NCBI GenBank assembly: GCA_001777665.1
Contig: MFEQ01000006.1
Coordinates: 213,442 to 277,441, forward strand
Length of the DNA: 64,000 bases
Source of the DNA: Candidatus Doudnabacteria bacterium RIFCSPHIGHO2_02_FULL_42_25
GTDB taxonomy: Bacteria; Patescibacteriota; Doudnabacteria; UBA920; O2-02-FULL-48-8
Direction: 5' to 3'
Shown here: in pieces, positions 1 through 64,000 of the stretch
How the letters are laid out: every line of letters begins with the position of its first letter
Position numbering within the stretch: the stretch's first letter is position 1
Notes under the pieces: model-generated
Database searches by the model: none
What the model saw: the letters and a program-made list of their open reading frames with translations, nothing else
Told to the model about the DNA's origin: nothing
Made by a program: the position numbers and the translations under genes

Positions 1-43
1 TAATTTAGCCGATCGTCAAATTTAGTAAGTATTAACAAATAAA

Positions 44-2008
44 TTAATGGCGCATATTATCTATAATCCTACGGTTGGCAATATACGTGTCTGCTAAAGT
101 TTGCAACTCTTGACGGTTTAATTGGTACTCCACCCCATTGATCCAAACATAAGCTCCATAAGTAGATTCCCTACGACCTTGTGTTCCTCGGTCAGGACCT
201 GCGGTTCTTATGTTTCGCCCATTTGATCGAAACTCAAACCTGACTCTTCCGTGTTCAGGAATATTCGGTGGAGGCATATTGGCTGGTCGTCCACTCATGT
301 CGATATCAGTTCTAGCCACTCTGTTTAAAAGTGTTTGCAAAGCATCTCTATCACGATAAATGTTCATCAGATCGTAATCTCTGGTTCGTGACCTACCTAA
401 CATATTCCTCTCACTCATTAAAGTAGGGGTCATACGCATATAGCGATCAACGACAAAAGCCAAACCATCAACTCGTGCAGCTAACGGCATACTGGGATCA
501 AAATCGAGCTGAACTCTCTGACTTTCTTCGCGTTTGCGCCAATGTCTTGCTCCTCTGACAACTTGTTCGCTGTATTGCGCTTGTGTTTCATCAGTCCCTG
601 AATAGCCTTTGACTACATCGCGACTTGGACGAACCGGATCAAAATGATCTCGTCGAATATTTCTGCCGACACTTCGGGCTTGACCTCGAGTATCACGATC
701 TAAATCTCCTGTACTTGGCACAGGGCCAGGTGTAAATTCAGCATAGACCCCATGAGTATCTCTGTCGGGCAAAGGGATGCGGCCAAGCAAAAGCAACAGA
801 GCTGGCAAAGGTAGAATCAAAACATAACTGCGCTCGTCAGTGGTGATCGTTACAGCAACTTTACGTTTTTCGCCTATGATTTGGTCTAGATCTTTTTTGA
901 TTTCTTCTTGACTGATCGAACCTGCATTGTAGCGTTTAACTAATTCCAATAATCTTGGGTCTTCTGGGCCGTTAGGGCCAATTTTAATTTCAAAGGCATC
1001 ATTGAGAAGTTTATCACGTTCTTCTTTAGATAAATGTTCCTCACCTTTGCCTTGATATTTAATTTCAGATACATCAATCCCTTTATCTTTAAATACTTGC
1101 TGTAAAACATATGCAGCGTTTTCTGCTCGCATTTCTGATAAAGTTTGATTCCGGGGATCATTCGTATCAATGCCCTGGTCTGATTCCGGAGAAGCGAACC
1201 CATCAATTTTTACTTCACTAACTTCCACTGATCCTTGACGACCGATGTTTTTAACTTCATCTTTATGGAAAGATAAACCAATAACTCTGGGTAAAATCTT
1301 TTCTATTAAGGCTTTAGCTTTAATCTCCATATCCTCTTCCATTTTCTTCTGATCAACTGGGCTGGCTTTACTAAAGTCATGTGCGTATTCATAAGGAATA
1401 TCAGCCGCAAAGACAAAAGGTTCGTCTTCGGATCCACCTGTGACTATTCGAGTTGGCAGAGCATGCTCTTTGCCTAATCGAAACTTAATCCCAAATGAAA
1501 GGGGTTCAACAAACATTTTGCCAACATCAGCTAAAGATTCCGGTCGCTTTAGATTATGTTTGAGAAAAAAACCTAATTCGTCATCTTCCACAATGACATG
1601 ATCACCTTCAAACCGAAGAGTCATTGGCGCTGGAATATCTCCTTTTTCTCGAATCACCTTGTATTCTTTTTCCTGCGATTGAAATGCAGATTGAGCTGCC
1701 CCCGCTTCAGCGGTTAAAACCAAGGCTGCCAAACTACCCCTAATAGTAGCCGGCAGTTCTCGAATTCTATGCAATATTGAAGATTTGCTGGCACTAGTTT
1801 CAGCTACTAGTGCAACTTGATCAACTTCTTTAACAATATCCTCTGGCCGTTGCAAATCGGACGCAATTTCTGACTTCAACCCTAAGGACTGTTTTACTGC
1901 CCCAAGCAATTTCGGTACCCGATGCCTTTTACTGCTTTGATTTTCGATCAATGTTTCTGTCTCTTCTCGTGGAACAAACTCACCTTCTGGTATCTTTCGT
2001 CTTTCCAT
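44..2008 (-). CDS. hypothetical protein (654 aa) with an internal hydrophobic segment; bracketed by 32-bp direct repeats
   Basis: Long ORF with no competing frame. I recognise no domain. Nearly identical 32-mers lie at 1..32 and 2031..2062. Confidence 0.5.
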   Translation of the reverse strand: MERRKIPEGEFVPREETETLIENQSSKRHRVPKLLGAVKQSLGLKSEIASDLQRPEDIVKEVDQVALVAETSASKSSILHRIRELPATIRGSLAALVLTAEAGAAQSAFQSQEKEYKVIREKGDIPAPMTLRFEGDHVIVEDDELGFFLKHNLKRPESLADVGKMFVEPLSFGIKFRLGKEHALPTRIVTGGSEDEPFVFAADIPYEYAHDFSKASPVDQKKMEEDMEIKAKALIEKILPRVIGLSFHKDEVKNIGRQGSVEVSEVKIDGFASPESDQGIDTNDPRNQTLSEMRAENAAYVLQQVFKDKGIDVSEIKYQGKGEEHLSKEERDKLLNDAFEIKIGPNGPEDPRLLELVKRYNAGSISQEEIKKDLDQIIGEKRKVAVTITTDERSYVLILPLPALLLLLGRIPLPDRDTHGVYAEFTPGPVPSTGDLDRDTRGQARSVGRNIRRDHFDPVRPSRDVVKGYSGTDETQAQYSEQVVRGARHWRKREESQRVQLDFDPSMPLAARVDGLAFVVDRYMRMTPTLMSERNMLGRSRTRDYDLMNIYRDRDALQTLLNRVARTDIDMSGRPANMPPPNIPEHGRVRFEFRSNGRNIRTAGPDRGTQGRRESTYGAYVWINGVEYQLNRQELQTLADTYIANRRIIDNMRH

Positions 2009-2064
2009 ATACTATTTTGATTAATATTACTAATTTAGCCGATCGTCAAATTTAGCAAGTATGA

Positions 2065-3735
2065 CTATTTAACTATTTCTTGCTTTTCTACTTTTTGATC
2101 TTTAGTCAGATCAAAGACGGAACTTGATAATTTCGAGTTTAGTGGGATGGTGAAGATAAAACTGGAACCCTTTCCTTCACCTTTTGATTCGACCCAAATT
2201 TTACCTTTATGTTGTGCGATAATAACTTTCGCGACATAAAGACCCAGGCCCAACCCTGTGGAATTTTTCGGTGCTCTGTTTCCTCGGTCATATTTCTCAA
2301 ACACATGACTCATCTGATCCTTGGAGACTCCCCGACCAGTATCAGTGACTTTCAGGGTAATTTCCTTATCGTTTTTCGATATCGAAACCGTGACCTTGCC
2401 AGCTGGGGTATATTTAATGGCATTATCAACTAAATTATTTATAACCTGCCGTAATTTTTCTTTATCAGCAGTGAGTTCAGGCATAGCTTCTTTAGGTTTT
2501 TCGTAGACTAATTCGATTTTCTTCATTTCAGCCTGGGGTAATAACTGATCCACAGTGATCTGGGTAATTTCAGCTAAGTTCGTAGGTTGAAATATAAATT
2601 CCAATTTTCCTCGTTCGATACGAGAGGCATTAAGTAAATCATCTATAAGGGCCACCATGGAATTATTCGTCATCATGGTTTTCCGTAACTGTTCATGAAC
2701 AGATGGATCCATCTTTCCATAATCACCATCGAGAATAGACGCCAGATACCACTTGATGGTTGCGGGTGGAGTTCGAAGTTGATGTGAAGCAATCGTAATA
2801 AAGTCCGCCCTCGCTTTATCCAAAATCTTCAACTTCTCATTCGCCGCCTCTAATTGTTTGTCCAAAATCTCAAGCTGTTGGCGCTGCTTAACTTCTCTAT
2901 TGACACCACGTACCAGAAGAATTCCGACTATCGAAGTTCCTATCAACACAAGAAAATTTGTTACATATTGCCCGACGGAAGTAGTGTTAACTAGTTGAAT
3001 AACGAGAATCAAATTCAACAAAATAACAGCCAGCTCAGCCAAGAGAGCTTTGATGTTTAATAATTTATGTCTAATCATTGCGTAAACTGTAAAAAGTACA
3101 AAAGGTAATGTATAAATATGGCCGAAATTAACATATTTGGTCTGATCGGTCACTACAGCAAGAATAAAATTAAAAGTTAATACAAGGACAAAGGTTAAAA
3201 ACAAACCTATTCCGATGAGCCTCCACTGAATTCGCTCTATCCCCTTTGCAAAATGCCAAGATTTAACTATATGAACAAAAGCTAAAATTATAAAAGTAAA
3301 TGCATAGATCCCGAACAGAGCCATTCCAATTCCTGCGATGGGTGTGATTATGCCATTTTTAACTTCCGTATGAGTAAATAAAAACGGCGATCTTGCTAGC
3401 AAAACAAAAATACCTACTAAAATAACTAAACTCCAAGAATAACTTCTACTGATTATATCTTTTTTATTCAAGAAAGAATGAATAAAAAGAAAAAATAGTA
3501 TTGGATGCGGTACCGCAGCGGCAATTGTCCATCGTGCCATACTTAGAATAGTATCCGGGTTACTACGTGCCGCAAAATAGTTAACCATTATCCAAATCGT
3601 CTGTGATAGTCCAAACAAAATAAATAATAACCTGCTTCGATCTTTCGGTGCATAACGGAACACAATCAATACCAAAGTAACATTGGCAATCAATGCTGTT
3701 ACAAATACAGGAAATTCTAATTCTACTAGATTCAT
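2065..3735 (-). CDS. sensor histidine kinase with N-terminal 7TM domain
   Basis: About seven N-terminal TM helices. HisKA H-box IASHQLRTPPATIKW. HATPase_c motifs NLVDNAIKYT, DTGRGV and GLGLGLYVAK. A 4-bp overlap with the upstream gene indicates an operon. Confidence 0.85.
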   Translation of the reverse strand: MNLVELEFPVFVTALIANVTLVLIVFRYAPKDRSRLLFILFGLSQTIWIMVNYFAARSNPDTILSMARWTIAAAVPHPILFFLFIHSFLNKKDIISRSYSWSLVILVGIFVLLARSPFLFTHTEVKNGIITPIAGIGMALFGIYAFTFIILAFVHIVKSWHFAKGIERIQWRLIGIGLFLTFVLVLTFNFILAVVTDQTKYVNFGHIYTLPFVLFTVYAMIRHKLLNIKALLAELAVILLNLILVIQLVNTTSVGQYVTNFLVLIGTSIVGILLVRGVNREVKQRQQLEILDKQLEAANEKLKILDKARADFITIASHQLRTPPATIKWYLASILDGDYGKMDPSVHEQLRKTMMTNNSMVALIDDLLNASRIERGKLEFIFQPTNLAEITQITVDQLLPQAEMKKIELVYEKPKEAMPELTADKEKLRQVINNLVDNAIKYTPAGKVTVSISKNDKEITLKVTDTGRGVSKDQMSHVFEKYDRGNRAPKNSTGLGLGLYVAKVIIAQHKGKIWVESKGEGKGSSFIFTIPLNSKLSSSVFDLTKDQKVEKQEIVK

Positions 3736-4793
3736 ATATTGCCGATTATTACTGGTGATCTTTTAATTGACCCGGCTGATGGTGGGTCAGCATAGCCAAG
3801 TCGAAAAATCATTATAGGGATCTCATCCGAAGACAGAGAAAAAATTTGACGAATCTTATTTTCGGCGTTTTTGATTAAATCCATCTGTTTGGGCAAAAAT
3901 TCGCTCGTATCTCCACCGTTTATTCGCTGGGCTAAAAATAAAATTGCCGCCACTGGCTGCATACTTAAACCAAGTCCAGTGCCAGTCAACCAAACTCTTT
4001 GAAAAAACCTACCAGCTAATATAAGCTGATCTTCACTAAGCCCAGCTGTTGCGATAATTCCGTAAGCCGGGGTAGATGCATAGAGCTTTGCAGAATCTTT
4101 GGAAACCATTTTTGACACGCCGAAATGATTCAAAAAATTAATTATTTGCCAATTTCTAAAAAGTTTAAAAGCCTTTTCTTGAAGTGGAGCTAATTCTAGA
4201 GTCTTAATATACATTCCATTTTTGGTTTTATCTTCATCTGTTTTTGACCATCGGATATATTTAAATAATCCATCATGAATTTTTTTATTTTCAAGTATAA
4301 GTCTCTCATTTAGATTTAGTGTACTACTTAACGCTTTTATTGCTACCGGGTCTTCCAAAATAAAATATTTTTTTATATTGTTTTCTCTCGGTACATTCAA
4401 TAAAATATTTAAATCCTCAGGCGGAATGGACTTACTTAGATATGGCTTCCGGTTGGTCACCCGTAGTGGAATTTGCTTTGCTTGGTTACTATCTCTTTTA
4501 TCACTAGGCAAGAACGTTACCTCGGCAATCAGTCCCGAAATGTTTTCTTCGGGGAATAATTTTATGGCAGTTTCAAAACCTGTAACGCCTGCTAAAATTT
4601 TAATATTTTCTATTAGTGCACCAATCCCTATATAAGAGCCTCTTTCTTCAAAGTTATAAAAGCTATCGTCAGCACCAAAAACGATATAGACAAAAACTCC
4701 ATTATCTTTCAATTTGAACTTCCATGGTTGAGAATTATCACCGGAAGGGGCCAACACAGCTTGATTTAATATTTGTTTTATAATTTCTCTCAT
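3732..4793 (-). CDS. nitroreductase-superfamily protein with duplicated domain (SagB/Acg-like)
   Basis: N-terminal APSGDNSQPW motif typical of nitroreductase/SagB-type FMN enzymes. The approx 350-aa length is consistent with a tandem nitroreductase fold. Confidence 0.65.
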   Translation of the reverse strand: MREIIKQILNQAVLAPSGDNSQPWKFKLKDNGVFVYIVFGADDSFYNFEERGSYIGIGALIENIKILAGVTGFETAIKLFPEENISGLIAEVTFLPSDKRDSNQAKQIPLRVTNRKPYLSKSIPPEDLNILLNVPRENNIKKYFILEDPVAIKALSSTLNLNERLILENKKIHDGLFKYIRWSKTDEDKTKNGMYIKTLELAPLQEKAFKLFRNWQIINFLNHFGVSKMVSKDSAKLYASTPAYGIIATAGLSEDQLILAGRFFQRVWLTGTGLGLSMQPVAAILFLAQRINGGDTSEFLPKQMDLIKNAENKIRQIFSLSSDEIPIMIFRLGYADPPSAGSIKRSPVIIGNI

Positions 4794-4794
4794 T

Positions 4795-6231
4795 TTATGT
4801 AAGAACCATCCTGGCTTTTTTGCCCTTCGTATTTAATAATCCAGCAATTTTTCCTGTTTCAGCTAATCTACCATATGGTTCTAGTTTTACTTGGGGTTGC
4901 GCCTTGGTACCGATTGCAGAATATAGTTTCCGATATTCGATACTTAATTCACTCAATTTTGAAGAAATAGTATCGACAATTAAATTTAACATTCTTGGAT
5001 TCGCTTTAGTTTTCTCTGCCAACTCCAGTTTTAGGTGGAGCTTTTGATTTTTTTGATTTTTTGAATTTTGATTATAAGCCAAATAATTACCAGTTAAATA
5101 TTTCGAAATCTTTCTATCTTCAAGACTTGTTTGTAAATTTTCAGGATAAACGTTTATTGCATAAAAAGTCACAGCGACATCAGTACGACCTTTTTTTACA
5201 AAAAAAGGCATCTTCCAAAATTGGAGGCCGTGTTCCTTGGCCTTATTAAGCAAACCTAGCTTTTTAAGTTTGTCTTGCATTTCATTATAAGGAATAATAG
5301 CCCCTTGATCATGAATATTGTATCTAATTAATGGGATGCTGGTTTTTGTTGTAATCAACAACTCATCATTCACTACTTCGAAATATGTAAGATATGGATC
5401 GTATTGCATCAAAGCCGGCTCGACTACTTCTTGCTCAAAAACTTGTTTATACAAAGCTGGGTTCTTCAGAGCTTCTTCACGGATATAAATACTGATTGGG
5501 GTTTCATGTCCTAACGCCCCGGTGTCCGCAGAACCATAGATACTTATAATATTTTTTTTAGAATTGATTCCGAGTAAATCAAGTAGACTCCGACGCCATT
5601 CTTCCGTAAATTTATCCCCCGCCGTAATGACAAAAGTATTTTTAGAAAACTTTATTTTTGCCTTCCTTGCATCATTGACTATGTCCATAACAAATGGAGG
5701 ATAACCTGCAATTACTATGTTTTTGAAATGAGGTCCGAGTATTCGCAAAGAATTAATTATATCGATTTTTTCAATTCCTGGTGTAATTGTGGATAAATTA
5801 AATCCTTTTCTAGAAAGATTTCTGCAACAAGCCAGAGTATAATTGCCTGCCACCCAAAGTCCCATAGCAAAACAAATAACTACCAAGGTCGAATCGTCTT
5901 TTTTTATCCTAAAAATATCAGTAAAAATCTTTTCATGAAATTTTCCCCCAATCTTCTCTTGATCATCACCACGGAACCAGAAAGTCGGCTTGCCGGATGA
6001 ACCTGAACTAGCGTAAATCATTGGAGCAATTTTATCTTTAGAAAAAAAACGATTAAAAGGATATTGATAAAGATAATTTTTCTTTTCCATTATCGGAACC
6101 TGCTCAAATTCTCTATGACTTTTCACCTTTGAGGGATTGAAATGATGGCGAGAAATAAAATCTTTGTAAGACGGTACCTCTTTGGCAGCATCTCTAAAAA
6201 TTCTTATTGCATTTTTTAATCCTTGTCTCAT
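4795..6231 (-). CDS. adenylate-forming enzyme, phenylacetate-CoA ligase (PaaK/CapK/F390 synthetase) family
   Basis: AMP-binding P-loop-like SSGSSGKPT. Length and overall architecture fit the PaaK family. Packed tightly between neighbours. Confidence 0.7.
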   Translation of the reverse strand: MRQGLKNAIRIFRDAAKEVPSYKDFISRHHFNPSKVKSHREFEQVPIMEKKNYLYQYPFNRFFSKDKIAPMIYASSGSSGKPTFWFRGDDQEKIGGKFHEKIFTDIFRIKKDDSTLVVICFAMGLWVAGNYTLACCRNLSRKGFNLSTITPGIEKIDIINSLRILGPHFKNIVIAGYPPFVMDIVNDARKAKIKFSKNTFVITAGDKFTEEWRRSLLDLLGINSKKNIISIYGSADTGALGHETPISIYIREEALKNPALYKQVFEQEVVEPALMQYDPYLTYFEVVNDELLITTKTSIPLIRYNIHDQGAIIPYNEMQDKLKKLGLLNKAKEHGLQFWKMPFFVKKGRTDVAVTFYAINVYPENLQTSLEDRKISKYLTGNYLAYNQNSKNQKNQKLHLKLELAEKTKANPRMLNLIVDTISSKLSELSIEYRKLYSAIGTKAQPQVKLEPYGRLAETGKIAGLLNTKGKKARMVLT

Positions 6232-6234
6232 TTG

Positions 6235-7323
6235 TTATTTAAATTGAGATCTGAATAGTTCTGTTTTTTGTTTCCTAACTTCTCGATTCTTTTCATTATT
6301 ATAATCTGGTATTAATTTCTCCTCGAGACTTATTTGATATCGCCCAGATGGCATGATTTGATGATTGGCAATCTTTCGTACGACGTATCCTACAGCAGCA
6401 CCTGCGACATTTGCGGTTGAACCAAGTTGCGGCACGGCCGAAATACTCTTACCTATTTCAGAAACAGATTCCTGCATACTCTCACTTAAAAATTCAGGAC
6501 CAACAATTTTAGTTGCTAGTTTCAACCATGAGTGAAAATCAAGTTTTGTTACCTGTTCTAGGGTAATATCCACCAAACCATGGAAGATCGGACGCTCGGG
6601 CTCCAAATCGAATCTTTCCACATCGAGTATAACACCGTCACCGTTATCCGTAGCCATAAGTACAGGAATTTTTCTATTTTTGCAATAAAACCGTGCCAAT
6701 ATCTTTAAATCGATGCTATCCATCTCATCAATAAAAACTTCAATTTTCGGATTACCTAGAAATTCTAGTAGGTTATCTTTGGTTAAACCCTTACTGTAAA
6801 CATTTAATTCTGCGAAAGGATCAAGTTCCCAAATCCAGTCTGCTGCGATTTCTGTTTTATTGCGCCCCAAATCAAGCAAATTTGAATTTATTCTGTTTAA
6901 ATTCGTAAATTCTAAATTATCATAATCAGCAATGCTCATGGTCTTTGGACCACCAGTCCTAACCAAGGCATTTATAATCGATGAGCCGACCGAAAGACCT
7001 GCAACACCAACTTTAATATTTCGAAAATTTGTCTGTTCCTCAGAAGTAATAACTAATTTATTTCGAGCAGTTCTTAACTGAAAATAATAGTCTTCAGGTA
7101 AAATGTGTATAGCTTTTTTATGATCGGAATAATACACCCAAATTCCCTGTATTTTATTCTCCGTTAAAAAATTATCTAAAGCGTCTTGGTATCCTGAATA
7201 GCTTTTTTTGTATTGAGGATTTTGAACAAAAAATAATTCTTCCAATCCAGATGAAAAAACATCGATTATTTCTGCATCTTTTGGAACTTCTGATCTACTA
7301 TTGTAAAATTTCGGTTGCCCCAT
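6235..7323 (-). CDS. ThiF/MoeB/HesA-family E1-like protein
   Basis: Rossmann motif VGVAGLSVGSSIINAL after an approx 100-aa N-terminal domain. E1-like size. Confidence 0.65.
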   Translation of the reverse strand: MGQPKFYNSRSEVPKDAEIIDVFSSGLEELFFVQNPQYKKSYSGYQDALDNFLTENKIQGIWVYYSDHKKAIHILPEDYYFQLRTARNKLVITSEEQTNFRNIKVGVAGLSVGSSIINALVRTGGPKTMSIADYDNLEFTNLNRINSNLLDLGRNKTEIAADWIWELDPFAELNVYSKGLTKDNLLEFLGNPKIEVFIDEMDSIDLKILARFYCKNRKIPVLMATDNGDGVILDVERFDLEPERPIFHGLVDITLEQVTKLDFHSWLKLATKIVGPEFLSESMQESVSEIGKSISAVPQLGSTANVAGAAVGYVVRKIANHQIMPSGRYQISLEEKLIPDYNNEKNREVRKQKTELFRSQFK

Positions 7324-7337
7324 CGGCCTTTTAGAAT

Positions 7338-8885
7338 TTATCCATTAGCGAAGCTTTTAAAATATTCAACCAACGCAGAAAGTTCTTTTGTTAGTGAACG
7401 GTCTTCGATAACTGTCGCTACTTTCTCGCGAACTTTATTGTACATTTCGTGCGTCGATTTCGCTAGCTTTTCTTGAAATTGCAAAAAATCAACTGCTTGA
7501 GCTAAAGTTACAGCTTCAATAGTAGTAACTATATAAGTGTTTTCCACTACTTTATCCAATATCAACGAGGCATCGGTACCCATGCTCACAACATCTTGAT
7601 TATCGGCGTTTGTCGGAATAGAATGAATGCTATGGGGAAAAGCATAGGACTGATTTTGGGCGGTAGTTGAAGTAGCGACAAATTGTAATCCTTGAAGTGC
7701 TAAGGTTAACCCAGGCTTATTTAGGTTAAGAAACGGCGGGAAAAATTTGTTTATGCTTTGGTTCATAAAGAAATTTATCCGTCTTTCGGAAAGAATCGAA
7801 AGTTTAACCAGAGACATTTTTATCTGATCAACGGTAACAGCTATGTAGTCCCCATGAAAATTCCCTCCATGTAAAAATTCTTTGTGCTCCCTGTCTAGAA
7901 CCGGATTATCCGTCACCGAATTGATTTCAATTTCTATAACTTGAAGGCTATTTGTAACTGTCTCCAAAATCGGACCAAGTATTTGGGGAGTACAACGGAA
8001 AGAGTAAACTTCTTGTACGAAATCAGAAATCTGGTGAACAGTATCAGTAATCTTATTATTCCTATTCAAACTGTCTCGTTTTCGTAAAAGCTGACTTGTT
8101 TCAAGTAGTTCTCGTAAACTTTTGGCTATCTCTATTTGTCCAGGGTGAGGACGAAGGTTATGCAATTCTTTCGAGATTCCGTCATTGTAAGCTTGTATCA
8201 ATTCTAAAGATAGTGCGCTGTTTTTAATTTCTATGTTTAACAAATTTTTTGCGTGCATCCATAGTATCGATGCGATTCCAGACATCACAGAGGTTCCATT
8301 GATTAAGGCCAGACCTTCTTTCGGTTTTAATTTATACGGCTCTATTCCTAATTCCTTAATCACATCTATAGCTTGTCGACGTTTACCTTTATAATCAACT
8401 TCCCCTTCTCCGATTATGGCTAATGCAATATGCGCCAATTGCACTAAGTCACCACTGGTGCCCACCGCGCCGTGAGTTGGAATAACTGGTGCAATTCTCT
8501 CATTTAAGTAAAGTACTAGTCTTTCGATTAATTCGACTGAAACGCAGGAATATCCCTTTGATAGAGTATTAAGTCGCACTAACATAGCGGCAAATACAAA
8601 ATCTTGTCTTAAAGGTTCACCCATTCCAGTAGCGTGGCTACGAATCAAATTTGTCTGTAAATCTATGAGCTGTTCCTTGCCGATTAAATATGAAGCCATT
8701 GGACCCAATCCAGTATTGACGCCGTAAATTACTGTGTCCCTCAGTTTACTAGCCAAAAACTCATAAGAACTTTTAATTGAAGCGAATACAGACTTCGATA
8801 GCTTAACTTTTACAGTACTGTCTGTCACAAATCTAAATATATCCACAGCTCGTAATCCCTCGCCGTTTATTTCAAGACTATTCAT
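7338..8885 (-). CDS. aromatic amino acid ammonia-lyase/aminomutase (HAL/PAL family, MIO-dependent)
   Basis: GVNTGLG and GTSGDL(V)QLAHIA motifs, with TSG in the position of the MIO-forming ASG triad. 515 aa. Confidence 0.8.
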   Translation of the reverse strand: MNSLEINGEGLRAVDIFRFVTDSTVKVKLSKSVFASIKSSYEFLASKLRDTVIYGVNTGLGPMASYLIGKEQLIDLQTNLIRSHATGMGEPLRQDFVFAAMLVRLNTLSKGYSCVSVELIERLVLYLNERIAPVIPTHGAVGTSGDLVQLAHIALAIIGEGEVDYKGKRRQAIDVIKELGIEPYKLKPKEGLALINGTSVMSGIASILWMHAKNLLNIEIKNSALSLELIQAYNDGISKELHNLRPHPGQIEIAKSLRELLETSQLLRKRDSLNRNNKITDTVHQISDFVQEVYSFRCTPQILGPILETVTNSLQVIEIEINSVTDNPVLDREHKEFLHGGNFHGDYIAVTVDQIKMSLVKLSILSERRINFFMNQSINKFFPPFLNLNKPGLTLALQGLQFVATSTTAQNQSYAFPHSIHSIPTNADNQDVVSMGTDASLILDKVVENTYIVTTIEAVTLAQAVDFLQFQEKLAKSTHEMYNKVREKVATVIEDRSLTKELSALVEYFKSFANG

Positions 8886-8937
8886 ATTTTACTTATTTAT
8901 ATTGAATTTACCTTCTTATTATACTGATTATCAATAA

Positions 8938-8982
8938 ATAAATCAAATTAAAACACCCTCCGAAAAATGATAACTGGAGGGT
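8938..8982 (-). terminator. rho-independent terminator after the RHS-immunity unit
   Basis: Stem ACCCTCC/GGAGGGT with a U-rich tract on the minus strand. Confidence 0.5.
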
Positions 8983-9088
8983 AAAAAACAATTAGGACTA
9001 CTAAATTTCTTAGCTTATTTTGAAAAATAATCCATAATTAATGCAACTAACATCCACGAAAATAAAATTGTACCCGTTGCTTTTTTGT

Positions 9089-9448
9089 TCATTTAATTCG
9101 CCAATAATAAAGTTTTGTTAGGTCTTCTGGATAGGAATCTCCATAATCTAATCCTGGTTTCTTAACTTCGAAATTATCACGTTCTGTGAGCTGTCTCCAA
9201 GTTGAATCCATTTTATATTTTTTTGGACTAGCCTTAAAGAGCAATCTCATTAGAATATTGTAAGTACTATATCCAATTCTAGCAAAGTTCTTCTGAGCTT
9301 GAATCAAGCTAACATTATTAGCGCCCAATGTGCTAGGAAATCTAAGTTGCCCTTCGTCATCTTCCCATCCACAAACTGAACAAGTGTCGTACGACCCTGG
9401 GGGATTATTGAAAGTTAAATAACCACACGCTGGACAAGTATATTGCAT
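9089..9448 (-). CDS. CPCC-family cysteine-rich protein
   Basis: N-terminal CPACGY...CSVCGWEDD motif characteristic of the Cys_rich_CPCC family. Confidence 0.55.
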   Translation of the reverse strand: MQYTCPACGYLTFNNPPGSYDTCSVCGWEDDEGQLRFPSTLGANNVSLIQAQKNFARIGYSTYNILMRLLFKASPKKYKMDSTWRQLTERDNFEVKKPGLDYGDSYPEDLTKLYYWRIK

Positions 9449-9464
9449 GTTTATTTTTTATTCG

Positions 9465-9887
9465 CTAGTCCAGAGACAAAGCTCTTGTCTCTCTAGACTT
9501 CTCTACCAAATAAGATCTCGATAAATAGATGGCAAATATTGCCCACCAAACTAAAATAAACGGATTTGGTACTTGTGAAATTTGATAAGCTTTATCCAAG
9601 GTTATTATTACTAAAGCAATAATCATTGCTGCTTTTTTACCTTTGAAGATAAAATACGCTAAAGGTAAATAAATAACCAAAGCCAAACCAGCTGTCATAA
9701 CATCTATCGAACCTCTTAGAAATCCTATCAATGTAATAATTAATGAAAGTATTAACAAGATAACCGAAATTCCTCTATAGGACTGCCTAAACTTCAGGTC
9801 ATTATACTTATCGACTTGGATTCTAATCTCATCTTCACTTAGCCTAAGCAATCCCACCTTGTTTTTCTTTTCTGTAATGTTGCTCAT
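9465..9887 (-). CDS. small integral membrane protein, hypothetical
   Basis: 140 aa with 3-4 predicted TM helices. Lies in the RHS downstream unit. Confidence 0.45.
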   Translation of the reverse strand: MSNITEKKNKVGLLRLSEDEIRIQVDKYNDLKFRQSYRGISVILLILSLIITLIGFLRGSIDVMTAGLALVIYLPLAYFIFKGKKAAMIIALVIITLDKAYQISQVPNPFILVWWAIFAIYLSRSYLVEKSRETRALSLD

Positions 9888-9898
9888 ATTGTTCTACC

Positions 9899-10228
9899 TC
9901 AGTTGCTTTGAATAAATAAATTTCTTAATTCATCAAGAAGTTTTTTTACATCCTCTTTTGAGACTCCGTCGTATAAAGCTTCAAAGTCTCCATTTTCGTA
10001 ATAGAGAAGTTCTAACGCATTTATCACAACTTCCAATTTTTTTATTGGGATACTACTATTATTTTTCTCAAAATCATTCAGAGCAGATCCGAATTCTTTT
10101 TCAGTTGCAACAAATTTAATTTTATTGGGTTTATATGGGTAACCCCGGGCATCGATCAAACTCTTAGCAATTATGTATGATTCATCCTTAGCAAAACCAA
10201 GTACTATATTATTTTTTAATTCAATCAT
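9899..10228 (-). CDS. hypothetical protein, candidate cognate immunity protein of the RHS toxin
   Basis: 109-aa ORF starting 5 bp after the RHS stop. This is the canonical position for an immunity gene (inference). Confidence 0.4.
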   Translation of the reverse strand: MIELKNNIVLGFAKDESYIIAKSLIDARGYPYKPNKIKFVATEKEFGSALNDFEKNNSSIPIKKLEVVINALELLYYENGDFEALYDGVSKEDVKKLLDELRNLFIQSN

Positions 10229-10232
10229 ATTA

Positions 10233-13200
10233 TTATCTGTTAATATCTTTCTTTATGGTATCTTTTAAATACTCCAATCCATTTTTCGGCTGAAATAATG
10301 TTGGTTGTTTCGGATTATTTATAAACAAGTTATTGTTCTTAGAATCATAATAATACTTCTTAATACCCTTAATATTAACCTTAATATCAAAGCTTTCGAA
10401 CGTTTTTTTAGCGATATTAGATATTTCTTGTTTAGACAGTCCTGGGTAATGATTTTTAATTATGGCATGCTCTGCTGCTCTATCGAATGCACTGGTTTTT
10501 GTAGTTGAACGTAAAGGAACAATTACAGAACTCTTACTCTTGGTATCAAGAACTTTATCTAAAGTTCTTATAAGATTATTTATTTCTTTAGCACGACCGG
10601 TTGTGGCAACCTTTGTTGCAGCAACTCCAGCACCCATAGTGTAAATAGTGCCTGCCGTCATCCCAATTTCTAGAGAGGTTGCAATAACGTTTGCAGTTGT
10701 TAATGTTGTGTCCTTTACTCCTCTACCGACTCGTCCCCAATCGCCGTCGAAAAGTCCTTCGGCTATATCATCAAATGATTCGCCGTACAAATAATGAACG
10801 GGATTATACTTATCCAGGAAATTAACGGCGTTAACCAAACTCCTCGGTAAATGACCGTCAGGATCTATGTAAGCAAGCGGGTTATTCCTCGCATAACTGT
10901 AGCTATTCAGTAGTTGTGGGTCACTCAAAACTTCAATCTGACCTGAACCTAGCCCTATAAATACTGGATCCTGGCTGATGAACCTACCAATACTACTATT
11001 GTAATACCTGGCGTTCATATATGACAACCCCGTATCCACGTCATACTCATGCCCAGCAAATTTTCGCTGCTCACTAAAGGTTCCCTGTTTCTGATCCAAT
11101 CTAATTCCACCGAATGGAAAATAATCCATTAACTCTTCTTGCAGACCGGTATTATTGGTCACAACATTTGATCCAGTTAAATGATCAGTATGTACAGAAT
11201 ATACTGAAGCACTGGCGCCAACTCCTTTGACGGTTGCAACTGTTTGAGTAGTCGGAGACACTATGTGTTTAGTAGGTACTGTGCCATCTGTGTTGTAAAA
11301 ACCGGTGGGATAATCAGTACTGATGCTACCATTCGATGATCTTACTCTTTGCCCCTCGTGGTCATAAGCATAATTTATGGTTGTTTGATTTGCATATGTA
11401 ACTTCAAGAACAGGATCGAAAGCAGTGCCGCTGTATTCAGAAGATCTTAGAGTCAACTGGTTGCCGCCTTTTCCACCAGTATAAGAACTGTTAATTACAT
11501 CGTGTCCTTCTCTTAGAGCTAGTAATGTATTACCAGTTTTCGAAATCCATCCCTTTCCCGTATTGTTCAAATTAAGCGTCAAGTAGGCGTTCGTACTGAC
11601 ATTAGTTATATCTTTGCGTTCTGAAGTATCTATGCCTTCAGTTGGATTAGTTATGGCTCCCGCGTTATCATAGTCATTTAAAACTAGACTAGTTGGGCTG
11701 GCTTGAGAGCCTTGCACTACCGTTACCCAATCATCACCATCGTTATCAGGATTGGTTTTACCATGCACATATACTTTCAATTTTGCATCGACTATGGAGG
11801 TGTTATCTGGTAAAGCAGAAGTATTGAAAGCCAGAAAGGCTCTTTCAATTCGATAAGTACTGTTATTTGTTTTTCCAGCCTGAACAGGCATGGTGGTGGA
11901 AGTATAACTTTGGCCTGAACCACTAGTAGCGTCATGAACACCACTCCAAGTGGAATAATTTTTATAAACATTACCATCACCCGATTGAACAGAAAATGTA
12001 GTCGTAGTGTTCGAACCGCCAGCTAACGATGCTTGGATCAAGCGGTTGTTATAATCGTAGACATAATTCTTATTACCTTCAGTTATCATATTCCCGTTGC
12101 TGTCATAACTAAAAGTTGTTGTGTTTGTTCCGTCACTAATACTTGTCACTGCATGGGGATTGGCATATCTGGAACCAGAGCTGCCATCATATGCATACGT
12201 ATAAATAGTTGTAGGATTAATTCCGATTGTTTCGGCACGAGTTAAAATATTACCAATGGCATCATAGGAGTACGTTTGACCATAAGTCGATTGGCCGGCC
12301 GCGACATTCGTTGCTGCGGTTGACATCAGTCGATTTAGATCATCATAAGTATAATCAACTGTCTTACTGGAGTTAGTATCAGAACCATCAACAATTCGGG
12401 TTATATTTCCATTAGGGTCATATGTATAACTAAGATTTTGCAACTTCAAACCATTAGCAGCTGTCGTGTTTTTATTAGTTAAACGATACAGTTTTGTAGA
12501 ATCATAAATGTTTGATGTAACTGGACCATTTGCGTAAGCTTGATAAGTAACTTGACCGTGTGGACCATAGTCCAGATCGCTCACTACATTTACAAACGAA
12601 CCGTCTGTAGCTTCTTTCCTTTTGATGGTTTCTAATTGGCCGCCTTGATTGTATGCATATTTTATTTTAGAATTATCTGGATTGGTAACTTCCAACAAAT
12701 TTCCTTGACGGTCATAGTTATAATCAGTTTGATAACTTGTTGAACTGATAGTTTTTGCTTCTTGTTTCAGTCCGCCCAAAGGATTATATAGATAATCAGT
12801 ATTTGCTCCCGAGGACTGCACTGAAGTTAGTCTACCAATTCCATCAATACCAGAATCGTAATTATACGTAACTTCTGTTCCTGCTTGGCCAATATAGTTT
12901 TCAGTTAGTCTTCGGTTGATATCGTCATATGTGTACTCGACTTGCTGATTGTTTGGGTTTGTACTTGAGATAAGATTGCTCGAATCATCGTAAATATAGC
13001 TCCATAGACCGAAGGTTGTGTCAGTAGGATTATGTAAATCTTCTGATCCTATGCGACGGCCTAACCCATCATAGCTAAAATTGCGAATGTTACCCGAAGC
13101 ATCAGTTATCTTGGTGAGGTTACCTAAATAATTATAATCATAATGAGTGGTATAAGTATTTCCGGAATTAAATTCTTCAACCTTTACCAAATTCCCGTAT

Positions 13201-16200
13201 GCATCTTTATACAGATTTTTGATCTTGCCTTTTGGATCAATTACGGTAAATTTCTGATCATTGTAAATATTACTTGAAGTACCTACCGCATTCGTAACAC
13301 TAACCACTCTTTGCATCGGATCATAGGTGTGCAGAGTTAAAAGGTTAGGGTTTGTATTAACTGATGTTTTACTAAACCCATTTGAAAAGTATGGCAAAGA
13401 TTGTTTATAAACCTGTCCGAGGTTGTTATAAACCGTATCAGCGACGGAGTAAACATTGTTATCTTCTGTCTCTTTCCTGATTTGCACAGGTCTATTCAAA
13501 CCATCATAGTAGGTATAAGTATCGACAGCGTTAGAATTGTCTAAATAATCAGTTTTCTTCGAACTCACGGCACCCGGAGTATCAGTATATACATACTCTG
13601 TTTTCACTACTATGGTTTGCGGATCAGTTAAATCCGGCTGTTTCTCGGCAATGACGCGATCCAGGCCATCATAAACAGATTGAAACACTCGAGAATTAAT
13701 ATCAGTAATCTGCTTGGGTTTGCCTAATGAGTAATCGTAGACATACGAGGTGCTTTGGTTTAAAGCATTCGTAACTGTTGCTGGATAAAGATTATTTGTA
13801 TCGTAAACATAACTGGTGGCTTTACCTCGCGGATCAATATCAGTAGTTATTAATCCAAATGTTGGATCATAATTTTTTTGAATACTTACATAACTCGAAC
13901 CTGCTTTCCAATTTTCCTGTTGAGTGAGATTCCCCCTAGAATCATAGCTGTACTTAGTTTCCTTGACCTTATTCGAACTTTGGTCAACTGTGGTTTCTTG
14001 ACTTGGGTACGCATAAATGTAGTACGTTGCATTAGCGACATAAGAAAAGTCCGTTGTAAATTTATCAGTTCCTGTATCGGTATATGCTCCATCATCGCTG
14101 CCAGTAACTTCTCCCCATTCTATCTTTTGACTCAGATTGCCAGTGGTGTTGCTGTAAGTATATTCTTCTGTCTTGTCTTTGTGATCCGCATCACCATCGT
14201 AAGTAAGTTCTGTGGTTCTTACAAGTTTAACAAAATTCCTACTATTACCAAGATCATATTTATCCCATTTGTTGACTGTTTTAAGATAAATATTACTGCT
14301 TCCGTCTTTCATTTCTGATCTGTATAGTTTACCAACTTTGGAGATGTGATCACTATATTCACCATTACTACTATCAGTAGTGTTACCTTGATGGTAATAC
14401 GTTTTAGTGACTTGACCAGCCGCATTAGTTTTATTGATTATATTAAATCCGGCAAATTGTCTATCAAATGAAGTGTTAAAGTAATAACTGCCGCTCTCAT
14501 AACTATATGAAGTTGTGTAAGTGGAATTTACTTTGTCGTCGTTAGTAAGTTGATAGACAGTGTCTAAATTAATTCTTGCACTCGGATTTAATAGAGTTGA
14601 GCCACTAACATACCTAGCACTGGCTTTGTAAATAACAGCTGTCGTTCCAGCACTTGGATATGTAATTTTATTTGTAAGGTCAGCTTTGTTTCTATTATTA
14701 AATCTCGTGCTGCTCACAACACCATTACTACTATAAGCGCGGATGAGATCAACCATCCCATCAGCGTTTATATCCACTGCTTGAGTGCCGGTCTCTCCGT
14801 TACTACTGGTGACAAATTCCTCAACAGCGCCCCAATTAGTTCCTGTTTGCGTCCATCCATAACCGTTGTTATAGTAGCTTACTGGCGTCCCACCGCCAAT
14901 AAATTTTGATAAATCTATCAATCCATCACCATTGAAATCAAATGGACGTACTCCTTCATCAACATTGCTTCTAAATACCATTGGTGGAGCCCAAGAAGTA
15001 TTATTTGAAGTCCAACCTGCACCATTACCCAGATACGCTTCTTTGTACTGAGTTTGTCCATTTTGCCATCCACGCAACAAATCGGCTAATCCATCATTAT
15101 TGATATCTATAATAAATACACCTAATTTCAAATCAACTGGCACTATCCAATTTACCGAAGTCCAACCTGCACCATTATTAAGATATACATCGTCAACAAT
15201 AGTGCCATTATTATCATAACCTCTAATTACATCCACTAGTCCGTCACCATTTAAATCAGCCAATTGTGACGTGTATGAATCACCCGAGGATGAAGGACCA
15301 AAGGGTATCGGTGAATACCAAGTGGAATTATCTGCTGACCAGCCACTTCCAGTATTTAAATATGCTTTATTGACACCAACTGTGGCCTGCAGAATATCAT
15401 TAAGTCCGTCTCCGTTCACGTCAGCTATTCGAACACCCTGGTCTACTCCTGAACTATCAAAAAACTGAATTGGAGGTTGATAACTAGCACTTGTTGTCCA
15501 AGTACCATCTTGGTCGTTTAGATAGGCTGTTTTTGTGCTCCCATATGAATGGAGAATATCAGGGTAGGCATCACCATTAACATCAGCAATATATACTTCA
15601 CTGAAAGGGACTGGATACGTCCAATTAGTATCGTTAGAGTTATAGTTAGAGCTCCCATTATTGTTTGTTATTTGGTAATCAAAATCTGTTACAGGGAGTG
15701 AAACCGTGTTTGAACTTTCGTCTTGACCAGTTTCTGTAATAGTATTTAAGACATATCTTCGTCCATTATCTGCTGCTGTATATGCTAAAGCCCATTTCCT
15801 GGCCCAAGTATCACTAATTTTTGCTTGAATCTCATAAATTCTGTAGCTAGTAGTCACACTAAACCCAGGCTTATAACTAATTGTTGAATCTGATCTAGAT
15901 TCTTTTAAAAATTCGATGACAAAGATACCATCAGTTGAACCATTTCCTGTATATGTAATCTTGTATGGATAAATCTGGCCAGCATCCTTTGTATATTCGT
16001 ATTTGATATAGTTTTCATTTCTATCTCTAACTTCTTGAAGCATCCATTTGTAGATATTACTTCCGCTATCTTGTCTTTCCGCAGCATTTGTTCCAAATTT
16101 ATATGCAGTTCCTTTCTTATCTTTTACTGTCCAAACATTGTCAGTTAAATCATAGGTTAAAAATTCACCATTATCGACTTTGGAACCCCAAGATGAACCA

Positions 16201-16802
16201 CTAATTAAATAAAGTTCTCCCGTAAATGATGAATTGAAATAATTATCTGTATATAGCTTATCAGCTCCTTTGCGATTAATTCGTTCGATATACGGAATAT
16301 TTACAGACCAACCATAAGAAAATACACTTCCTTCATCGTTAGACTGACTGCTGTATACCAATGCAACATCTGGTTGAAGCCCGTTTCGGCCAGGAGGAAT
16401 AGTTAATGGGTATTGATAATTTAATGAACCATTCACTTCACTAACTTGTGGGAGTTTTTGGCCTGCAACAGTGTTCTTACCTGAGTCAGGACCAGGACTC
16501 GAGGCCAAAAGATTAGTTGCTTCAGGATCGGAATCTTTGCCTTTATCCTTATCTTTGATAGGTTTGGGATCTTTATTATTTTCTGAAAAATCTTTCTCAT
16601 CCTTAAGCTGCTTATCCTCATTAGTTTCTGATTTTTTATTTTGTTCGGGTTCTGGTTCCGAAGATATCTCAGATGCGGATTGATCTACTTCCTTAATGGG
16701 TTCAATCGGCAACTCGGATTCTGCAGCGAAAACGGGAGTAAAGGGCGTAATGAGAATAAAGAATGCCACCACTATCGCAACCAGACTTTTGGAGTTAGTC
16801 AT
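10233..16802 (-). CDS. RHS/YD-repeat polymorphic toxin (2189 aa) with signal peptide, FG-GAP-like DxNGDG repeats, YD repeats, RHS core and a variable C-terminal toxin domain
   Basis: Signal peptide MTNSKSLVAIVVAFFILITPF. Repeats DVNGDGLNDIL and DLNGDGLVDVI. Many YxYDxxGN(L/I) YD repeats. RHS core ...GRFISQDPVF...NPLAYIDPDGH, followed by an approx 205-aa tail. Confidence 0.85.
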   Translation of the reverse strand: MTNSKSLVAIVVAFFILITPFTPVFAAESELPIEPIKEVDQSASEISSEPEPEQNKKSETNEDKQLKDEKDFSENNKDPKPIKDKDKGKDSDPEATNLLASSPGPDSGKNTVAGQKLPQVSEVNGSLNYQYPLTIPPGRNGLQPDVALVYSSQSNDEGSVFSYGWSVNIPYIERINRKGADKLYTDNYFNSSFTGELYLISGSSWGSKVDNGEFLTYDLTDNVWTVKDKKGTAYKFGTNAAERQDSGSNIYKWMLQEVRDRNENYIKYEYTKDAGQIYPYKITYTGNGSTDGIFVIEFLKESRSDSTISYKPGFSVTTSYRIYEIQAKISDTWARKWALAYTAADNGRRYVLNTITETGQDESSNTVSLPVTDFDYQITNNNGSSNYNSNDTNWTYPVPFSEVYIADVNGDAYPDILHSYGSTKTAYLNDQDGTWTTSASYQPPIQFFDSSGVDQGVRIADVNGDGLNDILQATVGVNKAYLNTGSGWSADNSTWYSPIPFGPSSSGDSYTSQLADLNGDGLVDVIRGYDNNGTIVDDVYLNNGAGWTSVNWIVPVDLKLGVFIIDINNDGLADLLRGWQNGQTQYKEAYLGNGAGWTSNNTSWAPPMVFRSNVDEGVRPFDFNGDGLIDLSKFIGGGTPVSYYNNGYGWTQTGTNWGAVEEFVTSSNGETGTQAVDINADGMVDLIRAYSSNGVVSSTRFNNRNKADLTNKITYPSAGTTAVIYKASARYVSGSTLLNPSARINLDTVYQLTNDDKVNSTYTTSYSYESGSYYFNTSFDRQFAGFNIINKTNAAGQVTKTYYHQGNTTDSSNGEYSDHISKVGKLYRSEMKDGSSNIYLKTVNKWDKYDLGNSRNFVKLVRTTELTYDGDADHKDKTEEYTYSNTTGNLSQKIEWGEVTGSDDGAYTDTGTDKFTTDFSYVANATYYIYAYPSQETTVDQSSNKVKETKYSYDSRGNLTQQENWKAGSSYVSIQKNYDPTFGLITTDIDPRGKATSYVYDTNNLYPATVTNALNQSTSYVYDYSLGKPKQITDINSRVFQSVYDGLDRVIAEKQPDLTDPQTIVVKTEYVYTDTPGAVSSKKTDYLDNSNAVDTYTYYDGLNRPVQIRKETEDNNVYSVADTVYNNLGQVYKQSLPYFSNGFSKTSVNTNPNLLTLHTYDPMQRVVSVTNAVGTSSNIYNDQKFTVIDPKGKIKNLYKDAYGNLVKVEEFNSGNTYTTHYDYNYLGNLTKITDASGNIRNFSYDGLGRRIGSEDLHNPTDTTFGLWSYIYDDSSNLISSTNPNNQQVEYTYDDINRRLTENYIGQAGTEVTYNYDSGIDGIGRLTSVQSSGANTDYLYNPLGGLKQEAKTISSTSYQTDYNYDRQGNLLEVTNPDNSKIKYAYNQGGQLETIKRKEATDGSFVNVVSDLDYGPHGQVTYQAYANGPVTSNIYDSTKLYRLTNKNTTAANGLKLQNLSYTYDPNGNITRIVDGSDTNSSKTVDYTYDDLNRLMSTAATNVAAGQSTYGQTYSYDAIGNILTRAETIGINPTTIYTYAYDGSSGSRYANPHAVTSISDGTNTTTFSYDSNGNMITEGNKNYVYDYNNRLIQASLAGGSNTTTTFSVQSGDGNVYKNYSTWSGVHDATSGSGQSYTSTTMPVQAGKTNNSTYRIERAFLAFNTSALPDNTSIVDAKLKVYVHGKTNPDNDGDDWVTVVQGSQASPTSLVLNDYDNAGAITNPTEGIDTSERKDITNVSTNAYLTLNLNNTGKGWISKTGNTLLALREGHDVINSSYTGGKGGNQLTLRSSEYSGTAFDPVLEVTYANQTTINYAYDHEGQRVRSSNGSISTDYPTGFYNTDGTVPTKHIVSPTTQTVATVKGVGASASVYSVHTDHLTGSNVVTNNTGLQEELMDYFPFGGIRLDQKQGTFSEQRKFAGHEYDVDTGLSYMNARYYNSSIGRFISQDPVFIGLGSGQIEVLSDPQLLNSYSYARNNPLAYIDPDGHLPRSLVNAVNFLDKYNPVHYLYGESFDDIAEGLFDGDWGRVGRGVKDTTLTTANVIATSLEIGMTAGTIYTMGAGVAATKVATTGRAKEINNLIRTLDKVLDTKSKSSVIVPLRSTTKTSAFDRAAEHAIIKNHYPGLSKQEISNIAKKTFESFDIKVNIKGIKKYYYDSKNNNLFINNPKQPTLFQPKNGLEYLKDTIKKDINR
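10236..10852 (-). other. variable C-terminal toxin tip of the RHS protein (after the DPDGH motif), unknown family, glycine-zipper-like segment
   Basis: Sequence downstream of the PLAYIDPDGH cleavage/demarcation motif. Contains GMTAGTIYTMGAGVAATKVATTG. AT-richer than the body of the gene. Confidence 0.5.
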
Positions 16803-16822
16803 AAATAAAATATTAATTATGC

Positions 16823-16863
16823 ACTAACGCTAGCATTGATAGGATTGTTGTCAATATTTGACA
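16823..16863 (-). promoter_or_regulatory. conserved promoter-like element (TTGACA-N17-TAGCGT on minus strand) upstream of the RHS gene; second copy at 26988..27027
   Basis: A roughly 40-bp block with about 75% identity to 26988..27027. Both copies lie 20-45 bp upstream of the start codon of a giant secreted-protein gene. Confidence 0.5.
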
Positions 16864-16890
16864 GTAAAATCTATATAGTATAGATTGAAG

Positions 16891-16938
16891 AAATGCTAGC
16901 ATTTTTAATACTGTTGGAGGTCTCCAACACTAGCATTT
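16891..16938 (+). promoter_or_regulatory. palindromic operator-like region upstream of the trmB-family gene
   Basis: AATGCTAGCATT 12-bp palindrome, TGTTGGAG-GT-CTCCAACA inverted repeat and a second CTAGCATTT copy, all ending at the start codon. Confidence 0.4.
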
Positions 16939-17745
16939 ATGAATATGACTGATACTTTACTCAAACAACTAAAAGCCGGAGGGTTGTCTGAAAAAGAGGC
17001 CAAAATCTACCTAGCCCTACTGGAACTTGAGGTTGCTACCGTGTTCGAAGTAGCTAAAACTTCAGGAGTTAATCGCAGTTCAGCTTACGTCGTACTCGAA
17101 GGACTAAAAAAGAAGGGTCTGGTGGGGATTTCTGATGACCAAAAAGTGCGCAAGTATATTGCAGCATCCCCCGATACTCTTCTTCATTCAGCCAAATCAG
17201 CTGCAAAAAAACAAGAGGATATAAAGTCAGGGATCGAATCCATAATCCCAGAACTTCGAGCATTACACAAAGCAACAAAAAGAAGACCTATCGTCAAAGT
17301 CTTTGAAGGTGAAAATGGTGCAAAAGAAGTATATTGGCAACTGTTCTCATCAACTGACAAAATACTAAGAACTTATGCCAATCCAATTAACATTTTTAAA
17401 CGTATTCCGGACTTTGAAATTCATGATAAAGAAAGGGCAAAAAGAGGCATTAAAATGTTTGCTATAAATCCAGCATCAAACGAAACTCTTAAATTCCTCA
17501 AAGATATACGGCCTCATAAACCTTACGAGCAAGCACTGATTCCAGAAAACAAATTTAGATTTACATCAGATATGGGAATATTCGGAGATAAAATTGCTTT
17601 AGTCTCTCCTGTAGATAATTTTGGGATTATTATTGAAAGTAAGGAAATTGCGGACATGCTTAAAAATAGTTTCGATTTGGCTTGGGAGGAAGCCAAACGA
17701 TTAGATAAAATAATACGAAAAAAATACAAAATACCTAAAGACTAA
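16939..17745 (+). CDS. TrmB-family transcriptional regulator
   Basis: N-terminal wHTH LSEKEAKIYLALLELEVATVFEVAKTSGVNRSSAYVVLEGLKKKGLV typical of TrmB. Approx 270 aa with a C-terminal effector domain. Confidence 0.65.
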   Translation: MNMTDTLLKQLKAGGLSEKEAKIYLALLELEVATVFEVAKTSGVNRSSAYVVLEGLKKKGLVGISDDQKVRKYIAASPDTLLHSAKSAAKKQEDIKSGIESIIPELRALHKATKRRPIVKVFEGENGAKEVYWQLFSSTDKILRTYANPINIFKRIPDFEIHDKERAKRGIKMFAINPASNETLKFLKDIRPHKPYEQALIPENKFRFTSDMGIFGDKIALVSPVDNFGIIIESKEIADMLKNSFDLAWEEAKRLDKIIRKKYKIPKD

Positions 17746-17746
17746 A

Positions 17747-18430
17747 TTATTCTATTAATTTTTCGAGTCGGTCGATTTCAGCTTGGTACAAGCTTTTTCT
17801 CAAAGGAAAAAGTTCAATTGCTTTTTGCCAATACCCTATCGCGTCCTTTAAATTACGAGTCTCTTCTAAAAATTGGGCGTAGCGAGTAACGATATCAATC
17901 TCAGTTTTATCGGGTACCGCTGCTAATGCGTCTTGAAAAATTTTATCGAGTTGCTCACTGTTAGCATTGAAATATTCTTTCATCAGAGTAATATACTTGA
18001 TCCAAATATCAGGAGTGCCGGCTCCTAACTCTAGTGCTTTCAAAATATGTTCTTTCGCTGATTCATAATCCTGCATTTCCAATTCCACCTGATACAGCAG
18101 AGTGTAAACTCCAGCTTGGTTTTCGACATTATATCTTTCTGCTTTTAGATAGTCCTCTTTGGCTTTGCCTAACTGCCCTAAGCCATATTTCTGATTACCA
18201 ATAACAATATATGCTTCGTATTTCTCAAGATCTGTATTGGCTTCTGTTAATTTTCTCTCGCCTTCTGCGAGTCGATCCAGATAGATTTTACGTTGCTCAT
18301 CTGTAAGCGTCCGGTTAACTTCATTTACGAAATTGGGTTTGTCGGCACGATCTTGAATCATTGTATAGGCAAAAAATCCGACGAATAGTAGAACCACCGC
18401 GATGATTCCTATTTTTACATTTCTTTCCAT
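17747..18430 (-). CDS. TPR-repeat protein with N-terminal membrane anchor
   Basis: N-terminal TM IGIIAVVLLFVGFFAYTMI followed by TPR-like helical repeats (AxxxYxxA patterns). Confidence 0.55.
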   Translation of the reverse strand: MERNVKIGIIAVVLLFVGFFAYTMIQDRADKPNFVNEVNRTLTDEQRKIYLDRLAEGERKLTEANTDLEKYEAYIVIGNQKYGLGQLGKAKEDYLKAERYNVENQAGVYTLLYQVELEMQDYESAKEHILKALELGAGTPDIWIKYITLMKEYFNANSEQLDKIFQDALAAVPDKTEIDIVTRYAQFLEETRNLKDAIGYWQKAIELFPLRKSLYQAEIDRLEKLIE

Positions 18431-18457
18431 ATTTTATAAATTAATTGCCAAATTATT

Positions 18458-18506
18458 TTATCAAATCAAAATCGTCCCGACAAGAGTCGGGACGATTTTG
18501 CTAGAA
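18458..18506 (-). terminator. rho-independent (bidirectional-type) terminator after the 1190-aa gene
   Basis: ATCGTCCCGAC-aaga-GTCGGGACGAT hairpin flanked by A- and T-tracts. Adjacent perfect 18-bp palindrome TAGCTTTCTAGAAAGCTA at 18515..18532. Confidence 0.6.
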
Positions 18507-18536
18507 TTTATAGCTTTCTAGAAAGCTAACCCACGA

Positions 18537-21500
18537 TTAAGGCTTTACTAGAGTCCAACTGTTAAGCGAGAGATTCTTAACTAAGAAGTCTCCTTGCCAG
18601 TCGGTCGTACCTGTATCGTGAGATAAGGCTGAAGCATCGCTCCAGACGAAGCTATGACCATCGCCTAATGTAGCATCTCCTGAGTTATCATTAGTCAGGA
18701 AAGCGGCAGAAGCTGCGTGAGTAGTGGTGTTCCTCTGAAGGTCAGCTAGGATGTTATCATTGGAAGCCAAAGTCCCACCGACAGTTGCTTTTACTTCATA
18801 GGTCCTAGCACCGCTTATTAGCTCTTCTACATCATCATCGGCTTTAGTTCCGATAGTGATCAATAAGTCACAAGCTGTATCTAGTTCCTCGCAGTTTGTA
18901 GCAGTATCTGTACCAGCACCGTCACCGTCAGCAGAGATAAATGTCTCAACTGCTGTGACCACTGCGCCAGTGTCAGCATTATGGATAGCAACGCTAGCCA
19001 AGGTCGGATCAGTACCAGCGCCATCAGCAGCGCCACCGGTCTTAGCTATCTCTATTAAGACTTCCTTCCAAGCTACTGCGCCGGTACCATTTGAAGATAC
19101 CGTAAACTTGGCAAGGGTCTGCGTGCCTCCGGTCAAAGTTCCAGTCGGCAATTCTACACGAGAGATCAACGGAACAGACTTGTAGGCATACATGGTATTT
19201 CCAGGTCTATCTGTACCATTAGTCGTTACTGCACCTGACGATACCGAAGTGTACTTAACACTATCCAAGGTAGCTGTGATATCGGAATCAGTTGTGCCAG
19301 CGTTTGGACCGATAGTAGCCATGACCAATTCGACGCCTAGGACGATACTACCGTTTGCCGGGACGTTCACTGAAAATCCAGTGAAGAGCATGGAAGTGGC
19401 AGCTGGCATCGTGGCCAATGTCGCTCCAGTTGACGCATTCTTCAAGACGACTTGAGAAACTGCTGTTGCGGTTGCAAGATTGACATCAACTTCGGTCAGG
19501 TTGACTGAATCATAAGTTGAAGCAACTTTGAACCTGGCAACTTCCACGGTCCCTGAATCATCAACCAACATAGAAGCTGCAGATGCAGCATCCAAGGAAG
19601 TGGCAAATGTACCAGCAACCTCGATAATTGTCTGACCATCTTTATCGGCTTCAGAATCAGCTATCCCTGACTGTACAGTTGTCCCTGTCGAAGTCAAGTC
19701 GGTTTTTACTGAATCGTTATCGGTAATGTTTGCAGCAGCACCAATGTCACCGTAAAGCTCAATAGTCAGAGAGCTATTCATCATCAAGGTGTAATTGACT
19801 GACCAATCATTATCAGCGGCGGTTGGAGTAGACTTGATAGAAGTCGTATTCGAACCGTACTTGAGATATAGGTTAGATAGATCAGATTCATTGAAGGTTG
19901 CACCAGTAACTTCATCAATGTCCAATGAGAAGGTGGTGATATTGATGTCTTCGGTTGCAGAGCCGGTTAAGGTCCAAGCACCGAGTTTGTAGTTGGTTTG
20001 AGGAGCGACTGTGGACTGGTTTGGATATGAGGCCAAAGAAGCCAAAGTCGAAGCACCCTCAGCAACTGTCAGTTGGTTTGCAGCAATGTCAGAACCTGTT
20101 GGGACATCGAATGAGCCCAATGATACTTGTCTGGTTGCGTTACTTCCATCGTTATCGATTACGTAAGCCTGAATGGTGTCAGTAGCAACCAATTCAGCGC
20201 CACCTGTCTCTTCATCATAGATATCAGAGTACAGTTCGACTGTTGCCGGTGTACCTGGATTGACGATGAAGTTGGTGGTGAAGTTGGCGGCAGTAGCAGC
20301 AGCGCCAGCGGCAACCAAGCCTTTGGTTGAGCCGACTTGTCCACCATTGACGAAGAGCTTACCGTTGCGGAGCGTATATTCGCTATCAGTACCCGAGGTG
20401 TCGATGGCGACATCGAGGTTTTCAACCTTAATTGGTTCACCATACGCGGTAAAGGTCCATTTGCCAAGTTTTACGGACGAGGCATTGTTGGTCACATTTC
20501 CTGCTGGTGAATCAGTGGTCTTGGTTACAGTCATAGTACCGTTGTTGATAGCAACACCGTCTGAATCAGCTGGGAAGGTTCCGGTTGCACCAACGTTGAC
20601 GAGGTATTGTGAATCCACGACATCAACATCGGCTTTGTTGCGGAGCGACATCTCGAGTGTTCGAGAGGAACCGCCAATAACATCAGCAATCACTTTGATA
20701 ACCGGCGAACCAGTCTTTAGTAATTTGCTGAAACCAGAGAAGGTCACATAACCGTTAGCATCAATGTTTTGAGTTGATGCAACTTGGACACCATCAACTA
20801 ACACTCGGAAGTTCTTTACGTCGCTGTTCACGATGTTGTTGATTTGGCGCAAAGCCAATCTGGACATTGTTACATCGCGGACTCCAACTGTGAAGGTTGA
20901 TTGCCAGACAGTAATGTCAGTGCCTGGATCAGAAGCACCAGCATCAGTAGGAGCGCCTACTGCTACTGTAGCTAATTCAGCAGCTGCAGAATTGTGGAGA
21001 TTACCAACGACTGGGAGTCCACCTACGGTACCCGATGAAAGGGCAACTGCAGTTAGATTAACTCCAAGTGTTTGACCTGAGTAAGATCCATCGTCAAGAT
21101 CAGCTCGAGCAGTAATGGTTCGAGAACCTGAGACTGTGAAGAGTCCAGATGGGTTAGCAAAGGTTAAATTGTTGGAAGAGAAGGTACCAGCATCAGTCAA
21201 TCGAGTCGCACCGTCAAAGAGATAGAGGTTTGAGACCATAGCATCAGTCGAAACACCAGTTCTCATCAAGGTGAGAGACGTAACTGTGCCTGAACCTGTA
21301 AACACGAAGTTAGCTAATGGAGCAATAGATTGTGAGTAATTACCCGCACCACCATCAGTTGAATCAATAATTAATGTTGATGAAGCAGGACCAGCTAAGG
21401 AAACATTAAGAGAACCTGAAACTGGAGGAGGAGTTGTTCCACCGCCGGTGCAGGCTGCGCGCATGGAAACTGCACCTTGATCGGCCATAGCCAAATCATA

Positions 21501-22109
21501 GGAGTTAGCTCCCACGACTTTTTCAAAACCAATACCGTAAGAAGTGAATACTGCGCCTGATGGGTAACCCATTCGGCCAGTAGCGGTCATGAGCCAAACG
21601 GCTCCGCCGGTGATAACTCGAGTTCCAGCTGGGTGAGCGATAGCGCTCGAATCAATGTTGGAACCGGTTGGAAGATCAGAGAAGGTGTTTACTGGAGCGA
21701 CTTGGATGTTTGAGAAACTGTATCCGAGTCCGGTAAAGACACTACCAGTTGTAAATCCTCTCTTTTGTCCGTTGGCTACGAGGTAGACCAAAGGATCGTT
21801 TGGACCCATTACGAGGGTGCCATCAGCGTAGGTCATAATTGGTCCTACTGGCAAAGCTACGTCTTCAGCTGTGGCTGCAACAACTTGTCCGAAGTTGTAA
21901 CCATGGCTCATAAAGACTTCAGCTGACGTGAATCCACGTCGTGTACCGCCGGTGATCATCCAGACGATACCGCCAGAGAGTACCAAACAACCATCGCTAT
22001 GAACAGCAGCGGAAGCGAGTTGTGGCAAGGCACCAGAGGCAGCCCAGAGTAAACTGGAAGCAGCCAAACCGGAAGCCACGGCTTTCCGTGCTTTTAAAGA
22101 TAATTGCAT
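18537..22109 (-). CDS. large secreted surface protein (1190 aa), Thr/Ser/Gly/Ala-rich with probable Ig-like/beta-rich repeats; triplicated approx 50-aa N-terminal repeat
   Basis: Signal peptide MQLSLKARKAVASGLAASSLLWAASGALPQLASA. Three repeats of the G..W..T.G.RRGF..S..VF...GY.F type. Low-complexity T/S/G/A-rich body. Confidence 0.6.
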   Translation of the reverse strand: MQLSLKARKAVASGLAASSLLWAASGALPQLASAAVHSDGCLVLSGGIVWMITGGTRRGFTSAEVFMSHGYNFGQVVAATAEDVALPVGPIMTYADGTLVMGPNDPLVYLVANGQKRGFTTGSVFTGLGYSFSNIQVAPVNTFSDLPTGSNIDSSAIAHPAGTRVITGGAVWLMTATGRMGYPSGAVFTSYGIGFEKVVGANSYDLAMADQGAVSMRAACTGGGTTPPPVSGSLNVSLAGPASSTLIIDSTDGGAGNYSQSIAPLANFVFTGSGTVTSLTLMRTGVSTDAMVSNLYLFDGATRLTDAGTFSSNNLTFANPSGLFTVSGSRTITARADLDDGSYSGQTLGVNLTAVALSSGTVGGLPVVGNLHNSAAAELATVAVGAPTDAGASDPGTDITVWQSTFTVGVRDVTMSRLALRQINNIVNSDVKNFRVLVDGVQVASTQNIDANGYVTFSGFSKLLKTGSPVIKVIADVIGGSSRTLEMSLRNKADVDVVDSQYLVNVGATGTFPADSDGVAINNGTMTVTKTTDSPAGNVTNNASSVKLGKWTFTAYGEPIKVENLDVAIDTSGTDSEYTLRNGKLFVNGGQVGSTKGLVAAGAAATAANFTTNFIVNPGTPATVELYSDIYDEETGGAELVATDTIQAYVIDNDGSNATRQVSLGSFDVPTGSDIAANQLTVAEGASTLASLASYPNQSTVAPQTNYKLGAWTLTGSATEDINITTFSLDIDEVTGATFNESDLSNLYLKYGSNTTSIKSTPTAADNDWSVNYTLMMNSSLTIELYGDIGAAANITDNDSVKTDLTSTGTTVQSGIADSEADKDGQTIIEVAGTFATSLDAASAASMLVDDSGTVEVARFKVASTYDSVNLTEVDVNLATATAVSQVVLKNASTGATLATMPAATSMLFTGFSVNVPANGSIVLGVELVMATIGPNAGTTDSDITATLDSVKYTSVSSGAVTTNGTDRPGNTMYAYKSVPLISRVELPTGTLTGGTQTLAKFTVSSNGTGAVAWKEVLIEIAKTGGAADGAGTDPTLASVAIHNADTGAVVTAVETFISADGDGAGTDTATNCEELDTACDLLITIGTKADDDVEELISGARTYEVKATVGGTLASNDNILADLQRNTTTHAASAAFLTNDNSGDATLGDGHSFVWSDASALSHDTGTTDWQGDFLVKNLSLNSWTLVKP

Positions 22110-22558
22110 TGTATTCTCCTGTTTATAGCAAAGCTTCGCGGAAAGGATTAATTATTCATATGAGACAATCAATCTTATTCCGGAACAATCCTATAAACAT
22201 TGTTTAATTTTTGGAACTAAGCATTAACAGACAAAAAAACTAAGATCGACCAGCAAAAAGCTCAAAGCTATTTGCCAAGACTTAATTCCAATTTATAAGA
22301 CGACCGCCTAATGGGTATGTTACAACCCATTAAACCCTCATTAAAATACTGTGGACGAATCAATAACAACCCCAAATTAAAACTCCCACAACTTAAGTTT
22401 TGTGGAGGTCACTAAGGATTAATAATTTCTTTGTTCACGAAGGATTTCATTGAGTAACAGCATTATGGAGTAACTTTATGTTTTTGTCAAGCTAAAAAAT
22501 AACTAATTTTATTGTATATAAACTTGAACCTGCTTATATAGTATGATATGATAGTTAT

Positions 22559-23323
22559 ATGACCAACAGCAATTTAAAACTTAAAGCAATAAATTTGAGG
22601 CAGGAAGGTTGGTCCTATAATATGATTTCTGAAAAAATAGGAGTAGCTAAAAGTACCCTTAGTAATTGGCTAGCGGAAATACCCTATAACCCCAGCGCAG
22701 AAGCAATCAAAAGAATTAAACAAGGACCTGCCAAATCTGCTGTTTTGAGACACAATATAAAGCTCCAAAACATAAAAGATATAAAAGCTCAGGCAGCTGC
22801 AGAATTAAAAAAAATTACTAAACGCGATCTTTGGATGATGGGGATTGGGTTATATATCGGTGAAGGATCTAAGGTTCATGAATATACAAGAATCGTGAAT
22901 TCTGATCCGAACATTGTTAAGCTTGCAATTAGATGGTTCCGGGAAATTTGTAAAGTACCATTAAAAAATTTTTTACTAACTGTCCATATTTATCCCAATA
23001 TTTCCGTATTGGAAGCAGTTGACTACTGGTCAACAACAACAGGTGTTCCTAAACACCAATTCGGGCAAACGCAAATCGACAAAAGGTTAAATAAAACAGC
23101 AAAAAAACAGAATCTGTTGCCTTTTGGCACAATTCATATTAGTATTAGAAGCTGTGGAGACCCTAATTTCGGTGTTGCTCTCCACAGAAAGATTATGGGC
23201 TGGATTGAAGCAGCTTATCAAGTGCGCGGGCATCGTATAGTGGCAATACCTCAGGTTTCCAACCTGATGCCGGGAGTTCGATTCTCCCTGCCCGCTCCAG
23301 AAAAGCAAAGAAGATTATTTTAA
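22559..23323 (+). CDS. HTH-domain protein with LAGLIDADG-like motif (putative homing-endonuclease-like); 3' end reads through tRNA-Gly
   Basis: N-terminal HTH GWSYNMISEKIGVAKSTLSNWL. The motif LWMMGIGLYIGEGSK resembles LAGLIDADG. The last approx 30 codons are the tRNA-Gly sequence. Confidence 0.4.
   Translation: MTNSNLKLKAINLRQEGWSYNMISEKIGVAKSTLSNWLAEIPYNPSAEAIKRIKQGPAKSAVLRHNIKLQNIKDIKAQAAAELKKITKRDLWMMGIGLYIGEGSKVHEYTRIVNSDPNIVKLAIRWFREICKVPLKNFLLTVHIYPNISVLEAVDYWSTTTGVPKHQFGQTQIDKRLNKTAKKQNLLPFGTIHISIRSCGDPNFGVALHRKIMGWIEAAYQVRGHRIVAIPQVSNLMPGVRFSLPAPEKQRRLF
23226..23299 (+). tRNA. tRNA-Gly (anticodon UCC)
   Basis: Manual fold: acceptor GCGGGCA/TGCCCGC, D-arm GTAT-AGTGGCA-ATAC, anticodon stem TCAGG/CCTGA with loop TTTCCAA, T-arm GGGAG-TTCGATT-CTCCC, discriminator U, CCA encoded. 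Confidence 0.85.
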
Positions 23324-23339
23324 AGCCCCTGAGGGCTTT

Positions 23340-23930
23340 TTAGTTACCCACAAGTTTTCCAGAGGCAAAAACTTCGATCAAAGCGGCGATGAAAAGTACT
23401 AATGCTATCGCCGGAAGACAAACGATCGCGCGAATTAAATTATTTTTCAGGACCTCTCCCCTATGGCCTTTTGATTCTTGCCGTAACCATTCGGTTCCGA
23501 ACCGAAGACCGAGGGCGGCGGCAATCAAAACCGCTGGCAACTCAAAAATTCCATGCGGAACTAACCCAGTGACGATAATCAGCACTCCGGAAAGAACATT
23601 TGTCAGGGAAAACATGGAAACAATCACAAAGCCAATCAAAAAACCATTCACAACCACTACCACGAATGGCCCCAAGCCCAAAATCAACCCCCCAAACAAA
23701 GCGATTAAAGACGCGATAATGTTTTGGGAAAATATTTGGAGAGCAAAAGCAAAATTCAAATCTGGATTCTCACCAAACCTATCAGCGAACTCCTTTAGTA
23801 TCACCTGCAATAAGTCGGGTTTGATAAAAAAAGTGATACCACCAAAAATCGCCGCTAATAAAAACCAGTTAGTAACTAGTTTCAACCAGTGGCGATTTTC
23901 GGAAAACAAATTGCGATAAAATTGTATCAT
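23340..23930 (-). CDS. SpoIIM/DUF95-family membrane protein
   Basis: Motif IFSQNIIASLIALFGGLILGLGPFVVVVVNGFLIG typical of the stage II sporulation protein M family. Multi-TM. Confidence 0.55.
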   Translation of the reverse strand: MIQFYRNLFSENRHWLKLVTNWFLLAAIFGGITFFIKPDLLQVILKEFADRFGENPDLNFAFALQIFSQNIIASLIALFGGLILGLGPFVVVVVNGFLIGFVIVSMFSLTNVLSGVLIIVTGLVPHGIFELPAVLIAAALGLRFGTEWLRQESKGHRGEVLKNNLIRAIVCLPAIALVLFIAALIEVFASGKLVGN

Positions 23931-23940
23931 TTATATTGCT

Positions 23941-24066
23941 AGCGAGGATTAAATTTTTGGACGCTTTGCGTATTTCTTCAGAAATCGCAACGCGAGTAAA
24001 AATCTACTTTCAAGTACATAACAAACTGCAGATTTTTAAGTTCACAAAAATTTCAATCCGAGCGTT
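23941..24066. repeat. approx 126-bp direct repeat copy A (about 90% identical to 32206..32331), immediately 3' of tRNA-Pro; contains imperfect palindrome TTGCGTATTTC-N3-GAAATCGCAA
   Basis: Long near-identical block, with a 60-bp core ggacgctttgcgtatttc...caaactgcagattttta that is identical in both copies. Confidence 0.8.
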
Positions 24067-24069
24067 TCC

Positions 24070-24143
24070 TGGTCGGGGTGCTGGGAATTGAACCCAGTCT
24101 ATCTGCTCCCAAAGCAGACGTACTACCGGTATACTACACCCCG
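24070..24143 (-). tRNA. tRNA-Pro (anticodon UGG)
   Basis: Manual fold of the reverse complement: acceptor CGGGGTG/CACCCCG, anticodon stem TCTGC/GCAGA with loop TTTGGGA (G37), T-arm CTGGG-TTCAATT-CCCAG, discriminator A, CCA encoded. Confidence 0.85.
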
Positions 24144-24225
24144 TCGTATAAATTCACTTTGGCATTATATTCGAATTTCACTTAGAACTCAAGTATCCAG
24201 TTCTGTCCATACTAAAAAATTAGTA

Positions 24226-24256
24226 AAAAATGTGTAATTACACATTTTTTACGACT
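24226..24256. repeat. palindrome AAAAATGTGTAATTACACATTTTT plus TACGACT; downstream copy of the 24-bp direct repeat flanking the PaaX_C-like gene (other copy 24948..24971)
   Basis: Perfect 24-bp palindrome. The 24-mer tgtaattacacattttttacgact is identical at both gene ends. Confidence 0.8.
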
Positions 24257-24932
24257 AGATAATACTCTTATCTTTGAAGAATTGGTTGAGCTTTTCTTCA
24301 TCATCAGCATCTAATTTGGCAGCTTCGGCTACTGTCACAAAGTTTTCGATTTCATAATACACTGCGACGAACTCAATCTGATCAGTTGGTTTATAGGGAT
24401 AAACCCAAACTGTCCTTTGCAGCGGATAAAAATTCATTAACTTAAGCTTTTCTCGAAATAAATCTGCCCGTCTCCGATAAGGATTTGAAGGAATATCAGC
24501 CAGTACAAACCACCAATGCTTGCGCAAACGCGAGGTTTGCGGGATAGTTAGATTTTCAAAATTTAATCGTCTTACTTTATCCTCTCCTTTTTTCGTAATC
24601 TTCATAACATAGTCCTCCCCTTCTCTCATCAATTGAATATAACCATATCTTTTCAAATAATAAAAAGACTTAACAATATCCTTTTGACGTTTTTCAAATC
24701 GCTGTTTCCTGTCATAGCCGCTATAACCATAACGTTGGATTTTTCCTAACGCACTTAGTAGATTAGGGGCGATGACTGCTATAGCTACTGTTCCGGCGAG
24801 AATACCTGTCGCGAGCACAACCTCTGCCGCAGTTTTCAACATCGCTACTTGCTGATCGCTAAGCTTGGGTTTCTTGGAGGCAGTGCTCTTTCGTATCAAC
24901 TGCGATATATTTATATCCTGCTTAATTCGCAT
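24255..24932 (-). CDS. membrane-anchored PaaX_C/Cas2-fold domain protein (paralog 1 of 3), putative regulator
   Basis: N-terminal TM helix, basic wHTH-like middle region, C-terminal RKHWWFVLADIPS...FREKL...FYPLQRTVWVYPY matching the PaaX C-terminal/Cas2-like signature. 60% identical to 56669..57346. Confidence 0.5.
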   Translation of the reverse strand: MRIKQDINISQLIRKSTASKKPKLSDQQVAMLKTAAEVVLATGILAGTVAIAVIAPNLLSALGKIQRYGYSGYDRKQRFEKRQKDIVKSFYYLKRYGYIQLMREGEDYVMKITKKGEDKVRRLNFENLTIPQTSRLRKHWWFVLADIPSNPYRRRADLFREKLKLMNFYPLQRTVWVYPYKPTDQIEFVAVYYEIENFVTVAEAAKLDADDEEKLNQFFKDKSII

Positions 24933-24947
24933 TATTCGTATCTTGGA

Positions 24948-24971
24948 TGTAATTACACATTTTTTACGACT
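24948..24971. repeat. upstream copy of the 24-bp repeat (TGTAATTACA core) flanking the PaaX_C-like gene
   Basis: Identical 24-mer to 24233..24256. Confidence 0.8.
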
Positions 24972-25001
24972 AAAAAGTTATTACTTGATAATTTATTTGA
25001 A

Positions 25002-25289
25002 CTACTTGTTCGTTCGGACTGCGTCTTTCAGGTTTTTGCCGGCGCGGAATTTTGGGACTCGAGTGGCAGGGATTTGGATTTTTTCTCCCGGATTTTGGGG
25101 ATTGACTCCCATGCGTGATGATCGATCCATCACGACGAAAGATCCAAACCCCGAAATATTGACCTCCTGGCCATTTTTCAATGATTCTGTGATGACATCA
25201 ACGAAACCATGCAGAATTTTTTCTGCTTCTTGTTTATTCGTTAAATTTAACTTTGCCGCCAGCGCATCTATTAGTTCTTGCTTGTTCAT
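25002..25289 (-). CDS. HU/IHF-family DNA-binding protein
   Basis: MNKQELIDALA...GFGSFVVMDRSSRMGVNPQNPGEKIQIPATRVPKFRAGKNLKD is the HU signature. RBS AAGGAG. The start codon overlaps the upstream stop as ATGA. Confidence 0.8.
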   Translation of the reverse strand: MNKQELIDALAAKLNLTNKQEAEKILHGFVDVITESLKNGQEVNISGFGSFVVMDRSSRMGVNPQNPGEKIQIPATRVPKFRAGKNLKDAVRTNK

Positions 25290-26983
25290 TTTAGCAACTC
25301 CTTTCGGTTCATTAATCTGATTAAAATATAGCAAATTATTGCACCTAAGACAAAACCCACGGCAAACCATGGCCAGATGGGATTTTGTTTGGTAATAACC
25401 AGAGGTGTTGGATTTGATTCCTGCACTGCTGCCACTATCCCACTACTGATCTCTGGTTGAGATTCTGTAATTTCTTCTTCTATTGCTGGAATATCCAAAT
25501 ACTCTTCTTCAGCAGCTTCTTCTTCCACCTCCACGATCTCGACTTTTTCAGCAATTTGATTGTCCTGACCTGGTGTCGCCATGATAGACCATTCAAACTC
25601 ATCATCTGTTCTGCTATATGATTGCGCTTTTGGCGCATCTTCGTATTTGACCAGATCCACTATTTCCCCGTTGGGATTGATCAGAGATACTTTCTCCTCG
25701 CCATAATTGTTGAGCGCGATTTTACTTTCAGACTTCAAGATAAAAATATATCCGTGCGGTAAAATTAAAAGTTCAGGCAATTTATATTTCCGGCTACTAT
25801 CCGCTATCACCCAATCTTTAAGAACGACTTCGGCATCGGAATCATTATGCAATTCGATAAACTCCTCTTCTCCCTTCGCAGGAGAAGGATATATTTCGCT
25901 GATTCGGATGTCTTCGCTATAAGTTTCTACAGGTTCTTCCTCGAGATTTAAACCCACGACTTGACCCTCACTAGCATCTGTATAATTAAACGAGTCAATC
26001 ATGATTCGATTAGAGTCAAACAATCGGATGGTTTCTTCACCACTGTTATTCAGAGCAAATTTGCCAGTCGGAATCAAAATCTGGACTGAAACTTGTGCGG
26101 CTAAAATTTGTGCTGGCAGTTTATAATGATTTTTCCCAATCTCGGTATCTATCTCACCATCATCCAAAATCGAATTCATCAGGTCAATCGTCTGGTTGGT
26201 GGTATTGGTTAACTCGACCCACTCGTATCCAGAATCAGATCCTTTTGGGTTTGGTAATGCCTGGGTAATTTTGATAGCACCTGGAACGATAATCACAGGC
26301 GATGCTACCGGTCCTCCTCCGCTCTGAGTCGGAGTTGGCGGAGGAGGTGAAGGTAGAGGTGTCGGCTCTGGATCAGGTTCTTCCACTGGCGGTGGTAGAG
26401 GTTGGGGTGGCGGAGTCGTACTCGGAACAGTTAGAGTATTGCGAGGATTAGGGGTACTAATTATAAAATCCGCAGCATTGTTATCAGTGTCTTCGTTGCG
26501 AATCAGAACTTCGCCCATAGCTGGATTGATCGGAAATACGGAACCTTCAACGAATGCATTCGAAGCCGATCCCCAACCCACACTATCAACAATTGTCCCG
26601 GTATCGTTGCTTCCCAGACGAAGCGCTATGCCATTATTATCCGCAATCGAGGCCGAAGTTGTCGCATCAGGAACTATTCCAATATCTACAAAATCTGCAT
26701 TCGCCCAAAGATAGTAGCCACCCGCGGGCACAATCGCAGATTCAGTCCAGGATTTGATAGATGTGTCCGAAGTTCCCGTCTCTGTGCGTTTGACCAGCCT
26801 CATACCCATCAAATCAATATCGCTCCCGGTGGGATTATGAATTTCGATAAAATCGTTAGTTGTTTTCCCCGCCCCACCTGTTGTTTGGACCTGACTGATC
26901 ACCAAATGGTCGACAGTGACAGCAGAAGCAGTTCTCGGAAACAAAAAAGTAAAAGCCCCGATCAATAAAATTATTTTTTTCAT
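25286..26983 (-). CDS. lamin-tail-domain (LTD) surface protein with signal peptide and C-terminal TM anchor
   Basis: Three LTD-like modules (NDFIEIHNPTGSDIDLMGMRL, YEWVELTNTTNQTIDL, EEFIELHNDSDAEVVLKDW). Pro-rich linker. C-terminal helix IWPWFAVGFVLGAIICYILI. Confidence 0.6.
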   Translation of the reverse strand: MKKIILLIGAFTFLFPRTASAVTVDHLVISQVQTTGGAGKTTNDFIEIHNPTGSDIDLMGMRLVKRTETGTSDTSIKSWTESAIVPAGGYYLWANADFVDIGIVPDATTSASIADNNGIALRLGSNDTGTIVDSVGWGSASNAFVEGSVFPINPAMGEVLIRNEDTDNNAADFIISTPNPRNTLTVPSTTPPPQPLPPPVEEPDPEPTPLPSPPPPTPTQSGGGPVASPVIIVPGAIKITQALPNPKGSDSGYEWVELTNTTNQTIDLMNSILDDGEIDTEIGKNHYKLPAQILAAQVSVQILIPTGKFALNNSGEETIRLFDSNRIMIDSFNYTDASEGQVVGLNLEEEPVETYSEDIRISEIYPSPAKGEEEFIELHNDSDAEVVLKDWVIADSSRKYKLPELLILPHGYIFILKSESKIALNNYGEEKVSLINPNGEIVDLVKYEDAPKAQSYSRTDDEFEWSIMATPGQDNQIAEKVEIVEVEEEAAEEEYLDIPAIEEEITESQPEISSGIVAAVQESNPTPLVITKQNPIWPWFAVGFVLGAIICYILIRLMNRKELLK

Positions 26984-26987
26984 GCCC

Positions 26988-27027
26988 TAACGCTAGCATT
27001 GGACAACTTGTTGTCAACATTAAACGC
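26988..27027 (-). promoter_or_regulatory. second copy of the conserved promoter-like element (TTGACA-N16/17-TAGCGT) upstream of the LTD protein gene
   Basis: ctaacgctagcattg...ttgttgtcaa block shared with 16823..16863. Confidence 0.5.
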
Positions 27028-27086
27028 ATAAAGACAAATTAAAAACAGCCGAAAATTTAAGGCTGTTATATCTAGCTGACAAAATT

Positions 27087-27578
27087 TTACTCTTTAGCCG
27101 CTGCTGGCTCTGTGGATTCTTTTTTTTCTTTTTCTTTCGCTTCACCGGCCAATTTTTCTTCTTCTGGAAGTTGTTTGTATAGGGTTCCTAAGACCCCGTT
27201 TACGAATTTACCACTACTCTCTCCCCCGAATGCCTTGCCTAACTCTACAGCCTCGTTGATTGCGACTTTGGGCGGCACTTCTTTGGCAAAAATTAGTTCA
27301 TAAATTCCGAGACGCAAAATATTTCGGTCTATGATCGTAATTTGATCCAGTGGCCACTCTGGCGCGTTTTTGACTATGATGTCATCAATCTCGGTAATAT
27401 TTTTCTCAACACCTTTGATCAGTTCAAAAATAAAAGCAGGATCATCTAATCCTGGCGCGAACTGCTGAACATTTCTTTCCGTAATAGTCAGTAGATTTCC
27501 GCGTTTGTCCGCGTCCTGGAAATCCCACTCGTAGAGGGACTGCATTGCGATGGTTCTGGAGAGATGCCTATTGGCCAT
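27087..27578 (-). CDS. nusB: transcription antitermination factor NusB
   Basis: [21 protein letters not shown]-terminus and overall NusB pattern. The ORF track's N-terminal extension was ignored, since the internal Met is the likely start. Confidence 0.75.
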
Positions 27579-27661
27579 GTAAAGAACGTTAATCGTTATT
27601 CGGCAGCGCATCGCGTATCGGTTAACGTCTGACGATACGCGCGGCGCCGACGTAAACCGCT

Positions 27662-27859
27662 TTACGCTTTCGCTTTAGTCTTAGCTTTTATCTTAAGAAC
27701 CTGGCGGCCTTTGTAGAATCCACAGTTGCTGCAGGCTTCGTGCGGAAGTGCTGGAAAACTGCAATTCTTACATACTGAAAGATTGCTTTGGGAGAGGAAA
27801 TCGTGAGCCCGTCTTTGATTTCGTCCTGATCTAGTTTTATGCTTTTTAGGTACTGCCAC
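27662..27859 (-). CDS. rpmF: 50S ribosomal protein L32
   Basis: [19 protein letters not shown]...[25 protein letters not shown] is the classic L32 zinc-ribbon. Confidence 0.85.
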
Positions 27860-27907
27860 GGCTTAGTATTCCTTAAATAATTAGTGCTACAAAACTTTAA
27901 CATAAAT

Positions 27908-27953
27908 TTTATAAAAAAACAAGAGGGTGGATGCGACTGCGTCGCACCCACCC
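27908..27953 (-). terminator. strong GC hairpin terminator at the left edge of the GC-rich block
   Basis: GGGTGGATGCGAC-tgc-GTCGCACCCACCC followed on the minus strand by a TCTTGTTTTTTTAT tract. Confidence 0.6.
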
Positions 27954-27970
27954 GGCAGATTTGTCTGTGA

Positions 27971-28318
27971 CTAGGTGTTCCCCAGCCCAAGACGATTCCC
28001 CCAAGATGTCACCGCTTTCCATGCGATGTACTCCCCGGCGATGATGATCAGAAACCCCAGCGCGTACCACTCCGAGGACCCACGCCAGTCACTCCCATAA
28101 GCGTAGGCGACTGTGCCGGAAGTGACCAGAGACTGTACCATCCAGGTACCGATCGCCCACCATCCGTTGCCGTTGGCATGAAGCCTCACGACAACGAGAA
28201 CCATGCCGAGCACCATGACCGCACCGAGCCAAACCATGACTCCTCCCTTCTTCACCTCATACCAGTTTCCGCAATTCCTTCCACAGTATCTGTTGGCGAA
28301 CAGGAGATCCATTATCAC
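27971..28318 (-). CDS. hypothetical membrane protein (GC-rich block)
   Basis: 115-aa ORF with hydrophobic helices. Codon usage matches the GC-rich block. Confidence 0.4.
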   Translation of the reverse strand: MIMDLLFANRYCGRNCGNWYEVKKGGVMVWLGAVMVLGMVLVVVRLHANGNGWWAIGTWMVQSLVTSGTVAYAYGSDWRGSSEWYALGFLIIIAGEYIAWKAVTSWGNRLGLGNT

Positions 28319-28509
28319 AGTAAAGCAATAATAGATTCGCCAACAGATAACGAGAAACGAATTTTCGGAACAAGGGCGAGAGTGGTTGTCGTAGACGGGC
28401 GTCTACTCACAAACCACTCATGCTTCTCTTGTCTGCATCAACCCTCCTAAGAGTTGTTGCTAGCGGGCCTGGGAGCTCGCCGAGGTGGGAACGTGAGTGA
28501 GGTGAGACT

Positions 28510-28704
28510 TTATTTAACGATCCGTTCGATGATCTGCTCTCCATAGAGAGCTACCGCGATTGCAGCCGCGACGCCGAGGGTCAGAACGACCCACTGGATG
28601 ATCTCTGAGACCGGGATACCGCGGATCTTACTCCTCGAGATCGGGATATGTCCGTCTTTCCCGGTGAAGACCATGGGCTGGCCGTACCATCTCACACGGA
28701 ACAT
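28510..28704 (-). CDS. small hypothetical membrane protein (GC-rich block)
   Basis: 64 aa with one TM helix, tightly followed by the next ORF. Confidence 0.3.
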   Translation of the reverse strand: MFRVRWYGQPMVFTGKDGHIPISRSKIRGIPVSEIIQWVVLTLGVAAAIAVALYGEQIIERIVK

Positions 28705-28706
28705 AA

Positions 28707-28889
28707 CTATCCTTTCGCTGCCGAGTTACGCCTGAGATATCTTACAGGATTTCCCCTGTAGATATCAACCCTGGTACCCTGCTGCCTTTTCCACGCATCG
28801 TATTGACGCGTGTGTCTGTGGCCGACCATGAACACCAGGAAAGCCACGGCGTTTACGATGACGAGCACAATCACGCCCCAAACGATCAT
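28707..28889 (-). CDS. small hypothetical membrane protein (GC-rich block)
   Basis: 60 aa with a TM helix, in a 3-bp spaced tandem with 28510..28704. Confidence 0.3.
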   Translation of the reverse strand: MIVWGVIVLVIVNAVAFLVFMVGHRHTRQYDAWKRQQGTRVDIYRGNPVRYLRRNSAAKG

Positions 28890-29013
28890 ATACCGCCTCT
28901 TTTCAAAAAACTTGCACCCCGCTACTAAATTCTAACTGTTAACTTACAACTGTCAACTTAAAACTCAGAAGCGGGGAGGAGAGGCAAGCGTTAGCATCAC
29001 CTCTCCGTTATCA

Positions 29014-29274
29014 CTACCTCTGCGCTGAGACCGAAAAATCTTCGTCGTAGGTCCCGGCAACAGCATTACGACAGAGGAAGCACTCCGACTCTGCCTCGTC
29101 ATGAACACAGGCCAGCTCGTACTTCACCGTGTCGTTGATGGCGCCAAGCATAGGCGCATCTTCGAAACGGAAATATAGACCGTCGAGTATGACATCACCG
29201 ACGACGCCGACTCGGCTGCCTAGTTCCTGGCGGAACTCTGTTTTCGCGATGACCCGATCCTTCGGATTCATCAC
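29014..29274 (-). CDS. hypothetical protein (GC-rich block)
   Basis: 86-aa ORF. Its 4-bp overlap with the upstream ORF suggests coupling. Confidence 0.35.
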   Translation of the reverse strand: MMNPKDRVIAKTEFRQELGSRVGVVGDVILDGLYFRFEDAPMLGAINDTVKYELACVHDEAESECFLCRNAVAGTYDEDFSVSAQR

Positions 29275-29606
29275 TCGCTCCTTGTGCTAAGGAGCAGTCC
29301 TGTGTCCTCGCCCTGATAGTGCTTCTTCACGCTCTTCCATACGGCACGCGTGTAGCGCTCGACGAGGAGCCGCAGAACAGGCCCGGATAGAAGATCCTTG
29401 TGGAGCGAGACGAATATTTCCTGGTCGGTCGGTTTGAAGTATGTCACCAGGTACATGTCGATGCGCTTTTCAAGATTATCGGCGATGCGCCGAGCCTCTT
29501 CGTTTCGAAAAAACGCAGCTTCCGCGGGTCCAATTGCCATTTCACTCCTCCTACCCTTCGGTGCCGATCGACTGATCGACTCCCTTCTGCTGAACTTTAT
29601 TCGCAA
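29271..29606 (-). CDS. hypothetical protein (GC-rich block); start possibly at the internal Met (MAIGPAEAAFF)
   Basis: 111-aa ORF. The competing plus-strand ORFs look like GC-frame artefacts. Confidence 0.35.
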   Translation of the reverse strand: MRIKFSRRESISRSAPKGRRSEMAIGPAEAAFFRNEEARRIADNLEKRIDMYLVTYFKPTDQEIFVSLHKDLLSGPVLRLLVERYTRAVWKSVKKHYQGEDTGLLLSTRSE

Positions 29607-29753
29607 TCCTGATGAAAATCAGGATCTCTATCTTGAGACCCTGAATCAATCCTGAATCGAGTTCAGGACAAGGTTCAGGGTTGCGATACTGTCCAAGAGA
29701 AGAGAGATGAGAGGTCGCACGTGGGCAACCTCTCTTCTCCAACGAACGTCCTC

Positions 29754-30116
29754 CTACTTCTGCGGGTACGTCTTGCTCGAATCCCAGTGGATATCCTCGG
29801 GCTCGAGCGGGACCGACTCCTCGATTGGCGGCTCGATCAGGTATTCATCATCGAAGCCCGTGATCGATTCGCGGTTGAGAACCAGTGACGGGTTGCTGAT
29901 GAATTCGCCGAGACGCTGTGCGCCGCACGAGAAATCGCAAGCCCCGCGATCCTCTTCACCCACCGGTTCCGCCCAGACGACTTGTCCGTCCTCGCAGACA
30001 ATCCTGGCCAGCGAATCCATATGGGCGACACCATCACACCCCCGTGAACGAAGGATTTGAGAACCGTCAGGCTCGGTCCGATCGACGGTTTCCGAGTAAA
30101 TCCGAAACCTTCTCAT
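29754..30116 (-). CDS. hypothetical protein (GC-rich block), acidic
   Basis: 120-aa ORF with plausible composition. Confidence 0.35.
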   Translation of the reverse strand: MRRFRIYSETVDRTEPDGSQILRSRGCDGVAHMDSLARIVCEDGQVVWAEPVGEEDRGACDFSCGAQRLGEFISNPSLVLNRESITGFDDEYLIEPPIEESVPLEPEDIHWDSSKTYPQK

Positions 30117-30503
30117 ATACTCACCTCACATGCGCCATACAGACGCAAAACGAAACCTAGCAACACTTTCGCTTCCATTCCAGGACGAGCCCAAAACAGA
30201 TGGTTCCACCGATGATCAAGCTCAATCCGGCGGCTGGCGAATAGAAAAAATTTGTAGCGGGTATCCCGGTCGAAAGACGAAGAACTACAAACCTCGGGAG
30301 ACACTCTCCCTTCTGAAACTTTCGAATTTTTTTCAAAAACTTTAGAAGAGAAGGATGTATTTGCCTGGGCACATCCTTCGAAGCCTGACGCAGTCTGTGT
30401 GAGGGCGCTGCGTGACCCTTTTGAGATTAACTCTCTAGTCCTCCTTGGACTCAACGGATTTCCGCCGCCGTCGGTTTTATTTGTTTGTGGGACTAATTTC
30501 GGC

Positions 30504-31118
30504 TTAATTTGCCTGGTCCGTCCCTTGACCACTAGCCTCTTTCGGCTCGGTTACCGGCATGCGGAAGATCTCACCGGGCTTGAGTCGGACCACCACAAGC
30601 TGGGTCCTGACCTTGCGCAACTGACTCGGTTCCAAAATCATGTCTCCTAGCAGGAGATGAAACCGCTCGTCCTCCGGATAAACGTCTGGCGCCAACTCCC
30701 GCAGTGAATGCAGATACTCGAGGCTGGTGATGACCGGCGCGAACCACTGCTGCTTGAGGAAATCCTGTTGCGAGACTGTAGCGATCATGTCGATCTTCTC
30801 GTCACAGTACAGATCGATCGCCTTGGAGAACACATCACCCCAAGAGGTCGATTCTCCTAGATCAGTCATTTCGGGGTTCGGATCTTCTCGACCTCGATAG
30901 ACGTCCATGCAGTAGTTGGCGCAGTCTCGATTGCCATCCCAACTGCCACCGCAGTTCGAACACGTATCGAGGCCGATGATTCGCCAGTTTTGCGGGTACT
31001 TCTGCTTCTTGATTTCCGCCTCTGCGGCCTTGTGTCCACTAACGTGGATCTGACGCTTCGTCACGCAATTCCAAGCGTAGACTGACTCGTCATTCCACCA
31101 ATCATTACTATAACGCAT
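30504..31118 (-). CDS. hypothetical Cys-rich protein (GC-rich block)
   Basis: 204 aa with Cys clusters (CSNCGGSWDGNRDCANYC). Preceded by an AT-rich promoter-like segment at 31140..31262. Confidence 0.4.
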   Translation of the reverse strand: MRYSNDWWNDESVYAWNCVTKRQIHVSGHKAAEAEIKKQKYPQNWRIIGLDTCSNCGGSWDGNRDCANYCMDVYRGREDPNPEMTDLGESTSWGDVFSKAIDLYCDEKIDMIATVSQQDFLKQQWFAPVITSLEYLHSLRELAPDVYPEDERFHLLLGDMILEPSQLRKVRTQLVVVRLKPGEIFRMPVTEPKEASGQGTDQAN

Positions 31119-31139
31119 CTCACACCTCCGCGCTTTGCG

Positions 31140-31262
31140 CTAGAGACCGAAGAACTTGATTGTTCCCGGAACTCTGAATACTTAGTGAACTTTACGGTCG
31201 TATAAATCAATCCGTGTTACAACAATTAAATATTCAGAATCCTGAAAACAATTTGGGAAAGG
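31140..31262. repeat. AT-rich promoter-like segment, paralogous to 32085..32197 (shared taaatattcagaatcctg[a/g]a[a/t]acaat and ctgaa[t/c]acttag blocks)
   Basis: Direct sequence similarity. Each segment sits upstream of a minus-strand ORF run inside the GC-rich block. Confidence 0.5.
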
Positions 31263-31447
31263 GCGCGAGGGATGAAGATATTCTATCACCCCTCGGCTTG
31301 TCGTTAGAAGCGGACGATGAATCGGATTCGCTTCTTGCGAAGATCCCGCTTACGCGGTTTCTTCTTCGCGGGTTTCAACTGGATGATCATGACTCCGAAG
31401 CGATCCTTGGCTTCGAGGTCCGCGGGCGTCTCGCGTCGCGTCGACAT

Positions 31448-31648
31448 CTAGTTCCGGCCGTACTTGTTGTCGAAGTTCATCGGCGACGAACCGTTGAGCT
31501 GTGTCGCGCTCGCCGGCAACACCATCGCGTTGATCATCGCATGAGTGCGCACGGCGGCCTGATGTTCGTTGGTCCGATCGATCAGGATTACCTCGCCGTT
31601 GAACTTGCCAATTGCGACGTGCTTCGAGTCTACTAATACCTGAACCAC
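31448..31648 (-). CDS. small hypothetical protein (GC-rich block)
   Basis: 66 aa. Its composition is more protein-like than the overlapping Arg-rich alternative frames. Confidence 0.25.
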   Translation of the reverse strand: MVQVLVDSKHVAIGKFNGEVILIDRTNEHQAAVRTHAMINAMVLPASATQLNGSSPMNFDNKYGRN

Positions 31649-31856
31649 TCTCGTACCCTCCTGTAAAGTAGGTGCGTGGCTGTTGATGTTGAGTTGGAAA
31701 GCGGCCTTGGGGTGACCGCAGGGTGGAAACTTTGGCAGGGGTGTATGTTTGTCTTTCCTCTGGATCCATTTTCACACGAGGTGTAATAGATCCAAGGGAG
31801 AGAGGGCAATCGCAGAGCGATCGCCCGGGGAAAGGAAGTTGTCGCGAACAGAACGT

Positions 31857-32042
31857 TCAGCGAGCGAGGACGTAGACGATGTGGTCCGGATCCTGGGGAT
31901 CCGTGTAGTTGCCGAGCACCGTCTGACGCTCTTCGTCGGTGAGGTTGTCACCGAAGCACCAGTCTCCAATAGCACGGAGCGCCGAAGCGATACGAGCAAT
32001 CAAGTTCCTCATCATACTCCTCCTGAGAAGTTGTGGAAACAA
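31857..32042 (-). CDS. small hypothetical protein (GC-rich block)
   Basis: 61 aa, downstream of the second AT-rich promoter-like segment at 32085..32197. Confidence 0.25.
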   Translation of the reverse strand: MFPQLLRRSMMRNLIARIASALRAIGDWCFGDNLTDEERQTVLGNYTDPQDPDHIVYVLAR

Positions 32043-32205
32043 CAGCGGTCGTCTTGCACCATGCGTTGAGGACTCTTATTTCCGCTGCAACAACGGTAGG
32101 ACCATTGCCTCCACAATTCTGAACACTTAGGTAAACTCTAGAGCAACTAAATTTCTCTGTATTACGGTCTAAATATTCAGAATCCTGGATACAATATTAT
32201 CTTTG

Positions 32206-32331
32206 AGCGAGGAACAAATTTTAGGACGCTTTGCGTATTTCATAAGAAATCGCAACGCGAGTAAAAATCTACTTTCAAGTACATAACAAACTGCAGATTT
32301 TTACGTTCACTAAAATTTCGTTCCGAGCGTT
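32206..32331. repeat. approx 126-bp direct repeat copy B (pair of 23941..24066)
   Basis: About 90% identity over approx 126 bp with copy A. Confidence 0.8.
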
Positions 32332-32345
32332 ACTTCCACAATTCT

Positions 32346-32434
32346 GGGTTTTATCTGATTGCTTTGAGGGCAAATGTTGATTTCCCTGCTTAATCAAGAT
32401 AAACCCGTCTCGACTCGGTCGAGCCGAGGCGGAC
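32346..32434. ncRNA. highly structured element: long nested hairpin (GGGTTTTATC...GATAAACCC) plus a second GC hairpin; candidate small RNA or structured DNA site
   Basis: Nested complementary arms seen directly. Flanked by the inverted repeats CCACAATTCTGGG and CCCAGAATTCTGG. Confidence 0.25.
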
Positions 32435-32647
32435 CCCCAGAATTCTGGAAACAAAAATAGCTCCGTTCTGGAGCTAGCTTAAAATTGGTACGTGTTACAT
32501 GTTACGTGCTACGTGACCATTTTTTGCCTCGTCTCCTGAACTTGGCACAAACATAGATTTTTAATGAACCGGTAAGTATACACCCAAACGCCTATTTTGT
32601 CAATAGCTAACGCCTGATTATTGGCTAATATAAGCCAAAAAGACATG

Positions 32648-32689
32648 AAAAAATCGAGCAAAAAACCACCCCGGACATTGATCCGGGGT
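32648..32689 (-). terminator. rho-independent terminator of the groESL operon
   Basis: ACCCCGGA-cattga-TCCGGGGT hairpin followed on the minus strand by TGGTTTTTTGCTCGATTTTTT. Confidence 0.7.
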
Positions 32690-32776
32690 CCATTTCCGTG
32701 GATCCCGGATCGCCCTTCGTGGCGTCCGGGATGGTTGCTTGTTCTTTGTTACCTGCCTGCCGGCAGGCAGGCGTGA

Positions 32777-34529
<1,753 letters not shown>

Positions 34530-34805
34530 CTACTCCACTATGCCGAGGACATCCTCGTCTTTAAGAAATTTATAATCGACTTTATCTATCTCGACTTCGT
34601 CACCTGAGTATTTACCGAACAAAACTTTATCGCCGACTTTCAGATTCAGCTTCTTGATTTTCTCGCCATCACCGATAGCCACAACTTCGCCTTGTTCTTT
34701 TTTCTCTTTCTCAGCGGTATCTGGTAAAACAATCCCGGATTTCGTGACCTCTTCCGAGGTTAAGGGTTTGACCAAAATCCGGTCACCCAATGGTTTGATT
34801 TGCAT
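34530..34805 (-). CDS. groES: co-chaperonin GroES
   Basis: MQIKPLGDRILVKP...VVAIGDGE...GDKVLFGKYSG. Confidence 0.95.
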   Translation of the reverse strand: MQIKPLGDRILVKPLTSEEVTKSGIVLPDTAEKEKKEQGEVVAIGDGEKIKKLNLKVGDKVLFGKYSGDEVEIDKVDYKFLKDEDVLGIVE

Positions 34806-34827
34806 ATGTTTCCTTTCTTCTTAGAAC

Positions 34828-34923
34828 TCCCCTCTCCTAGAGAGGAGAGGGGTTGGGGGTGAGGTTGATCTCTTCTTTCGAGGAATCTACCCCACCCTTA
34901 GTCCCTCCCCTTTCAAGGGGAGG
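34828..34923. repeat. pair of polypyrimidine/polypurine hairpins (CCCCTCTCCT-agag-AGGAGAGGGG and CCCTCCCCT-ttca-AGGGGAGGG); family member A
   Basis: Perfect 10-bp and 9-bp stems. Lies between a 3' gene end and the groES upstream region. Confidence 0.6.
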
Positions 34924-35011
34924 GAGACTCTAATTTGTTAAATCAATTGCTTTCTGCTTAAAAAAATCCCGGTTGGGATTTTTGTTTTTTTCCAGTGTTT
35001 ATTATAGCGAT

Positions 35012-35965
35012 CTATCTGAAGCTTTGCAAGAGGTCTTTGTGGGCATTGGCCACCTGGGCCCGGACGTCGTGAGCGTGGAGTTTGAGCATGGTGGCATTGG
35101 CCACGGTAGTCGAGGTTACCGCGTGGTTTTCCGCGAGTTTGAAGGTATGAGTAATATGAATGCGCCGTAACCAGGGTTCAGCTAGTTCAGCTGGGATATA
35201 GAGCAATATTTCCAAAATTAAACTTATGGTTCGTAAAAAAATATTGGTTTTCTTTAATGTAGCGTGCCGATTGATCGGCTCAAAGTTTGGGAACTTCGCG
35301 CGCAGCCATGAATTTTGCTGCATCAATTCCCAGTATTGTTGGCCGCCCACCACAGGACGCATGCTCGCCAACCAAAAATCCAGATAGGGATCGGCGGGCT
35401 TGATTTGCAAACTTTCCAAATTCAAATTATTTTGAGTGACAAAAAATCCAAAACAAAATTTGTCTTTGATTCGCTCTCGTGTTTTATAGACCCCGAGCAA
35501 GCGAAACAAAACAATGATCACCGATCGGACAAAGTATAGCCGACGGTTTTTGGTAACGACGAAAAAATCAATATCCGAATCTGCATCGGCTGTGCCCAAA
35601 CTCAAACTATTGATCACTGAAACTAGACGGACGAATGGCAAAACCGCCAACCATTTGTAATAGCTGTCAATTTTTTGCCATTTTTTCGAAATTTCAATTT
35701 GGCGGTCACGATAATCCGATGCTTGCCAGGGCTTCAGAGAATACAAATTTCCTGCTTGAAAAATTTTATTGTCCTCGACTAATTTACTTAAAATGTGCTG
35801 AACTTCTTCCAGTGTCGCTGATTGGTTCAGTAACTCGCGGATGCGTTGTAAATGTAGCGGCGAGTCATACAACGCAAAAAACGCCAGAGCCGAAAGCACT
35901 GATTCTTTCAGAGTTAATTTAGTTGAAGTTGGCTGCATCAATTTCTTCCCATTCTTCATCGTCAT
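35012..35965 (-). CDS. hypothetical protein with nucleotidyltransferase-like motif
   Basis: GTADADSDIDFFVV resembles the GS...D.D motif of Pol-beta-type nucleotidyltransferases. 317 aa. Confidence 0.4.
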   Translation of the reverse strand: MTMKNGKKLMQPTSTKLTLKESVLSALAFFALYDSPLHLQRIRELLNQSATLEEVQHILSKLVEDNKIFQAGNLYSLKPWQASDYRDRQIEISKKWQKIDSYYKWLAVLPFVRLVSVINSLSLGTADADSDIDFFVVTKNRRLYFVRSVIIVLFRLLGVYKTRERIKDKFCFGFFVTQNNLNLESLQIKPADPYLDFWLASMRPVVGGQQYWELMQQNSWLRAKFPNFEPINRHATLKKTNIFLRTISLILEILLYIPAELAEPWLRRIHITHTFKLAENHAVTSTTVANATMLKLHAHDVRAQVANAHKDLLQSFR

Positions 35966-36260
35966 TTAATTTGTATGCCTTGATTTTATAAGTCATTTCT
36001 GTATCTGAAAATTGATACTCGGTCCGGGCGGCTTGGCCGGCACGATGCGAATAAATAAATTTCTTGTCAGTAACCACTGGACGTGATTCGAAAGCGAGTT
36101 TGATTTTGCCCATCGGGGTTTCAGCCACCAAAAACTGGGCAGTGCCACTTTTGATGTCGCCATCAGCTGTGCCCACAGTCAAATCTTCCGATCCTTCTTC
36201 GAGAACCTGAAAGTTGTTTTTGATATTCTCTTTTACTTGTTCCCAGCGATCTAGGTCCAT
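35919..36260 (-). CDS. hypothetical protein
   Basis: 113-aa acidic ORF overlapping the 3' end of the upstream gene. Confidence 0.4.
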   Translation of the reverse strand: MDLDRWEQVKENIKNNFQVLEEGSEDLTVGTADGDIKSGTAQFLVAETPMGKIKLAFESRPVVTDKKFIYSHRAGQAARTEYQFSDTEMTYKIKAYKLNDDEEWEEIDAANFN

Positions 36261-36273
36261 ATGGTTTAGGATT

Positions 36274-36385
36274 CCTCCCCTTAATATAAGGGGAGGTTAG
36301 GAGGGGTTATATCCTTTAAGGATTAAGCTGCTGTTTAACGCTTGAGATCTAACTCCCCCTAACCCCCTCTTATTCTAAGAGGGGG
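36274..36385. repeat. pair of polypyrimidine/polypurine hairpins (CCTCCCCTTA-ata-TAAGGGGAGG and CCCCCTCTTA-ttc-TAAGAGGGGG); family member B
   Basis: Perfect 10-bp stems immediately after the fpg stop. Confidence 0.6.
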
Positions 36386-36394
36386 AACGAACTG

Positions 36395-37312
36395 CTACTT
36401 TTGTTCTCGGGGGCAAAAAGATCCAGTTCTACCATTAAATTTCAGGCTTTTAATTATACTACCACATTTTTTACATTTCTCCCCGGCACGGCCGTAAACT
36501 TTATGAAGTAGCCCGTATGTCCCCCAATCCCCTGATGGCCGGACGAAATCACCCACCGAAGAACCATAGTGATCCACAGCATTCTGCAAAATCTTTTTAA
36601 TGCCCTTAAATAGTAACTTCCGCTCTTCGATCTTCAAACTTCCGACTCTACGAGTGGGCTTAACTTTGGCACAATACAAAATTTCATCAGAATAAATATT
36701 GCCAATCCCGGCAATAATCGTCGGGTCCATAAGCCACGGTTTGATTTGAGCACTGCTTCGTCTTTTCAAAAGTTTTTCAAATTCTGAAAAAGTAAAATGC
36801 TTCTCAAGTGGCTCTGGCCCATACCCTTGGAGTTCTGGAACTTGCAGTAATTCTTTGTCTGTGACTAATTTCAAATATCCAAATTGGCGAAAATCATTGT
36901 AGAAAAGTTTCGAGCCATCGGTGAATTCAAAAATAACATGCGTAGACTTCGTCGGCAGATGTACTGGCTTGGAATTTTCAATGTTCAAAAGTCGGATCTG
37001 CTTATCTAATTCTTTTTTCCCGAAAAAAATCAGTTGGCCAGTCATTTTGAGATGAACTAAAATAGCATACTTGCCCGCGAGATCTATAATGATCATTTTG
37101 GCTCTTCTTTGAACATCACTAATTGTTAGGCCTTTCAAAGTTTTAGTAAATTCATCTGCAACTTTTTCACCAGGTTTTCGGAGGTTGCTCAAAGTCGCTG
37201 GTCCCATGGCGACCATTTTTGGTAACAAAATTCGGACTGCTTTGATTTTATTATTCTTTAGTTTCGGCCGCAGTTCATTGACCACAGTCTCAACCTCTGG
37301 TAACTCTGGCAT
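36395..37312 (-). CDS. mutM: formamidopyrimidine-DNA glycosylase
   Basis: MPELPEVETV N-terminus with catalytic Pro2. C-terminal zinc finger CKKCGSIIKSLKFNGRTGSFCPREQK. Confidence 0.85.
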   Translation of the reverse strand: MPELPEVETVVNELRPKLKNNKIKAVRILLPKMVAMGPATLSNLRKPGEKVADEFTKTLKGLTISDVQRRAKMIIIDLAGKYAILVHLKMTGQLIFFGKKELDKQIRLLNIENSKPVHLPTKSTHVIFEFTDGSKLFYNDFRQFGYLKLVTDKELLQVPELQGYGPEPLEKHFTFSEFEKLLKRRSSAQIKPWLMDPTIIAGIGNIYSDEILYCAKVKPTRRVGSLKIEERKLLFKGIKKILQNAVDHYGSSVGDFVRPSGDWGTYGLLHKVYGRAGEKCKKCGSIIKSLKFNGRTGSFCPREQK

Positions 37313-37461
37313 CTCTTATTTATCGTACTTCTCGACTCCGCTATCGCTCCGCTCGAAGAATATTTGATATTATTGTTCGAGCTTGTCGAGAACCACCTTA
37401 ATTAATTCCATTATAGCAAATTGGACAAAAAGAAAAGGACAGTAAACTGCCCTACGTGTCC

Positions 37462-37752
37462 CTACCTGGGAACTGAGTCTCTTGCCCTCGTCCGGACATC
37501 GGCGACGATGCCGTCCACGATTTTTTTCGCCATCTCATGAAAATCTTCGTGATCCGCCGTGATCATGGTGACCTCATGGACGCCTTCGTCCACTTTGTTG
37601 TCGAAGTTGGCTGCTCCCGCTATCAGTAGCTTATCCGGAAACCATTCATGGAATAGTTCCGCTTCTAGCGACGTCGAGAAACCGAACGCGCGGGTGTGAA
37701 AAATCCCTACGCCGGCAGCTGGAATCGTAAAGCTCAGCAAAACTACGTGCAT
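37462..37752 (-). CDS. hypothetical protein (small GC-rich insert)
   Basis: 96-aa ORF within a GC-rich 0.65-kb segment. Confidence 0.35.
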   Translation of the reverse strand: MHVVLLSFTIPAAGVGIFHTRAFGFSTSLEAELFHEWFPDKLLIAGAANFDNKVDEGVHEVTMITADHEDFHEMAKKIVDGIVADVRTRARDSVPR

Positions 37753-37767
37753 CTGCTCCTCCTTCGG

Positions 37768-38097
37768 TTAGCGACGATCTCTTAATAGTTCGTCGAGACT
37801 GCGTTCTTCCACGACACTATCTCCATTCGTCACCCGGATTTTTTCCCAACCGCCCTGCATGGCGTGTTCGAGTTTATCCAGAAACGCCATGGCTTTCCTG
37901 ATCACAGTCGCACCGCTTTGCGTGCCTGCCTTCTTCTTGAGTGCTTCGAATGCTGTTTCCGCTTCAGGTGTGAATTCCAACGCCAACTGAGGTCTTCGAG
38001 TAGACATAGCCACCTCCTGCATTATCGGTAGTTTATATAACGACCAGGCATAAGTCAAAAACAAAAACCGCCTTTCGGCGGCTGTGTGATTACTCAT
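37768..38097 (-). CDS. hypothetical protein, possible RHH/antitoxin-like (small GC-rich insert); likely start at internal Met MSTRRPQ
   Basis: GATVIRKAMAFLDKLEHA resembles ribbon-helix-helix regulators. Speculative. Confidence 0.3.
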   Translation of the reverse strand: MSNHTAAERRFLFLTYAWSLYKLPIMQEVAMSTRRPQLALEFTPEAETAFEALKKKAGTQSGATVIRKAMAFLDKLEHAMQGGWEKIRVTNGDSVVEERSLDELLRDRR

Positions 38098-38674
38098 CCA
38101 TTCTCTTATACTTGTGGATTTTCTTTTTCATATCCCAATGTTCGATTTCATGAGCGGCTTCTTCTGGGGTTTCAGAAGCGTGCGCTAAATTGTATATTGC
38201 TCGCTTATCTTTATTCGCAGCAGCAGCTGAATCAGCAGAGAAATCTCCAGTGATCGTTCCCATCTCTGACAGGACTGGTTGAGTGTTGCCCCGGATCTTG
38301 CGAACCATGTCTACTGCGTGGACTCCCTGGACAACAATTTTGACAATTGGACCAGAACTCATATAATCGATCAACCATCGCCGGACGTGAGGACCAATTT
38401 CTTCAGCTTTCGCTGTTCCCATTTCTTCTATAGGATCATAGCCGTATTTTTCATAAGTAGCTAAGCTTTTGTGTCCTAATCGAGTAATCCAAGCTTCTTC
38501 TTTCGGATAGTGTTTATCCATTTCTTCTTTCGTCGCTTGATACATTTCTATGGCCACAACTTTCAACCCAGCTCTTTCTACTCGGGTAATGATCTCGCCG
38601 ATTAATCCACGCTGAACACCGTCTGGTTTAATCATCAAAAATGTCATTTCTTCTTTTGGATGCGCTTTTCCCAT
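38090..38674 (-). CDS. ndk: nucleoside diphosphate kinase (long form)
   Basis: [33 protein letters not shown] and NLAHASE (catalytic His region). Confidence 0.8.
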   Translation of the reverse strand: [194 protein letters not shown]

Positions 38675-38675
38675 G

Positions 38676-39308
38676 TTATTCCTTTATAGTAATTTTATTA
38701 ATAGTAACTTTGGTCACTGGAACGTCCATGGCTCCTGTTTCAACAGCTCCAATTTTTTCAACGATATCCATGCCTTTGGTGACGTATCCGAATACCGTGT
38801 AGTTACCATCGAGAAATGGAATATCTTCTTCAACGATGTAAAATTGGCTACCAGATGATTCTTTGTTTGGATTGACTGCATCTGCTAACCGAGCTGTAGC
38901 AATAGCGCCTTTGGTATGCTTCAATCCAATTTCAGCAGGGATTGTATACCCAGGCCCACCGGTGCCATCACCTTTTGGGTCCCCTCCCTGGATCAAATGA
39001 AATCCAGTTTGTTTGACTATCCGATGAAAAGTTAACCCGTTATAAAATCCGTCTTTGGAAAGTTTAACAAAATTTGCGACGGTCTTTGGGGCCGCTTCGT
39101 TTTCCAATGTAACTTCAAATGCCCCTAAACTAGTTTCTATTGTTGCAACTGGTTTTACTTTCTCTTCCACCTTTGGCTGTTCTTCTGTATTTTGATTCAT
39201 AGATTGATTATTTTCATTGGTCGGGGCCTCGGTTTTATTTGAAGTAAAATAAAAGAAAGCTCCGGCACCCAAAATGATTATTACAACTGCTGCTAAATAT
39301 TTATTCAT
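38676..39308 (-). CDS. peptidyl-prolyl cis-trans isomerase, cyclophilin type, with N-terminal anchor/signal
   Basis: GFYNGLTFHRIV...IQGGDPKGDGTGGPGY...SQFYI cyclophilin motifs. N-terminal TM. Confidence 0.85.
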   Translation of the reverse strand: MNKYLAAVVIIILGAGAFFYFTSNKTEAPTNENNQSMNQNTEEQPKVEEKVKPVATIETSLGAFEVTLENEAAPKTVANFVKLSKDGFYNGLTFHRIVKQTGFHLIQGGDPKGDGTGGPGYTIPAEIGLKHTKGAIATARLADAVNPNKESSGSQFYIVEEDIPFLDGNYTVFGYVTKGMDIVEKIGAVETGAMDVPVTKVTINKITIKE

Positions 39309-39455
39309 CCCGTTAGAAATAATGATTAGTTAATTGTACTTGTCTAATTATAATTGTCCCGCCGAGTATAAAAGTTACAAACATAAACTCTGTAAAATTT
39401 CTAACGGGATTCATATCTCGTATAGTTTATCAAAAACTTCACTTTTTGTAAATAG

Positions 39456-39488
39456 TGACCTATTTAGTCCGATCGTACAAATAGGTAA
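39456..39488. repeat. 33-bp palindromic repeat TGACCTATTTAGTCCGATCGTACAAATAGGTAA (copy 1; copy 2 at 40049..40081) flanking PaaX_C-like gene paralog 2
   Basis: The two copies differ at one base. Internal inverted arms CCTATTT/AAATAGG surround a CGATCG core. Confidence 0.8.
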
Positions 39489-39490
39489 GA

Positions 39491-40042
39491 TCAGCCCAGA
39501 TTGAATTTTTTAACCAGGTCAGAAAAAATATCAATTTTTCCAGCTGTTATTACTCTAACGAACGGTCTGATCTCATAAATCTCTTTTAGAAAGTCAATTT
39601 CATCCTCGCAAGGATAAGGACAAACCCAGACGCTTTTTTGAATCATTTTAAAGCCAAGCTCAATTAATTTTTCTCTAAATACTTTTCTGTTTAGTTTAAA
39701 TTCTTCTGGAATATCAAAAACGACTATTCGCCATTGTTTATCCCAACGCTTGGGTTTTTGAATTTTCATTTCTTCTAAATTAAAACTAACTAACTTTTCT
39801 TTTCCTTCTTTTGTTAAAGTAAATTCAGTTTTGCCGTTTTTGTAGGCTACTCCGATATAACCTCTCTTCTTTAAATTACTAAATGATCTTTTTATTTGCT
39901 GGCGATTATAGGACTTTAATCGTTTATACTGACCAAGGGCGACAAAAAGACCCGGTGCTGTCGCTGCCACTACAAATATTCCCGCTACTCCTATAAAGGC
40001 TAAAATACTTTTCGCAATTATTGATTTGTTGCTCTTTTTCAT
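39491..40042 (-). CDS. membrane-anchored PaaX_C/Cas2-fold domain protein (paralog 2 of 3)
   Basis: N-terminal TM. C-terminal KQWRIVVFDIPEEFKLNRKVFREKLIELGFKMIQKSVWVCPY. Confidence 0.5.
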   Translation of the reverse strand: MKKSNKSIIAKSILAFIGVAGIFVVAATAPGLFVALGQYKRLKSYNRQQIKRSFSNLKKRGYIGVAYKNGKTEFTLTKEGKEKLVSFNLEEMKIQKPKRWDKQWRIVVFDIPEEFKLNRKVFREKLIELGFKMIQKSVWVCPYPCEDEIDFLKEIYEIRPFVRVITAGKIDIFSDLVKKFNLG

Positions 40043-40048
40043 AAATTT

Positions 40049-40081
40049 TGACCTATTTGGTCCGATCGTACAAATAGGTAA
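40049..40081. repeat. 33-bp palindromic repeat copy 2
   Basis: See 39456..39488. Confidence 0.8.
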
Positions 40082-40091
40082 ATGGTGTTAA

Positions 40092-41030
40092 TTATCTAAT
40101 AAGGCTTAAATTATAACCATCAGAAACAAATTCTACCGTGCCATCGAGATCAGTCCGCAAAACTTCGACGTGTGATGCGGCTAAGTTCCCGAGTGCTTCT
40201 TCTGTCGGATGGCCATAAGTATTGTCCTTCCCGACCTCGATGACTCCTATTTTGGGTGATACGGCTTCGATAAACTCTTTCGATGAAGAATATTTGGAGC
40301 CATGATGCCCGACTTTGAGAATATCCGCATCGAGATCAAACTGCCCTCGAATCGTATCTTCCACAATTCTGTCAATATCAGCAGTAAATAATATTTTTGT
40401 CTGGCCGAATGTTAATTTGCCGACTATTCCTGTGTTATTTGTAGACAGGCCTTGGTCCTCGACTCCAGCTGGGGGATAATAAACATCAAACACAGTGGAA
40501 TTATCCAACCAAACCCGCTGACCCGTTTGTGCATAAATTTTTTCTGATCCTTCTTCATCCAAAAGCTTTAGAAATTCTTGGTAGGTTGCTGTCGGGGCTG
40601 TAACTTTGGTTAGCATCATTGTCTTAACTTTATAGCGCTTCAAAATGTCTATAAATCCACTGGAGTGGTCAGCATCTGGATGAGTCAAAATCAGTAAATC
40701 AATTGACCTATCCCAAAAAGGCATTTGTTTCCCGAGTTCTGATAACACAGCGTCAGATGGTCCGCCATCGATAACGATTTGAGTACCTTGATAAGTTTGG
40801 ATAAAAATTGAATCACCCTGGCCAACATCCAGAAAATCGACCTCAAGCAAATGCTCTGACGAAGCTTTCACATTGGCCACAAAAACCACAGCGACTAAAA
40901 TAGACAGAGGTAAAATTACAAAGGTTGCGAGTTGTTTTGTTTTTGATTCCATAACCAAATTAATCCGATTAAAAGAATATAATAAACAGCACCCACATAC
41001 CAATTCGTCGAAAATGAAAACGAGGCCCAC
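40092..41030 (-). CDS. ComEC-type metallo-beta-lactamase domain protein (C-terminal part of ComEC; likely start at internal Met MESKTKQ)
   Basis: DFLDVGQGDSIFIQ, LILTHPDADHSSG and VGHHGSKYSSS MBL motifs, preceded by a TM helix. Confidence 0.7.
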   Translation of the reverse strand: MGLVFIFDELVCGCCLLYSFNRINLVMESKTKQLATFVILPLSILVAVVFVANVKASSEHLLEVDFLDVGQGDSIFIQTYQGTQIVIDGGPSDAVLSELGKQMPFWDRSIDLLILTHPDADHSSGFIDILKRYKVKTMMLTKVTAPTATYQEFLKLLDEEGSEKIYAQTGQRVWLDNSTVFDVYYPPAGVEDQGLSTNNTGIVGKLTFGQTKILFTADIDRIVEDTIRGQFDLDADILKVGHHGSKYSSSKEFIEAVSPKIGVIEVGKDNTYGHPTEEALGNLAASHVEVLRTDLDGTVEFVSDGYNLSLIR

Positions 41031-42340
41031 GGGATTTTACTCGCCCACTCCACCACAGTTAAAACGTAAGTTAAAACGCCCCAAGCCAGCCAAATAAATG
41101 GATACGGCAAGAATGCTGCTAGAAATCCAAACAACATGGCCAGTGGAATGAAATATAGAATCAAAACATTGACTGGGATCGCGACAGCTGATAATCGACT
41201 AAAGTAAATCAGGATAATGGGCAAAGTCGCGATGTAGGCTGCAGTCGATGGAACTAAATAAAAGTTGATAAATTTCGGAACTCGGCAAAAGTATTGTGTC
41301 AGGATAGGGCCAATAAAAACTAGTCCCATTAGGGCGGCAAAAGATAGTAAAAATCCCAAATCAAAATGCAAAATTTGCGGGTTGATCGCAACCATCACGG
41401 CGGCAGTTAGCGCGAGTGCATTGTTAATATTTTTTCTGCGTCCGATGTTCAGTGCGAGCATGCCCAAAATCCCCATAATACCCGCACGCACGGCCGAAGC
41501 AGACGCTCCGACCATGATCACAAACAGTACTATGGTAACTAACGCCAAAATAAAAGAAATGCGGCGGTTAAAAAAGAATATTAAGAACCAGTTGATGGCC
41601 GAAGCTATAATCGTGATGTTGAACCCAGAAATCGCGATGACATGGGTTGTCCCAGTTATGGACAAGCTGTCCAATAAATCTTGCGGGATGGTTTTACGCA
41701 TACCAACAAGAATCCCAGCCAAGAAGGAATTTTGCGGCTCCGGAAGCAAAATCTCTAACCGGTGCGTAAATTTTTTCTTTATTTGGATCAATAACGCTCG
41801 CACAGGATTACCAAAGCCCTCTTCGATTTCAAAAATCTTCGGATTATAAACCACAGCGTCGATGCCATACCGCGACAAATAATTTTTATACGAAAAATCC
41901 TCGAATTCTTTGGGTTCCAGAATTTTCCCCTCGAAATTTATCATTTGACCATACTCATATTCTGGAAATCGACTAACCCGCAGCAAAATTTTAGATTCTA
42001 ATTGCTGATTGTTAATAATTAGTTTCCCAACAGTCAAAAATGTTTTGTCTGAACGAACATCTGGTTCCTCGACTATCACTCCTTGCAATACCAGCTCTTG
42101 GTCATAAAACTGTTCTAAATCATTTTGTCGATAATCAGTCGCAAATCTTAAACTTCCAAGCAAGGCGATAATTCCGGCAATAGCCAAAATTAAAACTCTT
42201 TGATTGCGAAACGCAATTGTGCCGGCAATTATAAAAATCATGGCCAGAATAGCCATGATTTGATAATTTATGAATCGCCCGAAAAAGACACCGACAATGA
42301 ATGCTATACAGAAAATCAAAAAGATTTTCGATTTGGGCAT
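40916..42340 (-). CDS. ComEC/Rec2 competence membrane domain protein (N-terminal part)
   Basis: Multi-TM DUF4131 plus Competence-domain layout. Ends within the first codons of the MBL ORF in another frame. Confidence 0.7.
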   Translation of the reverse strand: MPKSKIFLIFCIAFIVGVFFGRFINYQIMAILAMIFIIAGTIAFRNQRVLILAIAGIIALLGSLRFATDYRQNDLEQFYDQELVLQGVIVEEPDVRSDKTFLTVGKLIINNQQLESKILLRVSRFPEYEYGQMINFEGKILEPKEFEDFSYKNYLSRYGIDAVVYNPKIFEIEEGFGNPVRALLIQIKKKFTHRLEILLPEPQNSFLAGILVGMRKTIPQDLLDSLSITGTTHVIAISGFNITIIASAINWFLIFFFNRRISFILALVTIVLFVIMVGASASAVRAGIMGILGMLALNIGRRKNINNALALTAAVMVAINPQILHFDLGFLLSFAALMGLVFIGPILTQYFCRVPKFINFYLVPSTAAYIATLPIILIYFSRLSAVAIPVNVLILYFIPLAMLFGFLAAFLPYPFIWLAWGVLTYVLTVVEWASKIPWASFSFSTNWYVGAVYYILLIGLIWLWNQKQNNSQPL

Positions 42341-43560
42341 TATTTCATCATTGATTTCACTTTGTTTATTAATTCACTTATGCTTACTGTAATTTGTTCT
42401 TTAGTTTGCAAATCTTTCAGATTGACTCGGTCAGATTTAGATTCTTCCAGGCCCATGATCACCGCAACCTTCACATTTTTACGTTCTGCGTATTTAAACT
42501 GTTTATCCAACTTCGCAGTATCGTAGTAAATTTCAGTATTGATTCCAGCGCTTCGGAGTTCTGAAGCAATTTTTAAATATTCTGGAATCAATTTTTCGTC
42601 GAGATTAAAAATTATAACTTCAGAGCTCGTTACTGAAGGTAATTTACCACTTTCTTCCAAAGCTGCAAATAGTCGATCAAGTCCGATTGAACCACCAACT
42701 GCTGATTCTTCTTTCCCAGAAATTTTTCCAATCAAATTATCATACCGACCACCAGCGGCAATACTGCCAAATTTGGGATTATCTTTCAGGACGAATTCAA
42801 AGATTGTCCCGGTATAATAATCTAAACCCCTCGCCAAGGTTGGTTCGAATACATAATTCTTCACACCAAAATTTTTTAAATAATTTTCGAATTCTGAAAT
42901 AAAGACTTGTCCTTTATCCTTCATTTGGGATCGATATTCATCCAAAGAAATTTTAATCCCTTGTTCTTTCAATAACTCAACCACATCGTCTTCACCCATT
43001 TTGTCCATCTTGTCAATCGTTCGTAAAAAAATTGTTTTATCTTCATCGCCCAAAACTTCGTCGATAATTTGACGGTTGTTGTATTTGACCACGACCTCAC
43101 CAATATCGAGCGTTTCAAAAGCCGAGGCAATGGTGGCCACGACTTCGGCATCAGCAACTAATGCTTTACTGCCGATAATATCAACATCACATTGCATAAA
43201 TTCTCGAAATCGGCCGCGTTGAGTATTTTCTGCCCGCCAGACATTTGCAATCTGATATCGTTTGAATGGTTTGATTAAATTTGGGTCAGACCCCACTACT
43301 CTAGTAAGTGATAGCGTTAAGTCATACCGTAGTGCTATTTCCCTATCACCTAAATCTTTAAATTTATAAATCAACTTCTCATCTTCGCCAATTTTGCCTT
43401 TCAGTAATTCGTATGGCTCGAGCGCTGGGGTGTCCATCGGGGCAAACCCAAAACGCTCAAAGACTGATTCAATCTTTGAGATAATATTTTTTCGCGCTAT
43501 CTGCGTGTCAGGCAAATAGTCCCGAAACCCTTTTAATACTTGCGGTATTTCTTTGGCCAT
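42340..43560 (-). CDS. hisS: histidine--tRNA ligase
   Basis: MAKEIPQVLKGFRDYLPD N-terminus and class II aaRS motifs. Confidence 0.9.
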   Translation of the reverse strand: MAKEIPQVLKGFRDYLPDTQIARKNIISKIESVFERFGFAPMDTPALEPYELLKGKIGEDEKLIYKFKDLGDREIALRYDLTLSLTRVVGSDPNLIKPFKRYQIANVWRAENTQRGRFREFMQCDVDIIGSKALVADAEVVATIASAFETLDIGEVVVKYNNRQIIDEVLGDEDKTIFLRTIDKMDKMGEDDVVELLKEQGIKISLDEYRSQMKDKGQVFISEFENYLKNFGVKNYVFEPTLARGLDYYTGTIFEFVLKDNPKFGSIAAGGRYDNLIGKISGKEESAVGGSIGLDRLFAALEESGKLPSVTSSEVIIFNLDEKLIPEYLKIASELRSAGINTEIYYDTAKLDKQFKYAERKNVKVAVIMGLEESKSDRVNLKDLQTKEQITVSISELINKVKSMMK

Positions 43561-43585
43561 ATGATAATTTTAGCAGTTTTTAAGC

Positions 43586-43628
43586 TTAAAAAAAAGGAGC
43601 CACGGACCTGGGGTGTGGTCGAGGCTCT
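43586..43628 (-). terminator. GC-rich hairpin plus U-tract terminator
   Basis: AAAAAAAA followed by GGAGCC...GGCTC hairpin on plus = hairpin plus T8 on minus. Imperfect stem. Confidence 0.4.
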
Positions 43629-44197
43629 CATTGAAGGAAACTAGATCGAACTGATCTGTTCACGGTCACGCCGCGTGCTTCCAAACGTTTCGCCGCTCGT
43701 TTGCTTCCGGTTCGAATCCACAGATCATAGAGTCGTAAAACACTTTGATCTGTTCGATCCGAAGAAAGATCCCGGACCTCACTGATTACGTCAACGAACG
43801 ACACGAACCTCTCGGCCAACTCTTGAAAGACGTCGCCGAGGGTGGGGTCAGCAGACCCTGCCAGTTGGCCGTAGGCTGTTTCGCCGAGCTGAACGTAATA
43901 TTCGGGGCTGACGAGAGATCGCTCTAACGATTCGGAAAAAAATCCCGTAACGAAGAGCGACATGTCGCCGACAAAACGCAGCTCGTGTCTGTGATGAGCG
44001 CCCTCCCCATGGAGAGAGTAGTAAAGTCTCGGCCCCAGGGCATCATCTTGAGTCTCTCTCATCCGGACAAAACCAGTGAGCAGATTGACCACGTAGAACG
44101 ACGTTAGCTCACTTGCCGCGACCTTCTGCTTCGCCATCGCAGATTCCACGAGTTCGCGGAAGTACTCTGTAGGCGACTGAGGACTGAAAGTAGGCAT
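43628..44197 (-). CDS. hypothetical protein (single-gene GC-rich insert)
   Basis: Start placed at the internal Met MPTFSPQ, which has a GGAGGAA RBS. GC-rich codon usage unlike its neighbours. Confidence 0.4.
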   Translation of the reverse strand: MPTFSPQSPTEYFRELVESAMAKQKVAASELTSFYVVNLLTGFVRMRETQDDALGPRLYYSLHGEGAHHRHELRFVGDMSLFVTGFFSESLERSLVSPEYYVQLGETAYGQLAGSADPTLGDVFQELAERFVSFVDVISEVRDLSSDRTDQSVLRLYDLWIRTGSKRAAKRLEARGVTVNRSVRSSFLQ

Positions 44198-44246
44198 CTC
44201 TTCCTCCGCGAAAATGTTATCCCAATTATATGCTAAAAATATGCAC

Positions 44247-44465
44247 TTACAAAATCTCAATCAGCTTATGTGTACTTTTGTGTCCGGAACGGATGCGGAT
44301 TCGCGACGGGGAAGTATTGAAATAATCAGCCAAAATCTCAATCACGGCATCATTGGCTTGATTGTCAGCAGGTATTGCTGTCGTCCAAATCTTGTACTCT
44401 TCTAATCCAGTTTCTTCGATGCGATCGCTGGACGCATGGGTTTGTACTTTGACTCGTATAACCAT
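44247..44465 (-). CDS. DUF167/YggU-family protein
   Basis: IPADNQANDAVIEILADYF...IRSGHKSTHKLIEI matches the YggU pattern. Confidence 0.5.
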   Translation of the reverse strand: MVIRVKVQTHASSDRIEETGLEEYKIWTTAIPADNQANDAVIEILADYFNTSPSRIRIRSGHKSTHKLIEIL

Positions 44466-44932
44466 ATTAGTTCATAAAGACCAAAGAATAATCCTACATA
44501 AAAAAGGTCGCCTAATAAAGTATATTTAAAAAATGGCAAGGCGTTGATGTAAGAAGTGATCTGGCCATCCAAAGTATGTGGGTACATTTTCGGCGGATAA
44601 ATCCAAACCAAATTTGTAATCAAATAAAACAAAGTTGAACCGATGAGAGTACCCCCTACAACCGTAAACACATTTTTATGATTGCGGATCCAAAGCCCAA
44701 TTAATCCAACTAGGAAAAAAGTCCCATAAACTGATAATCTGGATTGCCAGTTATCAAATCCCAAGAAAACATCGGAAACGATCATGGCAGACAGAGGTAA
44801 AATCAAAGCTAGACGCTTGTCTTTTACATACACAGCGCCAAATAATGCCAGTGCTGCAATCGGAGCAAAATTAGCAGGATGAGGAAGGATGCGTAGCACT
44901 GCACCCATAAGAATTAAGAAATATATTAGCAT
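44402..44932 (-). CDS. integral membrane protein, possible vitamin/ECF-type substrate-capture component
   Basis: 5-6 TM helices. LPHPANFAPIAALALFG motif. Sits beside DUF4430 and a B12 adenosyltransferase gene. Confidence 0.4.
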   Translation of the reverse strand: MLIYFLILMGAVLRILPHPANFAPIAALALFGAVYVKDKRLALILPLSAMIVSDVFLGFDNWQSRLSVYGTFFLVGLIGLWIRNHKNVFTVVGGTLIGSTLFYLITNLVWIYPPKMYPHTLDGQITSYINALPFFKYTLLGDLFYVGLFFGLYELIWLYESKYKPMRPAIASKKLD

Positions 44933-44964
44933 TGTTCTATTTACTGCTTACTGTTTACTAATTA

Positions 44965-45339
44965 CTAAAATTTTATTTCATCGATCTGCCATTTGATGTG
45001 GTCAGAATTTTTAGTGATGTATTGATCTGCACCGACTTGAGAAAAAGCACCGTTTACATACATTGCCCAAAAATGTTTATCGTCCGGCTTCACTCCATCG
45101 ATGGCTTCCACCATTTCGCCAAATGAAAAACTTTTTACTTCTACCTGATGCGTAGATTTCAAAATTTCCATAGCGTTCTTACCATCCAAACCTTGATATT
45201 CGACAGTGCTGACTGTTTGCTTCTGTTGGGTAGATTCAGTGATAGGTGATTTGACTGGCTGCTGTGTAAACGCATAGATAATCCCGACTATGGCGATGAT
45301 TACTACTATAATAAAAGTTTCGAAACGCTTAAAAGTCAT
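44965..45339 (-). CDS. DUF4430-like membrane-anchored protein
   Basis: N-terminal TM with a C-terminal approx 80-aa domain (HFWAMYVNGAFSQVGADQY) resembling DUF4430 (transcobalamin-like fold). Confidence 0.4.
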   Translation of the reverse strand: MTFKRFETFIIVVIIAIVGIIYAFTQQPVKSPITESTQQKQTVSTVEYQGLDGKNAMEILKSTHQVEVKSFSFGEMVEAIDGVKPDDKHFWAMYVNGAFSQVGADQYITKNSDHIKWQIDEIKF

Positions 45340-45438
45340 ATTATTCAGAATTAATTAGCTTGGGTTATATTACCAACTTCACTCTTGGTTGTAAATATGT
45401 TATTTTATATCGGTTCAACCCAAACGGAGGGTATACAA

Positions 45439-46398
45439 ATGTCGAGTCTGGAAAGCTTGGTGGTTCATAGGTATGTGGATCGAAATGGGGTTGAGCACGT
45501 ACTCGAGTACGAACCGTTCTCACGCCCACCGGATCCTTTACCGCCACCTCCTATTGTCTTCCGCAAGCTGGAAACGATCGAGATCCCGAAGCCACCAGAG
45601 AAGCAACACCTGTGGCAATGGCCAGATGGGAGTTTCACCTACCAGCACAACGGAGCAGACCGTTACCACTATTACGAGACACTGAAGATTCCCACACCTC
45701 AACCACCTGCTCCACTACCGCAGCAGCAATACGAGTATCTCGAAATCCCTGCACCCAAACCCCCATCCGAAATCGTGCCGCAGAAGCCTGTGTACCTGGA
45801 TGTCGATGTCGGGCCAACGCCAGTGCCTGGGCCACTGCCGGTTCAGCACTACGAATACCTCGAACCACATAAGCTGAAGGCTCCGTTTTTCGACTGGTCG
45901 GTGCTCAGTTCGAGACGGTTGGCACTGGACTACATCCATGAAATACCTAGTAGTTGGATGCCGGAGCGGTGGATTCAACCTCAGCTGTCAGTTGTGGTGG
46001 AGAACAAAACAGTCCATCTCTATGGACACCACGTTACAGTGCAGGCACAGGTAAGTAATCCCGGCGGGCCGATCTTGATTGGAAAAATCAAAATCCATGA
46101 CAGCTCCGCCCGAGCCAAAGAAAAGGTGTCACTTCGGCCCCTGAAGTTCTCCAAATTAGTGTGGGTCAACCCAACCAAGCATGATTACTACCTCGAGGTG
46201 GATGACATGCTGGTTCACATCTATTTGGTTCAGGAACCATACAAGTGCCTGGTGAAGGTCTACGACGCGGACGAAGTGCAAGTACACGAACGTAGTCGGA
46301 CACATTATTTTCCAAGCAAAATCGATCCTCGACCTTTCTCACGCGGCTTGCTGCGCGCCATCCGCAAGATGCGCGAATCTAAGCAGATCCGGCGTTGA
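45439..46398 (+). CDS. proline-rich repeat protein, hypothetical (single-gene GC-rich insert)
   Basis: Strong RBS GGAGGG 8 nt before the ATG. Repeated YEYLEIPAPKPP / YEYLEPHKLKAP units. Plus strand, unlike its neighbours. Confidence 0.45.
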   Translation: MSSLESLVVHRYVDRNGVEHVLEYEPFSRPPDPLPPPPIVFRKLETIEIPKPPEKQHLWQWPDGSFTYQHNGADRYHYYETLKIPTPQPPAPLPQQQYEYLEIPAPKPPSEIVPQKPVYLDVDVGPTPVPGPLPVQHYEYLEPHKLKAPFFDWSVLSSRRLALDYIHEIPSSWMPERWIQPQLSVVVENKTVHLYGHHVTVQAQVSNPGGPILIGKIKIHDSSARAKEKVSLRPLKFSKLVWVNPTKHDYYLEVDDMLVHIYLVQEPYKCLVKVYDADEVQVHERSRTHYFPSKIDPRPFSRGLLRAIRKMRESKQIRR

Positions 46399-46399
46399 C

Positions 46400-46432
46400 G
46401 ATCTTGGGACACAAGTCCCAAGATCTTTTTTT
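46400..46432 (+). terminator. rho-independent terminator
   Basis: GATCTTGGGAC-acaa-GTCCCAAGATC followed by TTTTTTT. Confidence 0.75.
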
Positions 46433-46441
46433 ATCAAAGAA

Positions 46442-46969
46442 CTAGTAATCTATTCCTCTTTGCGCTAGAATTCCTGAATAATACGGGTGCTTGATCATTT
46501 TCATTTCAGTCACCAGATCTGCTTTCTCTATAATTTTTTTAAATCTTTTGTGTCCGGTCATGCAGAGATGCACTTTCTCTGGCTTCGCCTCCATAATTTC
46601 CAAAACGTCTTCTTCAGTTAACAATTTCGATTCAATAGCTGACAAAGCTTCATCTAAAACCACTAAATTATATTCTTGGGACTGTAAATATTTAATCGCT
46701 TCGGCTTTTGCAACTTGCGCAGCTTTGATGTGCTCCTCAAGTGGTTTACGGTCCCCGAGTATTCCCACAAAACCCCTGCCCATCAATTTTACTTCTACGC
46801 CAAGTTTACCAAGTGATTCTCTTTCTCCCGATGGCCAATCTCCTTTGACAAATTGTAAATACAAAACCTTGAAGCCCGTACCCGCAGCTCTAGTTGCCAA
46901 CCCAGCTGCAGCCGAAGTCTTTCCCTTCCCATCGCCGATATAAACAATTATCAGTCCTTTTTTAGCCAT
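46442..46969 (-). CDS. cobO: cob(I)yrinic acid a,c-diamide (corrinoid) adenosyltransferase
   Basis: MAKKGLIIVYIGDGKGKTSAAAGLA...YLQFVKG matches the BtuR/CobO P-loop family. Confidence 0.8.
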   Translation of the reverse strand: MAKKGLIIVYIGDGKGKTSAAAGLATRAAGTGFKVLYLQFVKGDWPSGERESLGKLGVEVKLMGRGFVGILGDRKPLEEHIKAAQVAKAEAIKYLQSQEYNLVVLDEALSAIESKLLTEEDVLEIMEAKPEKVHLCMTGHKRFKKIIEKADLVTEMKMIKHPYYSGILAQRGIDY

Positions 46970-46971
46970 AC

Positions 46972-47508
46972 TTAAGCTGCTATAGAAGCGACAATTAAAA
47001 TCCCAATAAAATTAAAAATCAATGAGATCGGAATGACTAAATTTGTTTTCGAATTCGAAAATCCAAGAATCGCTATTCCCAATTCATCTGGAAATGGTGA
47101 GGCGATGATGATCCCGGCAATTGCGTATGCTAGCCAACGAAATCGCGGGATTCGAAAATAGCGCTGGTTCATGTCGATATGAAAAAGCGCATAAAAATCT
47201 TTGGCCAATCGATCCCGTAGAAGTTTGAACATCAGCAGGTCGCCGAGCAATGCTCCAAAGGATCCGACTACTGCCACGAGTATCGGGGATGAATCTTGAG
47301 CGATCTCACTTAAAATTACTATTGCTGGGGCCGTGGTGAAAATCGAAGTGAAAAATAACCCGGCCACGAAACTGCCGATAATTTCAAAATTTTTGAGTGC
47401 TGATAAAAATCTTTCAAACTCCGCAGACTCACCCAGCCAAATGGCGATGATGATGCTGAGCAATATGAACCCAAAATCAATCAGTAAATTCCTACTCGCT
47501 CTTTTCAC
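46972..47508 (-). CDS. hypothetical integral membrane protein
   Basis: 178 aa with 5 TM helices. Forms an operon with nrdJ upstream. Confidence 0.4.
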   Translation of the reverse strand: MKRASRNLLIDFGFILLSIIIAIWLGESAEFERFLSALKNFEIIGSFVAGLFFTSIFTTAPAIVILSEIAQDSSPILVAVVGSFGALLGDLLMFKLLRDRLAKDFYALFHIDMNQRYFRIPRFRWLAYAIAGIIIASPFPDELGIAILGFSNSKTNLVIPISLIFNFIGILIVASIAA

Positions 47509-50271
47509 TTAACATTTGCTCCAACCGCATGATTCGCATTTCTGGCAGCCTTCGGCCATGCGGAGCATGTTGCCGCACATCATACAGACTGGAGCGTGTC
47601 CCAAATCAGCCACTGAAGTTTTAGATTTAACAAACTCCAGCTTACCTGTATTCATTTCTTGGGTCACAGCTTGGAATATTGGTTCCTGAACTAACTTCGG
47701 AGTTTCTACTGGTTGTGGAATTTCCAGCTGCAGGGTTTGTTGGCCGCGCTTGAGGTGATTTTCCAAAACATTGGCGACGGCATCAGGTAAGCTCAAAATT
47801 CTTTCCCCATTGTGGAATACCGGATCTGGTCCTCGGATACCTTTGAGTTGGTCGATGACGTTTTGCAGACTAATTCCAGATCGCAAGGAAAGGGAGATCA
47901 TGCGACAAATGGCTTCAGTTTGAGCCCCGAAAAATCCACCGGCTTTACCGAGTTGTGAAAAGACTTCAAACGGCCCGTATTCGTCTTCATTAACCGTAAC
48001 GTAGAGGTTGCCATAAGCAGTCGCGACTTTGTAAGTCGAGCCTTGCATCACATCTGGGCGTTTGCGTGGAGAGACCTGGGCCAGCCCGCCAACGGCCTGA
48101 GCCGTAGGCGATGGCTGGCGGGTCATTTGTGGTGCTGCTGGAGTTTGTGGATGAGGTGCTGGCGCTGGCATCGGGGCAGGTGTTGGTTCGGGAGTTGGCA
48201 TCGGCGCTGGAGTTGGCTCTGGTGCTGGTTGTGGAATGGTTTGTGCCGAAGGCACTCCGACCGAAGCGTCGGAACGTTTCCCATTCTCCACCTGGTCTGA
48301 CGCATCTTTACCTAATTTCTTATGATCTATCGCAAGAATCTGTTCATCGCGTGATCCATCGCGGTAAATCGTCCCGCCTTTGCAGCCCAGATCATACATC
48401 ATCTCGTATAATTTTTTGGTTTGTTCGACTGTGTAATCTTCTGGGGCGTTGACGGTTTTCGAAATCGCCGAATCAGTCCAACGCTGCACCGCAGCTTGGA
48501 CTTTTACATGTTCTTCCGGAGCGAGCTCCATCGCGGTGACGAAATGTTCTGGTAATTCAGAGCCTGGGTGAGCAGCCAACCAATCTTGAGCGAGTTGGAT
48601 ATGTTCTTGATGGACTCCCAACCTTGATTTGCGGAAATAAGTCCAGGAAAAGAATGGTTCAATTCCAGTCGAAGTCCCGACCATGGTCCCAACAGTACCG
48701 GTTGGGGCTTGGGTCAAAATCGTAACATTGCGAATGCCGTACGATCGGACGAGGTGACGGATATATTCGGGCATGCGTTGCATAAATCCAGATTGAAGAA
48801 ATTTCTCAGCATCAAATTTACTAAACGCACCTTTTTCGCGAGCCAGATCAACGGAAGTTTCGTAAGCGGTGATCGAAATGAAGCGATAGAGTTTGTCGAT
48901 AAATTCCACAGCTGATTCGGAACCATAACGCAATTCCAATTTGATCAACATTTCAGCCAACCCGATCGTTCCCATCCCAACTCGTCGTTCACTCATTTGT
49001 TGCTGATAATTCTCATCAAAGAAATATGGAGTCGAATCGATAACATTGTCCTGGAACCGCACGGCATCCTGGACAGTTCGCTTTAATTTATTCCAATCCA
49101 CGTCTTTTCCGGCAGCTGGCGAATTATCATCCACGTGTTTGGCCAAATTGATGTGACCTAGGTTACAAACTCCCCATGCCGGAAGCGGCTGTTCGCCACA
49201 AGGATTGGTACAAGGCAAGTCCGCGTAATAGTAAGAATTAGAATAATAGTTGGCTCGATCAATGAAATACATGCCAGGTTCAGCGCTACCCCAGGCCGAA
49301 GTAATAATATTGTCCCAAATATCCTGGGCCCGAACTGTTTTGTGCTTGATAACTTTGCCGCCTATTTCTTTCCAGCGGTTGATATTTCCATCCCAAGCTT
49401 CTTTATAAAGCGGATCGGAAGTGTCTGGAAAAACCAAATCCCAACTCTTGTCTTCTTTTACCGCTTGCATGAAGTCATCCGTGATGCCCACTGAAATATT
49501 GGCATTGGTAATTTTACCCGCTTCTTTTTTTGAATTAATAAAATCGATGACATCTGGATGCCAGACATTGAGAATCAACATCAAAGCTCCGCGTCTGGAT
49601 CCGCCCTGTTCGATCAGGCCGGTGACAAATGAATAAAGGGAAGCCCAAGATACAGCACCAGATGACCGGCCATTAACGCCTTTGACATAAGCATAGCGAG
49701 GACGAAGCGTGGAAACGTTAATCCCAACTCCGCCACCGCGAGACATGATCTCGGCCATTTGACCCAAAGTTTCAAAAATTCCACCTCGCGAATCTTTCGG
49801 AGAAGGAATAACGTAGCAGTTATAGTAAGTTAAATGTTGCCCGGTACCAGCACCGGTAAAAATACGGCCAGCTGGAACGTATTTCCAATCATCCATCAAT
49901 TCTCGAAATCTTCCCTGCCATTCCGCTTGCAACTCTGGAGTCGCTTCGACAGAGGCAATATGCTGGGCGATGCGTTCGAACATCTGTTCTGGAACAGTTT
50001 CGAGTGGTTTGTCGATGTGTTCGATAGCGCGGGTTTCGATCGAGCCATCACGAAGCTTGACCGCAACTTGTTTCTCTTCTCGATCAATCCGTTCGACAGT
50101 GCCGATTTCGCGCTGCCCGGTTTTGAGGTTAACGCAAACAACGACTGTGTCGCCTACAGCCAATGTTTCTTTCTTCGCATCTTTAATCGCATATCGATCC
50201 AAAAATATTTTTTCGCCTAGCTCGGCTAGAGAGTTGACCTTTCGTTGTTGGAGATTTTCTTTCTGTTGCAT
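47509..50271 (-). CDS. nrdJ: adenosylcobalamin-dependent (class II) ribonucleotide reductase
   Basis: Active-site region TNPCGEQPLPAWGVCNLGHINL. 920 aa. C-terminal zinc ribbon CMMCGN...CQKCESCGWSKC. Pro/Ala/Thr-rich insertion. Confidence 0.85.
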   Translation of the reverse strand: MQQKENLQQRKVNSLAELGEKIFLDRYAIKDAKKETLAVGDTVVVCVNLKTGQREIGTVERIDREEKQVAVKLRDGSIETRAIEHIDKPLETVPEQMFERIAQHIASVEATPELQAEWQGRFRELMDDWKYVPAGRIFTGAGTGQHLTYYNCYVIPSPKDSRGGIFETLGQMAEIMSRGGGVGINVSTLRPRYAYVKGVNGRSSGAVSWASLYSFVTGLIEQGGSRRGALMLILNVWHPDVIDFINSKKEAGKITNANISVGITDDFMQAVKEDKSWDLVFPDTSDPLYKEAWDGNINRWKEIGGKVIKHKTVRAQDIWDNIITSAWGSAEPGMYFIDRANYYSNSYYYADLPCTNPCGEQPLPAWGVCNLGHINLAKHVDDNSPAAGKDVDWNKLKRTVQDAVRFQDNVIDSTPYFFDENYQQQMSERRVGMGTIGLAEMLIKLELRYGSESAVEFIDKLYRFISITAYETSVDLAREKGAFSKFDAEKFLQSGFMQRMPEYIRHLVRSYGIRNVTILTQAPTGTVGTMVGTSTGIEPFFSWTYFRKSRLGVHQEHIQLAQDWLAAHPGSELPEHFVTAMELAPEEHVKVQAAVQRWTDSAISKTVNAPEDYTVEQTKKLYEMMYDLGCKGGTIYRDGSRDEQILAIDHKKLGKDASDQVENGKRSDASVGVPSAQTIPQPAPEPTPAPMPTPEPTPAPMPAPAPHPQTPAAPQMTRQPSPTAQAVGGLAQVSPRKRPDVMQGSTYKVATAYGNLYVTVNEDEYGPFEVFSQLGKAGGFFGAQTEAICRMISLSLRSGISLQNVIDQLKGIRGPDPVFHNGERILSLPDAVANVLENHLKRGQQTLQLEIPQPVETPKLVQEPIFQAVTQEMNTGKLEFVKSKTSVADLGHAPVCMMCGNMLRMAEGCQKCESCGWSKC

Positions 50272-50329
50272 AAGTTGTTATAGGTCATATAAGTCTTATC
50301 AGACCTATCAGACCTATTAATTATTTTTA

Positions 50330-50773
50330 TTAAAGTTTTTTCGCCTCGCGCACGAATTCTTCGACATCGGCAAATTTTCTGTAAACGGAGGCAAATCGGA
50401 TGTAGGCGACTTGATCTTTGCCTTTGATTCGCTTCATGACGATGTTGCCAATATCTTTCGACATGATTTGGTCTTTACCACTCTTCTGAATATCTTGCTC
50501 GATACCGGTAACTAGGGAGTGGAAGTCGTCACGGGAGAGCGGGCGCTTCTCAAATGCCTTGCGAATCCCAGATTCTATTTTTTCACGCATATAGGGTTGC
50601 GTTCGGCCATCGCGTTTCATCACTGTCAGGTCCAAAATTTCCATTTCTTCGTGGGTGGAGAACCTCGCCCCGCATTTCACACACTCTCGACGCCTTCGAA
50701 TAGCCATCCCGTCGGATATCGGACGCGAGTCGAGAACTTTAGTATCTTCATTAGAGCAATTGGGGCAACGCAT
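50330..50773 (-). CDS. nrdR: transcriptional repressor NrdR
   Basis: MRCPNCSNEDTKVLDSRP...ECVKCGARFSTHE zinc ribbon plus ATP-cone. Confidence 0.9.
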   Translation of the reverse strand: MRCPNCSNEDTKVLDSRPISDGMAIRRRRECVKCGARFSTHEEMEILDLTVMKRDGRTQPYMREKIESGIRKAFEKRPLSRDDFHSLVTGIEQDIQKSGKDQIMSKDIGNIVMKRIKGKDQVAYIRFASVYRKFADVEEFVREAKKL

Positions 50774-50793
50774 ATGATTTTTACTATTTATTC

Positions 50794-50893
50794 TTCTCCC
50801 CTTGCGGGAGAAGATGTCCGACGAAGTTTTACGTAGTCGGACAGATGAGGGGTCACCCTCACCCCTGACCCCTCTCCCGTCAAGGGAGAGGGG
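50794..50893. repeat. pair of polypyrimidine/polypurine hairpins (TTCTCCC-cttgc-GGGAGAA and CCCCTCTCCC-gtcaa-GGGAGAGGGG); family member C
   Basis: Same style as 34828..34923 and 36274..36385. Also GTCCGAC...GTCGGAC between them. Confidence 0.6.
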
Positions 50894-51160
50894 AATTCTA
50901 ATTAGAATTAATAACTTTTACCCCACAAAAAATAAAAGAGAATTTCTCTCAAAAATTGTTAACAATGAACAATTTAGCTACTTTTTGTTTGCTTTTTGTC
51001 TCTGGCTAAGCCCTTAGCCTTGAGGAAACACAATATCTTGTGTTAACCATCCTTAATATATCGCTATATGTAGAAACCTGTCAAAACTCGATTTTAGCCA
51101 ATTTATTTCAATATTTTCTATATTTAGAAAAACTTATCAACAAAGAATACGTTTGAGAAT

Positions 51161-52690
51161 CTAATTTGTCAAATTCGGCTCTGTCACGTCTTTGGCGTCT
51201 TTTGGTTCTTCGATGTTTACTGTCTTATTGAAATCAGAAAGATTTATTTGCACACGAATACTCGCAGTAAACGGAATCCCTGCAAATTCATCGACTGGCC
51301 CGGTATTGCTTGGTGTAATAGTCTTGATTCCACTGGGTGAAGCCTCCATAACTCCGGCTTTGAATCCACCAGCGTCATTTCCCAGACAAAAAGTTAATTT
51401 ATATGAGTCATTTCCCACTTGCTGATAATTGTATTTGTTATTCTCAACCGTGCATGTACCATCTAGTGGTTCAGGAGATTGTGGATAGTTAGCTATATAA
51501 GAAGAGAATTTATACTTCCCACCATCAGTCGGGGTTGGTTGACCATTGGTGGCAGTGGGATAACGACCATTGTCGTTGAAGTGGAGTTCTAATGCTGTCT
51601 GAATTTGTCGGACATCAGCCAGTCGTCTCGCATCACGAGCTTTATTTCGTGCTTCATCCAATGATCCAGTGATACTATTTATAAAAGACGGGGCGTTGGA
51701 TTCAATCAAAGCTTGGTGCACCAAATGATCGGATTTCCCGACCCAGACCTCTAATTTCCTAAATTCCATTTTATCTAATAACGATTCAGCACTTTTCATC
51801 TCTTCATCCGAATATTCCAAAATTTTCGTTACTTCATTCAAATAATTCTTAAGCTCTTGTTTATCCAAGCTGGCTTCATAGTGCCAAGTGTTGACTCCGT
51901 CTACTTTCTCGCTATTTATTAACTTCGTAGGGGCCATAAACTTGCTTTTCTTAAATGCGTCCAAAAGTTGCGTTCTTTGGGAATCGATAAGAACTAGATC
52001 TTTATTTTGCCCTTCCTTAATATTCATTTTTATCCAATCAGATTTTCCTTCCTCTTCTTCGCCAAGTCCACCAAGTAAGCTAAGTAGGAAATTTCCATCT
52101 TTTTTGTAATATACGAAATCGCTGATTTTTTTACTCTGAAAATCAAAACTAATAGTAAACCCACTCAACTTTGTCTCCAGTTTAGACGTCATATCATAAT
52201 CAAAATCAGTCTCTTCTTTATTCAGAGACAACGCTCCGTTTGCGGTAATAGAAAAAGTAACCCCATCTCCAAAATAGTCTACTAACTCCTGCTCCTCTTC
52301 TTTCAATCCTTCAGGGACCGTATCTGTATACGAAGCTTCGAGACTGAATTTGGCGGTTTTGACATCCATCATATTTCCCTGGGTATCCGCCCAAATTTTC
52401 TCGGGATTGCTCATGAAATATGAATATGCCTTCCATCCGCCCAAACCTAAAAGCACCAGCACTAGTACAGCTGCTACTGGTTTCCGGTATTTCTTAAATT
52501 GGTTATGCGAATTACTTGCCGGGGTTAGTTCTACAGGTGAATTAGTAGGAACTATAGATGGGGCCAAGGCGTCCTCGATCGAAGGCAGATCCCACCCGGC
52601 TTGGATTAAATCAACCTTAATACTTTCATCTGTTTGGCCAGCTGCACGCGACGACTGGATAAACTCATCGAGTTGGGGATTATTGCTCAT
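51161..52690 (-). CDS. hypothetical membrane-anchored protein with C-terminal pilin-like globular domain
   Basis: TM at approx aa 70-90. C-terminal RDARRLADVRQIQTALELHFNDNGRYP resembles the type IV pilin/pseudopilin body. Confidence 0.4.
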   Translation of the reverse strand: MSNNPQLDEFIQSSRAAGQTDESIKVDLIQAGWDLPSIEDALAPSIVPTNSPVELTPASNSHNQFKKYRKPVAAVLVLVLLGLGGWKAYSYFMSNPEKIWADTQGNMMDVKTAKFSLEASYTDTVPEGLKEEEQELVDYFGDGVTFSITANGALSLNKEETDFDYDMTSKLETKLSGFTISFDFQSKKISDFVYYKKDGNFLLSLLGGLGEEEEGKSDWIKMNIKEGQNKDLVLIDSQRTQLLDAFKKSKFMAPTKLINSEKVDGVNTWHYEASLDKQELKNYLNEVTKILEYSDEEMKSAESLLDKMEFRKLEVWVGKSDHLVHQALIESNAPSFINSITGSLDEARNKARDARRLADVRQIQTALELHFNDNGRYPTATNGQPTPTDGGKYKFSSYIANYPQSPEPLDGTCTVENNKYNYQQVGNDSYKLTFCLGNDAGGFKAGVMEASPSGIKTITPSNTGPVDEFAGIPFTASIRVQINLSDFNKTVNIEEPKDAKDVTEPNLTN

Positions 52691-52736
52691 GCTTTAATTA
52701 TAGGATATTAAATTCAAAAACGCTATAATTTGATTT

Positions 52737-53891
52737 ATGAAGACTTGTCCTTATTGTGGGAACAACCCCATCCCCCATTTTACTCATAAATTGTATGAAT
52801 CATTCGATATTTTAGTCAGTCCGATTCGCAGATTTGTTTTTCAAACCCGATTCGGGAAACTGACCGACCATTTGGCGACATGGGTTGCGATAGGGTTTTT
52901 CTATCTGCTCAAACCGGTAGGTTTAGTTCAAATCAATCGCGACATCAATAAAATTATATACCCGCGAGCAAAAGTGCTCTGGGAAGAAGCGCAACGTCGA
53001 GGAATAGTTATCGAGGAGATTAAGCTTTTCAACCGCTCCATCGATTTATATCGTGCTTACCTACAGAATAAACCATTCTACTTCATGGGATTACCCAGGA
53101 TGGAAAAAGTTGCGAGTAGTAATTTGACTTGGGTCGATGATAAATATCTGCTCAAGAAAAAATTACTTAAGCATCATCTCCCTGTCGCTCCCGGTGGCTC
53201 GTTTACTTCGCTTAAAAATGCGTTAATGGCGCTTGAGACTCTGGAAAAACCAGTAATAGTCAAACCTCGAGCTGGTTCTAGAGGCCGCCACACCACCACT
53301 TTTGTTTATACGAAAGAAGATTTAATCCAAGCCTTTAAAATCGCGAAACAATTATGCTACTGGGTTATTGTCGAAGAACATTTATTCGGCGATGTCCAGC
53401 GAGGAACAGTGATTGGGGGTAAATTAGTCGGAGTCCTAGGTGGCTCACCTCCTAGAGTTACGGGTGACGGCAAAAGCACTATTGCTGAATTAATCAAAAT
53501 AAAAGATTTGAATCGACCAAGCGGTGTAAAAGAAACGGTAGTTAATCCATATTTCATGGAACGCTTGGGATTAGCCATGCAAACAATATTGCCAGAAGGA
53601 AAAACCGTAGATCTAAATGAGAAGGTGGGTGTGAACTACGGTGGGACTTCTTATGACTGCACTGATGAGACCCATCCTGATACGAAACAGATGTTGGAAG
53701 AAGCTGGAAAAGTTCTCGACTGTTCTATTCTCGGCTTTGATTTCATCGTGCCTGATATTACTAAATCATATAAAGAACAAAAAGCCGGGATTATCGAATG
53801 CAATGGCGCCCCGTTCATTCAACTCCACCACGATCCCCTGATCGGCAATTCCATAAACGCCGCAAAATACGTTTGGGATCTTGTGGAATAA
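52737..53891 (+). CDS. ATP-grasp domain protein (cyanophycin-synthetase N-terminal domain-like)
   Basis: VIVKPRAGSRGRHTT...VIVEEHLFGDVQRGTVIGGKLVGV...VTGDGKSTIAELI...ECNGAPFIQLHHDP pattern of the CphA-type ATP-grasp. Confidence 0.55.
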   Translation: MKTCPYCGNNPIPHFTHKLYESFDILVSPIRRFVFQTRFGKLTDHLATWVAIGFFYLLKPVGLVQINRDINKIIYPRAKVLWEEAQRRGIVIEEIKLFNRSIDLYRAYLQNKPFYFMGLPRMEKVASSNLTWVDDKYLLKKKLLKHHLPVAPGGSFTSLKNALMALETLEKPVIVKPRAGSRGRHTTTFVYTKEDLIQAFKIAKQLCYWVIVEEHLFGDVQRGTVIGGKLVGVLGGSPPRVTGDGKSTIAELIKIKDLNRPSGVKETVVNPYFMERLGLAMQTILPEGKTVDLNEKVGVNYGGTSYDCTDETHPDTKQMLEEAGKVLDCSILGFDFIVPDITKSYKEQKAGIIECNGAPFIQLHHDPLIGNSINAAKYVWDLVE

Positions 53892-53932
53892 AAAAGCGGC
53901 CGAACCCCTAACTCGGGGTCCAACCGCACAAG
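53891..53932. terminator. bidirectional terminator between convergent genes
   Basis: AAAAAA followed by GCGG..CCCC-taactc-GGGG..CCGC and then a T-tract on the opposite strand. Confidence 0.6.
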
Positions 53933-53939
53933 ACTTGTA

Positions 53940-54923
53940 TCAGCTAGCAGCGTAGGCCGGCTGTGTCAGTCGATGTTGAATTTTGCGACACCGACCGATG
54001 CAGTCCTGGAGAAGGTACTCCGGAACAACCCACGACGCCGCCAACTCACGATCTGCCTGTTTCTTTGGATCAAGTTTGCTGATGTCGACAATCTGCCGAC
54101 CAATAGAGGCCTTTTTGCCCGCATCGCGGACCGGCTGCTTGTCGTATCCCACCGGTGATTGCTTTTTCGCCTTCGCCAGTGCGTAGTCCGTCGTATCCCA
54201 GAACCGCGATGAGTCAGGAGTCAAAACTTCGTCGGCCAATACAGCACCGAATTCGAACTTGGTGTCGGCGATGATGATCCCCTGCGGCAAAGCGTACTCA
54301 TAAGCCATCCGATAATCCGCAAGAGACGCTTGCTGGATCCGCTTGAATTCAGTCTGGCCGATCATGGCGATGGCTTCGGCTTCCGAGATGTTTACGTCGT
54401 GACCGTCCTCGGATTTGGTTGACGGAGTAAAAATCGGCTCCGGCAATTTACTCCCATCGTGCAGACCCGCCGGCAACTCGATACCGCAAACGGCACCGGT
54501 TGCTTGATAGTCCTTCCACCCACTACCTGTAAGGTAGCCTCGTACGATCGCCTCGATTTTCCGCATTTCCTGTTTCTGTACCACGATCGCCCGTTGGTGA
54601 AGCTCGGCGTAGTTGCGGATGTGCTTCGGAAGAAACTCGTCGATGTCCTTACCGTGGGCGACCAGGTGGTTCGGCACATTCTTGAACAAGGTCGTGAGCC
54701 AGAAGACCACGAGCTTGGTCAAAACCTCTCCCTTGCCTTCGACTAACGCATCAAGGACGAAGTCGAAGATGCTGATCCGGTCGCTGGCAACAACCAGAAG
54801 ATGATCAGCGCTTCGCAGTTCGAATGTATCGCGCACTTTGCCCTGATGAGCACGGCGCACGCCAGCATGCAGCAGTTCGCGTGTGACTTCAGATTCGCGC
54901 ACGCGCTCTGGGATATACGGCAT
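53940..54923 (-). CDS. purC: phosphoribosylaminoimidazole-succinocarboxamide (SAICAR) synthase
   Basis: LLHAGKVRDTFEL...LVVASDRISIFDFVL pattern. Approx 320-aa long form. Confidence 0.75.
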   Translation of the reverse strand: MPYIPERVRESEVTRELLHAGVRRAHQGKVRDTFELRSADHLLVVASDRISIFDFVLDALVEGKGEVLTKLVVFWLTTLFKNVPNHLVAHGKDIDEFLPKHIRNYAELHQRAIVVQKQEMRKIEAIVRGYLTGSGWKDYQATGAVCGIELPAGLHDGSKLPEPIFTPSTKSEDGHDVNISEAEAIAMIGQTEFKRIQQASLADYRMAYEYALPQGIIIADTKFEFGAVLADEVLTPDSSRFWDTTDYALAKAKKQSPVGYDKQPVRDAGKKASIGRQIVDISKLDPKKQADRELAASWVVPEYLLQDCIGRCRKIQHRLTQPAYAAS

Positions 54924-55062
54924 CGCTAACTCCCCCTTGAAAGGGCCGGCAATGCCGGCGGAAATTTTTAAGTAACGTGTAACCTATATTACTCCTTTGC
55001 CCTTTTTTTGGCAATAAAAAAAGGTTAGCCGACCCGATGGGTCAACTAACCATAATCTCCCG

Positions 55063-56496
55063 CTAGACCGAAAGTTGGACTCGCTCTGAGTCTGCATCTT
55101 TCGGAAACTGTGCCAAGAGTTCCTCGGTAGCGCGGGCGAACTCTTCCGCCTGTTGTGGAGCAGCACCCACAAACTTCTGTGGATCGAGAATGTCATCGAG
55201 TTGATCGACTATCGGAGCGAAATACTTATCCGCCCGAATCCGACCAATCAAATCGATGCTCTCGCCTTCTCGTTGCCGAAGCAGCTCGGCGTGAGCATGC
55301 TGTCGCAGACGTTCATGAGCCTCTTGGCGGTCAGCGCCGGCCTGGAACATCCGCTCCATGATCAAAGCACTTGCCAAGAAAGGCAGCTCCGCCTTGAGGT
55401 TGCGCTCGATGACCTTGGGGTAGACCCGCAGATCCTGGAAGACATTGATCATGATTCGTGTGATCGAATCGGCCAGAAGGAACGACTCCGGGAGATATCG
55501 CCGCCGGCCTGCACTGTCGTCCAGAGTTCTTTCGAACAACTGCAAGGCCTGCGTGTTGAGGGCACTCGGAACCGCCCCCATGAGTTCACGAGCCAAACTA
55601 CATGCTCGTTCTGAACGCATCGGATTTCGCTTGTGAGGCATCCGGCTTGAGCCGACTTGCCCTTCCTCGAAGGGCTCTTCCATCTCGCCGAGTTCCTGGA
55701 GCTCTCGGATGTCAAACGCGATTTTGTGAATACTGGCGGCCATGCTGGCCAGAACGGACAAAACCTTCGTGTCGATCTTCCGCATGTAAGTCTGTCCAGT
55801 GATGGACAGAATGGTCTTGAAACCGAACTTTGCGGCGACATGATTTTCCATTCCCAAAACCGAGTCCCGATCTTTGACGAGTTCCAGAAGACTCGCCTGG
55901 GTGCCGGTCGCGTCTTTCAGACCGCGAAAAGGCAACCAGCTAATCAGATCTCGGACCTCCTCCAAGTCCATCATGATTTCCGTTGCCCACATCGCTGCCC
56001 GCTTACCCACTGTTGTCGGCTGTGCAGTCATCAAATGCGTCCGTCCGAGAGTTGCCAGGTTGGGATAGCGCTTGATGAACTCGTTGATCGCCGTCAGCAG
56101 GTTGGACAATCTGCGTCGAACAATCAGAAGCGAATCGCGGATTTGAATCAGTTCCGCGTTGTCCGTGATATCGCAGCTAGTACACCCGAGGTGAATAATC
56201 GGAGCGGCACTGGGAGCCACTAATCCGAAAGCCTTGTTGTGCGACACCACGTCATGCTTGAGTTTTCTCTCAAACTCAATGACCCTGTCGTAATTGATGT
56301 CGTCGACGTGGGCCTCCATCTCTGCGATCTGTTCACGACTGATGTTGGGTACTCGCCATCGGTATTGCGCTTTGGCAACCGCGACCCATATCCGTCGCCA
56401 CAGTCCGTACTTCGTGTCATCCGACCAGACTCTCTGCATCTCGACCGATGAGTAACGGCCACACAACGGCGACTCGTACAAATCGTGTTTTGCCAT
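55063..56496 (-). CDS. purB: adenylosuccinate lyase
   Basis: Fumarase/ASL signature GSSRMPHKRNPMRSE. 477 aa. Confidence 0.9.
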   Translation of the reverse strand: MAKHDLYESPLCGRYSSVEMQRVWSDDTKYGLWRRIWVAVAKAQYRWRVPNISREQIAEMEAHVDDINYDRVIEFERKLKHDVVSHNKAFGLVAPSAAPIIHLGCTSCDITDNAELIQIRDSLLIVRRRLSNLLTAINEFIKRYPNLATLGRTHLMTAQPTTVGKRAAMWATEIMMDLEEVRDLISWLPFRGLKDATGTQASLLELVKDRDSVLGMENHVAAKFGFKTILSITGQTYMRKIDTKVLSVLASMAASIHKIAFDIRELQELGEMEEPFEEGQVGSSRMPHKRNPMRSERACSLARELMGAVPSALNTQALQLFERTLDDSAGRRRYLPESFLLADSITRIMINVFQDLRVYPKVIERNLKAELPFLASALIMERMFQAGADRQEAHERLRQHAHAELLRQREGESIDLIGRIRADKYFAPIVDQLDDILDPQKFVGAAPQQAEEFARATEELLAQFPKDADSERVQLSV

Positions 56497-56611
56497 CTGT
56501 TTTCCTCCGATTTAAACTTTCGTGTACGTTGTCGATGTTGTATAAAAAAATCAAACTCGACACTATAGAATACCAAAGAATACAATTCTTGCAAAATAAC
56601 TAAAAAGCTGT

Positions 56612-56651
56612 TTGTCGCAAAAACAATGTAATTACATTAAAATTGCGACAA
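56612..56651. repeat. 40-bp nested palindrome TTGTCGCAAAAACAATGTAATTACATTAAAATTGCGACAA (downstream flank of PaaX_C-like paralog 3)
   Basis: Outer arms TTGTCGCAA/TTGCGACAA. Inner AATGTAATTACATT perfect palindrome. Shares the TGTAATTACA core with the 24.2-kb paralog flanks. Confidence 0.8.
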
Positions 56652-56668
56652 ACTTAAATTTAAACAAT

Positions 56669-57346
56669 TTAAATTAACTCTGCTGCTTTGAAAAATTTTG
56701 TTAATTTTTCTTCGTCGTCCGGATTTAATTTAGATATTTCCATCACGGTCACAAACTGCTCTATTCCATAATACACCGATATAAACTCAACTTGATCAAT
56801 TGGGTTATATGGATAAACCCAAACAGTTCTTTGCAGCGGATAAAAATTCATCGTTTGAAGTTTTTCCCGAAACAAATCCGCGTGATGCCGATACTCTTTC
56901 GATGGAATATCAGCCAAAACAACCCACCAATGCTTGCGCCACCGACTGTCGCGTGGGATTTCTAAATAATCAAAATTCATTCGCCAAATTTTTTCTTGCC
57001 CTTTTTTCGTTACAGTCATGACGTATTCATCTCCTTCTTTCATCAACTGAACGTAACCATAACGTTTAAGATAATAAAAAGATCTAACTAAAACCTTTTG
57101 ACGTTTCTGAAACCGTTCCTTTCGATCAATCCCATGGTAGGAATATTTTGCAATTTTACCTATGGCATTCAATAAATTTGGCGCGATAGCAGCTATGGTA
57201 ACAACTCCAGCAACTGCTGCCAAAGCCAAAATGGCTTCCCCTGCTGTTTTCAATACCGCAATTTGTTTGTCATTCAGAGTAGGTTTTTTGGATACAGTGC
57301 TATTTTTTATAACAGCCGCAAAAGCAATTTGGTCTTTTATCCTCAT
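56669..57346 (-). CDS. membrane-anchored PaaX_C/Cas2-fold domain protein (paralog 3 of 3)
   Basis: 60% identical to 24255..24932. AT-rich codon usage inside a GC-rich block. Confidence 0.5.
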   Translation of the reverse strand: MRIKDQIAFAAVIKNSTVSKKPTLNDKQIAVLKTAGEAILALAAVAGVVTIAAIAPNLLNAIGKIAKYSYHGIDRKERFQKRQKVLVRSFYYLKRYGYVQLMKEGDEYVMTVTKKGQEKIWRMNFDYLEIPRDSRWRKHWWVVLADIPSKEYRHHADLFREKLQTMNFYPLQRTVWVYPYNPIDQVEFISVYYGIEQFVTVMEISKLNPDDEEKLTKFFKAAELI

Positions 57347-57372
57347 AAATCAATCATATCAATTATTTACCT

Positions 57373-57411
57373 TTGTCGCAAAAATGATGTAATTACATTG
57401 TTTTTGCGACT
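57373..57411. repeat. approx 40-bp palindrome TTTGTCGCAAAAATGATGTAATTACATTGTTTTTGCGAC (upstream flank of paralog 3)
   Basis: Near-copy of 56612..56651 with the same orientation. Confidence 0.8.
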
Positions 57412-57420
57412 AATTTAAAA

Positions 57421-57462
57421 TAAAAAAAGACGGGGGCACGCACATGGTGCGCACCACCGTCG
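57421..57462 (-). terminator. GC-hairpin terminator after pyrC
   Basis: A7 run plus GACGGGGGCACGCACATGGTGCGCACCACCGTC on plus = hairpin plus T7 on minus. Confidence 0.6.
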
Positions 57463-57476
57463 TTGAAAATGTGAGG

Positions 57477-58511
57477 CTAAACAAAAGCCGCAGGCCACCA
57501 CTGGATCTTTTCACCAGCCATGTATGGCCGACAGCCGCCGATATCCATCGGTACGACCCATGGCTCTGTAACCAAAATGAGCTTTTCCGTATTGCGTGGC
57601 ACTTGGTAGAAGTCCGCCCCGTTCGCCCACATGAACCGCGAAAGTTCCTCAGTGCCCAGTCCGTTTTCCAGAAAGATCCGGGTCCATTCGGGCACCACGA
57701 CAGGAAGACTGAACACCCCTGAACGGATCTTGTTTGAACCCTTGAATTCGACCTCGTGAGGAGCAAAGTCGCTCCCGTGGATAACGTTCGGCAGTTGATC
57801 TACCAGGACCAGTTCCTGAATTGCTCGCTGATGCCGGAAGCCCTGGATTGGTGGCTTGCAAATCAGATGTGGGTCAGTCTCACCACCCATGACGTCGTTT
57901 CTGTTGTGCTTGAAATGGTGGAGTGTTACGGTCGCAGCAACACGCCGACGTTGGGTATGCATCTTTCGGATGAAGTCAACCGTTTCCGCGCGGCTGATGT
58001 GCTCGATGACGATACGTAGCCGCGGAAAATCCTTCACGGCTTGTTCGATCTCGAGGAGGCACACCACTTCGCGCATGTACATGTCGACGCTGAGGTCAGC
58101 AGATTCCATGTGGACGTCGAGCTGCATGTCCAGATCCTGCATAACCTCGAGGTGTGCGTACAGACGCTTCAACCCGATGATGCCGTCCTTCGAGCCAGTA
58201 GTGATCCCGAGATAAAGCTTCAAGACCCTATAACCCGCAAGGTGGAAAGCATGGATCATCCCCACCGGAGTATCTGGCGTCAGCTTCGGTGCAACGATTG
58301 TCGTGGTACCGAGCGGCTTCAGTGCTGCGTCACACTCGTCCTGGTACTCATCGGCTCTCTCGGGTGTCTCAATTGCTGGAACATTGCCCATAGCAACGAC
58401 GCGTTTGAATTGTCGAGCAACCCATTCGGCCATGGCTACCAAGATTGCTCCGAATCGTAAATGCCCGTGCCAATCATCCGGCGCTGGCATCTTAATCTCG
58501 CGACGCGACAT
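57477..58511 (-). CDS. pyrC: dihydroorotase (homodimeric class II type)
   Basis: PDDWHGHLR N-terminal motif and overall colinearity with E. coli PyrC (VMPNxxP, HxE..., FxGTDSAPH-like GSDFAPH). Confidence 0.85.
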   Translation of the reverse strand: MSRREIKMPAPDDWHGHLRFGAILVAMAEWVARQFKRVVAMGNVPAIETPERADEYQDECDAALKPLGTTTIVAPKLTPDTPVGMIHAFHLAGYRVLKLYLGITTGSKDGIIGLKRLYAHLEVMQDLDMQLDVHMESADLSVDMYMREVVCLLEIEQAVKDFPRLRIVIEHISRAETVDFIRKMHTQRRRVAATVTLHHFKHNRNDVMGGETDPHLICKPPIQGFRHQRAIQELVLVDQLPNVIHGSDFAPHEVEFKGSNKIRSGVFSLPVVVPEWTRIFLENGLGTEELSRFMWANGADFYQVPRNTEKLILVTEPWVVPMDIGGCRPYMAGEKIQWWPAAFV

Positions 58512-58598
58512 AATCTGCCTCTCTTCCTCTGTTATTCCTCTTTGCCCGAGTTAAAGAACTTCATAGCAGTATAAGCAAAAAAACTTTTATTGCCAAAT

Positions 58599-58636
58599 TA
58601 AAAAAAGCGGTGGAGCGTCGCAGGGACGCACCACCG
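58599..58636 (-). terminator. GC-hairpin terminator
   Basis: A7 plus CGGTGGAGCGTCGCAGGGACGCACCACCG. Confidence 0.6.
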
Positions 58637-58648
58637 TTTGGTTGTCGG

Positions 58649-60085
58649 CTAGAAGCCGCAGTATTCCAGCCGTGTCCCCAAGTACTCGGGAACAAGTTCG
58701 GCGGGAATGCCGAGTTCGAGAGAAAGCGTATCGAGCGCCAGACGCGGCATGATGCTTGATGTCTGGACGTACTCGCGTCGGCCACGGCGCACTTCTTCGC
58801 CGCGTTTGACCATGCCGACGACGAAGGTATCGGCAAGTTCCTCGATGTGCTCGCCGACCTGCCTGCTCAGGCTCAAGTGCGGATTCCAGAAGCAGCCGAT
58901 GTGTCCGCCCGGGTAAGACAGTTCGTCTTGCGGCAGGTTGTAGATATCCTTGTTCCTCGCGATCTGGACGTAGCGATAACCGCCGGGTCGCAGCGTGAAG
59001 TCCCACGCTCCAACGCCGCTCATGAACTGACAGAGACGGGTGGGGTTGTCTGGCCACCACTTCCGAAACGCTGCTTCGAGCATGTTGTAGTAGCTGATGC
59101 GACGATTGATTCCCGGTTTACCTTCCAGCGTACCAGTGATGAAGTGGAGAATGTGCTTGCGCAACGCCGGCAACGATTCCGGCGTCCAGCAGAGAGGGTC
59201 GGTACCGAACGACTGGGCTGGGAAAGCGTTAACGAGGCACCCAGGAACACACTCCTGAAGAGTGTCGAGGATGTCCTGTAGATGGTCGATGTTTCCCTTG
59301 TGCGTCACGACGTTGAAAAGATGCTTCACCGGCACCTTCATCTCTCGGAGGAGTTGGGATGCGTAGAGCGCTTCGTAGGCCTTTTGTCGCTGGCCATGAA
59401 GTTTGGGGATCTCTCTCCACCCCGCCTTGAGCTCGTCGAGGCTCATTCCAGAGAGACGCTTGATCTCGTCTGGATGCACATCGTCGAAGCTCATTGCCAG
59501 AATTTGCGGCGGGTCAGCCGCGATATCCTCGGCAAACTGTCGATCGATCATGAAGCGTCGACCCGGTGTCGTCAGATTGACGATGAGCCCGGCCGCCTTG
59601 GAGTCGCTGATGATGCCCGGACAATCGCGCAGCATCTCCGGCGATCCCCCGAAGCGGTTGCATTCGACCTTCATGTCCGGATGAGTGAGCTGGCTCTTGA
59701 TCGCCGCGGCCCACGCTGGAGGAACTTGGAACTCCTCGACGTACTTGTCGTAGTGGTCCACGAAAAACATGTCGCGCGCTACATACTGTGCCGCCGCGGC
59801 GTTCTTCGTCCACCCAACGATAGCTTCCCGCGGAGCAAACCCCTTCGCGCCTTTAGCGAAGATGAATGATGATTCACAGGTGTAGCCGCCGCCGGTCGAT
59901 TCGCCGTCAACCTCGGTCACGCAGGTATGATTACAGAGGCTATGATTGACATAACCTCCTCCCAGAACCGGCTGCCAGGTAACGCAATCATCCGGCTGGA
60001 GCCCCGCGAAGACGTTCGGGTTGATCATCCCAGTGCGAAGTAGGAATTCTCTTTCCGGGCCCGCCGAAACATTCGTAGAACTCAT
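58649..60085 (-). CDS. hypothetical protein (478 aa), Cys-containing, GC-rich block
   Basis: Long ORF with protein-like composition. I recognise no confident family. Confidence 0.4.
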   Translation of the reverse strand: MSSTNVSAGPEREFLLRTGMINPNVFAGLQPDDCVTWQPVLGGGYVNHSLCNHTCVTEVDGESTGGGYTCESSFIFAKGAKGFAPREAIVGWTKNAAAAQYVARDMFFVDHYDKYVEEFQVPPAWAAAIKSQLTHPDMKVECNRFGGSPEMLRDCPGIISDSKAAGLIVNLTTPGRRFMIDRQFAEDIAADPPQILAMSFDDVHPDEIKRLSGMSLDELKAGWREIPKLHGQRQKAYEALYASQLLREMKVPVKHLFNVVTHKGNIDHLQDILDTLQECVPGCLVNAFPAQSFGTDPLCWTPESLPALRKHILHFITGTLEGKPGINRRISYYNMLEAAFRKWWPDNPTRLCQFMSGVGAWDFTLRPGGYRYVQIARNKDIYNLPQDELSYPGGHIGCFWNPHLSLSRQVGEHIEELADTFVVGMVKRGEEVRRGRREYVQTSSIMPRLALDTLSLELGIPAELVPEYLGTRLEYCGF

Positions 60086-60171
60086 TGCCTCCGTCCTATT
60101 CTAAAGGTGCCATCAGCACCTTCTGTTTGGAATTCGTGGTAAGTGCTTTAGAGTACTATAGATGAATTCAA

Positions 60172-60203
60172 TAAATAAAAAAAGGGTGGTCCGAGGGGAC
60201 CAC
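60172..60203 (-). terminator. GC-hairpin terminator after upp
   Basis: A-run plus GGTGGTCC-gagg-GGACCACC. Confidence 0.6.
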
Positions 60204-60208
60204 CAGGT

Positions 60209-60871
60209 TTAGGCTGCAGCGCCGGTGCCGTTGAACCGATCGCCGTAATCGCCAAGTCCAGGAACGATGTACTTCTGATCGTTGAGCTCGGCATCGATCG
60301 CGAGGGTGACGATCTTGATCTGCGGCGTGTATTCGCAAACCTTGTTCAAACCCTCTTGTGAAGCGATGACGTTGGCAAAGAAAAAGTGCTCCGCTCCCGC
60401 CCCTTTGAGCTGATCGATCGCGTCGCAAACGCTCCCGCCAGTCGCCAGCATGGGATCCAGGAGGATTATAGTTTTCCCTCCGACAATCTGCGGCAGATCC
60501 TTCGGGTAGTACCGCTCGGGGAGCGCCGTCGATTCGTCGCGCCTGATACCGATGTGATAGATCTGAGCTCTCGGAAGCAGCAACCGAAACGGATCGAGCA
60601 GAGCCATCCCAGCGCGCAAAATCGGGACTAGAATGACTCGGTCGTCTAGAAGGATCCTGCCATCGGCAGTCCCCAGGGGGGTCACGACCTTGGTTGGTGA
60701 AGCTCTCACTTGAGACGTGACCTCGAGCGCGAGAATCAACGCCGCCAAGTTATTAGCTCTGACGAATTCGGTTCGCGATGAAGTAACGTCTCGAAGTATG
60801 GTCAGTGCAGCCTGGGCAACCGGATGAGTCAAAAGCTGGACGTTCTGTGAGACCTGCATCAAATCCTCCAT
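60209..60871 (-). CDS. upp: uracil phosphoribosyltransferase (start assigned to internal Met; ORF extends to 60967)
   Basis: VILVPILRAGMALLD, LLDPMLATGGS and YIVPGLGDYGDR motifs. Confidence 0.8.
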   Translation of the reverse strand: MEDLMQVSQNVQLLTHPVAQAALTILRDVTSSRTEFVRANNLAALILALEVTSQVRASPTKVVTPLGTADGRILLDDRVILVPILRAGMALLDPFRLLLPRAQIYHIGIRRDESTALPERYYPKDLPQIVGGKTIILLDPMLATGGSVCDAIDQLKGAGAEHFFFANVIASQEGLNKVCEYTPQIKIVTLAIDAELNDQKYIVPGLGDYGDRFNGTGAAA

Positions 60872-61038
60872 AAAGTCAGGCACGGCCCCTCCCAGGAATC
60901 GTGTGACCCTATAGTCTACCAAAGCAAGGCATTTTGAAGCAAATAAAAAAGACGCTTGCTTGCGCAAACGTCACGGTCGCTTGGCGTTGATCATTACGTC
61001 GGTCGCCTTACTGGACATACGGTCGACTCAATGCCGTG

Positions 61039-61527
61039 CTAGAAGCCAGTTTTGACCACACCTCTCACTTCGTCGACTGAAACGAGATAGGTGCCGGTAC
61101 TGTCAGCGAAGTGCAGGAACCAGTTGTCGCCCAAATCGGGATAGCCGAGATCCGTTCCCAGGCTGAATCCGTTGAGATAGGTACCGACGAGGCGTTCGGT
61201 TTCAAGCCTTCGCAGTCTCGTCGCGGCCTCGACCGAGCCTGACTTGTGAATCGCGATTGCCCTAGTGGTCTCGTCCTGTTCCATCACCCGTGGGTACCCA
61301 TAGTCGGACTCGTAGGCGCCCTTAGCAACAACGTGTGCTGAGAACCCATGCATGTCATCATCCGAAGCGTGCATCTGAGTGTTGGCGTCTTGAGCAATCG
61401 TTCGCTCTATCGTCAAATCACGACTTGTAGACCGCTGAAGGTCCAGAAGGTGCCGAAGTGTCGCCTTAAAAATGCGACCCTGTGGCCATTCTTGCGTTCG
61501 CCGTTGTACACGAGTTATCATCATCAT
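61039..61527 (-). CDS. hypothetical protein (GC-rich block)
   Basis: 162-aa ORF with no recognised domain. Confidence 0.35.
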   Translation of the reverse strand: MMMITRVQRRTQEWPQGRIFKATLRHLLDLQRSTSRDLTIERTIAQDANTQMHASDDDMHGFSAHVVAKGAYESDYGYPRVMEQDETTRAIAIHKSGSVEAATRLRRLETERLVGTYLNGFSLGTDLGYPDLGDNWFLHFADSTGTYLVSVDEVRGVVKTGF

Positions 61528-61569
61528 TCCTCCATGAGCGCCTTGCGGCTGTTGTAAGGAAAATTATAA

Positions 61570-61596
61570 CACAAAAAGACCCCGCTTTTGCGGGGC
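61570..61596 (-). terminator. rho-independent terminator downstream of ftsZ
   Basis: CCCCGC-tttt-GCGGGG followed on the minus strand by TCTTTTTGTGTT. Confidence 0.65.
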
Positions 61597-61629
61597 TTGT
61601 TCTTTGTTATGTGTTCTTTGTTACGTGAC

Positions 61630-62793
61630 CTATTTAATCTTCTTTCTTATAAATGCGGGAATTTCGAGTTCGTCTTGTTCTGGCGAAATTTCCAGTTCTT
61701 CTTCGATTGATGGTTTCGGGGAAAAAGTTGTTTTCTTCACTTCCACTGGCGCTGGTCCGCCAGCTGGCGGATGCGCTTGGACTGGTTTTGGTTCTTCTCG
61801 TTTCATCATGGGTTCAGGCCTGCGTAAGTTTTCATCAAACCCTGTAGCCACCACTGTAATTTTAACTTCTTCATCCATGTCTTCATCGATCACTGCCCCA
61901 AAAATAATTTTCGCATCTGGGTCTACAGATTTGGTGATAAGCTTAGCTGCTTCTTCGACTTCGTACATCCCGAGATCTTTGCTACCTGTGATGTTAAACA
62001 GCACGCCACGTGCTCCATCAATCGCCATATCGAGAAGTGGGGAATCGATAGCAGCTCTCGCAGCATCGACAGCTCGATTTTCACCAGTACCACGACCAAT
62101 ACCCATCAGAGCTGAGCCGGAATTTTGCATCACAGCTTTCACATCAGCAAAGTCGACATTGATCATGCCAGGTGTAGTAATTAAATCTGAAATTCCCGCG
62201 ACACCTTGGCGCAGGACATCATCCACTGTGCGGAAAGCATCGAGTAGTGAAGTTTTCTTATCTATAATTTGTAAAATTCGATCATTCGGGATCACTATAA
62301 TAGTGTCGACGTGTTGTTTGAGCAATTCCAAACCTTTGTCAGCCAGTTCTCGGCGCTTGGCACCTTCGAAGGCAAATGGCCTGGTCACGACGCCGACTGT
62401 CAGGATGCCGGTTTTCTTAGCAAGTTCAGCGACTACTGGAGCAGCCCCAGTTCCAGTTCCGCCTCCCATGCCGCAAGTAATAAAGACCATGTCAGCATTA
62501 TGGATGACATCTAGAATTTCTTGTTTGGATTCCTCTGCTGCGGCTCGTCCAATTTCCGGATTCATCCCAGCGCCAAGGCCTCGGGTCAAAGTTTTGCCGA
62601 TGTGGACTTTCTGATCAGCTTCGGAATTATGAAGAGCCTGAGCATCGGTATTGATGGCCACAAATTCTACACCTTTGATTCCAGTTTCCATCATCCGATG
62701 GATGGCATTGTGTCCGGAACCACCGACTCCGATAACTTTAATTCGAGCAAAAGTTTCTATTTTAGGCTTTACTTCATTTGATTTAAATCTCAT
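61630..62793 (-). CDS. ftsZ: cell division protein FtsZ
   Basis: [13 protein letters not shown] and [14 protein letters not shown] tubulin motifs. Confidence 0.95.
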
Positions 62794-62814
62794 AGGTTCT
62801 AAGGGCTAAAATTA

Positions 62815-62895
62815 TCTACGAACTACGAATTTTTACGAATATACGAAAAGGGTTAACCCAGTTCGTAATTTCGTATTGTTTCGTACTTTCGTAGA
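62815..62895. repeat. TACGAA/TTCGTA multi-stem palindromic element in the ftsA-ftsZ spacer (paralog of 34447..34529)
   Basis: tctacgaactacgaatttttacgaatatacgaaaag...ttcgtaatttcgtattgtttcgtactttcgtaga. Confidence 0.75.
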
Positions 62896-62915
62896 TAAAA
62901 AGTTTAATCATAAGC

Positions 62916-64000
62916 TTAAGGCAGGAAACTTTTAAACCATTTTCTTAATTTATCTACAGTATCATTTTCCAAAACTTTTTTCGCAAATTTATTGACAGTG
63001 CGGGTTTGTCCCAACAAAAATTCGTTCGCCCAGAGTACTAGTCCCACCGCAGTGGTAAATTGTGGATCATTGACCCGGTCTATAACCGTGGTCACCGTAC
63101 TAGGGATTCCGACGACTACTGGTAAACGCAGCTGCTTTTTCGCTAATTCTACCACTCCTGGTAATTTTGCGCCACCACCTGTCAAGACAATGCCTGCAGG
63201 CAACTGGCCATCCCGATTTATTTTCTTTAATTCTTTATTAATCAAATCAAATATCTCTTCCATCCGCGCTTCCACGATTTCCGCAATGTGTTTACTGGAT
63301 ACTCGGCCCTGCTCGGATTTATCAATCTTCGAGAGATCAACATCCACATCTTTTTTGACTTCGCGCATCTCGGCATGCCCATACTGGAGCTTGATTTTTT
63401 CCGCGGTATCCACAGAAGTCCGAAGACCAATCGCTAAATCATTGGTGATGTGCATCGCCCCGACTGGTAAAATAGTAGTCGAAACCAAATCGCCTTCTTC
63501 AAAAATAACCATGCCTGAAGTCCCACCACCGAGGTCGATCAAAGCCACACCCAACTCTTTCTGTTTTTTGGTAAGTGTGGCTTGAGCCGCTGCCAGTGGA
63601 GCCAAAACCAAATCGTCGATCTCGAGTCCGGCTTGCATGATGCACTTGGTAAGATTTTTTATAAAAGGAACTGAGGCTTGAATGATTTGACTATCAACTT
63701 CCAGCCGAATCCCAGACATACCCACTGGATCTTTGATCCCAGTCTGTCCGTCTACAGTAAAGTTTTTCGGGATGACGTGGAGAATTTCGCGATTAGCTGG
63801 AATAGAGATGGCTTGGGAAGCATCGACGACTCGGATCACATCAGATTCAGTAATTTCACCGTCAGCGCGAGCCACAGCCACCACTCCATGACTTTCTTGG
63901 GAACTAATTTGCGCGCCACCCACAGAAACTACGGCATGATCAATAGTTAGCCCAGTCATACGCTCGGCTTTTTCCAAAGCTTCAGAAATTGAAGACACAG
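62916..64000 (-). CDS. ftsA: cell division protein FtsA (partial; N-terminus beyond window end)
   Basis: Actin-like ATPase motifs (DLGGGT, GGGA) with a C-terminal amphipathic tail. The ORF runs off the window. Confidence 0.85.
   Translation of the reverse strand, partial: VSSISEALEKAERMTGLTIDHAVVSVGGAQISSQESHGVVAVARADGEITESDVIRVVDASQAISIPANREILHVIPKNFTVDGQTGIKDPVGMSGIRLEVDSQIIQASVPFIKNLTKCIMQAGLEIDDLVLAPLAAAQATLTKKQKELGVALIDLGGGTSGMVIFEEGDLVSTTILPVGAMHITNDLAIGLRTSVDTAEKIKLQYGHAEMREVKKDVDVDLSKIDKSEQGRVSSKHIAEIVEARMEEIFDLINKELKKINRDGQLPAGIVLTGGGAKLPGVVELAKKQLRLPVVVGIPSTVTTVIDRVNDPQFTTAVGLVLWANEFLLGQTRTVNKFAKKVLENDTVDKLRKWFKSFLP

What the first reader, a model, noticed from the sequence alone, without database searches (positions are those of the whole stretch)
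16823..27027. Shared promoter-like element upstream of the two giant secreted-protein genes (RHS and LTD protein)
The 40-bp blocks at 16823..16863 and 26988..27027 are about 75% identical. On the coding (minus) strand both read TTGACA-N16/17-TAGCGT with a palindromic GCTAGC in the -10 region, 20-45 bp before the ATG. Only these two genes in the window have it. That suggests a dedicated regulon for cell-surface and antagonism proteins. The divergently transcribed TrmB-family regulator next to the RHS gene is a candidate controller, and its own upstream region carries related CTAGCATT palindromes.
Basis: partly seen in the sequence, partly recalled or inferred. Interest (0 to 1): 0.5.

Follow-up and report, generated by a model that had tools for sequence, protein, structure and literature searches.

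The report
Shared promoter with TrmB-type operator half-site
Two secreted-protein genes of an uncultured Doudnabacteria (CPR) bacterium share an ordinary sigma-70-type promoter. Its -35 box is half of an apparently undescribed operator kept next to a TrmB-like regulator in 21 distinct related CPR loci, and its -10 half carries a second, lineage-specific palindrome of unknown function.

Summary
On the minus strand, 16854..16819 and 27017..26982 both read TTGACAACAA-N6-CAATGCTAGCGTTAG-N-GCAT: 29 specified bases identical, spacer 0/6 identical, no other copy in about 83 kb.

The blocks parse as a complete sigma-70 core promoter: -35, 16-nt spacer, TGn, -10 TAGCGT, 5-nt discriminator, CAT start. 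That predicts a leaderless LTD mRNA.

The neighbouring TrmB-family regulator, which has a TrmBL2-like fold, is a credible controller, but not through the GCTAGC palindromes. Its recognition helix is invariant in aligned CPR orthologues. Twenty-one distinct orthologous loci carry two other palindromes upstream: Site I (TTGTTG-N11-CAACAA) and, in most of them, Site II (TGTTG-N8-YAACA). TTGACAACAA is one half of Site I.

An RHS gene about 130 kb from the regulator gene in another Doudnabacteria genome has the same site pair, and an RHS-tip toxin gene sits divergent to a third orthologue. Other divergent genes are cytosolic, so the regulon is not dedicated to surface proteins.

LTD orthologues lack the element, and the LTD copy keeps only a half-site. 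The GCTAGC block is lineage-specific and unresolved; it may be a second operator. A genome-wide scan was not possible.

The parts
16845..16854 (-). Box A of the RHS promoter: TTGACAACAA. It holds the -35 hexamer TTGACA (16854..16849) and is also the left half of Site I.
16819..16838 (-). Box B of the RHS promoter: CAATGCTAGCGTTAGTGCAT. Parsed as extended -10 TGC (16835..16833), -10 TAGCGT (16832..16827), discriminator TAGTG (16826..16822) and start element CAT. Predicted +1 is A16820, giving an 18-nt leader with no Shine-Dalgarno sequence. It contains the near-palindrome AATGCTAGCGTT (16837..16826).
   Evidence: Element geometry follows PMC12641261. The TSS is inferred, not measured.
16843..16867 (+). 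Site I, the predicted operator of the TrmB-like regulator: GATTGTTGTCAATATTTGACAGTAA. It consists of two back-to-back -35 hexamers, one for the RHS promoter (minus strand) and one for the regulator's distal promoter (plus strand).
   Evidence: It scores 32.2 bits with a matrix built only from 21 orthologous loci. It is the top hit in the window, and shuffles reached at most 18.6 bits.
16858..16886 (+). Candidate distal promoter of the regulator gene: TTGACA-N17-TAGATT.
   Evidence: 10 of 12 consensus positions.
16891..16904 (.). Perfect 14-bp palindrome AAATGCTAGCATTT, the Box B core. It lies 23 bp from the centre of Site II. It could also act as an extended -10 element (TGCTAGCAT) on either strand.
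16912..16929 (.). Site II, the second predicted operator of the TrmB-like regulator: TGTTGGAGGTCTCCAACA (TGTTG-N8-CAACA).
   Evidence: The same TGTTG-N8-YAACA palindrome lies near the regulator start codon in most orthologous loci.
16926..16937 (-). Third copy of the Box B core, AATGCTAGTGTT on the minus strand. It overlaps the right arm of Site II and abuts the regulator's start codon.
16939..17745 (+). TrmB-family regulator gene. The protein has a winged-helix domain, a long helix and a C-terminal domain, in a TrmBL2-like architecture. The true start may be the second ATG at 16945.
   Evidence: Pfam PF01978, E 8e-17. AlphaFold model with pLDDT 91. Foldseek match to TrmBL2, E 8e-14 over the full length. 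The deposited protein is 266 aa.
10233..16802 (-). RHS / SpvB / FG-GAP polymorphic-toxin gene (2189 aa, with a signal peptide). It is driven by the RHS promoter.
27008..27017 (-). Box A of the LTD promoter: TTGACAACAA (-35 hexamer at 27017..27012). It is a half-site only; the full 25-mer at 27006-27030 scores 14.0 bits.
26982..27001 (-). Box B of the LTD promoter: CAATGCTAGCGTTAGGGCAT. The -10 TAGCGT is at 26995..26990, the discriminator is TAGGG and the start element is CAT. Predicted +1 is A26983, the A of the start codon, so the mRNA would be leaderless.
25286..26983 (-). Gene for a lamin-tail-domain protein (565 aa; signal peptide and C-terminal transmembrane segment). It is the first gene of the conserved LTD-HU-PaaX_M-SpoIIM row.
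27044..27067 (-). Terminator-like hairpin after nusB, followed by a T-run. It leaves only about 60 nt for the LTD promoter.
   Evidence: The reading as a terminator is my inference.

Best explanation
Each block is a complete sigma-70-type core promoter: -35 TTGACA, a 16-nt spacer, TGn, -10 TAGCGT, a 5-nt discriminator and a CAT start element.

The RHS copy is the conserved promoter that faces away from the TrmB-like regulator gene. Its -35 box lies inside Site I (TTGTTGTCAAT-N-ATTGACAACAA). Site I is a 23-bp palindrome made of two back-to-back -35 hexamers, centred near -37 of both divergent promoters.

The inferred mechanism is as follows. A dimer of the TrmBL2-like regulator on Site I blocks sigma region 4 at both promoters. 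It may be bridged to Site II in the regulator's leader. An unknown effector releases it.

The LTD promoter is a lineage-specific copy of about -38..+22 of this promoter. It kept the proximal half-site and all core elements, and it starts transcription at the A of the ATG.

The GCTAGC-centred palindrome (AATGCTAGCRTT) overlaps the -10 element in both promoters and recurs twice in the regulator's leader. It is most likely the site of a second, unidentified dimeric factor, which would make these two-input promoters.

Shown: the sequence identity, the conservation of Sites I and II with orthologous regulators, the promoter geometry, and the fold of the regulator.

Inferred: binding, repression, the transcription start sites, leaderless translation, the copying event, and the second factor.
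For: - Exact shared blocks, with 0 matches in shuffles.
- Local alignment score 53 against 17.5 +/- 2.6 for shuffles.
- The recognition helix NRSSAYVVLE is invariant in 17 orthologues at 48-75% identity.
- Site I is present upstream of the regulator gene in 21 distinct orthologous loci with at least 45% identity, and rare in the more distant relatives below about 42%.
- The window's Site I scores 32.2 bits with a matrix that excludes the window.
- TAnnnT lies exactly 16 nt after TTGACA in 15 of 21 loci, against at most 4 at any other offset.
- Site II (TGTTG-N8-YAACA) is present in most loci, and the window's copy is perfect.
- The RHS gene in L091, about 130 kb from the regulator gene in the same genome as L003, has Site I (27.4 bits) oriented toward it and a second palindrome (18.7 bits) 56 bp away.
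- Extra Site I copies lie in front of other operons in L005, L006, L008, L014 and L033.
- The gene divergent from the regulator in L030 is a PT-TG/RHS-tip toxin.
- LTD orthologues in conserved synteny lack both boxes.
- A -10-like hexamer ends 6-7 nt before the ATG in 8 of 48 genes, so leaderless starts are plausible in this genome.
- The regulator's fold matches TrmBL2 over its full length, E 8e-14.
- A half-palindrome suffices for Pyrococcus furiosus TrmB at mdxE (PMC4158304).
- The AATGCTAG sites all fall in two intergenic regions totalling about 240 nt.
Against: - No binding, TSS or expression data exist.
- The LTD site is only a half-site, and its 14 bits lie within the range of shuffle maxima.
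- The two copies may be related by a recent duplication, so identity of Box B between them need not mean selection.
- Box B can be fully parsed into ordinary core-promoter elements, so a second factor is not required to explain the two main copies.
- Box B has no counterpart in any other locus, so conservation cannot be tested.
- No close relative exists: the nearest regulator is 76% identical.
- A site centred at -37 suggests repression, but activation is not excluded.
- RHS genes in L092 and L093 have no site.
Confidence: 0.6

Rival explanations
1. This is plain promoter duplication without shared regulation. A segment of about 60 nt of the RHS promoter was copied in front of the LTD gene. 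Box B is only the extended -10, -10, discriminator and start elements. The half-site at the LTD gene is a passenger, and the two extra GCTAGC copies are weak extended -10 elements.
For: The alignment extends from 3 nt upstream of TTGACA to about +22. LTD orthologues lack the element. Box B parses fully into core elements. All four cores fit TGnTAnnnT. The LTD site scores only 14 bits.
Against: The spacer differs at 6 of 6 positions while 29 flanking positions are identical. That pattern fits constraint better than drift, though a small indel or replacement could also produce it. TAGCGT is a poor -10 in a region of about 36% G+C, and the same unusual core recurs in non-homologous contexts within a 136-nt region.
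Confidence: 0.25
2. One reading: the GCTAGC/CTAGCATT palindromes are the operator of the TrmB-family regulator.
For: Three copies cluster in the regulator/RHS intergenic region and one lies at the LTD promoter. Three of the four lie 23-23.5 bp from the centre of a TTGTTG-type site, counting the LTD half-site as one (my measurement).
Against: They are absent from every orthologous regulator locus, although the recognition helix is invariant. Those loci instead conserve Sites I and II.
Confidence: 0.07
3. The promoter depends on an ECF-type sigma factor. The blocks read TGACAAC-N17-CGTTA, resembling the AAC / CGT consensus of envelope-stress ECF promoters (recalled from memory, not checked).
For: Both copies have AAC and CGT 17 nt apart, and the targets are secreted proteins.
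Against: Orthologous divergent promoters keep TTGACA-N16-TAnnnT without CGT. The other two GCTAGC copies have CAT or TGT instead of CGT. No sigma-factor gene appears among the Pfam-annotated genes around the window.
Confidence: 0.06
4. The similarity is due to chance.
For: None found.
Against: 0 matches in 100 shuffles. The alignment lies about 13 standard deviations above shuffles.
Confidence: 0.01

Closest known systems
Divergent, autoregulated repressor/target promoter pairs in which the operator overlaps the -35 boxes (general bacterial pattern, from my own knowledge)
   Same: The regulator gene is transcribed divergently from its target. A palindromic operator covers the -35 hexamers of both promoters, and a second operator lies in the regulator's own leader.
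   Different: Here the operator is itself built from two back-to-back TTGACA hexamers. The organism is an uncultured CPR bacterium. Nothing has been tested experimentally.
Archaeal TrmB family (TrmB, TrmBL1/Tgr, TrmBL2), reviewed in PMC4158304
   Same: The protein has the PF01978 winged-helix domain. Its full-length fold matches TrmBL2 and TrmB. The operators are palindromic and overlap core promoter elements, and autoregulation is known in the family. P. furiosus TrmB can use a half-palindrome at mdxE.
   Different: The known motifs are TACTN3AGTA, TATCAC-N5-GTGATA and TACTN7-8GAGTA, whereas here they are TTGTTG-N11-CAACAA and TGTTG-N8-YAACA. The host is bacterial with a sigma-70 promoter. 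Pfam found no match to the sugar-binding effector domain PF11495. The targets are not sugar genes.
Leaderless mRNAs (known mainly from Actinobacteria, Deinococcus and archaea; from my own knowledge)
   Same: The -10 hexamer ends 6 nt before the ATG of the LTD gene, so +1 coincides with the A of the ATG. Several other genes in the window show the same geometry.
   Different: This is predicted from sequence only.

Membership tests
Sigma-70-type promoter | -35 hexamer close to TTGACA | tested here: met
   TTGACA is exact in both copies.
Sigma-70-type promoter | 16-18 nt spacer followed by a -10 hexamer TAnnnT | tested here: met
   A 16-nt spacer is followed by TAGCGT, preceded by TGC. The same geometry occurs in 15 of 21 orthologous loci.
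Sigma-70-type promoter | Transcription start about 7 nt after the -10, at a Y-R-Y start element | not testable with these tools
   The sequence fits: CAT follows 5 nt after the -10, the geometry described in PMC12641261. No TSS data are available.
TrmB family regulator | N-terminal TrmB winged-helix DNA-binding domain (PF01978) | tested here: met
   E 7.8e-17, 61 bits against a cut-off of 25.6.
TrmB family regulator | TrmB-type C-terminal effector-binding domain (PF11495) | tested here: inconclusive
   Pfam gave no hit at E <= 0.01. The model does match TrmBL2 over its full length (E 8e-14) and the TrmB effector domain 2f5t (E 3e-4).
TrmB family regulator | Binds one of the known TrmB motifs (TACTN3AGTA, TGM, TACTN7-8GAGTA) | tested here: not met
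   The conserved sites are TTGTTG-N11-CAACAA and TGTTG-N8-YAACA. The known motifs are listed in PMC4158304.
Operator of the adjacent regulator (Sites I and II) | Co-occurs with orthologous regulators and is absent with distant relatives | tested here: met
   Site I was found in 21 distinct loci with regulators at least 45% identical. Among the distant relatives only isolated weak regex matches and one strong matrix hit, L043 at 29.1 bits, were seen.
Operator of the adjacent regulator (Sites I and II) | Physical binding by the protein | not testable with these tools
   This needs a gel-shift, footprinting or ChIP experiment.
ECF sigma promoter | AAC in the -35 and CGT in the -10, conserved among regulon members and orthologues | tested here: not met
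   Both are present in the two window copies. CGT is absent from orthologous divergent promoters and from the other GCTAGC copies.
Regulon dedicated to surface and antagonism proteins | The element is enriched upstream of such genes and absent elsewhere | tested here: inconclusive
   RHS-type targets occur in three lineages (window, L091, L030), and secreted proteins in L003, L005 and L009. Cytosolic targets occur too. The 1190-aa secreted protein in the window and the RHS genes in L092 and L093 lack the site. A whole-genome scan was not possible.
RHS polymorphic toxin | RHS/YD repeats, SpvB and FG-GAP N-terminal region, variable C-terminal tip followed by small genes | tested here: met
   Pfam domains. 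Three small ORFs follow at 9089-10228.

The most novel reading that the evidence does not exclude
A TrmBL2-like regulator found across many CPR lineages, with an undescribed operator (TTGTTG-N11-CAACAA), acts as a conserved switch. Different lineages have repeatedly wired it to polymorphic-toxin (RHS) and cell-surface genes. In this lineage it works together with a second, unknown factor that binds AATGCTAGCATT over the -10 element. That would give two-input control of antagonism and surface proteins in an organism with very few regulators.
Probability: 0.25. Interest if true: 0.55.

Novelty: new member of a known kind. Interest (0 to 1): 0.35.

Why it matters
Almost nothing is known about transcription control in CPR bacteria, which cannot be grown alone and encode few regulators. 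This analysis gives a concrete, testable regulator-operator pair that is conserved from Doudnabacteria to Kaiserbacteria and Azambacteria. It also links that pair to RHS toxin genes in at least two genomes. A gel-shift assay with one recombinant protein and a 25-bp duplex would test it. If the pair holds, it gives a handle on when these epibionts deploy toxins and surface proteins. The element itself, a promoter with an operator, is an ordinary kind of thing.

Tried and rejected
- Genome-wide scan. I scanned genome contigs for CAATGCTAGCGTTAGNGCA and got a single chance hit in a Rhodanobacteraceae MAG.
- Flanks. The two 10-kb flank extensions of the source contig gave no further composite copies; one isolated TTGACAAC and one isolated AATGCTAG turned up in L094.
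- Strain comparison. L001 and L002 are identical apart from one 49-bp indel, so there is no polymorphism to use.
- Viral contigs. Box B gave no hits. The Site I pattern gave two hits; the one I placed against the ORF list (L096) lies inside a phage coding region, and I judged both irrelevant.
- Rfam. No RNA family matches either promoter.
- Literature. No paper combines TrmB with CPR or Patescibacteria.
- IHF, SOS-box and restriction-site (NheI GCTAGC) readings of Box B. I dropped IHF and SOS after checking the consensus by eye. GCTAGC occurs 12 times in 64 kb and is not avoided.
- RNA hairpin reading of Box B. I rejected it because the block lies upstream of the predicted start, and the palindrome leaves no loop.
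- Helical phasing between Sites I and II. The spacings are 53.5-55.5 bp in 7 loci and 65.5 bp to more than 130 bp in the others, with no clear phase.

Full report
**Source.** The window comes from Candidatus Doudnabacteria bacterium GCA_001780055.1, contig MFFA01000003.1 (344,688 bp). Pfam confirms the three genes: an RHS/SpvB/FG-GAP protein at 10233..16802(-), 2189 aa; a TrmB-family regulator at 16939..17745(+); and a lamin-tail-domain (LTD) protein at 25286..26983(-), 565 aa and therefore not giant.

**Observation.** On the minus strand, 16854..16819 and 27017..26982 both match TTGACAACAA-N6-CAATGCTAGCGTTAG-N-GCAT with no mismatch. No shuffle produced a match. The N6 spacer differs at all six positions.
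- A local alignment scores 53, against 17.5 +/- 2.6 for shuffles. With gaps it runs from 3 nt upstream of TTGACA to about +22.
- TTGACAAC and the 14-mer AATGCTAGCGTTAG each occur exactly twice in the window.
- There is no further composite copy in the extra ~19 kb of the same contig.
- The 8-mer AATGCTAG occurs at four sites, all in these two intergenic regions. They are the two promoters, the perfect palindrome AAATGCTAGCATTT at 16891-16904, and AACACTAGCATT at 16926-16937.

**The -35 block.** The regulator has hundreds of CPR homologues at 46-76% identity. In 17 aligned orthologues the recognition helix NRSSAYVVLE is invariant, so they should all read the same DNA. I fetched regulator loci from metagenomes and assemblies.

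In 21 distinct loci with regulators at least 45% identical, the upstream region carries TTGTTGTCAAT-N-ATTGACAACAA-like palindromes (Site I). Nearer the start codon, most of them carry TGTTG-N8-YAACA (Site II). The more distant relatives mostly lack both.

None of these loci carries GCTAGC palindromes.

A weight matrix built from the 21 foreign Site I copies scores the window's 16843-16867 at 32.2 bits. That is the best hit in the window; shuffles reached at most 18.6 bits. TTGACAACAA is the reverse complement of the left half of Site I.

On the strand divergent from the regulator gene, TAnnnT follows the TTGACA after exactly 16 nt in 15 of 21 loci, against at most 4 at any other offset. The RHS promoter is therefore the conserved divergent promoter of this regulator family, and Site I consists of two back-to-back -35 hexamers. 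The window's Site II is TGTTGGAGGTCTCCAACA at 16912-16929.

**Regulon content.** The genes divergent from orthologous regulators are heterogeneous:
- unknown secreted proteins or lipoproteins (L003, L005, L009);
- a membrane protein (L006);
- GGACT (L007, L008), adenylate-kinase-like (L011), SLOG (L012) and GRDP-like (L013, L020, L021) proteins;
- GreA C-terminal proteins (L017, L033);
- a PT-TG/RHS-tip toxin (L030).

An RHS gene (P0302) lies about 130 kb from the regulator gene in genome GCA_964474825.1. It has a 27.4-bit Site I oriented toward it and a second palindrome 56 bp away. Two other RHS loci have no site.

So RHS-type toxins recur as targets, but the regulon is not dedicated to surface proteins.

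**The LTD copy.** The gene row nusB-LTD-HU-PaaX_M(-SpoIIM) is conserved in three other Doudnabacteria, with the PaaX_M gene upstream of LTD in one of them (L089). Their LTD upstream regions have neither box and no Site I. In the window only the promoter-proximal half of Site I is present (14.0 bits). The alignment with the RHS promoter begins near the centre of the palindrome. The simplest history is that about -38..+22 of the RHS promoter was copied in front of the LTD gene in this lineage. Control by the regulator there is possible: P. furiosus TrmB uses a half-palindrome at mdxE (PMC4158304). It is not shown.

**The -10 block.** It parses completely into core promoter elements: TGC (extended -10), TAGCGT (-10), TAGnG (5-nt discriminator) and CAT (a Y-R-Y start element, as defined in PMC12641261).
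- Predicted +1 is A16820 for the RHS gene, giving an 18-nt leader with no Shine-Dalgarno sequence.
- Predicted +1 is A26983 for the LTD gene, which is the A of its ATG, so the mRNA would be leaderless.
- A -10-like hexamer ends 6-7 nt before the ATG in 8 of 48 genes in the window, so leaderless starts look common here.

The core AATGCTAGCRTT is also a near-perfect palindrome. It recurs twice in the regulator's leader in non-homologous contexts. Three of the four copies lie 23-23.5 bp from the centre of a TTGTTG-type site, counting the LTD half-site (my measurement). TAGCGT is an odd -10 for an AT-rich intergenic region. I therefore favour a second, unidentified dimeric factor, at moderate confidence. 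I cannot exclude that the block is only core promoter carried along by the duplication. No close relative exists in which conservation could be tested.

**The regulator.** The AlphaFold model (pLDDT 91) matches archaeal TrmBL2 over its full length (E 8e-14), TrmB (E 1e-9) and the TrmB effector domain (E 3e-4). Pfam detects only the DNA-binding domain. The known TrmB motifs differ from Sites I and II. I found no literature on TrmB-like regulators in CPR.

**Mechanism (inferred).** The regulator binds Site I, centred near -37 of both divergent promoters, and Site II in its own leader. This occludes the -35 hexamers and autoregulates the regulator gene. An unknown ligand relieves repression. The RHS promoter is under this control. 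The LTD promoter shares the core promoter and Box B, and possibly weak regulator binding.

**Verdict.** The repeat is real and is correctly read as a promoter. The regulator link is right in spirit but was attached to the wrong motif. The kind of element is ordinary. The predicted operator for the CPR TrmBL2-like regulator family is, as far as I could find, undescribed.

Noticed in passing
window 2065..8885 (-); L003, L005, L006: A gene cluster travels with the TrmB-like regulator in other Doudnabacteria: HisKA_7TM sensor kinase, nitroreductase/TM1586-like protein, an unknown protein of about 480 aa, ThiF, and an aromatic amino-acid lyase (with ELFV dehydrogenase and a receiver domain in the other genomes). 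In the window the RHS cassette sits between the regulator and this cluster, as if it had been inserted behind the divergent promoter. In L006 a second Site I lies in front of the operon.
   Followed up: partly
window 9089..10228 (-): Three small ORFs lie directly after the RHS gene (109, 140 and 119 aa; the last has a Cys_rich_CPCC domain). They are candidate immunity or orphan genes.
   Followed up: no
window 22559, 43560, 52690, 52737, 57346 (gene starts): Several genes have a TATAAT-like hexamer ending 6-7 nt before the ATG and no Shine-Dalgarno sequence. Overall 8 of 48 genes fit. This suggests frequent leaderless mRNAs in this CPR genome. LTD orthologue L088 shows the same geometry (TACAAT + 6 nt + ATG).
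   Followed up: partly
L001 11991-12040 against L002 (window about 18.9-19.0 kb, inside 18537..22109): Two assemblies of the same organism are identical over 20 kb except for a 49-bp indel inside the 1190-aa secreted-protein gene, which changes the called product to 1078 aa. That gene also has a higher G+C content (0.44-0.48) than its neighbours (0.36-0.39).
   Followed up: no
window 23226..23296 (+) and 24073..24143 (-): Two tRNA genes. The first overlaps the 3' end of the 254-aa HTH_3-like ORF at 22559..23323, so the end of that ORF is probably not coding.
   Followed up: no
window 24255..24932 (-) and 56669..57346 (-): Two paralogous 225-aa proteins with a PaaX_M (Cas2-like) domain. The one at 24255..24932 has an apparent N-terminal membrane helix; the other was not inspected. 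One lies in the conserved nusB-LTD-HU-PaaX_M-SpoIIM row and is a possible membrane-tethered DNA-binding protein. I considered it only speculatively as a binder of Box B.
   Followed up: no
P0137-P0160; L094 12783-19364; L095 1-700: Many LTD orthologues carry an OB-fold nucleic-acid-binding domain (PF01336). Type IV pilus genes (T2SSE, T2SSF, PilM) and dprA lie near the window. This hints that the LTD protein has a role in binding or taking up extracellular DNA.
   Followed up: no
L089 about 3905-3935: A perfect 14-bp palindrome, TGACCGATCGGTCA, overlaps the -35 and spacer region of the LTD promoter in another Doudnabacteria lineage. Different lineages seem to have placed different palindromes on this promoter.
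   Followed up: no

Follow-up and report, generated by a model that had tools for sequence, protein, structure and literature searches.

In the lambda immunity region, the cI gene lies between the OL and OR operators, which loop together and tighten autoregulation; each operator is made up of three 17-bp sites, which also drive lytic promoters. In IS200/IS605 ends, integron attC cassettes and Acinetobacter pdif modules, too, a gene lies between similar palindromic elements, and these systems depend on a transposase, an integrase or Xer recombinases, with sites common to many cassettes. E. coli PaaX is a repressor of its own promoter, where it blocks RNA polymerase; its operator has the form TGATTC-N27-GAATCA (PMC9493321). 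In regulators of the ToxR/CadC type, a DNA-binding domain tethered by a single helix brings bound DNA to the membrane (PMC10629549, PMC5430869). Here we compare with these systems three paralogous genes of Candidatus Doudnabacteria bacterium RIFCSPHIGHO2_02_FULL_42_25, which lie in a 64-kb stretch of contig MFEQ01000006.1 (hereafter, the window). The three open reading frames are present where the original prediction had placed them, all on the minus strand:

24255..24932, minus strand: paralog 1 gene, 225 aa; PF20803 at 42.4 bits; AlphaFold model
39491..40042, minus strand: paralog 2 gene, 183 aa, of the short-tail subfamily; PF20803 at 78.8 bits and PF09827 at 26.7 bits
56669..57346, minus strand: paralog 3 gene, 225 aa; PF20803 at 47.7 bits

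Paralogs 1 and 3 share 65% identity, and paralog 2 is about 35% identical to either. Their proposed paralogy and common architecture were confirmed: each has a hydrophobic helix, a winged-helix-like segment and a PaaX_M domain, arranged in paralog 1 as an N-terminal tail, the hydrophobic helix, the winged-helix-like segment and the PaaX_M/Cas2-like domain. This last is the central Cas2-like domain of PaaX (PF20803), which exceeds the Pfam gathering cut-off of 24 bits in all three proteins. It had originally been labeled PaaX_C, wrongly, as PaaX_C (PF08223) has no match in the three paralogs and the proteins stop directly after the Cas2-like domain; PF07848 also has no match in them in the Pfam profile search. 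Against the PaaX model TIGR02277, paralog 2 aligns over residues 45-164 but scores 38 bits, far short of the 264-bit cut-off. In the AlphaFold model of paralog 1, pLDDT is above 90 in the C-terminal domain and 60-78 in the winged-helix segment, for which no Pfam winged-helix model was significant. The best structural match to this model is E. coli PaaX (entry 8a39), over 109-138 residues that include the winged-helix segment with its pLDDT of 60-78. The proteins appear to resemble PaaX in joining a winged-helix-like segment to a Cas2-like central domain, and differ from it in the missing PaaX_C ligand-binding domain, because of which they are not expected to sense phenylacetyl-CoA, and in a predicted N-terminal membrane helix. 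This helix is a 19-residue hydrophobic stretch near the N terminus (Kyte-Doolittle mean 2.3-2.4), ending in AP(N/G), and in 33/33 family members checked it lies ~15-20 residues from the DNA-binding segment. Across the family, flank charges lean to a cytoplasmic C terminus by a mean of only 1.5 charges, and in several short-tail members the N flank is the more positive one. No paa (phenylacetate) genes lie nearby, again unlike PaaX, and the neighbors are unrelated and vary by locus.

With Cas2 the proteins have in common the ferredoxin-like fold and the motif hhhhFDIP ... FR..L...GF...Q.SVW, whose Asp (FDIP/ADIP) is invariant across the family. Paralog 2 lies narrowly above the Cas2 profile cut-offs (PF09827, cut-off 23.8 bits; TIGR01573, 27.6 versus 24.5 bits), and paralogs 1 and 3 lie below both. 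Unlike Cas2, however, the domain shares its polypeptide with a predicted membrane helix and a winged-helix-like segment, and the window contains neither cas1 nor a CRISPR array. The name that NCBI gives to paralog 2, "CRISPR-associated endonuclease Cas2," is almost certainly a misannotation, which we correct here. We rejected a link to CRISPR, as there is no tandem array in the window and no cas gene among the neighbors; PADLOC returned only Cas2-like and weak winged-helix matches, and Rfam only two tRNAs in the window.

The three proteins belong to a large, uncharacterized family of PaaX-like, putatively DNA-binding proteins with a predicted membrane anchor, which comprises about 2,600 clusters (50% identity) at E <= 1e-10. 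A literature search found no paper linking PaaX with Cas2, with Patescibacteria or with the candidate phyla radiation, so that the arrangement can still be called undescribed as far as the searchable literature goes.

Comparison of the flanks of all three genes upheld the claim that each is bracketed by two near-identical palindrome copies. The flank repeats measure 25 nt at 100% identity around paralog 1 (24233-24257 and 24948-24972), 46 nt at 89% identity around paralog 2 (39443-39488 and 40036-40081) and 57 nt at 81% identity around paralog 3 (56611-56667 and 57372-57428). The corresponding sites are:

24220..24255, no strand assigned: paralog 1 downstream site, overlapping the stop codon; 30-bp perfect palindrome GTAAAAAATGTGTAATTACACATTTTTTAC
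24935..24970, no strand assigned: paralog 1 upstream site, on the promoter side; distal arm and TGTAATTACA core intact, gene-proximal arm degenerate
39456..39488, no strand assigned: paralog 2 downstream site, beginning 2 nt past the stop codon
40049..40081, no strand assigned: paralog 2 upstream site, ACCTATTT...CGATCG...AAATAGGT; 6 nt (40043-40048) between site and start codon
56614..56649, no strand assigned: paralog 3 downstream site, its center 37 nt past the stop codon, purB starting 135 nt downstream of that center
57353..57381, minus strand: paralog 3 promoter-like site, TTGCGA, 17 nt, TATGAT
57375..57410, no strand assigned: paralog 3 upstream site, GTCGCA-7-TGTAATTACA-7-TGCGAC; the gene-proximal arm provides a -35-like hexamer

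Two details of the earlier description need amending. The palindrome of paralog 1 does recur on both sides as an exact 25-nt repeat, but the upstream copy lacks the gene-proximal arm; the 33-mer of paralog 2 is found at both flanks, but one base differs between the copies. Within the 64 kb there are exactly four occurrences of the core common to paralogs 1 and 3, TGTAATTACA, all of them at the flanks of these two genes. Degenerate patterns of the full sites match only the flanks within the window, and 0/100 shuffled sequences gave any match; long palindromes are scarce in the window, with five in total, two of them paralog sites. Counting palindromes beyond the gene flanks, as had been proposed, yielded none elsewhere in about 84 kb of this genome, made up of the window and another 20 kb without additional sites, and no extra ones were found in the 47 kb searched around three relatives. 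With no sites in these 84 kb except at the flanks of their own genes, a regulon would be very small, if there is one at all. Generic terminators or intergenic repeats, the former named at the outset as a case that would undo the idea if present at most intergenic sites, were rejected, since the sites are unique to these flanks and have no T tails.

The bracket is a trait of the family. An exact repeat of at least 12 nt between upstream and downstream flanks was observed in 26/36 family loci, mostly from other genomes of the candidate phyla radiation, versus 2/139 neighboring control genes, and one of these two "controls" is itself another family member. Different paralogs within one genome carry different palindromes. 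Several paralogs per genome, each with a private site, set the family apart from PaaX, as does the second site behind the gene.

Across loci, the site is tripartite and ~36 bp long: a hexamer, 7 nt, a 10-bp core, 7 nt and a hexamer. When the upstream copy is compared with the downstream one, identity reaches 0.85-0.97 in the core and 0.90-0.95 at positions +-12-17, drops to 0.68-0.75 in the spacers and is only 0.25-0.3 beyond +-20; palindromic symmetry follows the same two-peaked profile, as is characteristic of the positions that a dimer contacts in its site. Center to center, the outer hexamers are about 31 bp apart (hexamer-N24-hexamer). In PaaX, too, inverted repeats of 6 bp are separated by about three helical turns, with N27 in place of N24, and there is no extra conserved 10-bp core. 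Spacer symmetry is 0.70-0.77, higher than contact-free DNA should keep, and we counted 31 compensated double changes between the two copies versus 2-8 in slid controls; together these hint that either self-complementarity or DNA shape is under additional constraint. Perfect arms of 15-24 pairs are present in many loci. At one locus (L011), the center is not self-complementary, yet it is kept between the two copies. G.T is the mismatch that a folded single strand tolerates. Palindrome mismatches on the sense strand comprise 35 G.T, 23 A.C and 164 other, with no clear G.T excess, and a hairpin is therefore not indicated. Across loci, the spacing of the two sites is not helically phased, and winged-helix sequences compared by eye with the hexamers gave no clear pattern of a recognition code.

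The two copies differ in their relation to the gene. The gene-proximal arm contains a -35- or -10-like element in 19/32 upstream copies versus 9/32 downstream copies, and the putative upstream site, like the PaaX operator, lies at the gene's own promoter. The -10 hexamer of paralog 3 (TATGAT) ends 6 nt before the ATG, which suggests that its mRNA may be leaderless or near-leaderless. The center of the downstream copy is a median of 36 nt from its own stop codon and a median of 152 nt from the next start codon; in most loci the distance past the stop codon is 13-60 nt, and the copy occurs both before co-directional next genes (14 loci) and before convergent ones (11 loci). Since it keeps close to its own stop codon whatever gene comes next, the downstream copy belongs to its gene. 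The stems are A+T-rich, and a T run follows just 3/32 upstream and 2/32 downstream copies, unlike in intrinsic terminators. Solo sites also occur. One genome has a third copy of the L006-type site upstream of another gene; in this copy, core and arms are conserved and spacers are not, and after its TAGAAT arm comes a Shine-Dalgarno sequence. In the single metagenome scanned, which does not include the present genome, a DUF1761 gene on a related contig is preceded by a solo site of the paralog 3 type. For at least some members, there appears to be one further target promoter elsewhere.

We consider it probable that these proteins are minimal membrane-tethered autorepressors of the PaaX type, with an operator at each end of their gene; a private palindrome at both gene ends most likely makes each gene a self-regulating module. 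This was the better supported of the two readings offered originally, given the PaaX-like geometry and the promoter-like elements in the upstream copies. The protein would consist of a winged-helix-like segment followed by a Cas2-like dimerization domain, held at the membrane by its N-terminal hydrophobic helix. Its DNA-binding domain would have to face the cytoplasm, as an extracellular one would break the model. The dimer would recognize its private, two-fold symmetric site of roughly 36 bp; that the adjacent protein binds these sites we infer from their co-inheritance and by analogy with PaaX. With one copy placed over the promoter of its own gene, the protein would act as a repressor of its own synthesis. 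The second copy, ~36 bp past the stop codon and kept as a putative binding site, would cooperate with the first, either through a loop in the 0.6-0.9 kb of intervening DNA or as a roadblock to polymerases entering or leaving the gene, which would thus be a closed, insulated autoregulatory unit at the membrane. As in lambda, a putative repressor gene would lie between two sets of its own palindromic operators, but the protein family is unrelated, the gene is chromosomal with a single 36-bp site on either side, and looping is here only proposed. As in ToxR/CadC, a putative DNA-binding domain would be tethered by a single helix; those regulators have a cytoplasmic OmpR-type winged helix at the N terminus, whereas here the helix is N-terminal to a DNA-binding domain of different fold, and there is no periplasmic sensor or second soluble domain, the tail having at most 37 residues.

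Gene regulation in bacteria of the candidate phyla radiation is almost unexplored, and the compact genomes of these very small cells seem to have few classical terminators; a tethered regulator whose own gene has an operator at either end may show how genes are insulated in them. From sequence alone we predict dozens of cognate pairs of protein and operator that differ from one another in specificity, and these could be used as a natural collection of orthogonal repressors.

The same bracket could instead mark a mobile or selfish cassette running from palindrome to palindrome, with the palindromes as recombination or cleavage sites for the Cas2-like protein or a host recombinase and the solo palindromes as scars after excision. 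We consider this unlikely. It would suit the direct repeats of 25-57 nt around each gene, the invariant Asp of the Cas2 motif, the existence of solo palindromes and the fact that the modules of paralogs 1 and 3 are similar at the DNA level from one palindrome to the other and no further. Paralog 3 had further been described as an AT-rich cassette in a GC-rich block between purB and pyrC, and the composition bears this out, as a palindrome-bounded unit of 29-41% GC lies inside a 7.7-kb island of 55% GC, although the flanking "pyrC" matches only Amidohydro_2. Given such a unit in such an island, at least one duplication or insertion at the level of the module must have happened. But each module is one ORF with only PaaX_M/Cas2-like matches, in which no transposase or recombinase domain was found, and, unlike IS200/IS605, attC and pdif, the family combines a private site per gene with syntenic positions and no recombinase or HUH transposase. 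Synteny is kept (paralog 1 of the window with L004; L003, L010, L012 and L044; L019 with L020) though family proteins are only 37-45% identical to paralog 1, and no relative was found on viral contigs. The copies within a locus of the window have diverged to 81-89% identity around paralogs 2 and 3 with hexamer and core positions exactly kept, which argues for selection on binding sites and not for a fresh target duplication, and the solo sites are in promoter-like positions. Presence/absence variation of the cassette, which had been suggested as a check, was not seen among the genomes available for comparison, which include no truly close sister: the cassette is found in 24/24 contigs bearing an identical PurB. 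An empty-site test through PurB is uninformative, because the identical PurB always adjoins the cassette and the next-nearest is only 61% identical. The originally offered reading of a selfish or mobile cassette with IS200/IS605-like hairpin ends is mostly unsupported.

Whether the palindromes act as nucleic-acid hairpins apart from any DNA binding by the protein, as RNA stem-loops that terminate, stabilize or insulate the transcript or as cruciforms, bears on the long perfect arms, the compensated changes and the position of most downstream copies shortly past the stop codon, all of which such structures could explain; the downstream site of paralog 1 even scores as terminator-like on the minus strand. 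The scarcity of T runs, the lack of G.T enrichment, the conservation in blocks (hexamers and core) that is uneven along the stem, and the L011 center all speak against them. Many upstream copies would moreover not be fully transcribed, because they supply a -35 or -10 element, and the private sequence per paralog would be left unaccounted for, so that we regard hairpins as quite improbable. Nor do we give much credence to the proteins being membrane tethers or centromere-like anchors instead of gene regulators, each pinning its own locus through two flanking sites. The short distance between helix and DNA-binding segment, the near confinement of sites to the flanks of their own gene, the three paralogs inside 64 kb and a weak profile resemblance of the winged-helix segment to the archaeal centromere-binding protein AspA (E about 0.04) would fit such a role; but this resemblance is not significant, no partner ATPase or conserved neighbor was found, and promoter-like elements overlapped by the upstream copy are what a repressor needs and a tether does not. 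A broader possibility, rather unlikely in our view, is that the bracket goes beyond double autoregulation and marks a self-addressed system found only in the candidate phyla radiation, in which each membrane-anchored protein grips both ends of its own gene alone. It might fix defined chromosome points to the membrane of tiny cells, or it might let the palindrome-to-palindrome unit be excised, exchanged or taken up by means of the Cas2-type Asp, with solo palindromes as footprints of loss. Compared with all these, the tethered autorepressor remains our preferred reading. A 44-bp palindrome at a further locus (L045) is an ordinary A-tract/T-tract terminator behind a lipoprotein gene.

The window belongs to the genome of a Candidatus Doudnabacteria (candidate phyla radiation), and its three PaaX-like genes were recovered where the original prediction placed them. 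All are on the minus strand, each between two palindrome copies in direct orientation:

24255..24932, minus strand: paralog 1; flanking repeat of 25 nt, 100% identity between copies
39491..40042, minus strand: paralog 2; flanking repeat of 46 nt, 89% identity between copies
56669..57346, minus strand: paralog 3; flanking repeat of 57 nt, 81% identity between copies

Paralogs 1 and 3 share 65% identity, and paralog 2 is ~35% identical to either; a tblastn search of the window gave no further copy. A protein of Ca. Doudnabacteria RIFCSPLOWO2_02_FULL matches paralog 1 at 100% identity. All three paralogs score above the Pfam threshold for PF20803, which models the Cas2-like domain at the centre of PaaX. 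The PaaX C-terminal domain was found by Pfam in none of them, and the earlier label "PaaX_C" was thus wrong. Databases list such proteins as "hypothetical protein", "PaaX-like central Cas2-like domain-containing protein" or, wrongly, "Cas2". Paralog 2, narrowly above the cut-off of Cas2 profiles, is named "CRISPR-associated endonuclease Cas2" by NCBI and UniRef; with neither a CRISPR array nor cas1 in the window, the name is probably an error that arose from the Cas2-like motif common to both, and we rejected Cas2 as the identity of the family. A hydrophobic stretch of 19 residues (Kyte-Doolittle mean 1.8-2.7) was present in 33/33 members checked. In most members its last residues are a conserved Ala-Pro(-Asn), and 15-20 residues separate this end from the DNA-binding segment. 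The helix-breaking Pro-Asn recalls, by analogy, motifs needed for intramembrane proteolysis. Two motifs are invariant in family alignment A1: this Ala-Pro(-Asn), which ends the hydrophobic helix (residues 55-57 of paralog 1), and Asp-Ile-Pro (residues 146-148), where the first strand of the Cas2-like domain ends. The Asp of the latter is at the position of the Asp conserved in Cas2.

The palindromic bracket is a trait of the family. We scanned one genome per species and obtained 38 loci, which came from Doudnabacteria, Parcubacteria-type and other candidate-phyla-radiation bins; 33 usable genes from the scan and the three of the window gave n=36. An exact repeat of at least 12 nt common to the upstream and downstream flanks, nearly always palindromic, was found for 26 of these 36 genes versus 2/139 neighbouring control genes, one of the two being itself a more distant member of the family, likewise bracketed. 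The palindrome varies by locus and among paralogs within one genome (e.g., GTATGTAATTACATAC, ACATGCAATTGCATGT, CGCATATGCG, TTTTCGTATATACGAAAA and TCACGATCGTGA at different loci). A profile search returned ~2,600 cluster representatives at E <= 1e-10; among the 150 best-scoring ones listed, most are 180-230 residues long and have alignments that begin near profile position 30-40, at the hydrophobic helix. We found no description of the family in the searchable literature.

Within the window, TGTAATTACA, the core common to paralogs 1 and 3 as predicted, occurs four times in 64 kb, exclusively at the flanks of these two genes. Full-site patterns likewise match only flanks, with no match in any of 100 shuffled sequences. 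Generic terminators, expected at most intergenic sites, do not explain the palindromes, because the sites are confined to these flanks, long palindromes are rare (only five in the whole window), and the further 20 kb past the window ends hold no additional sites or paralogs.

For 32 loci, the upstream copy (U) was aligned with the downstream copy (D). The site unit consists of an outer hexamer, 7 nt, a 10-bp core, 7 nt and an outer hexamer, conserved as follows:

Core: U-D identity 0.85-0.97; palindromic symmetry 0.91-0.98 (positions 1-4)
Outer hexamers: U-D identity 0.90-0.95 (positions +-12-17); palindromic symmetry 0.87-0.95 (positions 13-18)
Spacers: U-D identity 0.68-0.75; palindromic symmetry 0.70-0.77
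Beyond +-20: U-D identity 0.25-0.3; palindromic symmetry at background

Such conservation in blocks is, judged from sequence, the look of a two-fold symmetric protein-binding site. The hexamers lie ~31 bp apart, centre to centre; the operator of Escherichia coli PaaX, a protein that keeps RNA polymerase off its own promoter and so represses it, is TGATTC-N27-GAATCA (PMC9493321). Cores are common within subfamilies (TGTAATTACA or xxCAATTGxx in the long-tail Doudnabacteria subfamily, CGATCG or CGGTCG in the short-tail subfamily that includes paralog 2), and hexamers are more variable. A difference between U and D is frequently matched by a complementary one in the opposite arm (31 compensated double changes versus 2-8 in slid controls), a pattern that could reflect A-tract/T-tract spacers or exchange between arms. 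An RNA stem is argued against by the palindrome mismatches (35 G.T, 23 A.C, 164 other), among which G.T is not enriched.

The U copy is centred a median of 42 nt before the start codon. In some loci its gene-proximal arm supplies a -35-like element (TTAGAC, TTGCGA, TTGACT) followed 16-18 nt on by a -10 hexamer; in others the arm is itself -10-like (TAGAAT, TATAAT). Promoter-like elements of either kind occur in 19/32 U copies versus 9/32 D copies. In paralog 3 the promoter scan gave TTGCGA-17-TATGAT, ending 6 nt before the ATG, and in several loci 0-12 nt separate the end of the -10 hexamer from the start codon, as would fit leaderless mRNAs. The D copy is centred a median of 36 nt past the stop codon of its own gene and 152 nt from the next start codon, with a run of T after it in 2/32 loci. 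It belongs to the preceding gene, being present both where a co-directional gene follows (14 loci) and where a convergent one does (11 loci). Its conservation at the same positions as in the U copy is evidence that it is retained as a putative binding site.

Two unpaired sites lack an adjacent family gene:

L043:2427-2462 (related metagenome contig): paralog-3 type, 4 nt after a CYTH-domain gene and 84 nt before a DUF1761 gene
L001:6222-6262: third copy of the type at locus L006, on another contig of the same genome

The former has the layout TTGCGA-17-TAnnnA, as in the promoter of paralog 3; the latter keeps hexamers and core with different spacers, and beyond its TAGAAT arm come a strong Shine-Dalgarno sequence and a gene of 217 residues. 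Both occupy promoter-like positions and look like candidate extra target promoters, and could alternatively be deletion scars. Apart from the L001 copy, the 30 scanned family loci (~3-6.6 kb each) contain only their two bracketing sites, and no extra site was found in 47 kb around three relatives or in ~84 kb of the window genome.

Of the two readings first proposed, a mobile hairpin-ended cassette and a membrane-tethered autorepressor with operators at both ends, mobility is disfavoured. Gene neighbours differ between most family loci; several groups are nonetheless syntenic, although their family proteins are just ~37-45% identical to paralog 1: paralog 1 with L004 (LTD protein, HU, family gene, tRNA-Pro, SpoIIM), L003 with L010, L012 and L044, and L019 with L020. 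All 24 contigs with the identical PurB also have the cassette, and we found neither relatives on viral contigs nor a transposase or recombinase domain. An IS-like element was rejected. Paralog 3 is, as predicted, an AT-rich unit (29-41% GC) within a 7.7-kb island of 55% GC that carries the SAICAR synthase, PurB and amidohydrolase genes, and the DNA similarity that links the modules of paralogs 1 and 3 begins at one palindrome and stops at the other; the whole bracketed unit has therefore moved by at least one duplication or insertion, with no sign of ongoing transposition. Orthologous loci of the L003 group have different cores (TGTAATTACA versus CACAATTGTG), both copies having changed together, which also speaks against mobility. 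The autorepressor is the best-supported reading, binding and repression being predicted from sequence: a minimal PaaX-type repressor, predicted to be membrane-anchored, would recognise, on its own promoter, a tripartite 36-bp operator private to it, leading to autorepression, and a second operator directly behind its gene. The latter might serve in looping, as a roadblock insulating the gene from neighbouring transcription, or in locus capture at the membrane; inter-site distances show no helical phasing, so looping is not specifically supported. Unlike strict PaaX, the family has neither the ligand domain nor a paa context, and thus lies outside it.

One orthologous family group lies directly upstream of a type IV secretion-like cluster (TrbL_3/VirB6-like, PrgI, TraC-like, VirB4-like ATPase) at L044:10001-20678 and L047:110-10784, and also in L003, L010 and L012, with the D palindrome ~310 nt before the TrbL gene. 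Blocks of 47-58% GC occur at 53900-61600, 28000-32000 and 19000-22000 (genome ~35-43%). The first encodes SAICAR synthase, adenylosuccinate lyase (PurB; nearest relative only 61% identical, apart from the identical protein) and Amidohydro_2; the nucleotide-metabolism genes of the high-GC blocks were probably acquired horizontally. A 254-residue ORF (22559-23323, plus strand) runs into the overlapping tRNA-Gly at 23226-23299, with a related ORF (cluster c15) close to the family gene of L024. Directly upstream of paralog 2, a ComEC-like competence protein (40092-42340) appears as two overlapping ORFs, which could reflect a frameshift, a split gene or a wrong start call:

40916-42340: membrane part
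40092-41030: metallo-beta-lactamase part

Finally, a stretch of ~90 nt centred on the hairpin TCCCTCCCCTTtcAAGGGGAGGGA is 79% identical between window positions 34851-34938 and L043:3243-3332, which makes it a candidate small RNA or repeated intergenic element.

What the first reader, a model, noticed from the sequence alone, without database searches (positions are those of the whole stretch)
27933..32100. 4.2-kb GC-rich block of compact, unidirectional small orphan genes (phage/plasmid-like insertion)
Composition jumps from roughly 35-40% GC to roughly 55-60% GC between a strong hairpin terminator (27908..27953) and about 32.1 kb. Inside are at least 8 short minus-strand ORFs with no recognisable homologs. 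Several are membrane peptides and one is Cys-rich, and some have overlapping stop/start codons. Two AT-rich segments (31140..31262 and 32085..32197) resemble each other and look like internal promoters. An approx 390-bp poorly coding stretch (30120..30500) carries hairpins, e.g. GAAGGATGT-N12-ACATCCTTC. This looks like a remnant or cargo region of a mobile element from a high-GC donor.
Basis: seen in the sequence. Interest (0 to 1): 0.65.

Follow-up and report, generated by a model that had tools for sequence, protein, structure and literature searches.

The report
Hypervariable small-gene locus with RNA hairpins
The GC-rich block is real, but it is not a one-off phage or plasmid insertion: it is one version of a fast-changing slot just downstream of groEL in Doudnabacteria (CPR bacteria), where mostly unrelated small genes, about half of them for membrane proteins, are swapped between lineages around a conserved set of long, previously undescribed hairpin elements.

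Summary
Window 27.95-32.1 kb is 52-55% GC against roughly 44% in the flanks. It holds 10 minus-strand ORFs with coding-like GC3 (0.64-0.79; host genes 0.28-0.45) and no match in Pfam, PHROGs, PADLOC, phage or plasmid collections. The source is a Candidatus Doudnabacteria MAG, and the block is 99.8-100% identical in six independent assemblies.

The groEL-to-rpmF interval is GC-rich and variable in at least 7 further related versions (2.9 to >6.7 kb). Of 67 cargo ORFs, only four small protein families recur. The conserved parts are noncoding: a groEL-proximal spacer, a terminal hairpin, a 3' module, and 95-135-nt hairpins (A, B, C). These hairpins are much more stable on the transcribed strand, covary (13 compensatory pairs in type C, 0/500 shuffles), occur nowhere else in the 64 kb, and sit upstream of the ORFs, apparently heading transcription units. 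No integrase, Rep, att repeats or phage hallmark genes are present.

The only recurrent protein, o204, has no known fold. One homolog sits, still GC-rich, on an AT-rich integrase + Rep contig.

Best reading: a lineage-specific accessory-gene hotspot whose cargo comes from a GC-richer gene pool and whose hairpins act as RNA leaders. An integron-like, hairpin-mediated cassette exchange is not excluded.

The parts
27925..27953 (-). Intrinsic terminator that closes the variable block, just upstream of the rpmF (L32) promoter region
   Evidence: 13-bp stem, 9 GC pairs, T-run
27971..28237 (-). 88-aa predicted membrane protein. The listed ORF runs to 28318, but the likely start is the ATG at 28237, behind a GGGAGGAG Shine-Dalgarno
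   Evidence: GC3 0.71; 88-aa gene call in public assemblies; sequence read; TM by hydropathy
28265..28370 (-). Terminal hairpin, acting as leader of the last gene. Conserved in L008 and L019, partly in L011
   Evidence: RNA MFE -48.7 kcal/mol (z -8.8) on the sense strand against -29.9 on the antisense; 75-78% nt identity to L008 and L019 at the equivalent position
28510..28704 (-). 64-aa protein with a C-terminal TM segment
   Evidence: GC3 0.71
28707..28889 (-). 60-aa protein with an N-terminal TM segment
   Evidence: GC3 0.64
28929..28956 (-). Sigma-70-like promoter (TTGACA-16-TAGAAT) for the membrane-protein operon
   Evidence: 11 of 12 consensus matches
29014..29271 (-). 85-aa soluble orphan; its start codon overlaps the stop of the upstream gene
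   Evidence: GC3 0.64; gene calls
29271..29540 (-). 89-aa soluble orphan
   Evidence: GC3 0.64; gene calls
29619..29734 (-). Two terminator-like hairpins (29644-29619 and 29734-29709) between transcription units
29754..30116 (-). 120-aa soluble orphan with 5 Cys
   Evidence: GC3 0.69; no relatives on viral contigs; single-sequence AF2 model unusable at pLDDT 43
30117..30351 (-). Noncoding stretch unique to this genome. The ORFs listed here are not coding-like
   Evidence: GC3 0.46-0.50 for the overlapping ORFs; no match in relatives
30352..30503 (-). Conserved structured noncoding '3' module', including the GAAGGATGT-N12-ACATCCTTC hairpin. It also occurs in L019 without the 204-aa gene
   Evidence: Aligned with L008 and L019 3026-3157; sense-strand fold z -2.85 against -0.83 antisense
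30504..31118 (-). o204: a 204-aa protein with an N-terminal Cys4 motif and a C-terminal unannotated domain of about 110 aa. It is the only cargo protein of this window shared with other lineages
31156..31259 (-). Hairpin A (IR element, loop type 2), upstream of o204 and probably part of its 5' leader
   Evidence: 73.9 bits with model R1; MFE -30.5 sense against -24.0 antisense
31282..31290 (-). Candidate extended -10 (TGATAGAAT) about 20 nt upstream of hairpin A. A similar TGATAGTTT precedes the same hairpin type in L011
   Evidence: Read from the sequences; inference, not flagged by the consensus scan
31304..31447 (-). 47-aa very basic orphan
   Evidence: GC3 0.75
31448..31648 (-). 66-aa orphan
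   Evidence: GC3 0.79. The overlapping 141-aa ORF called in public annotation is in the wrong frame (GC3 0.40, GC1 0.73)
31857..32015 (-). 51-52-aa orphan behind an AGGAGGAG Shine-Dalgarno
   Evidence: GC3 0.68
32101..32202 (-). Hairpin B (IR element, loop type 1), heading the first cargo unit
   Evidence: 108.1 bits; MFE -35.8 (z -5.6) sense against -19.7 antisense; 84-89% nt identity to copies in L008, L009, L011 and L014
32206..32331 (-). 126-bp duplicate (93% identical) of the tRNA-Pro/SpoIIM intergenic segment 23941-24066, specific to this genome
32326..32462 (-). Hairpin C (about 135 nt): the first and best-conserved hairpin of the locus, with arms CCAGAATTCTGG / CCCAGAATTGTGG
   Evidence: 72 nt are 97% identical to L014; MFE -52.4, z -6.3; 31 pairs, 13 compensatory, 0/500 shuffles
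32458..32603 (-). Promoter-like site (TTGACA-17-TATACT, 32603-32575) plus a terminator (32476-32458), bounding a conserved unit of about 110 nt (candidate small RNA or leader)
   Evidence: 69-79% nt conservation in relatives, with the terminator conserved in position but not in sequence
32668..32689 (-). groEL terminator, marking the groEL-side edge of the variable interval

Best explanation
The block is this genome's version of a lineage-specific hypervariable accessory-gene slot, located immediately downstream of groESL in Candidatus Doudnabacteria.

Shown: the slot has conserved ends and a small set of conserved noncoding modules, namely the groEL-proximal spacer, hairpin C, IR hairpins, a 3' module and a terminal hairpin. 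Between these modules lie short, mostly unrelated, GC3-rich genes, about half of them predicted membrane proteins. These genes differ almost completely between related lineages.

Inferred:
1. The cargo was acquired horizontally from a GC-richer gene pool and is exchanged between lineages by recombination. The conserved flanks and repeated hairpin arms serve as the shared sequence. ComEC is encoded nearby, so uptake of foreign DNA is plausible.
2. The long hairpins act mainly as RNA. Each sits shortly after a probable promoter and before a conserved AAGTTCTTT motif, an optional short GC hairpin and a strong Shine-Dalgarno. They would therefore form standard 5' leaders that stabilise or process (RNase III-type substrate) the mRNAs of whatever cargo follows.
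3. The proteins most likely serve envelope-level conflict or host-interaction functions, given their small size, membrane location and rapid turnover. This last step is the weakest.
For: Same slot, different content:
- The groEL-rpmF/nusB interval is 49-52% GC in WIN, L008, L009, L011 (=L013) and L014 (=L015, L018); L016 and L019 are likewise GC-rich by 500-nt profile. Interval length runs from 2.9 to >6.7 kb, with flanking proteins 80-88% identical.
- Only four small protein families recur among 67 candidate cargo ORFs, and 36 of the 67 have a predicted TM segment.

Noncoding modules are conserved better than the coding sequence:
- IR element 84-89% and hairpin C up to 97% nt identity, against about 70% for the o204 gene.
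- The modules occur in a different order in different lineages, and the 3' module occurs without o204 in L019.

The hairpins are real and strand-specific:
- Sense/antisense RNA MFE is -35.8/-19.7, -30.5/-24.0, -34.0/-20.3, -35.4/-18.6 and -48.7/-29.9 kcal/mol. The asymmetry shrinks under DNA parameters.
- 93-94% of cells are paired, against 32-56% when partners are slid.
- Hairpin C has 13 compensatory pairs against 4.9 +/- 1.6 in shuffles, 0/500.

Locus restriction: model R1 finds nothing elsewhere in the 64-kb window, and all sense hits lie in this interval. Where a collection-scan hit has visible flanks, it lies at this locus.

Leader architecture: read from the sequences.

Foreign composition of the cargo: GC3 0.64-0.79 against a host median of 0.38. 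The o204 homolog keeps GC3 0.72 on an AT-rich integrase + Rep contig whose own genes have GC3 0.38-0.40.

Not a mobile-element body: no integrase, Rep or phage genes.
Against: - No transcript data exist, so the promoters, 5' ends and RNA role of the hairpins are inferred.
- The arms keep a conserved sequence (CCACnATTCTGAA / TTCAGAnTTGTGG) across hairpin types with unrelated loops. A purely structural RNA stem would not need that, so it hints at a sequence-specific protein partner, possibly acting on DNA.
- The homology between the o204 units of WIN and L008 starts inside a hairpin 3' arm, which would also fit site-specific crossover.
- The GC-rich donor pool is unidentified.
- The orphan status of 9 of the 10 ORFs was tested only against Pfam, PHROGs, PADLOC, phage and plasmid records and the related loci. 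The one large-database attempt on them failed technically.
- No function is demonstrated for any protein.
- An 'empty' ancestral site was not found.
Confidence: 0.55

Rival explanations
1. Integron-like cassette platform. The hairpins are recombination sites that fold on one DNA strand, as attC sites do. An unlinked or still unrecognised recombinase inserts, excises and shuffles hairpin-bounded gene cassettes at this fixed site.
For: - The genes are unidirectional, compact, small and mostly orphan, and their content is hypervariable at a fixed chromosomal site.
- The repeated imperfect palindromes of 95-135 nt fold strand-specifically.
- The arm sequence is conserved across hairpin types whose loops are unrelated.
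- The same cargo is paired with different hairpin types in different lineages, with the homology boundary inside the 3' arm. This holds for o204 (hairpin A in WIN, type C in L008 and L009) and for the L008 124-aa / L019 137-aa pair.
- A ccrB-type recombinase is reported as highly expressed in Doudnabacteria (PMC9938205).
Against: - No tyrosine or serine recombinase lies within +/-10 kb, and no relative of L007's serine integrase or Rep is found in the window or the related loci. None is among the 25 families listed for the rest of the window (10 of 35 families were not shown).
- The stems are nearly perfect, without the unpaired central spacer or extrahelical bases of attC, and there are no RYYYAAC/GTTRRRY boxes (reading).
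- There are only 1-3 IR copies per 3-6 kb, so the 'cassettes' would be multigene.
- The hairpins sit in a 5' leader context with a Shine-Dalgarno.
- The strand asymmetry is much larger under RNA than DNA parameters.
Confidence: 0.17
2. Decayed prophage, satellite or integrated plasmid. A mobile element from a high-GC donor integrated downstream of groEL in an ancestor, then lost its mobility genes. The lineages differ through decay and secondary insertions.
For: - The cargo has a foreign composition.
- The small genes are compact and unidirectional with overlapping stop/start codons, and small TM proteins could be holin-, coat- or exclusion-like.
- An o204 homolog lies on a contig with a serine integrase and RC Rep, and another lies near a tyrosine integrase.
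- L008 carries a DUF5715 cargo protein with an N-terminal hydrophobic segment.
Against: - There are no hallmark genes in any of the 8 versions by tblastn against L007's integrase and Rep. The window ORFs have no significant PHROGs hit and the 10 largest cargo proteins of other versions almost no Pfam hit.
- No att-type direct repeats flank the block.
- Nothing matches in phage, plasmid or IMG/VR collections at DNA or protein level.
- Decay of one ancestral element cannot explain almost complete non-homology of cargo alongside 84-97% conservation of the noncoding modules.
Confidence: 0.13
3. Array of type I toxin-antitoxin-like or small-toxin/immunity modules. The small hydrophobic proteins are toxins or immunity factors, and the long structured leaders control their translation, possibly together with antisense RNAs.
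For: - Many cargo proteins are 40-100 aa with one or two TM segments.
- The 5' regions are highly structured.
- Such loci are known to be repeated and variable (general knowledge of hok/sok, ibs/sib and aapA/isoA).
Against: - In this window, hairpins A and B precede soluble proteins (o204 and the 52-aa ORF), not TM peptides.
- The hairpins do not overlap the Shine-Dalgarno or start codon.
- No antisense promoter was detected by the consensus scan.
- There were no PADLOC or Pfam toxin hits.
Confidence: 0.08
4. Artefact: chimeric assembly or mis-binned GC-rich DNA joined into an AT-rich contig.
For: Abrupt compositional change.
Against: - The identical 20.6-kb context appears in NCBI, JGI and ENA assemblies from different samples, at 99.8-100% identity and with continuous flanks.
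- The same architecture is found in several related genomes.
Confidence: 0.01

Closest known systems
Sedentary chromosomal integron cassette arrays and CALINs (clusters of attC sites lacking an integrase)
   Same: A fixed chromosomal site. Unidirectional, compact arrays of small genes that are mostly of unknown function. Repeated imperfect-palindromic elements of about 60-140 nt, similar to each other within a lineage and folding strand-specifically. Content that differs sharply between close relatives, and cargo composition that differs from the host.
   Different: No IntI or other recombinase nearby. No R''/L''-L'/R' box organisation, GTTRRRY core, unpaired central spacer or extrahelical bases. 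Few elements per array, with several genes between them. The elements sit in a 5' leader context, and their strand bias rests on G.U pairs, which points to RNA.
Co-transcribed intergenic palindromic repeats (ERIC/IRU, Neisseria Correia/NEMIS elements, REP/BIME, pneumococcal RUP/BOX)
   Same: Imperfect palindromes of about 100 nt in intergenic regions, transcribed with neighbouring genes. The hairpin forms in an orientation-dependent way and affects mRNA processing or stability (RNase III/E). From general knowledge of these families.
   Different: Those repeats are dispersed in tens to hundreds of copies per genome and behave as MITEs. Here all detected copies lie in one locus, in one orientation, and are conserved at that locus across lineages.
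Phage leader and processing RNAs (T7 RNase III sites between early genes; HK022 put antiterminator RNAs)
   Same: Several related sense-strand RNA structures placed near the start of, or between, transcription units in a compact unidirectional cluster of small genes that contains internal terminators.
   Different: There are no phage genes here. The structures are single stems of 23-30 bp with large loops, not the T7 bubble hairpins or the two-stem put fold. No match to any Rfam family.
Integration hotspots / regions of genome plasticity between core genes (e.g. defence-island hotspots)
   Same: Conserved core flanks (groESL; rpmF-nusB), with variable accessory cargo of foreign composition.
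   Different: No integrase, no tRNA target and no recognisable defence genes. The cargo is GC-richer than the host rather than AT-richer. Conserved internal RNA-like modules are not a feature of ordinary hotspots.

Membership tests
Integron / CALIN | Integron integrase (IntI tyrosine recombinase) next to the array (not required for a CALIN) | tested here: not met
   No recombinase domain among the called genes within +/-10 kb. None among the 25 families listed for the rest of the window (10 of 35 families were not shown). No tblastn hit to L007's serine integrase.
Integron / CALIN | attC architecture: R''-L''...L'-R' boxes with RYYYAAC/GTTRRRY, an unpaired central spacer and extrahelical bases | tested here: not met
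   By reading the alignments and consensus folds. The stems are contiguous (23 pairs with one bulge), and the arm cores are CCACnATTCTGAA / TTCAGAnTTGTGG. The IntegronFinder attC model could not be run.
Integron / CALIN | One attC per cassette, with cassettes mostly single promoterless ORFs | tested here: not met
   1-3 IR hairpins per 3-6 kb, several ORFs between hairpins, and internal promoters and terminators.
Prophage or prophage remnant | Phage hallmark genes (capsid, terminase, portal, integrase) or PHROG membership | tested here: not met
   No PHROGs hit below E 0.01. No tblastn or blastn hit to 50,697 phage records. No relatives on IMG/VR contigs for o204, o120 or the hairpins.
Prophage / integrative element | Flanking direct repeats (attL/attR), often at a tRNA gene | tested here: not met
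   No direct repeat brackets 27.95-32.1 kb. The only long repeat (126 bp; 23941-24066 and 32206-32331) encloses nusB and rpmF, so it cannot mark element ends.
Plasmid / ICE remnant | Replication initiator, relaxase or partition genes | tested here: not met
   No Pfam hits. No hit to L007's RC Rep. No match in 72,556 plasmid records.
MITE / REP-type dispersed repeat | Many copies dispersed through the genome, with terminal inverted repeats and target-site duplications | tested here: not met
   Inverted arms are present, but model R1 finds copies only in this interval of the 64-kb window. Scans of public genomes and metagenomes gave one hit-bearing stretch per contig, and where flanks are visible they are at this locus. 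The rest of the source genome was not available.
Known RNA families (Rfam 15) | Score at or above a family's gathering threshold | tested here: not met
   In the whole window only two tRNAs reach the threshold. In 27850-32800 the best E-values are 3.4-4, for eukaryotic miRNA and snoRNA models, which is chance level.
Known anti-phage defence systems (PADLOC) | Match to a defence-protein model | tested here: not met
   Best E-values 0.014 and 0.039, not significant.
Structured cis-acting RNA (generic) | Strand-specific stability and covariation that preserves base pairs | tested here: met
   Sense/antisense MFE gaps of 6-19 kcal/mol for the IR and terminal hairpins. Hairpin C has 13 compensatory pairs, 0/500 shuffles, and at most 6 when partners are slid. 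For the IR element the covariation score is also 0/500, but compensatory pairs are modest, at 4 (39/500). Transcription itself is not testable with these tools.

The most novel reading that the evidence does not exclude
Doudnabacteria carry a previously unrecognised gene-cassette platform next to groESL. A family of long hairpins with a conserved arm sequence (CCACnATTCTGAA...TTCAGAnTTGTGG) acts both as the exchange point for capturing and shuffling foreign small-protein genes and as a ready-made expression leader. It would be a functional analogue of integrons that evolved independently in the Candidate Phyla Radiation, using a different site and an unknown recombinase.
Probability: 0.17. Interest if true: 0.8.

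Novelty: new variant of a known kind. Interest (0 to 1): 0.55.

Why it matters
CPR (Patescibacteria) genomes are small and are usually described as streamlined, so a dedicated slot that keeps turning over foreign small membrane-protein genes is unexpected. It points to a function under strong diversifying pressure, such as host attachment, phage exclusion or competition, in organisms that cannot yet be cultured alone.

The conserved parts of the locus are noncoding. It contains at least two covariation-supported hairpin families absent from Rfam, and these outlast the genes they accompany. That makes them concrete targets for metatranscriptomics and for RNA-motif curation.

The direction of the compositional anomaly is also unusual: GC-rich cargo sits in an AT-rich genome, and the same holds on an AT-rich mobile element. 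This is the reverse of typical genomic islands and raises the question of which gene pool feeds these bacteria.

If the hairpin arms prove to be recombination sites, this would be an independent invention of cassette capture.

Tried and rejected
- rRNA or another known structured RNA as the cause of the GC-rich, poorly coding look. Rejected: Rfam at gathering threshold and at E<=5 gave nothing relevant.
- Palindromic motif as a dispersed operator or uptake sequence. Rejected: it is enriched only in this locus.
- IR elements as sigma-70 promoters. No consensus promoter lies inside them, so they are better read as hairpins downstream of promoters.
- Concatenating nine ORFs for a single big-database homology search. 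It returned nothing, not even the ORFs' own entries, so it is uninformative and is not counted as evidence of orphan status.
- Single-sequence AF2 of o120. pLDDT 43, discarded.
- Protein-family scan of GTDB genomes with the o204 alignment. No confirmed hit.
- Genomic context of the standalone C-domain family. Mostly hypothetical neighbours. A radical-SAM/SPASM gene about 2 kb away in L020 and one weak radical-SAM fusion (P0016, below Pfam's threshold) are only a lead towards peptide modification.
- The 126-bp repeat as att sites. Rejected because it encloses nusB and rpmF.
- Literature search for a described equivalent (Doudnabacteria islands, integrons in Patescibacteria, CPR hypervariable loci). 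Nothing equivalent found.

Full report
**Source and observation.** The window comes from a Candidatus Doudnabacteria (CPR/Patescibacteria) metagenome-assembled genome, GCA_001780055.1, contig MFFA01000003.1. The compositional step is real. One-kb windows give 52-55% GC for 28-32 kb against 43.6% and 44.1% on either side. This is the most deviant 4-kb stretch of the window by tetranucleotide distance (z 2.34).

The terminator at 27953-27925 is confirmed. Ten minus-strand ORFs show a clear coding signature (GC3 0.64-0.79 with GC2 0.34-0.47). The ORFs in 30113-30532, and the 141-aa ORF that some public annotations call at 31350-31775, do not. None of the ten ORFs has a significant Pfam, PHROGs or PADLOC match. 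Neither the DNA nor the concatenated proteins match the phage or plasmid collections.

The block is not an assembly artefact. Six independent assemblies from NCBI, JGI and ENA agree over 12-20 kb at 99.8-100% identity.

**Composition in context.** The block is not the only GC-rich island. purC, purB, upp and neighbouring genes at 54-56.5 kb and 57.5-61.5 kb have GC3 0.60-0.71. Their tetranucleotide profiles correlate at r 0.72-0.73 with the block, whereas the block correlates at -0.20 with the AT-rich part of the window. Seven of the 43 long ORFs have GC3 >= 0.58, against a median of 0.38. The genome is therefore a compositional mosaic, and the block belongs to its GC-rich fraction.

**Comparative anatomy: the key result.** The largest ORF (o204, 30504-31118) has only four full-length homologs in 5.8 billion proteins.
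- Two lie in related Doudnabacteria-like contigs (L008, L009), again directly downstream of groEL.
- One lies on a 4.3-kb contig with a large serine integrase and a rolling-circle Rep (L007).
- One lies near a tyrosine integrase.

Scans for the conserved noncoding element brought in further relatives (L011=L013, L014=L015=L018, L016, L017, L019). Wherever flanks are visible, they are groES-groEL on one side and rpmF-nusB (or nusB-HU) on the other, at 80-88% amino-acid identity.

In all these versions the interval is GC-rich and 2.9 to >6.7 kb long; it is 49-52% GC where computed. It is filled with small GC3-rich ORFs, of which 36 of 67 have a predicted TM segment. Only four small protein families recur among them: the o204 family, two cross-lineage pairs, and one duplicate within L011. 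A fifth apparent cluster is just the translated hairpin C. The ten largest cargo proteins from other lineages have almost no Pfam domains: one DUF5715 hit and one sub-threshold zf-HC2 hit. A single ancestral insertion followed by decay cannot explain this pattern. The slot is conserved and the cargo turns over.

**Conserved noncoding modules.** What the versions share is noncoding:
- **(i) The groEL-proximal spacer.** It carries a canonical promoter-like site (32603-32575) and a second terminator (32476-32458).
- **(ii) Hairpin C (32326-32462).** A 72-nt core is 97% identical to L014, while groEL proteins are only 81% identical.
- **(iii) One to three IR hairpins per version.** These are A (31156-31259) and B (32101-32202) in the window.
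- **(iv) A module of about 150 nt after o204 (30352-30503).** L019 carries it without o204.
- **(v) A terminal hairpin (28265-28370)** before the last gene.

The order of the modules differs between lineages. The same cargo can follow different hairpin types: o204 follows hairpin A in the window and type C in L008 and L009. In that case the homology begins inside the 3' arm.

**Nature of the hairpins.** As RNA, the hairpins fold much better on the transcribed strand:

| Hairpin | Sense (kcal/mol) | Antisense (kcal/mol) |
|---|---|---|
| B (window) | -35.8 | -19.7 |
| A (window) | -30.5 | -24.0 |
| L008 copy | -34.0 | -20.3 |
| L011 copy | -35.4 | -18.6 |
| Terminal (window) | -48.7 | -29.9 |

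Sense z-scores run from -4.7 to -8.8. The stems contain several G.U pairs that would be C.A mismatches on the other strand. Under DNA parameters the asymmetry largely disappears.

Across 9 IR copies, 94% of cells are paired, against 33-51% with slid partners. There are 4 compensatory pairs, and U.G, U.A and C.G alternate at the same positions. Across 8 type-C copies, 93% of cells are paired, with 13 compensatory pairs against 4.9 +/- 1.6 in shuffles (0/500) and at most 6 when slid.

A covariance model finds sense copies only in this interval and nowhere else in the 64-kb window. No Rfam family matches. The hairpins are absent from IMG/VR contigs.

Downstream of most IR copies comes a motif close to AAGTTCTTT and then a Shine-Dalgarno and the start codon, in several copies (WIN_A, L008_2, L011_3) with a short GCGC-loop-GCGC hairpin and a strong GGAGGTG. 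Plausible -10 elements, such as TGATAGAAT at about 31290-31282, lie some 20-25 nt upstream of several copies; this is read and is an inference. The simplest reading is a portable 5' leader. However, the conserved arm sequence across hairpin types with unrelated loops suggests that a sequence-specific partner also exists.

**The o204 protein.** The alignment shows an invariant CxxC...CxxxC motif in the N-terminal half. The C-terminal half is an unannotated domain of about 110 aa, found alone or fused in 27 representative clusters at E <= 1e-3. The AlphaFold model is confident (pLDDT 82.8). It has no convincing structural neighbour in PDB or BFVD and no PDB sequence relative.

On L007 the homolog keeps GC3 0.72 while the integrase and Rep have 0.38-0.40, and it has its own canonical promoter and no hairpin. 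This cargo gene is therefore GC-rich whatever vehicle carries it. That argues for a GC-rich gene pool rather than a GC-rich mobile element. Its function remains unknown. A radical-SAM fusion (below Pfam's threshold) and a radical-SAM/SPASM neighbour of the standalone domain are only leads.

**Interpretation.** I conclude that the finding is a genuine and unusual locus, but not the phage or plasmid remnant proposed. The best explanation (confidence 0.55) is a Doudnabacteria-specific hypervariable accessory-gene slot downstream of groESL. Its foreign, GC-richer small-protein genes are replaced by recombination, and its long hairpins serve chiefly as RNA leaders.

The rivals, in order:
- an integron-like system in which the hairpin arms are recombination sites (0.17);
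- a decayed integrated element (0.13);
- small-toxin/immunity arrays (0.08);
- an assembly artefact (0.01).

The membership tests for integrons, prophages, plasmids, MITEs, Rfam families and known defence systems were all run and not met. Only the generic criteria for a structured cis-acting RNA are met.

**Limits.**
- There are no expression data.
- The rest of the source genome and complete relatives could not be scanned.
- Nine of the ten ORFs were not searched individually in the largest protein database. The one attempt failed technically.
- The donor pool and the protein functions are unknown.

Noticed in passing
window 23941-24066 and 32206-32331: A 126-bp direct repeat, 93% identical. 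One copy starts 4 nt after the 3' end of tRNA-Pro and runs to just upstream of the SpoIIM gene. The other sits between hairpin C and hairpin B. It is specific to this genome and encloses nusB and rpmF, so it is probably a duplicated upstream or regulatory segment rather than att sites.
   Followed up: partly
window 32458-32603 (minus strand): A canonical promoter-like site (TTGACA-17-TATACT) followed about 100 nt later by an intrinsic terminator, between the groEL terminator and hairpin C. The stretch is 69-79% conserved in relatives, with the terminator conserved in position but not in sequence. It is a candidate small RNA or leader and has no Rfam match.
   Followed up: partly
window 53940-56496 and 57477-61527: Further GC-rich islands: purC, purB, a 344-aa ORF, a 478-aa ORF without Pfam hits, upp and a 162-aa ORF. 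Their GC3 is 0.60-0.71 and their tetranucleotide profile resembles that of the block. They are likely horizontally acquired nucleotide-metabolism genes.
   Followed up: partly
L007 1-4296 (JGI Ga0254889_1001541): A fragment of an AT-rich integrative element with a large serine integrase, a rolling-circle Rep (PF23343), a 290-aa unknown protein and a divergently oriented GC-rich o204 homolog at the contig end.
   Followed up: partly
L016 (DATJFX010000008.1) and L019 (CAYOPE010000001.1): MAG contigs labelled Methylomirabilota and Saccharibacteria carry genes 80-84% identical to this Doudnabacteria genome (GroEL and NusB in L016; L32 and NusB in L019), plus the locus-specific hairpins. The contigs are probably mis-binned or mislabelled.
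   Followed up: partly
L019 3026-3157: The structured module that follows o204 in the window (30352-30485) and in L008 occurs in L019 after an unrelated membrane-protein ORF. It is therefore an independent noncoding module, not just the 3' UTR of o204.
   Followed up: partly
L016 2-634 versus 5087-6973: In this relative nusB-HU is inverted relative to groES-groEL, so the variable block stays attached to the groEL side when the far flank is rearranged.
   Followed up: no
L005 versus window 33278-33353: All 24 mismatches between the ENA contig k141_1236630 and the window fall within 76 nt of groEL, close to the start of that contig. This may be an assembly-end artefact or a short recombination tract.
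   Followed up: no
window 10233-16802 and 18537-22109: A 2189-aa ORF (not scanned against Pfam) and a 1190-aa ORF with no Pfam domain (GC3 0.41, in a somewhat GC-richer stretch). They may be large surface proteins typical of CPR genomes.
   Followed up: no
window 24255-24932 and 39491-40042: Two paralogous proteins with a PaaX central Cas2-like domain (PF20803; weak PF09827) flank the wider region on both sides. The arrangement is conserved in relatives.
   Followed up: no
L020 6000-9000 (GCA_020850635.1): The standalone homolog of the o204 C-terminal domain sits in another CPR-like genome within a locally GC-richer stretch of hypothetical genes, about 2 kb from a radical-SAM/SPASM gene.
   Followed up: partly
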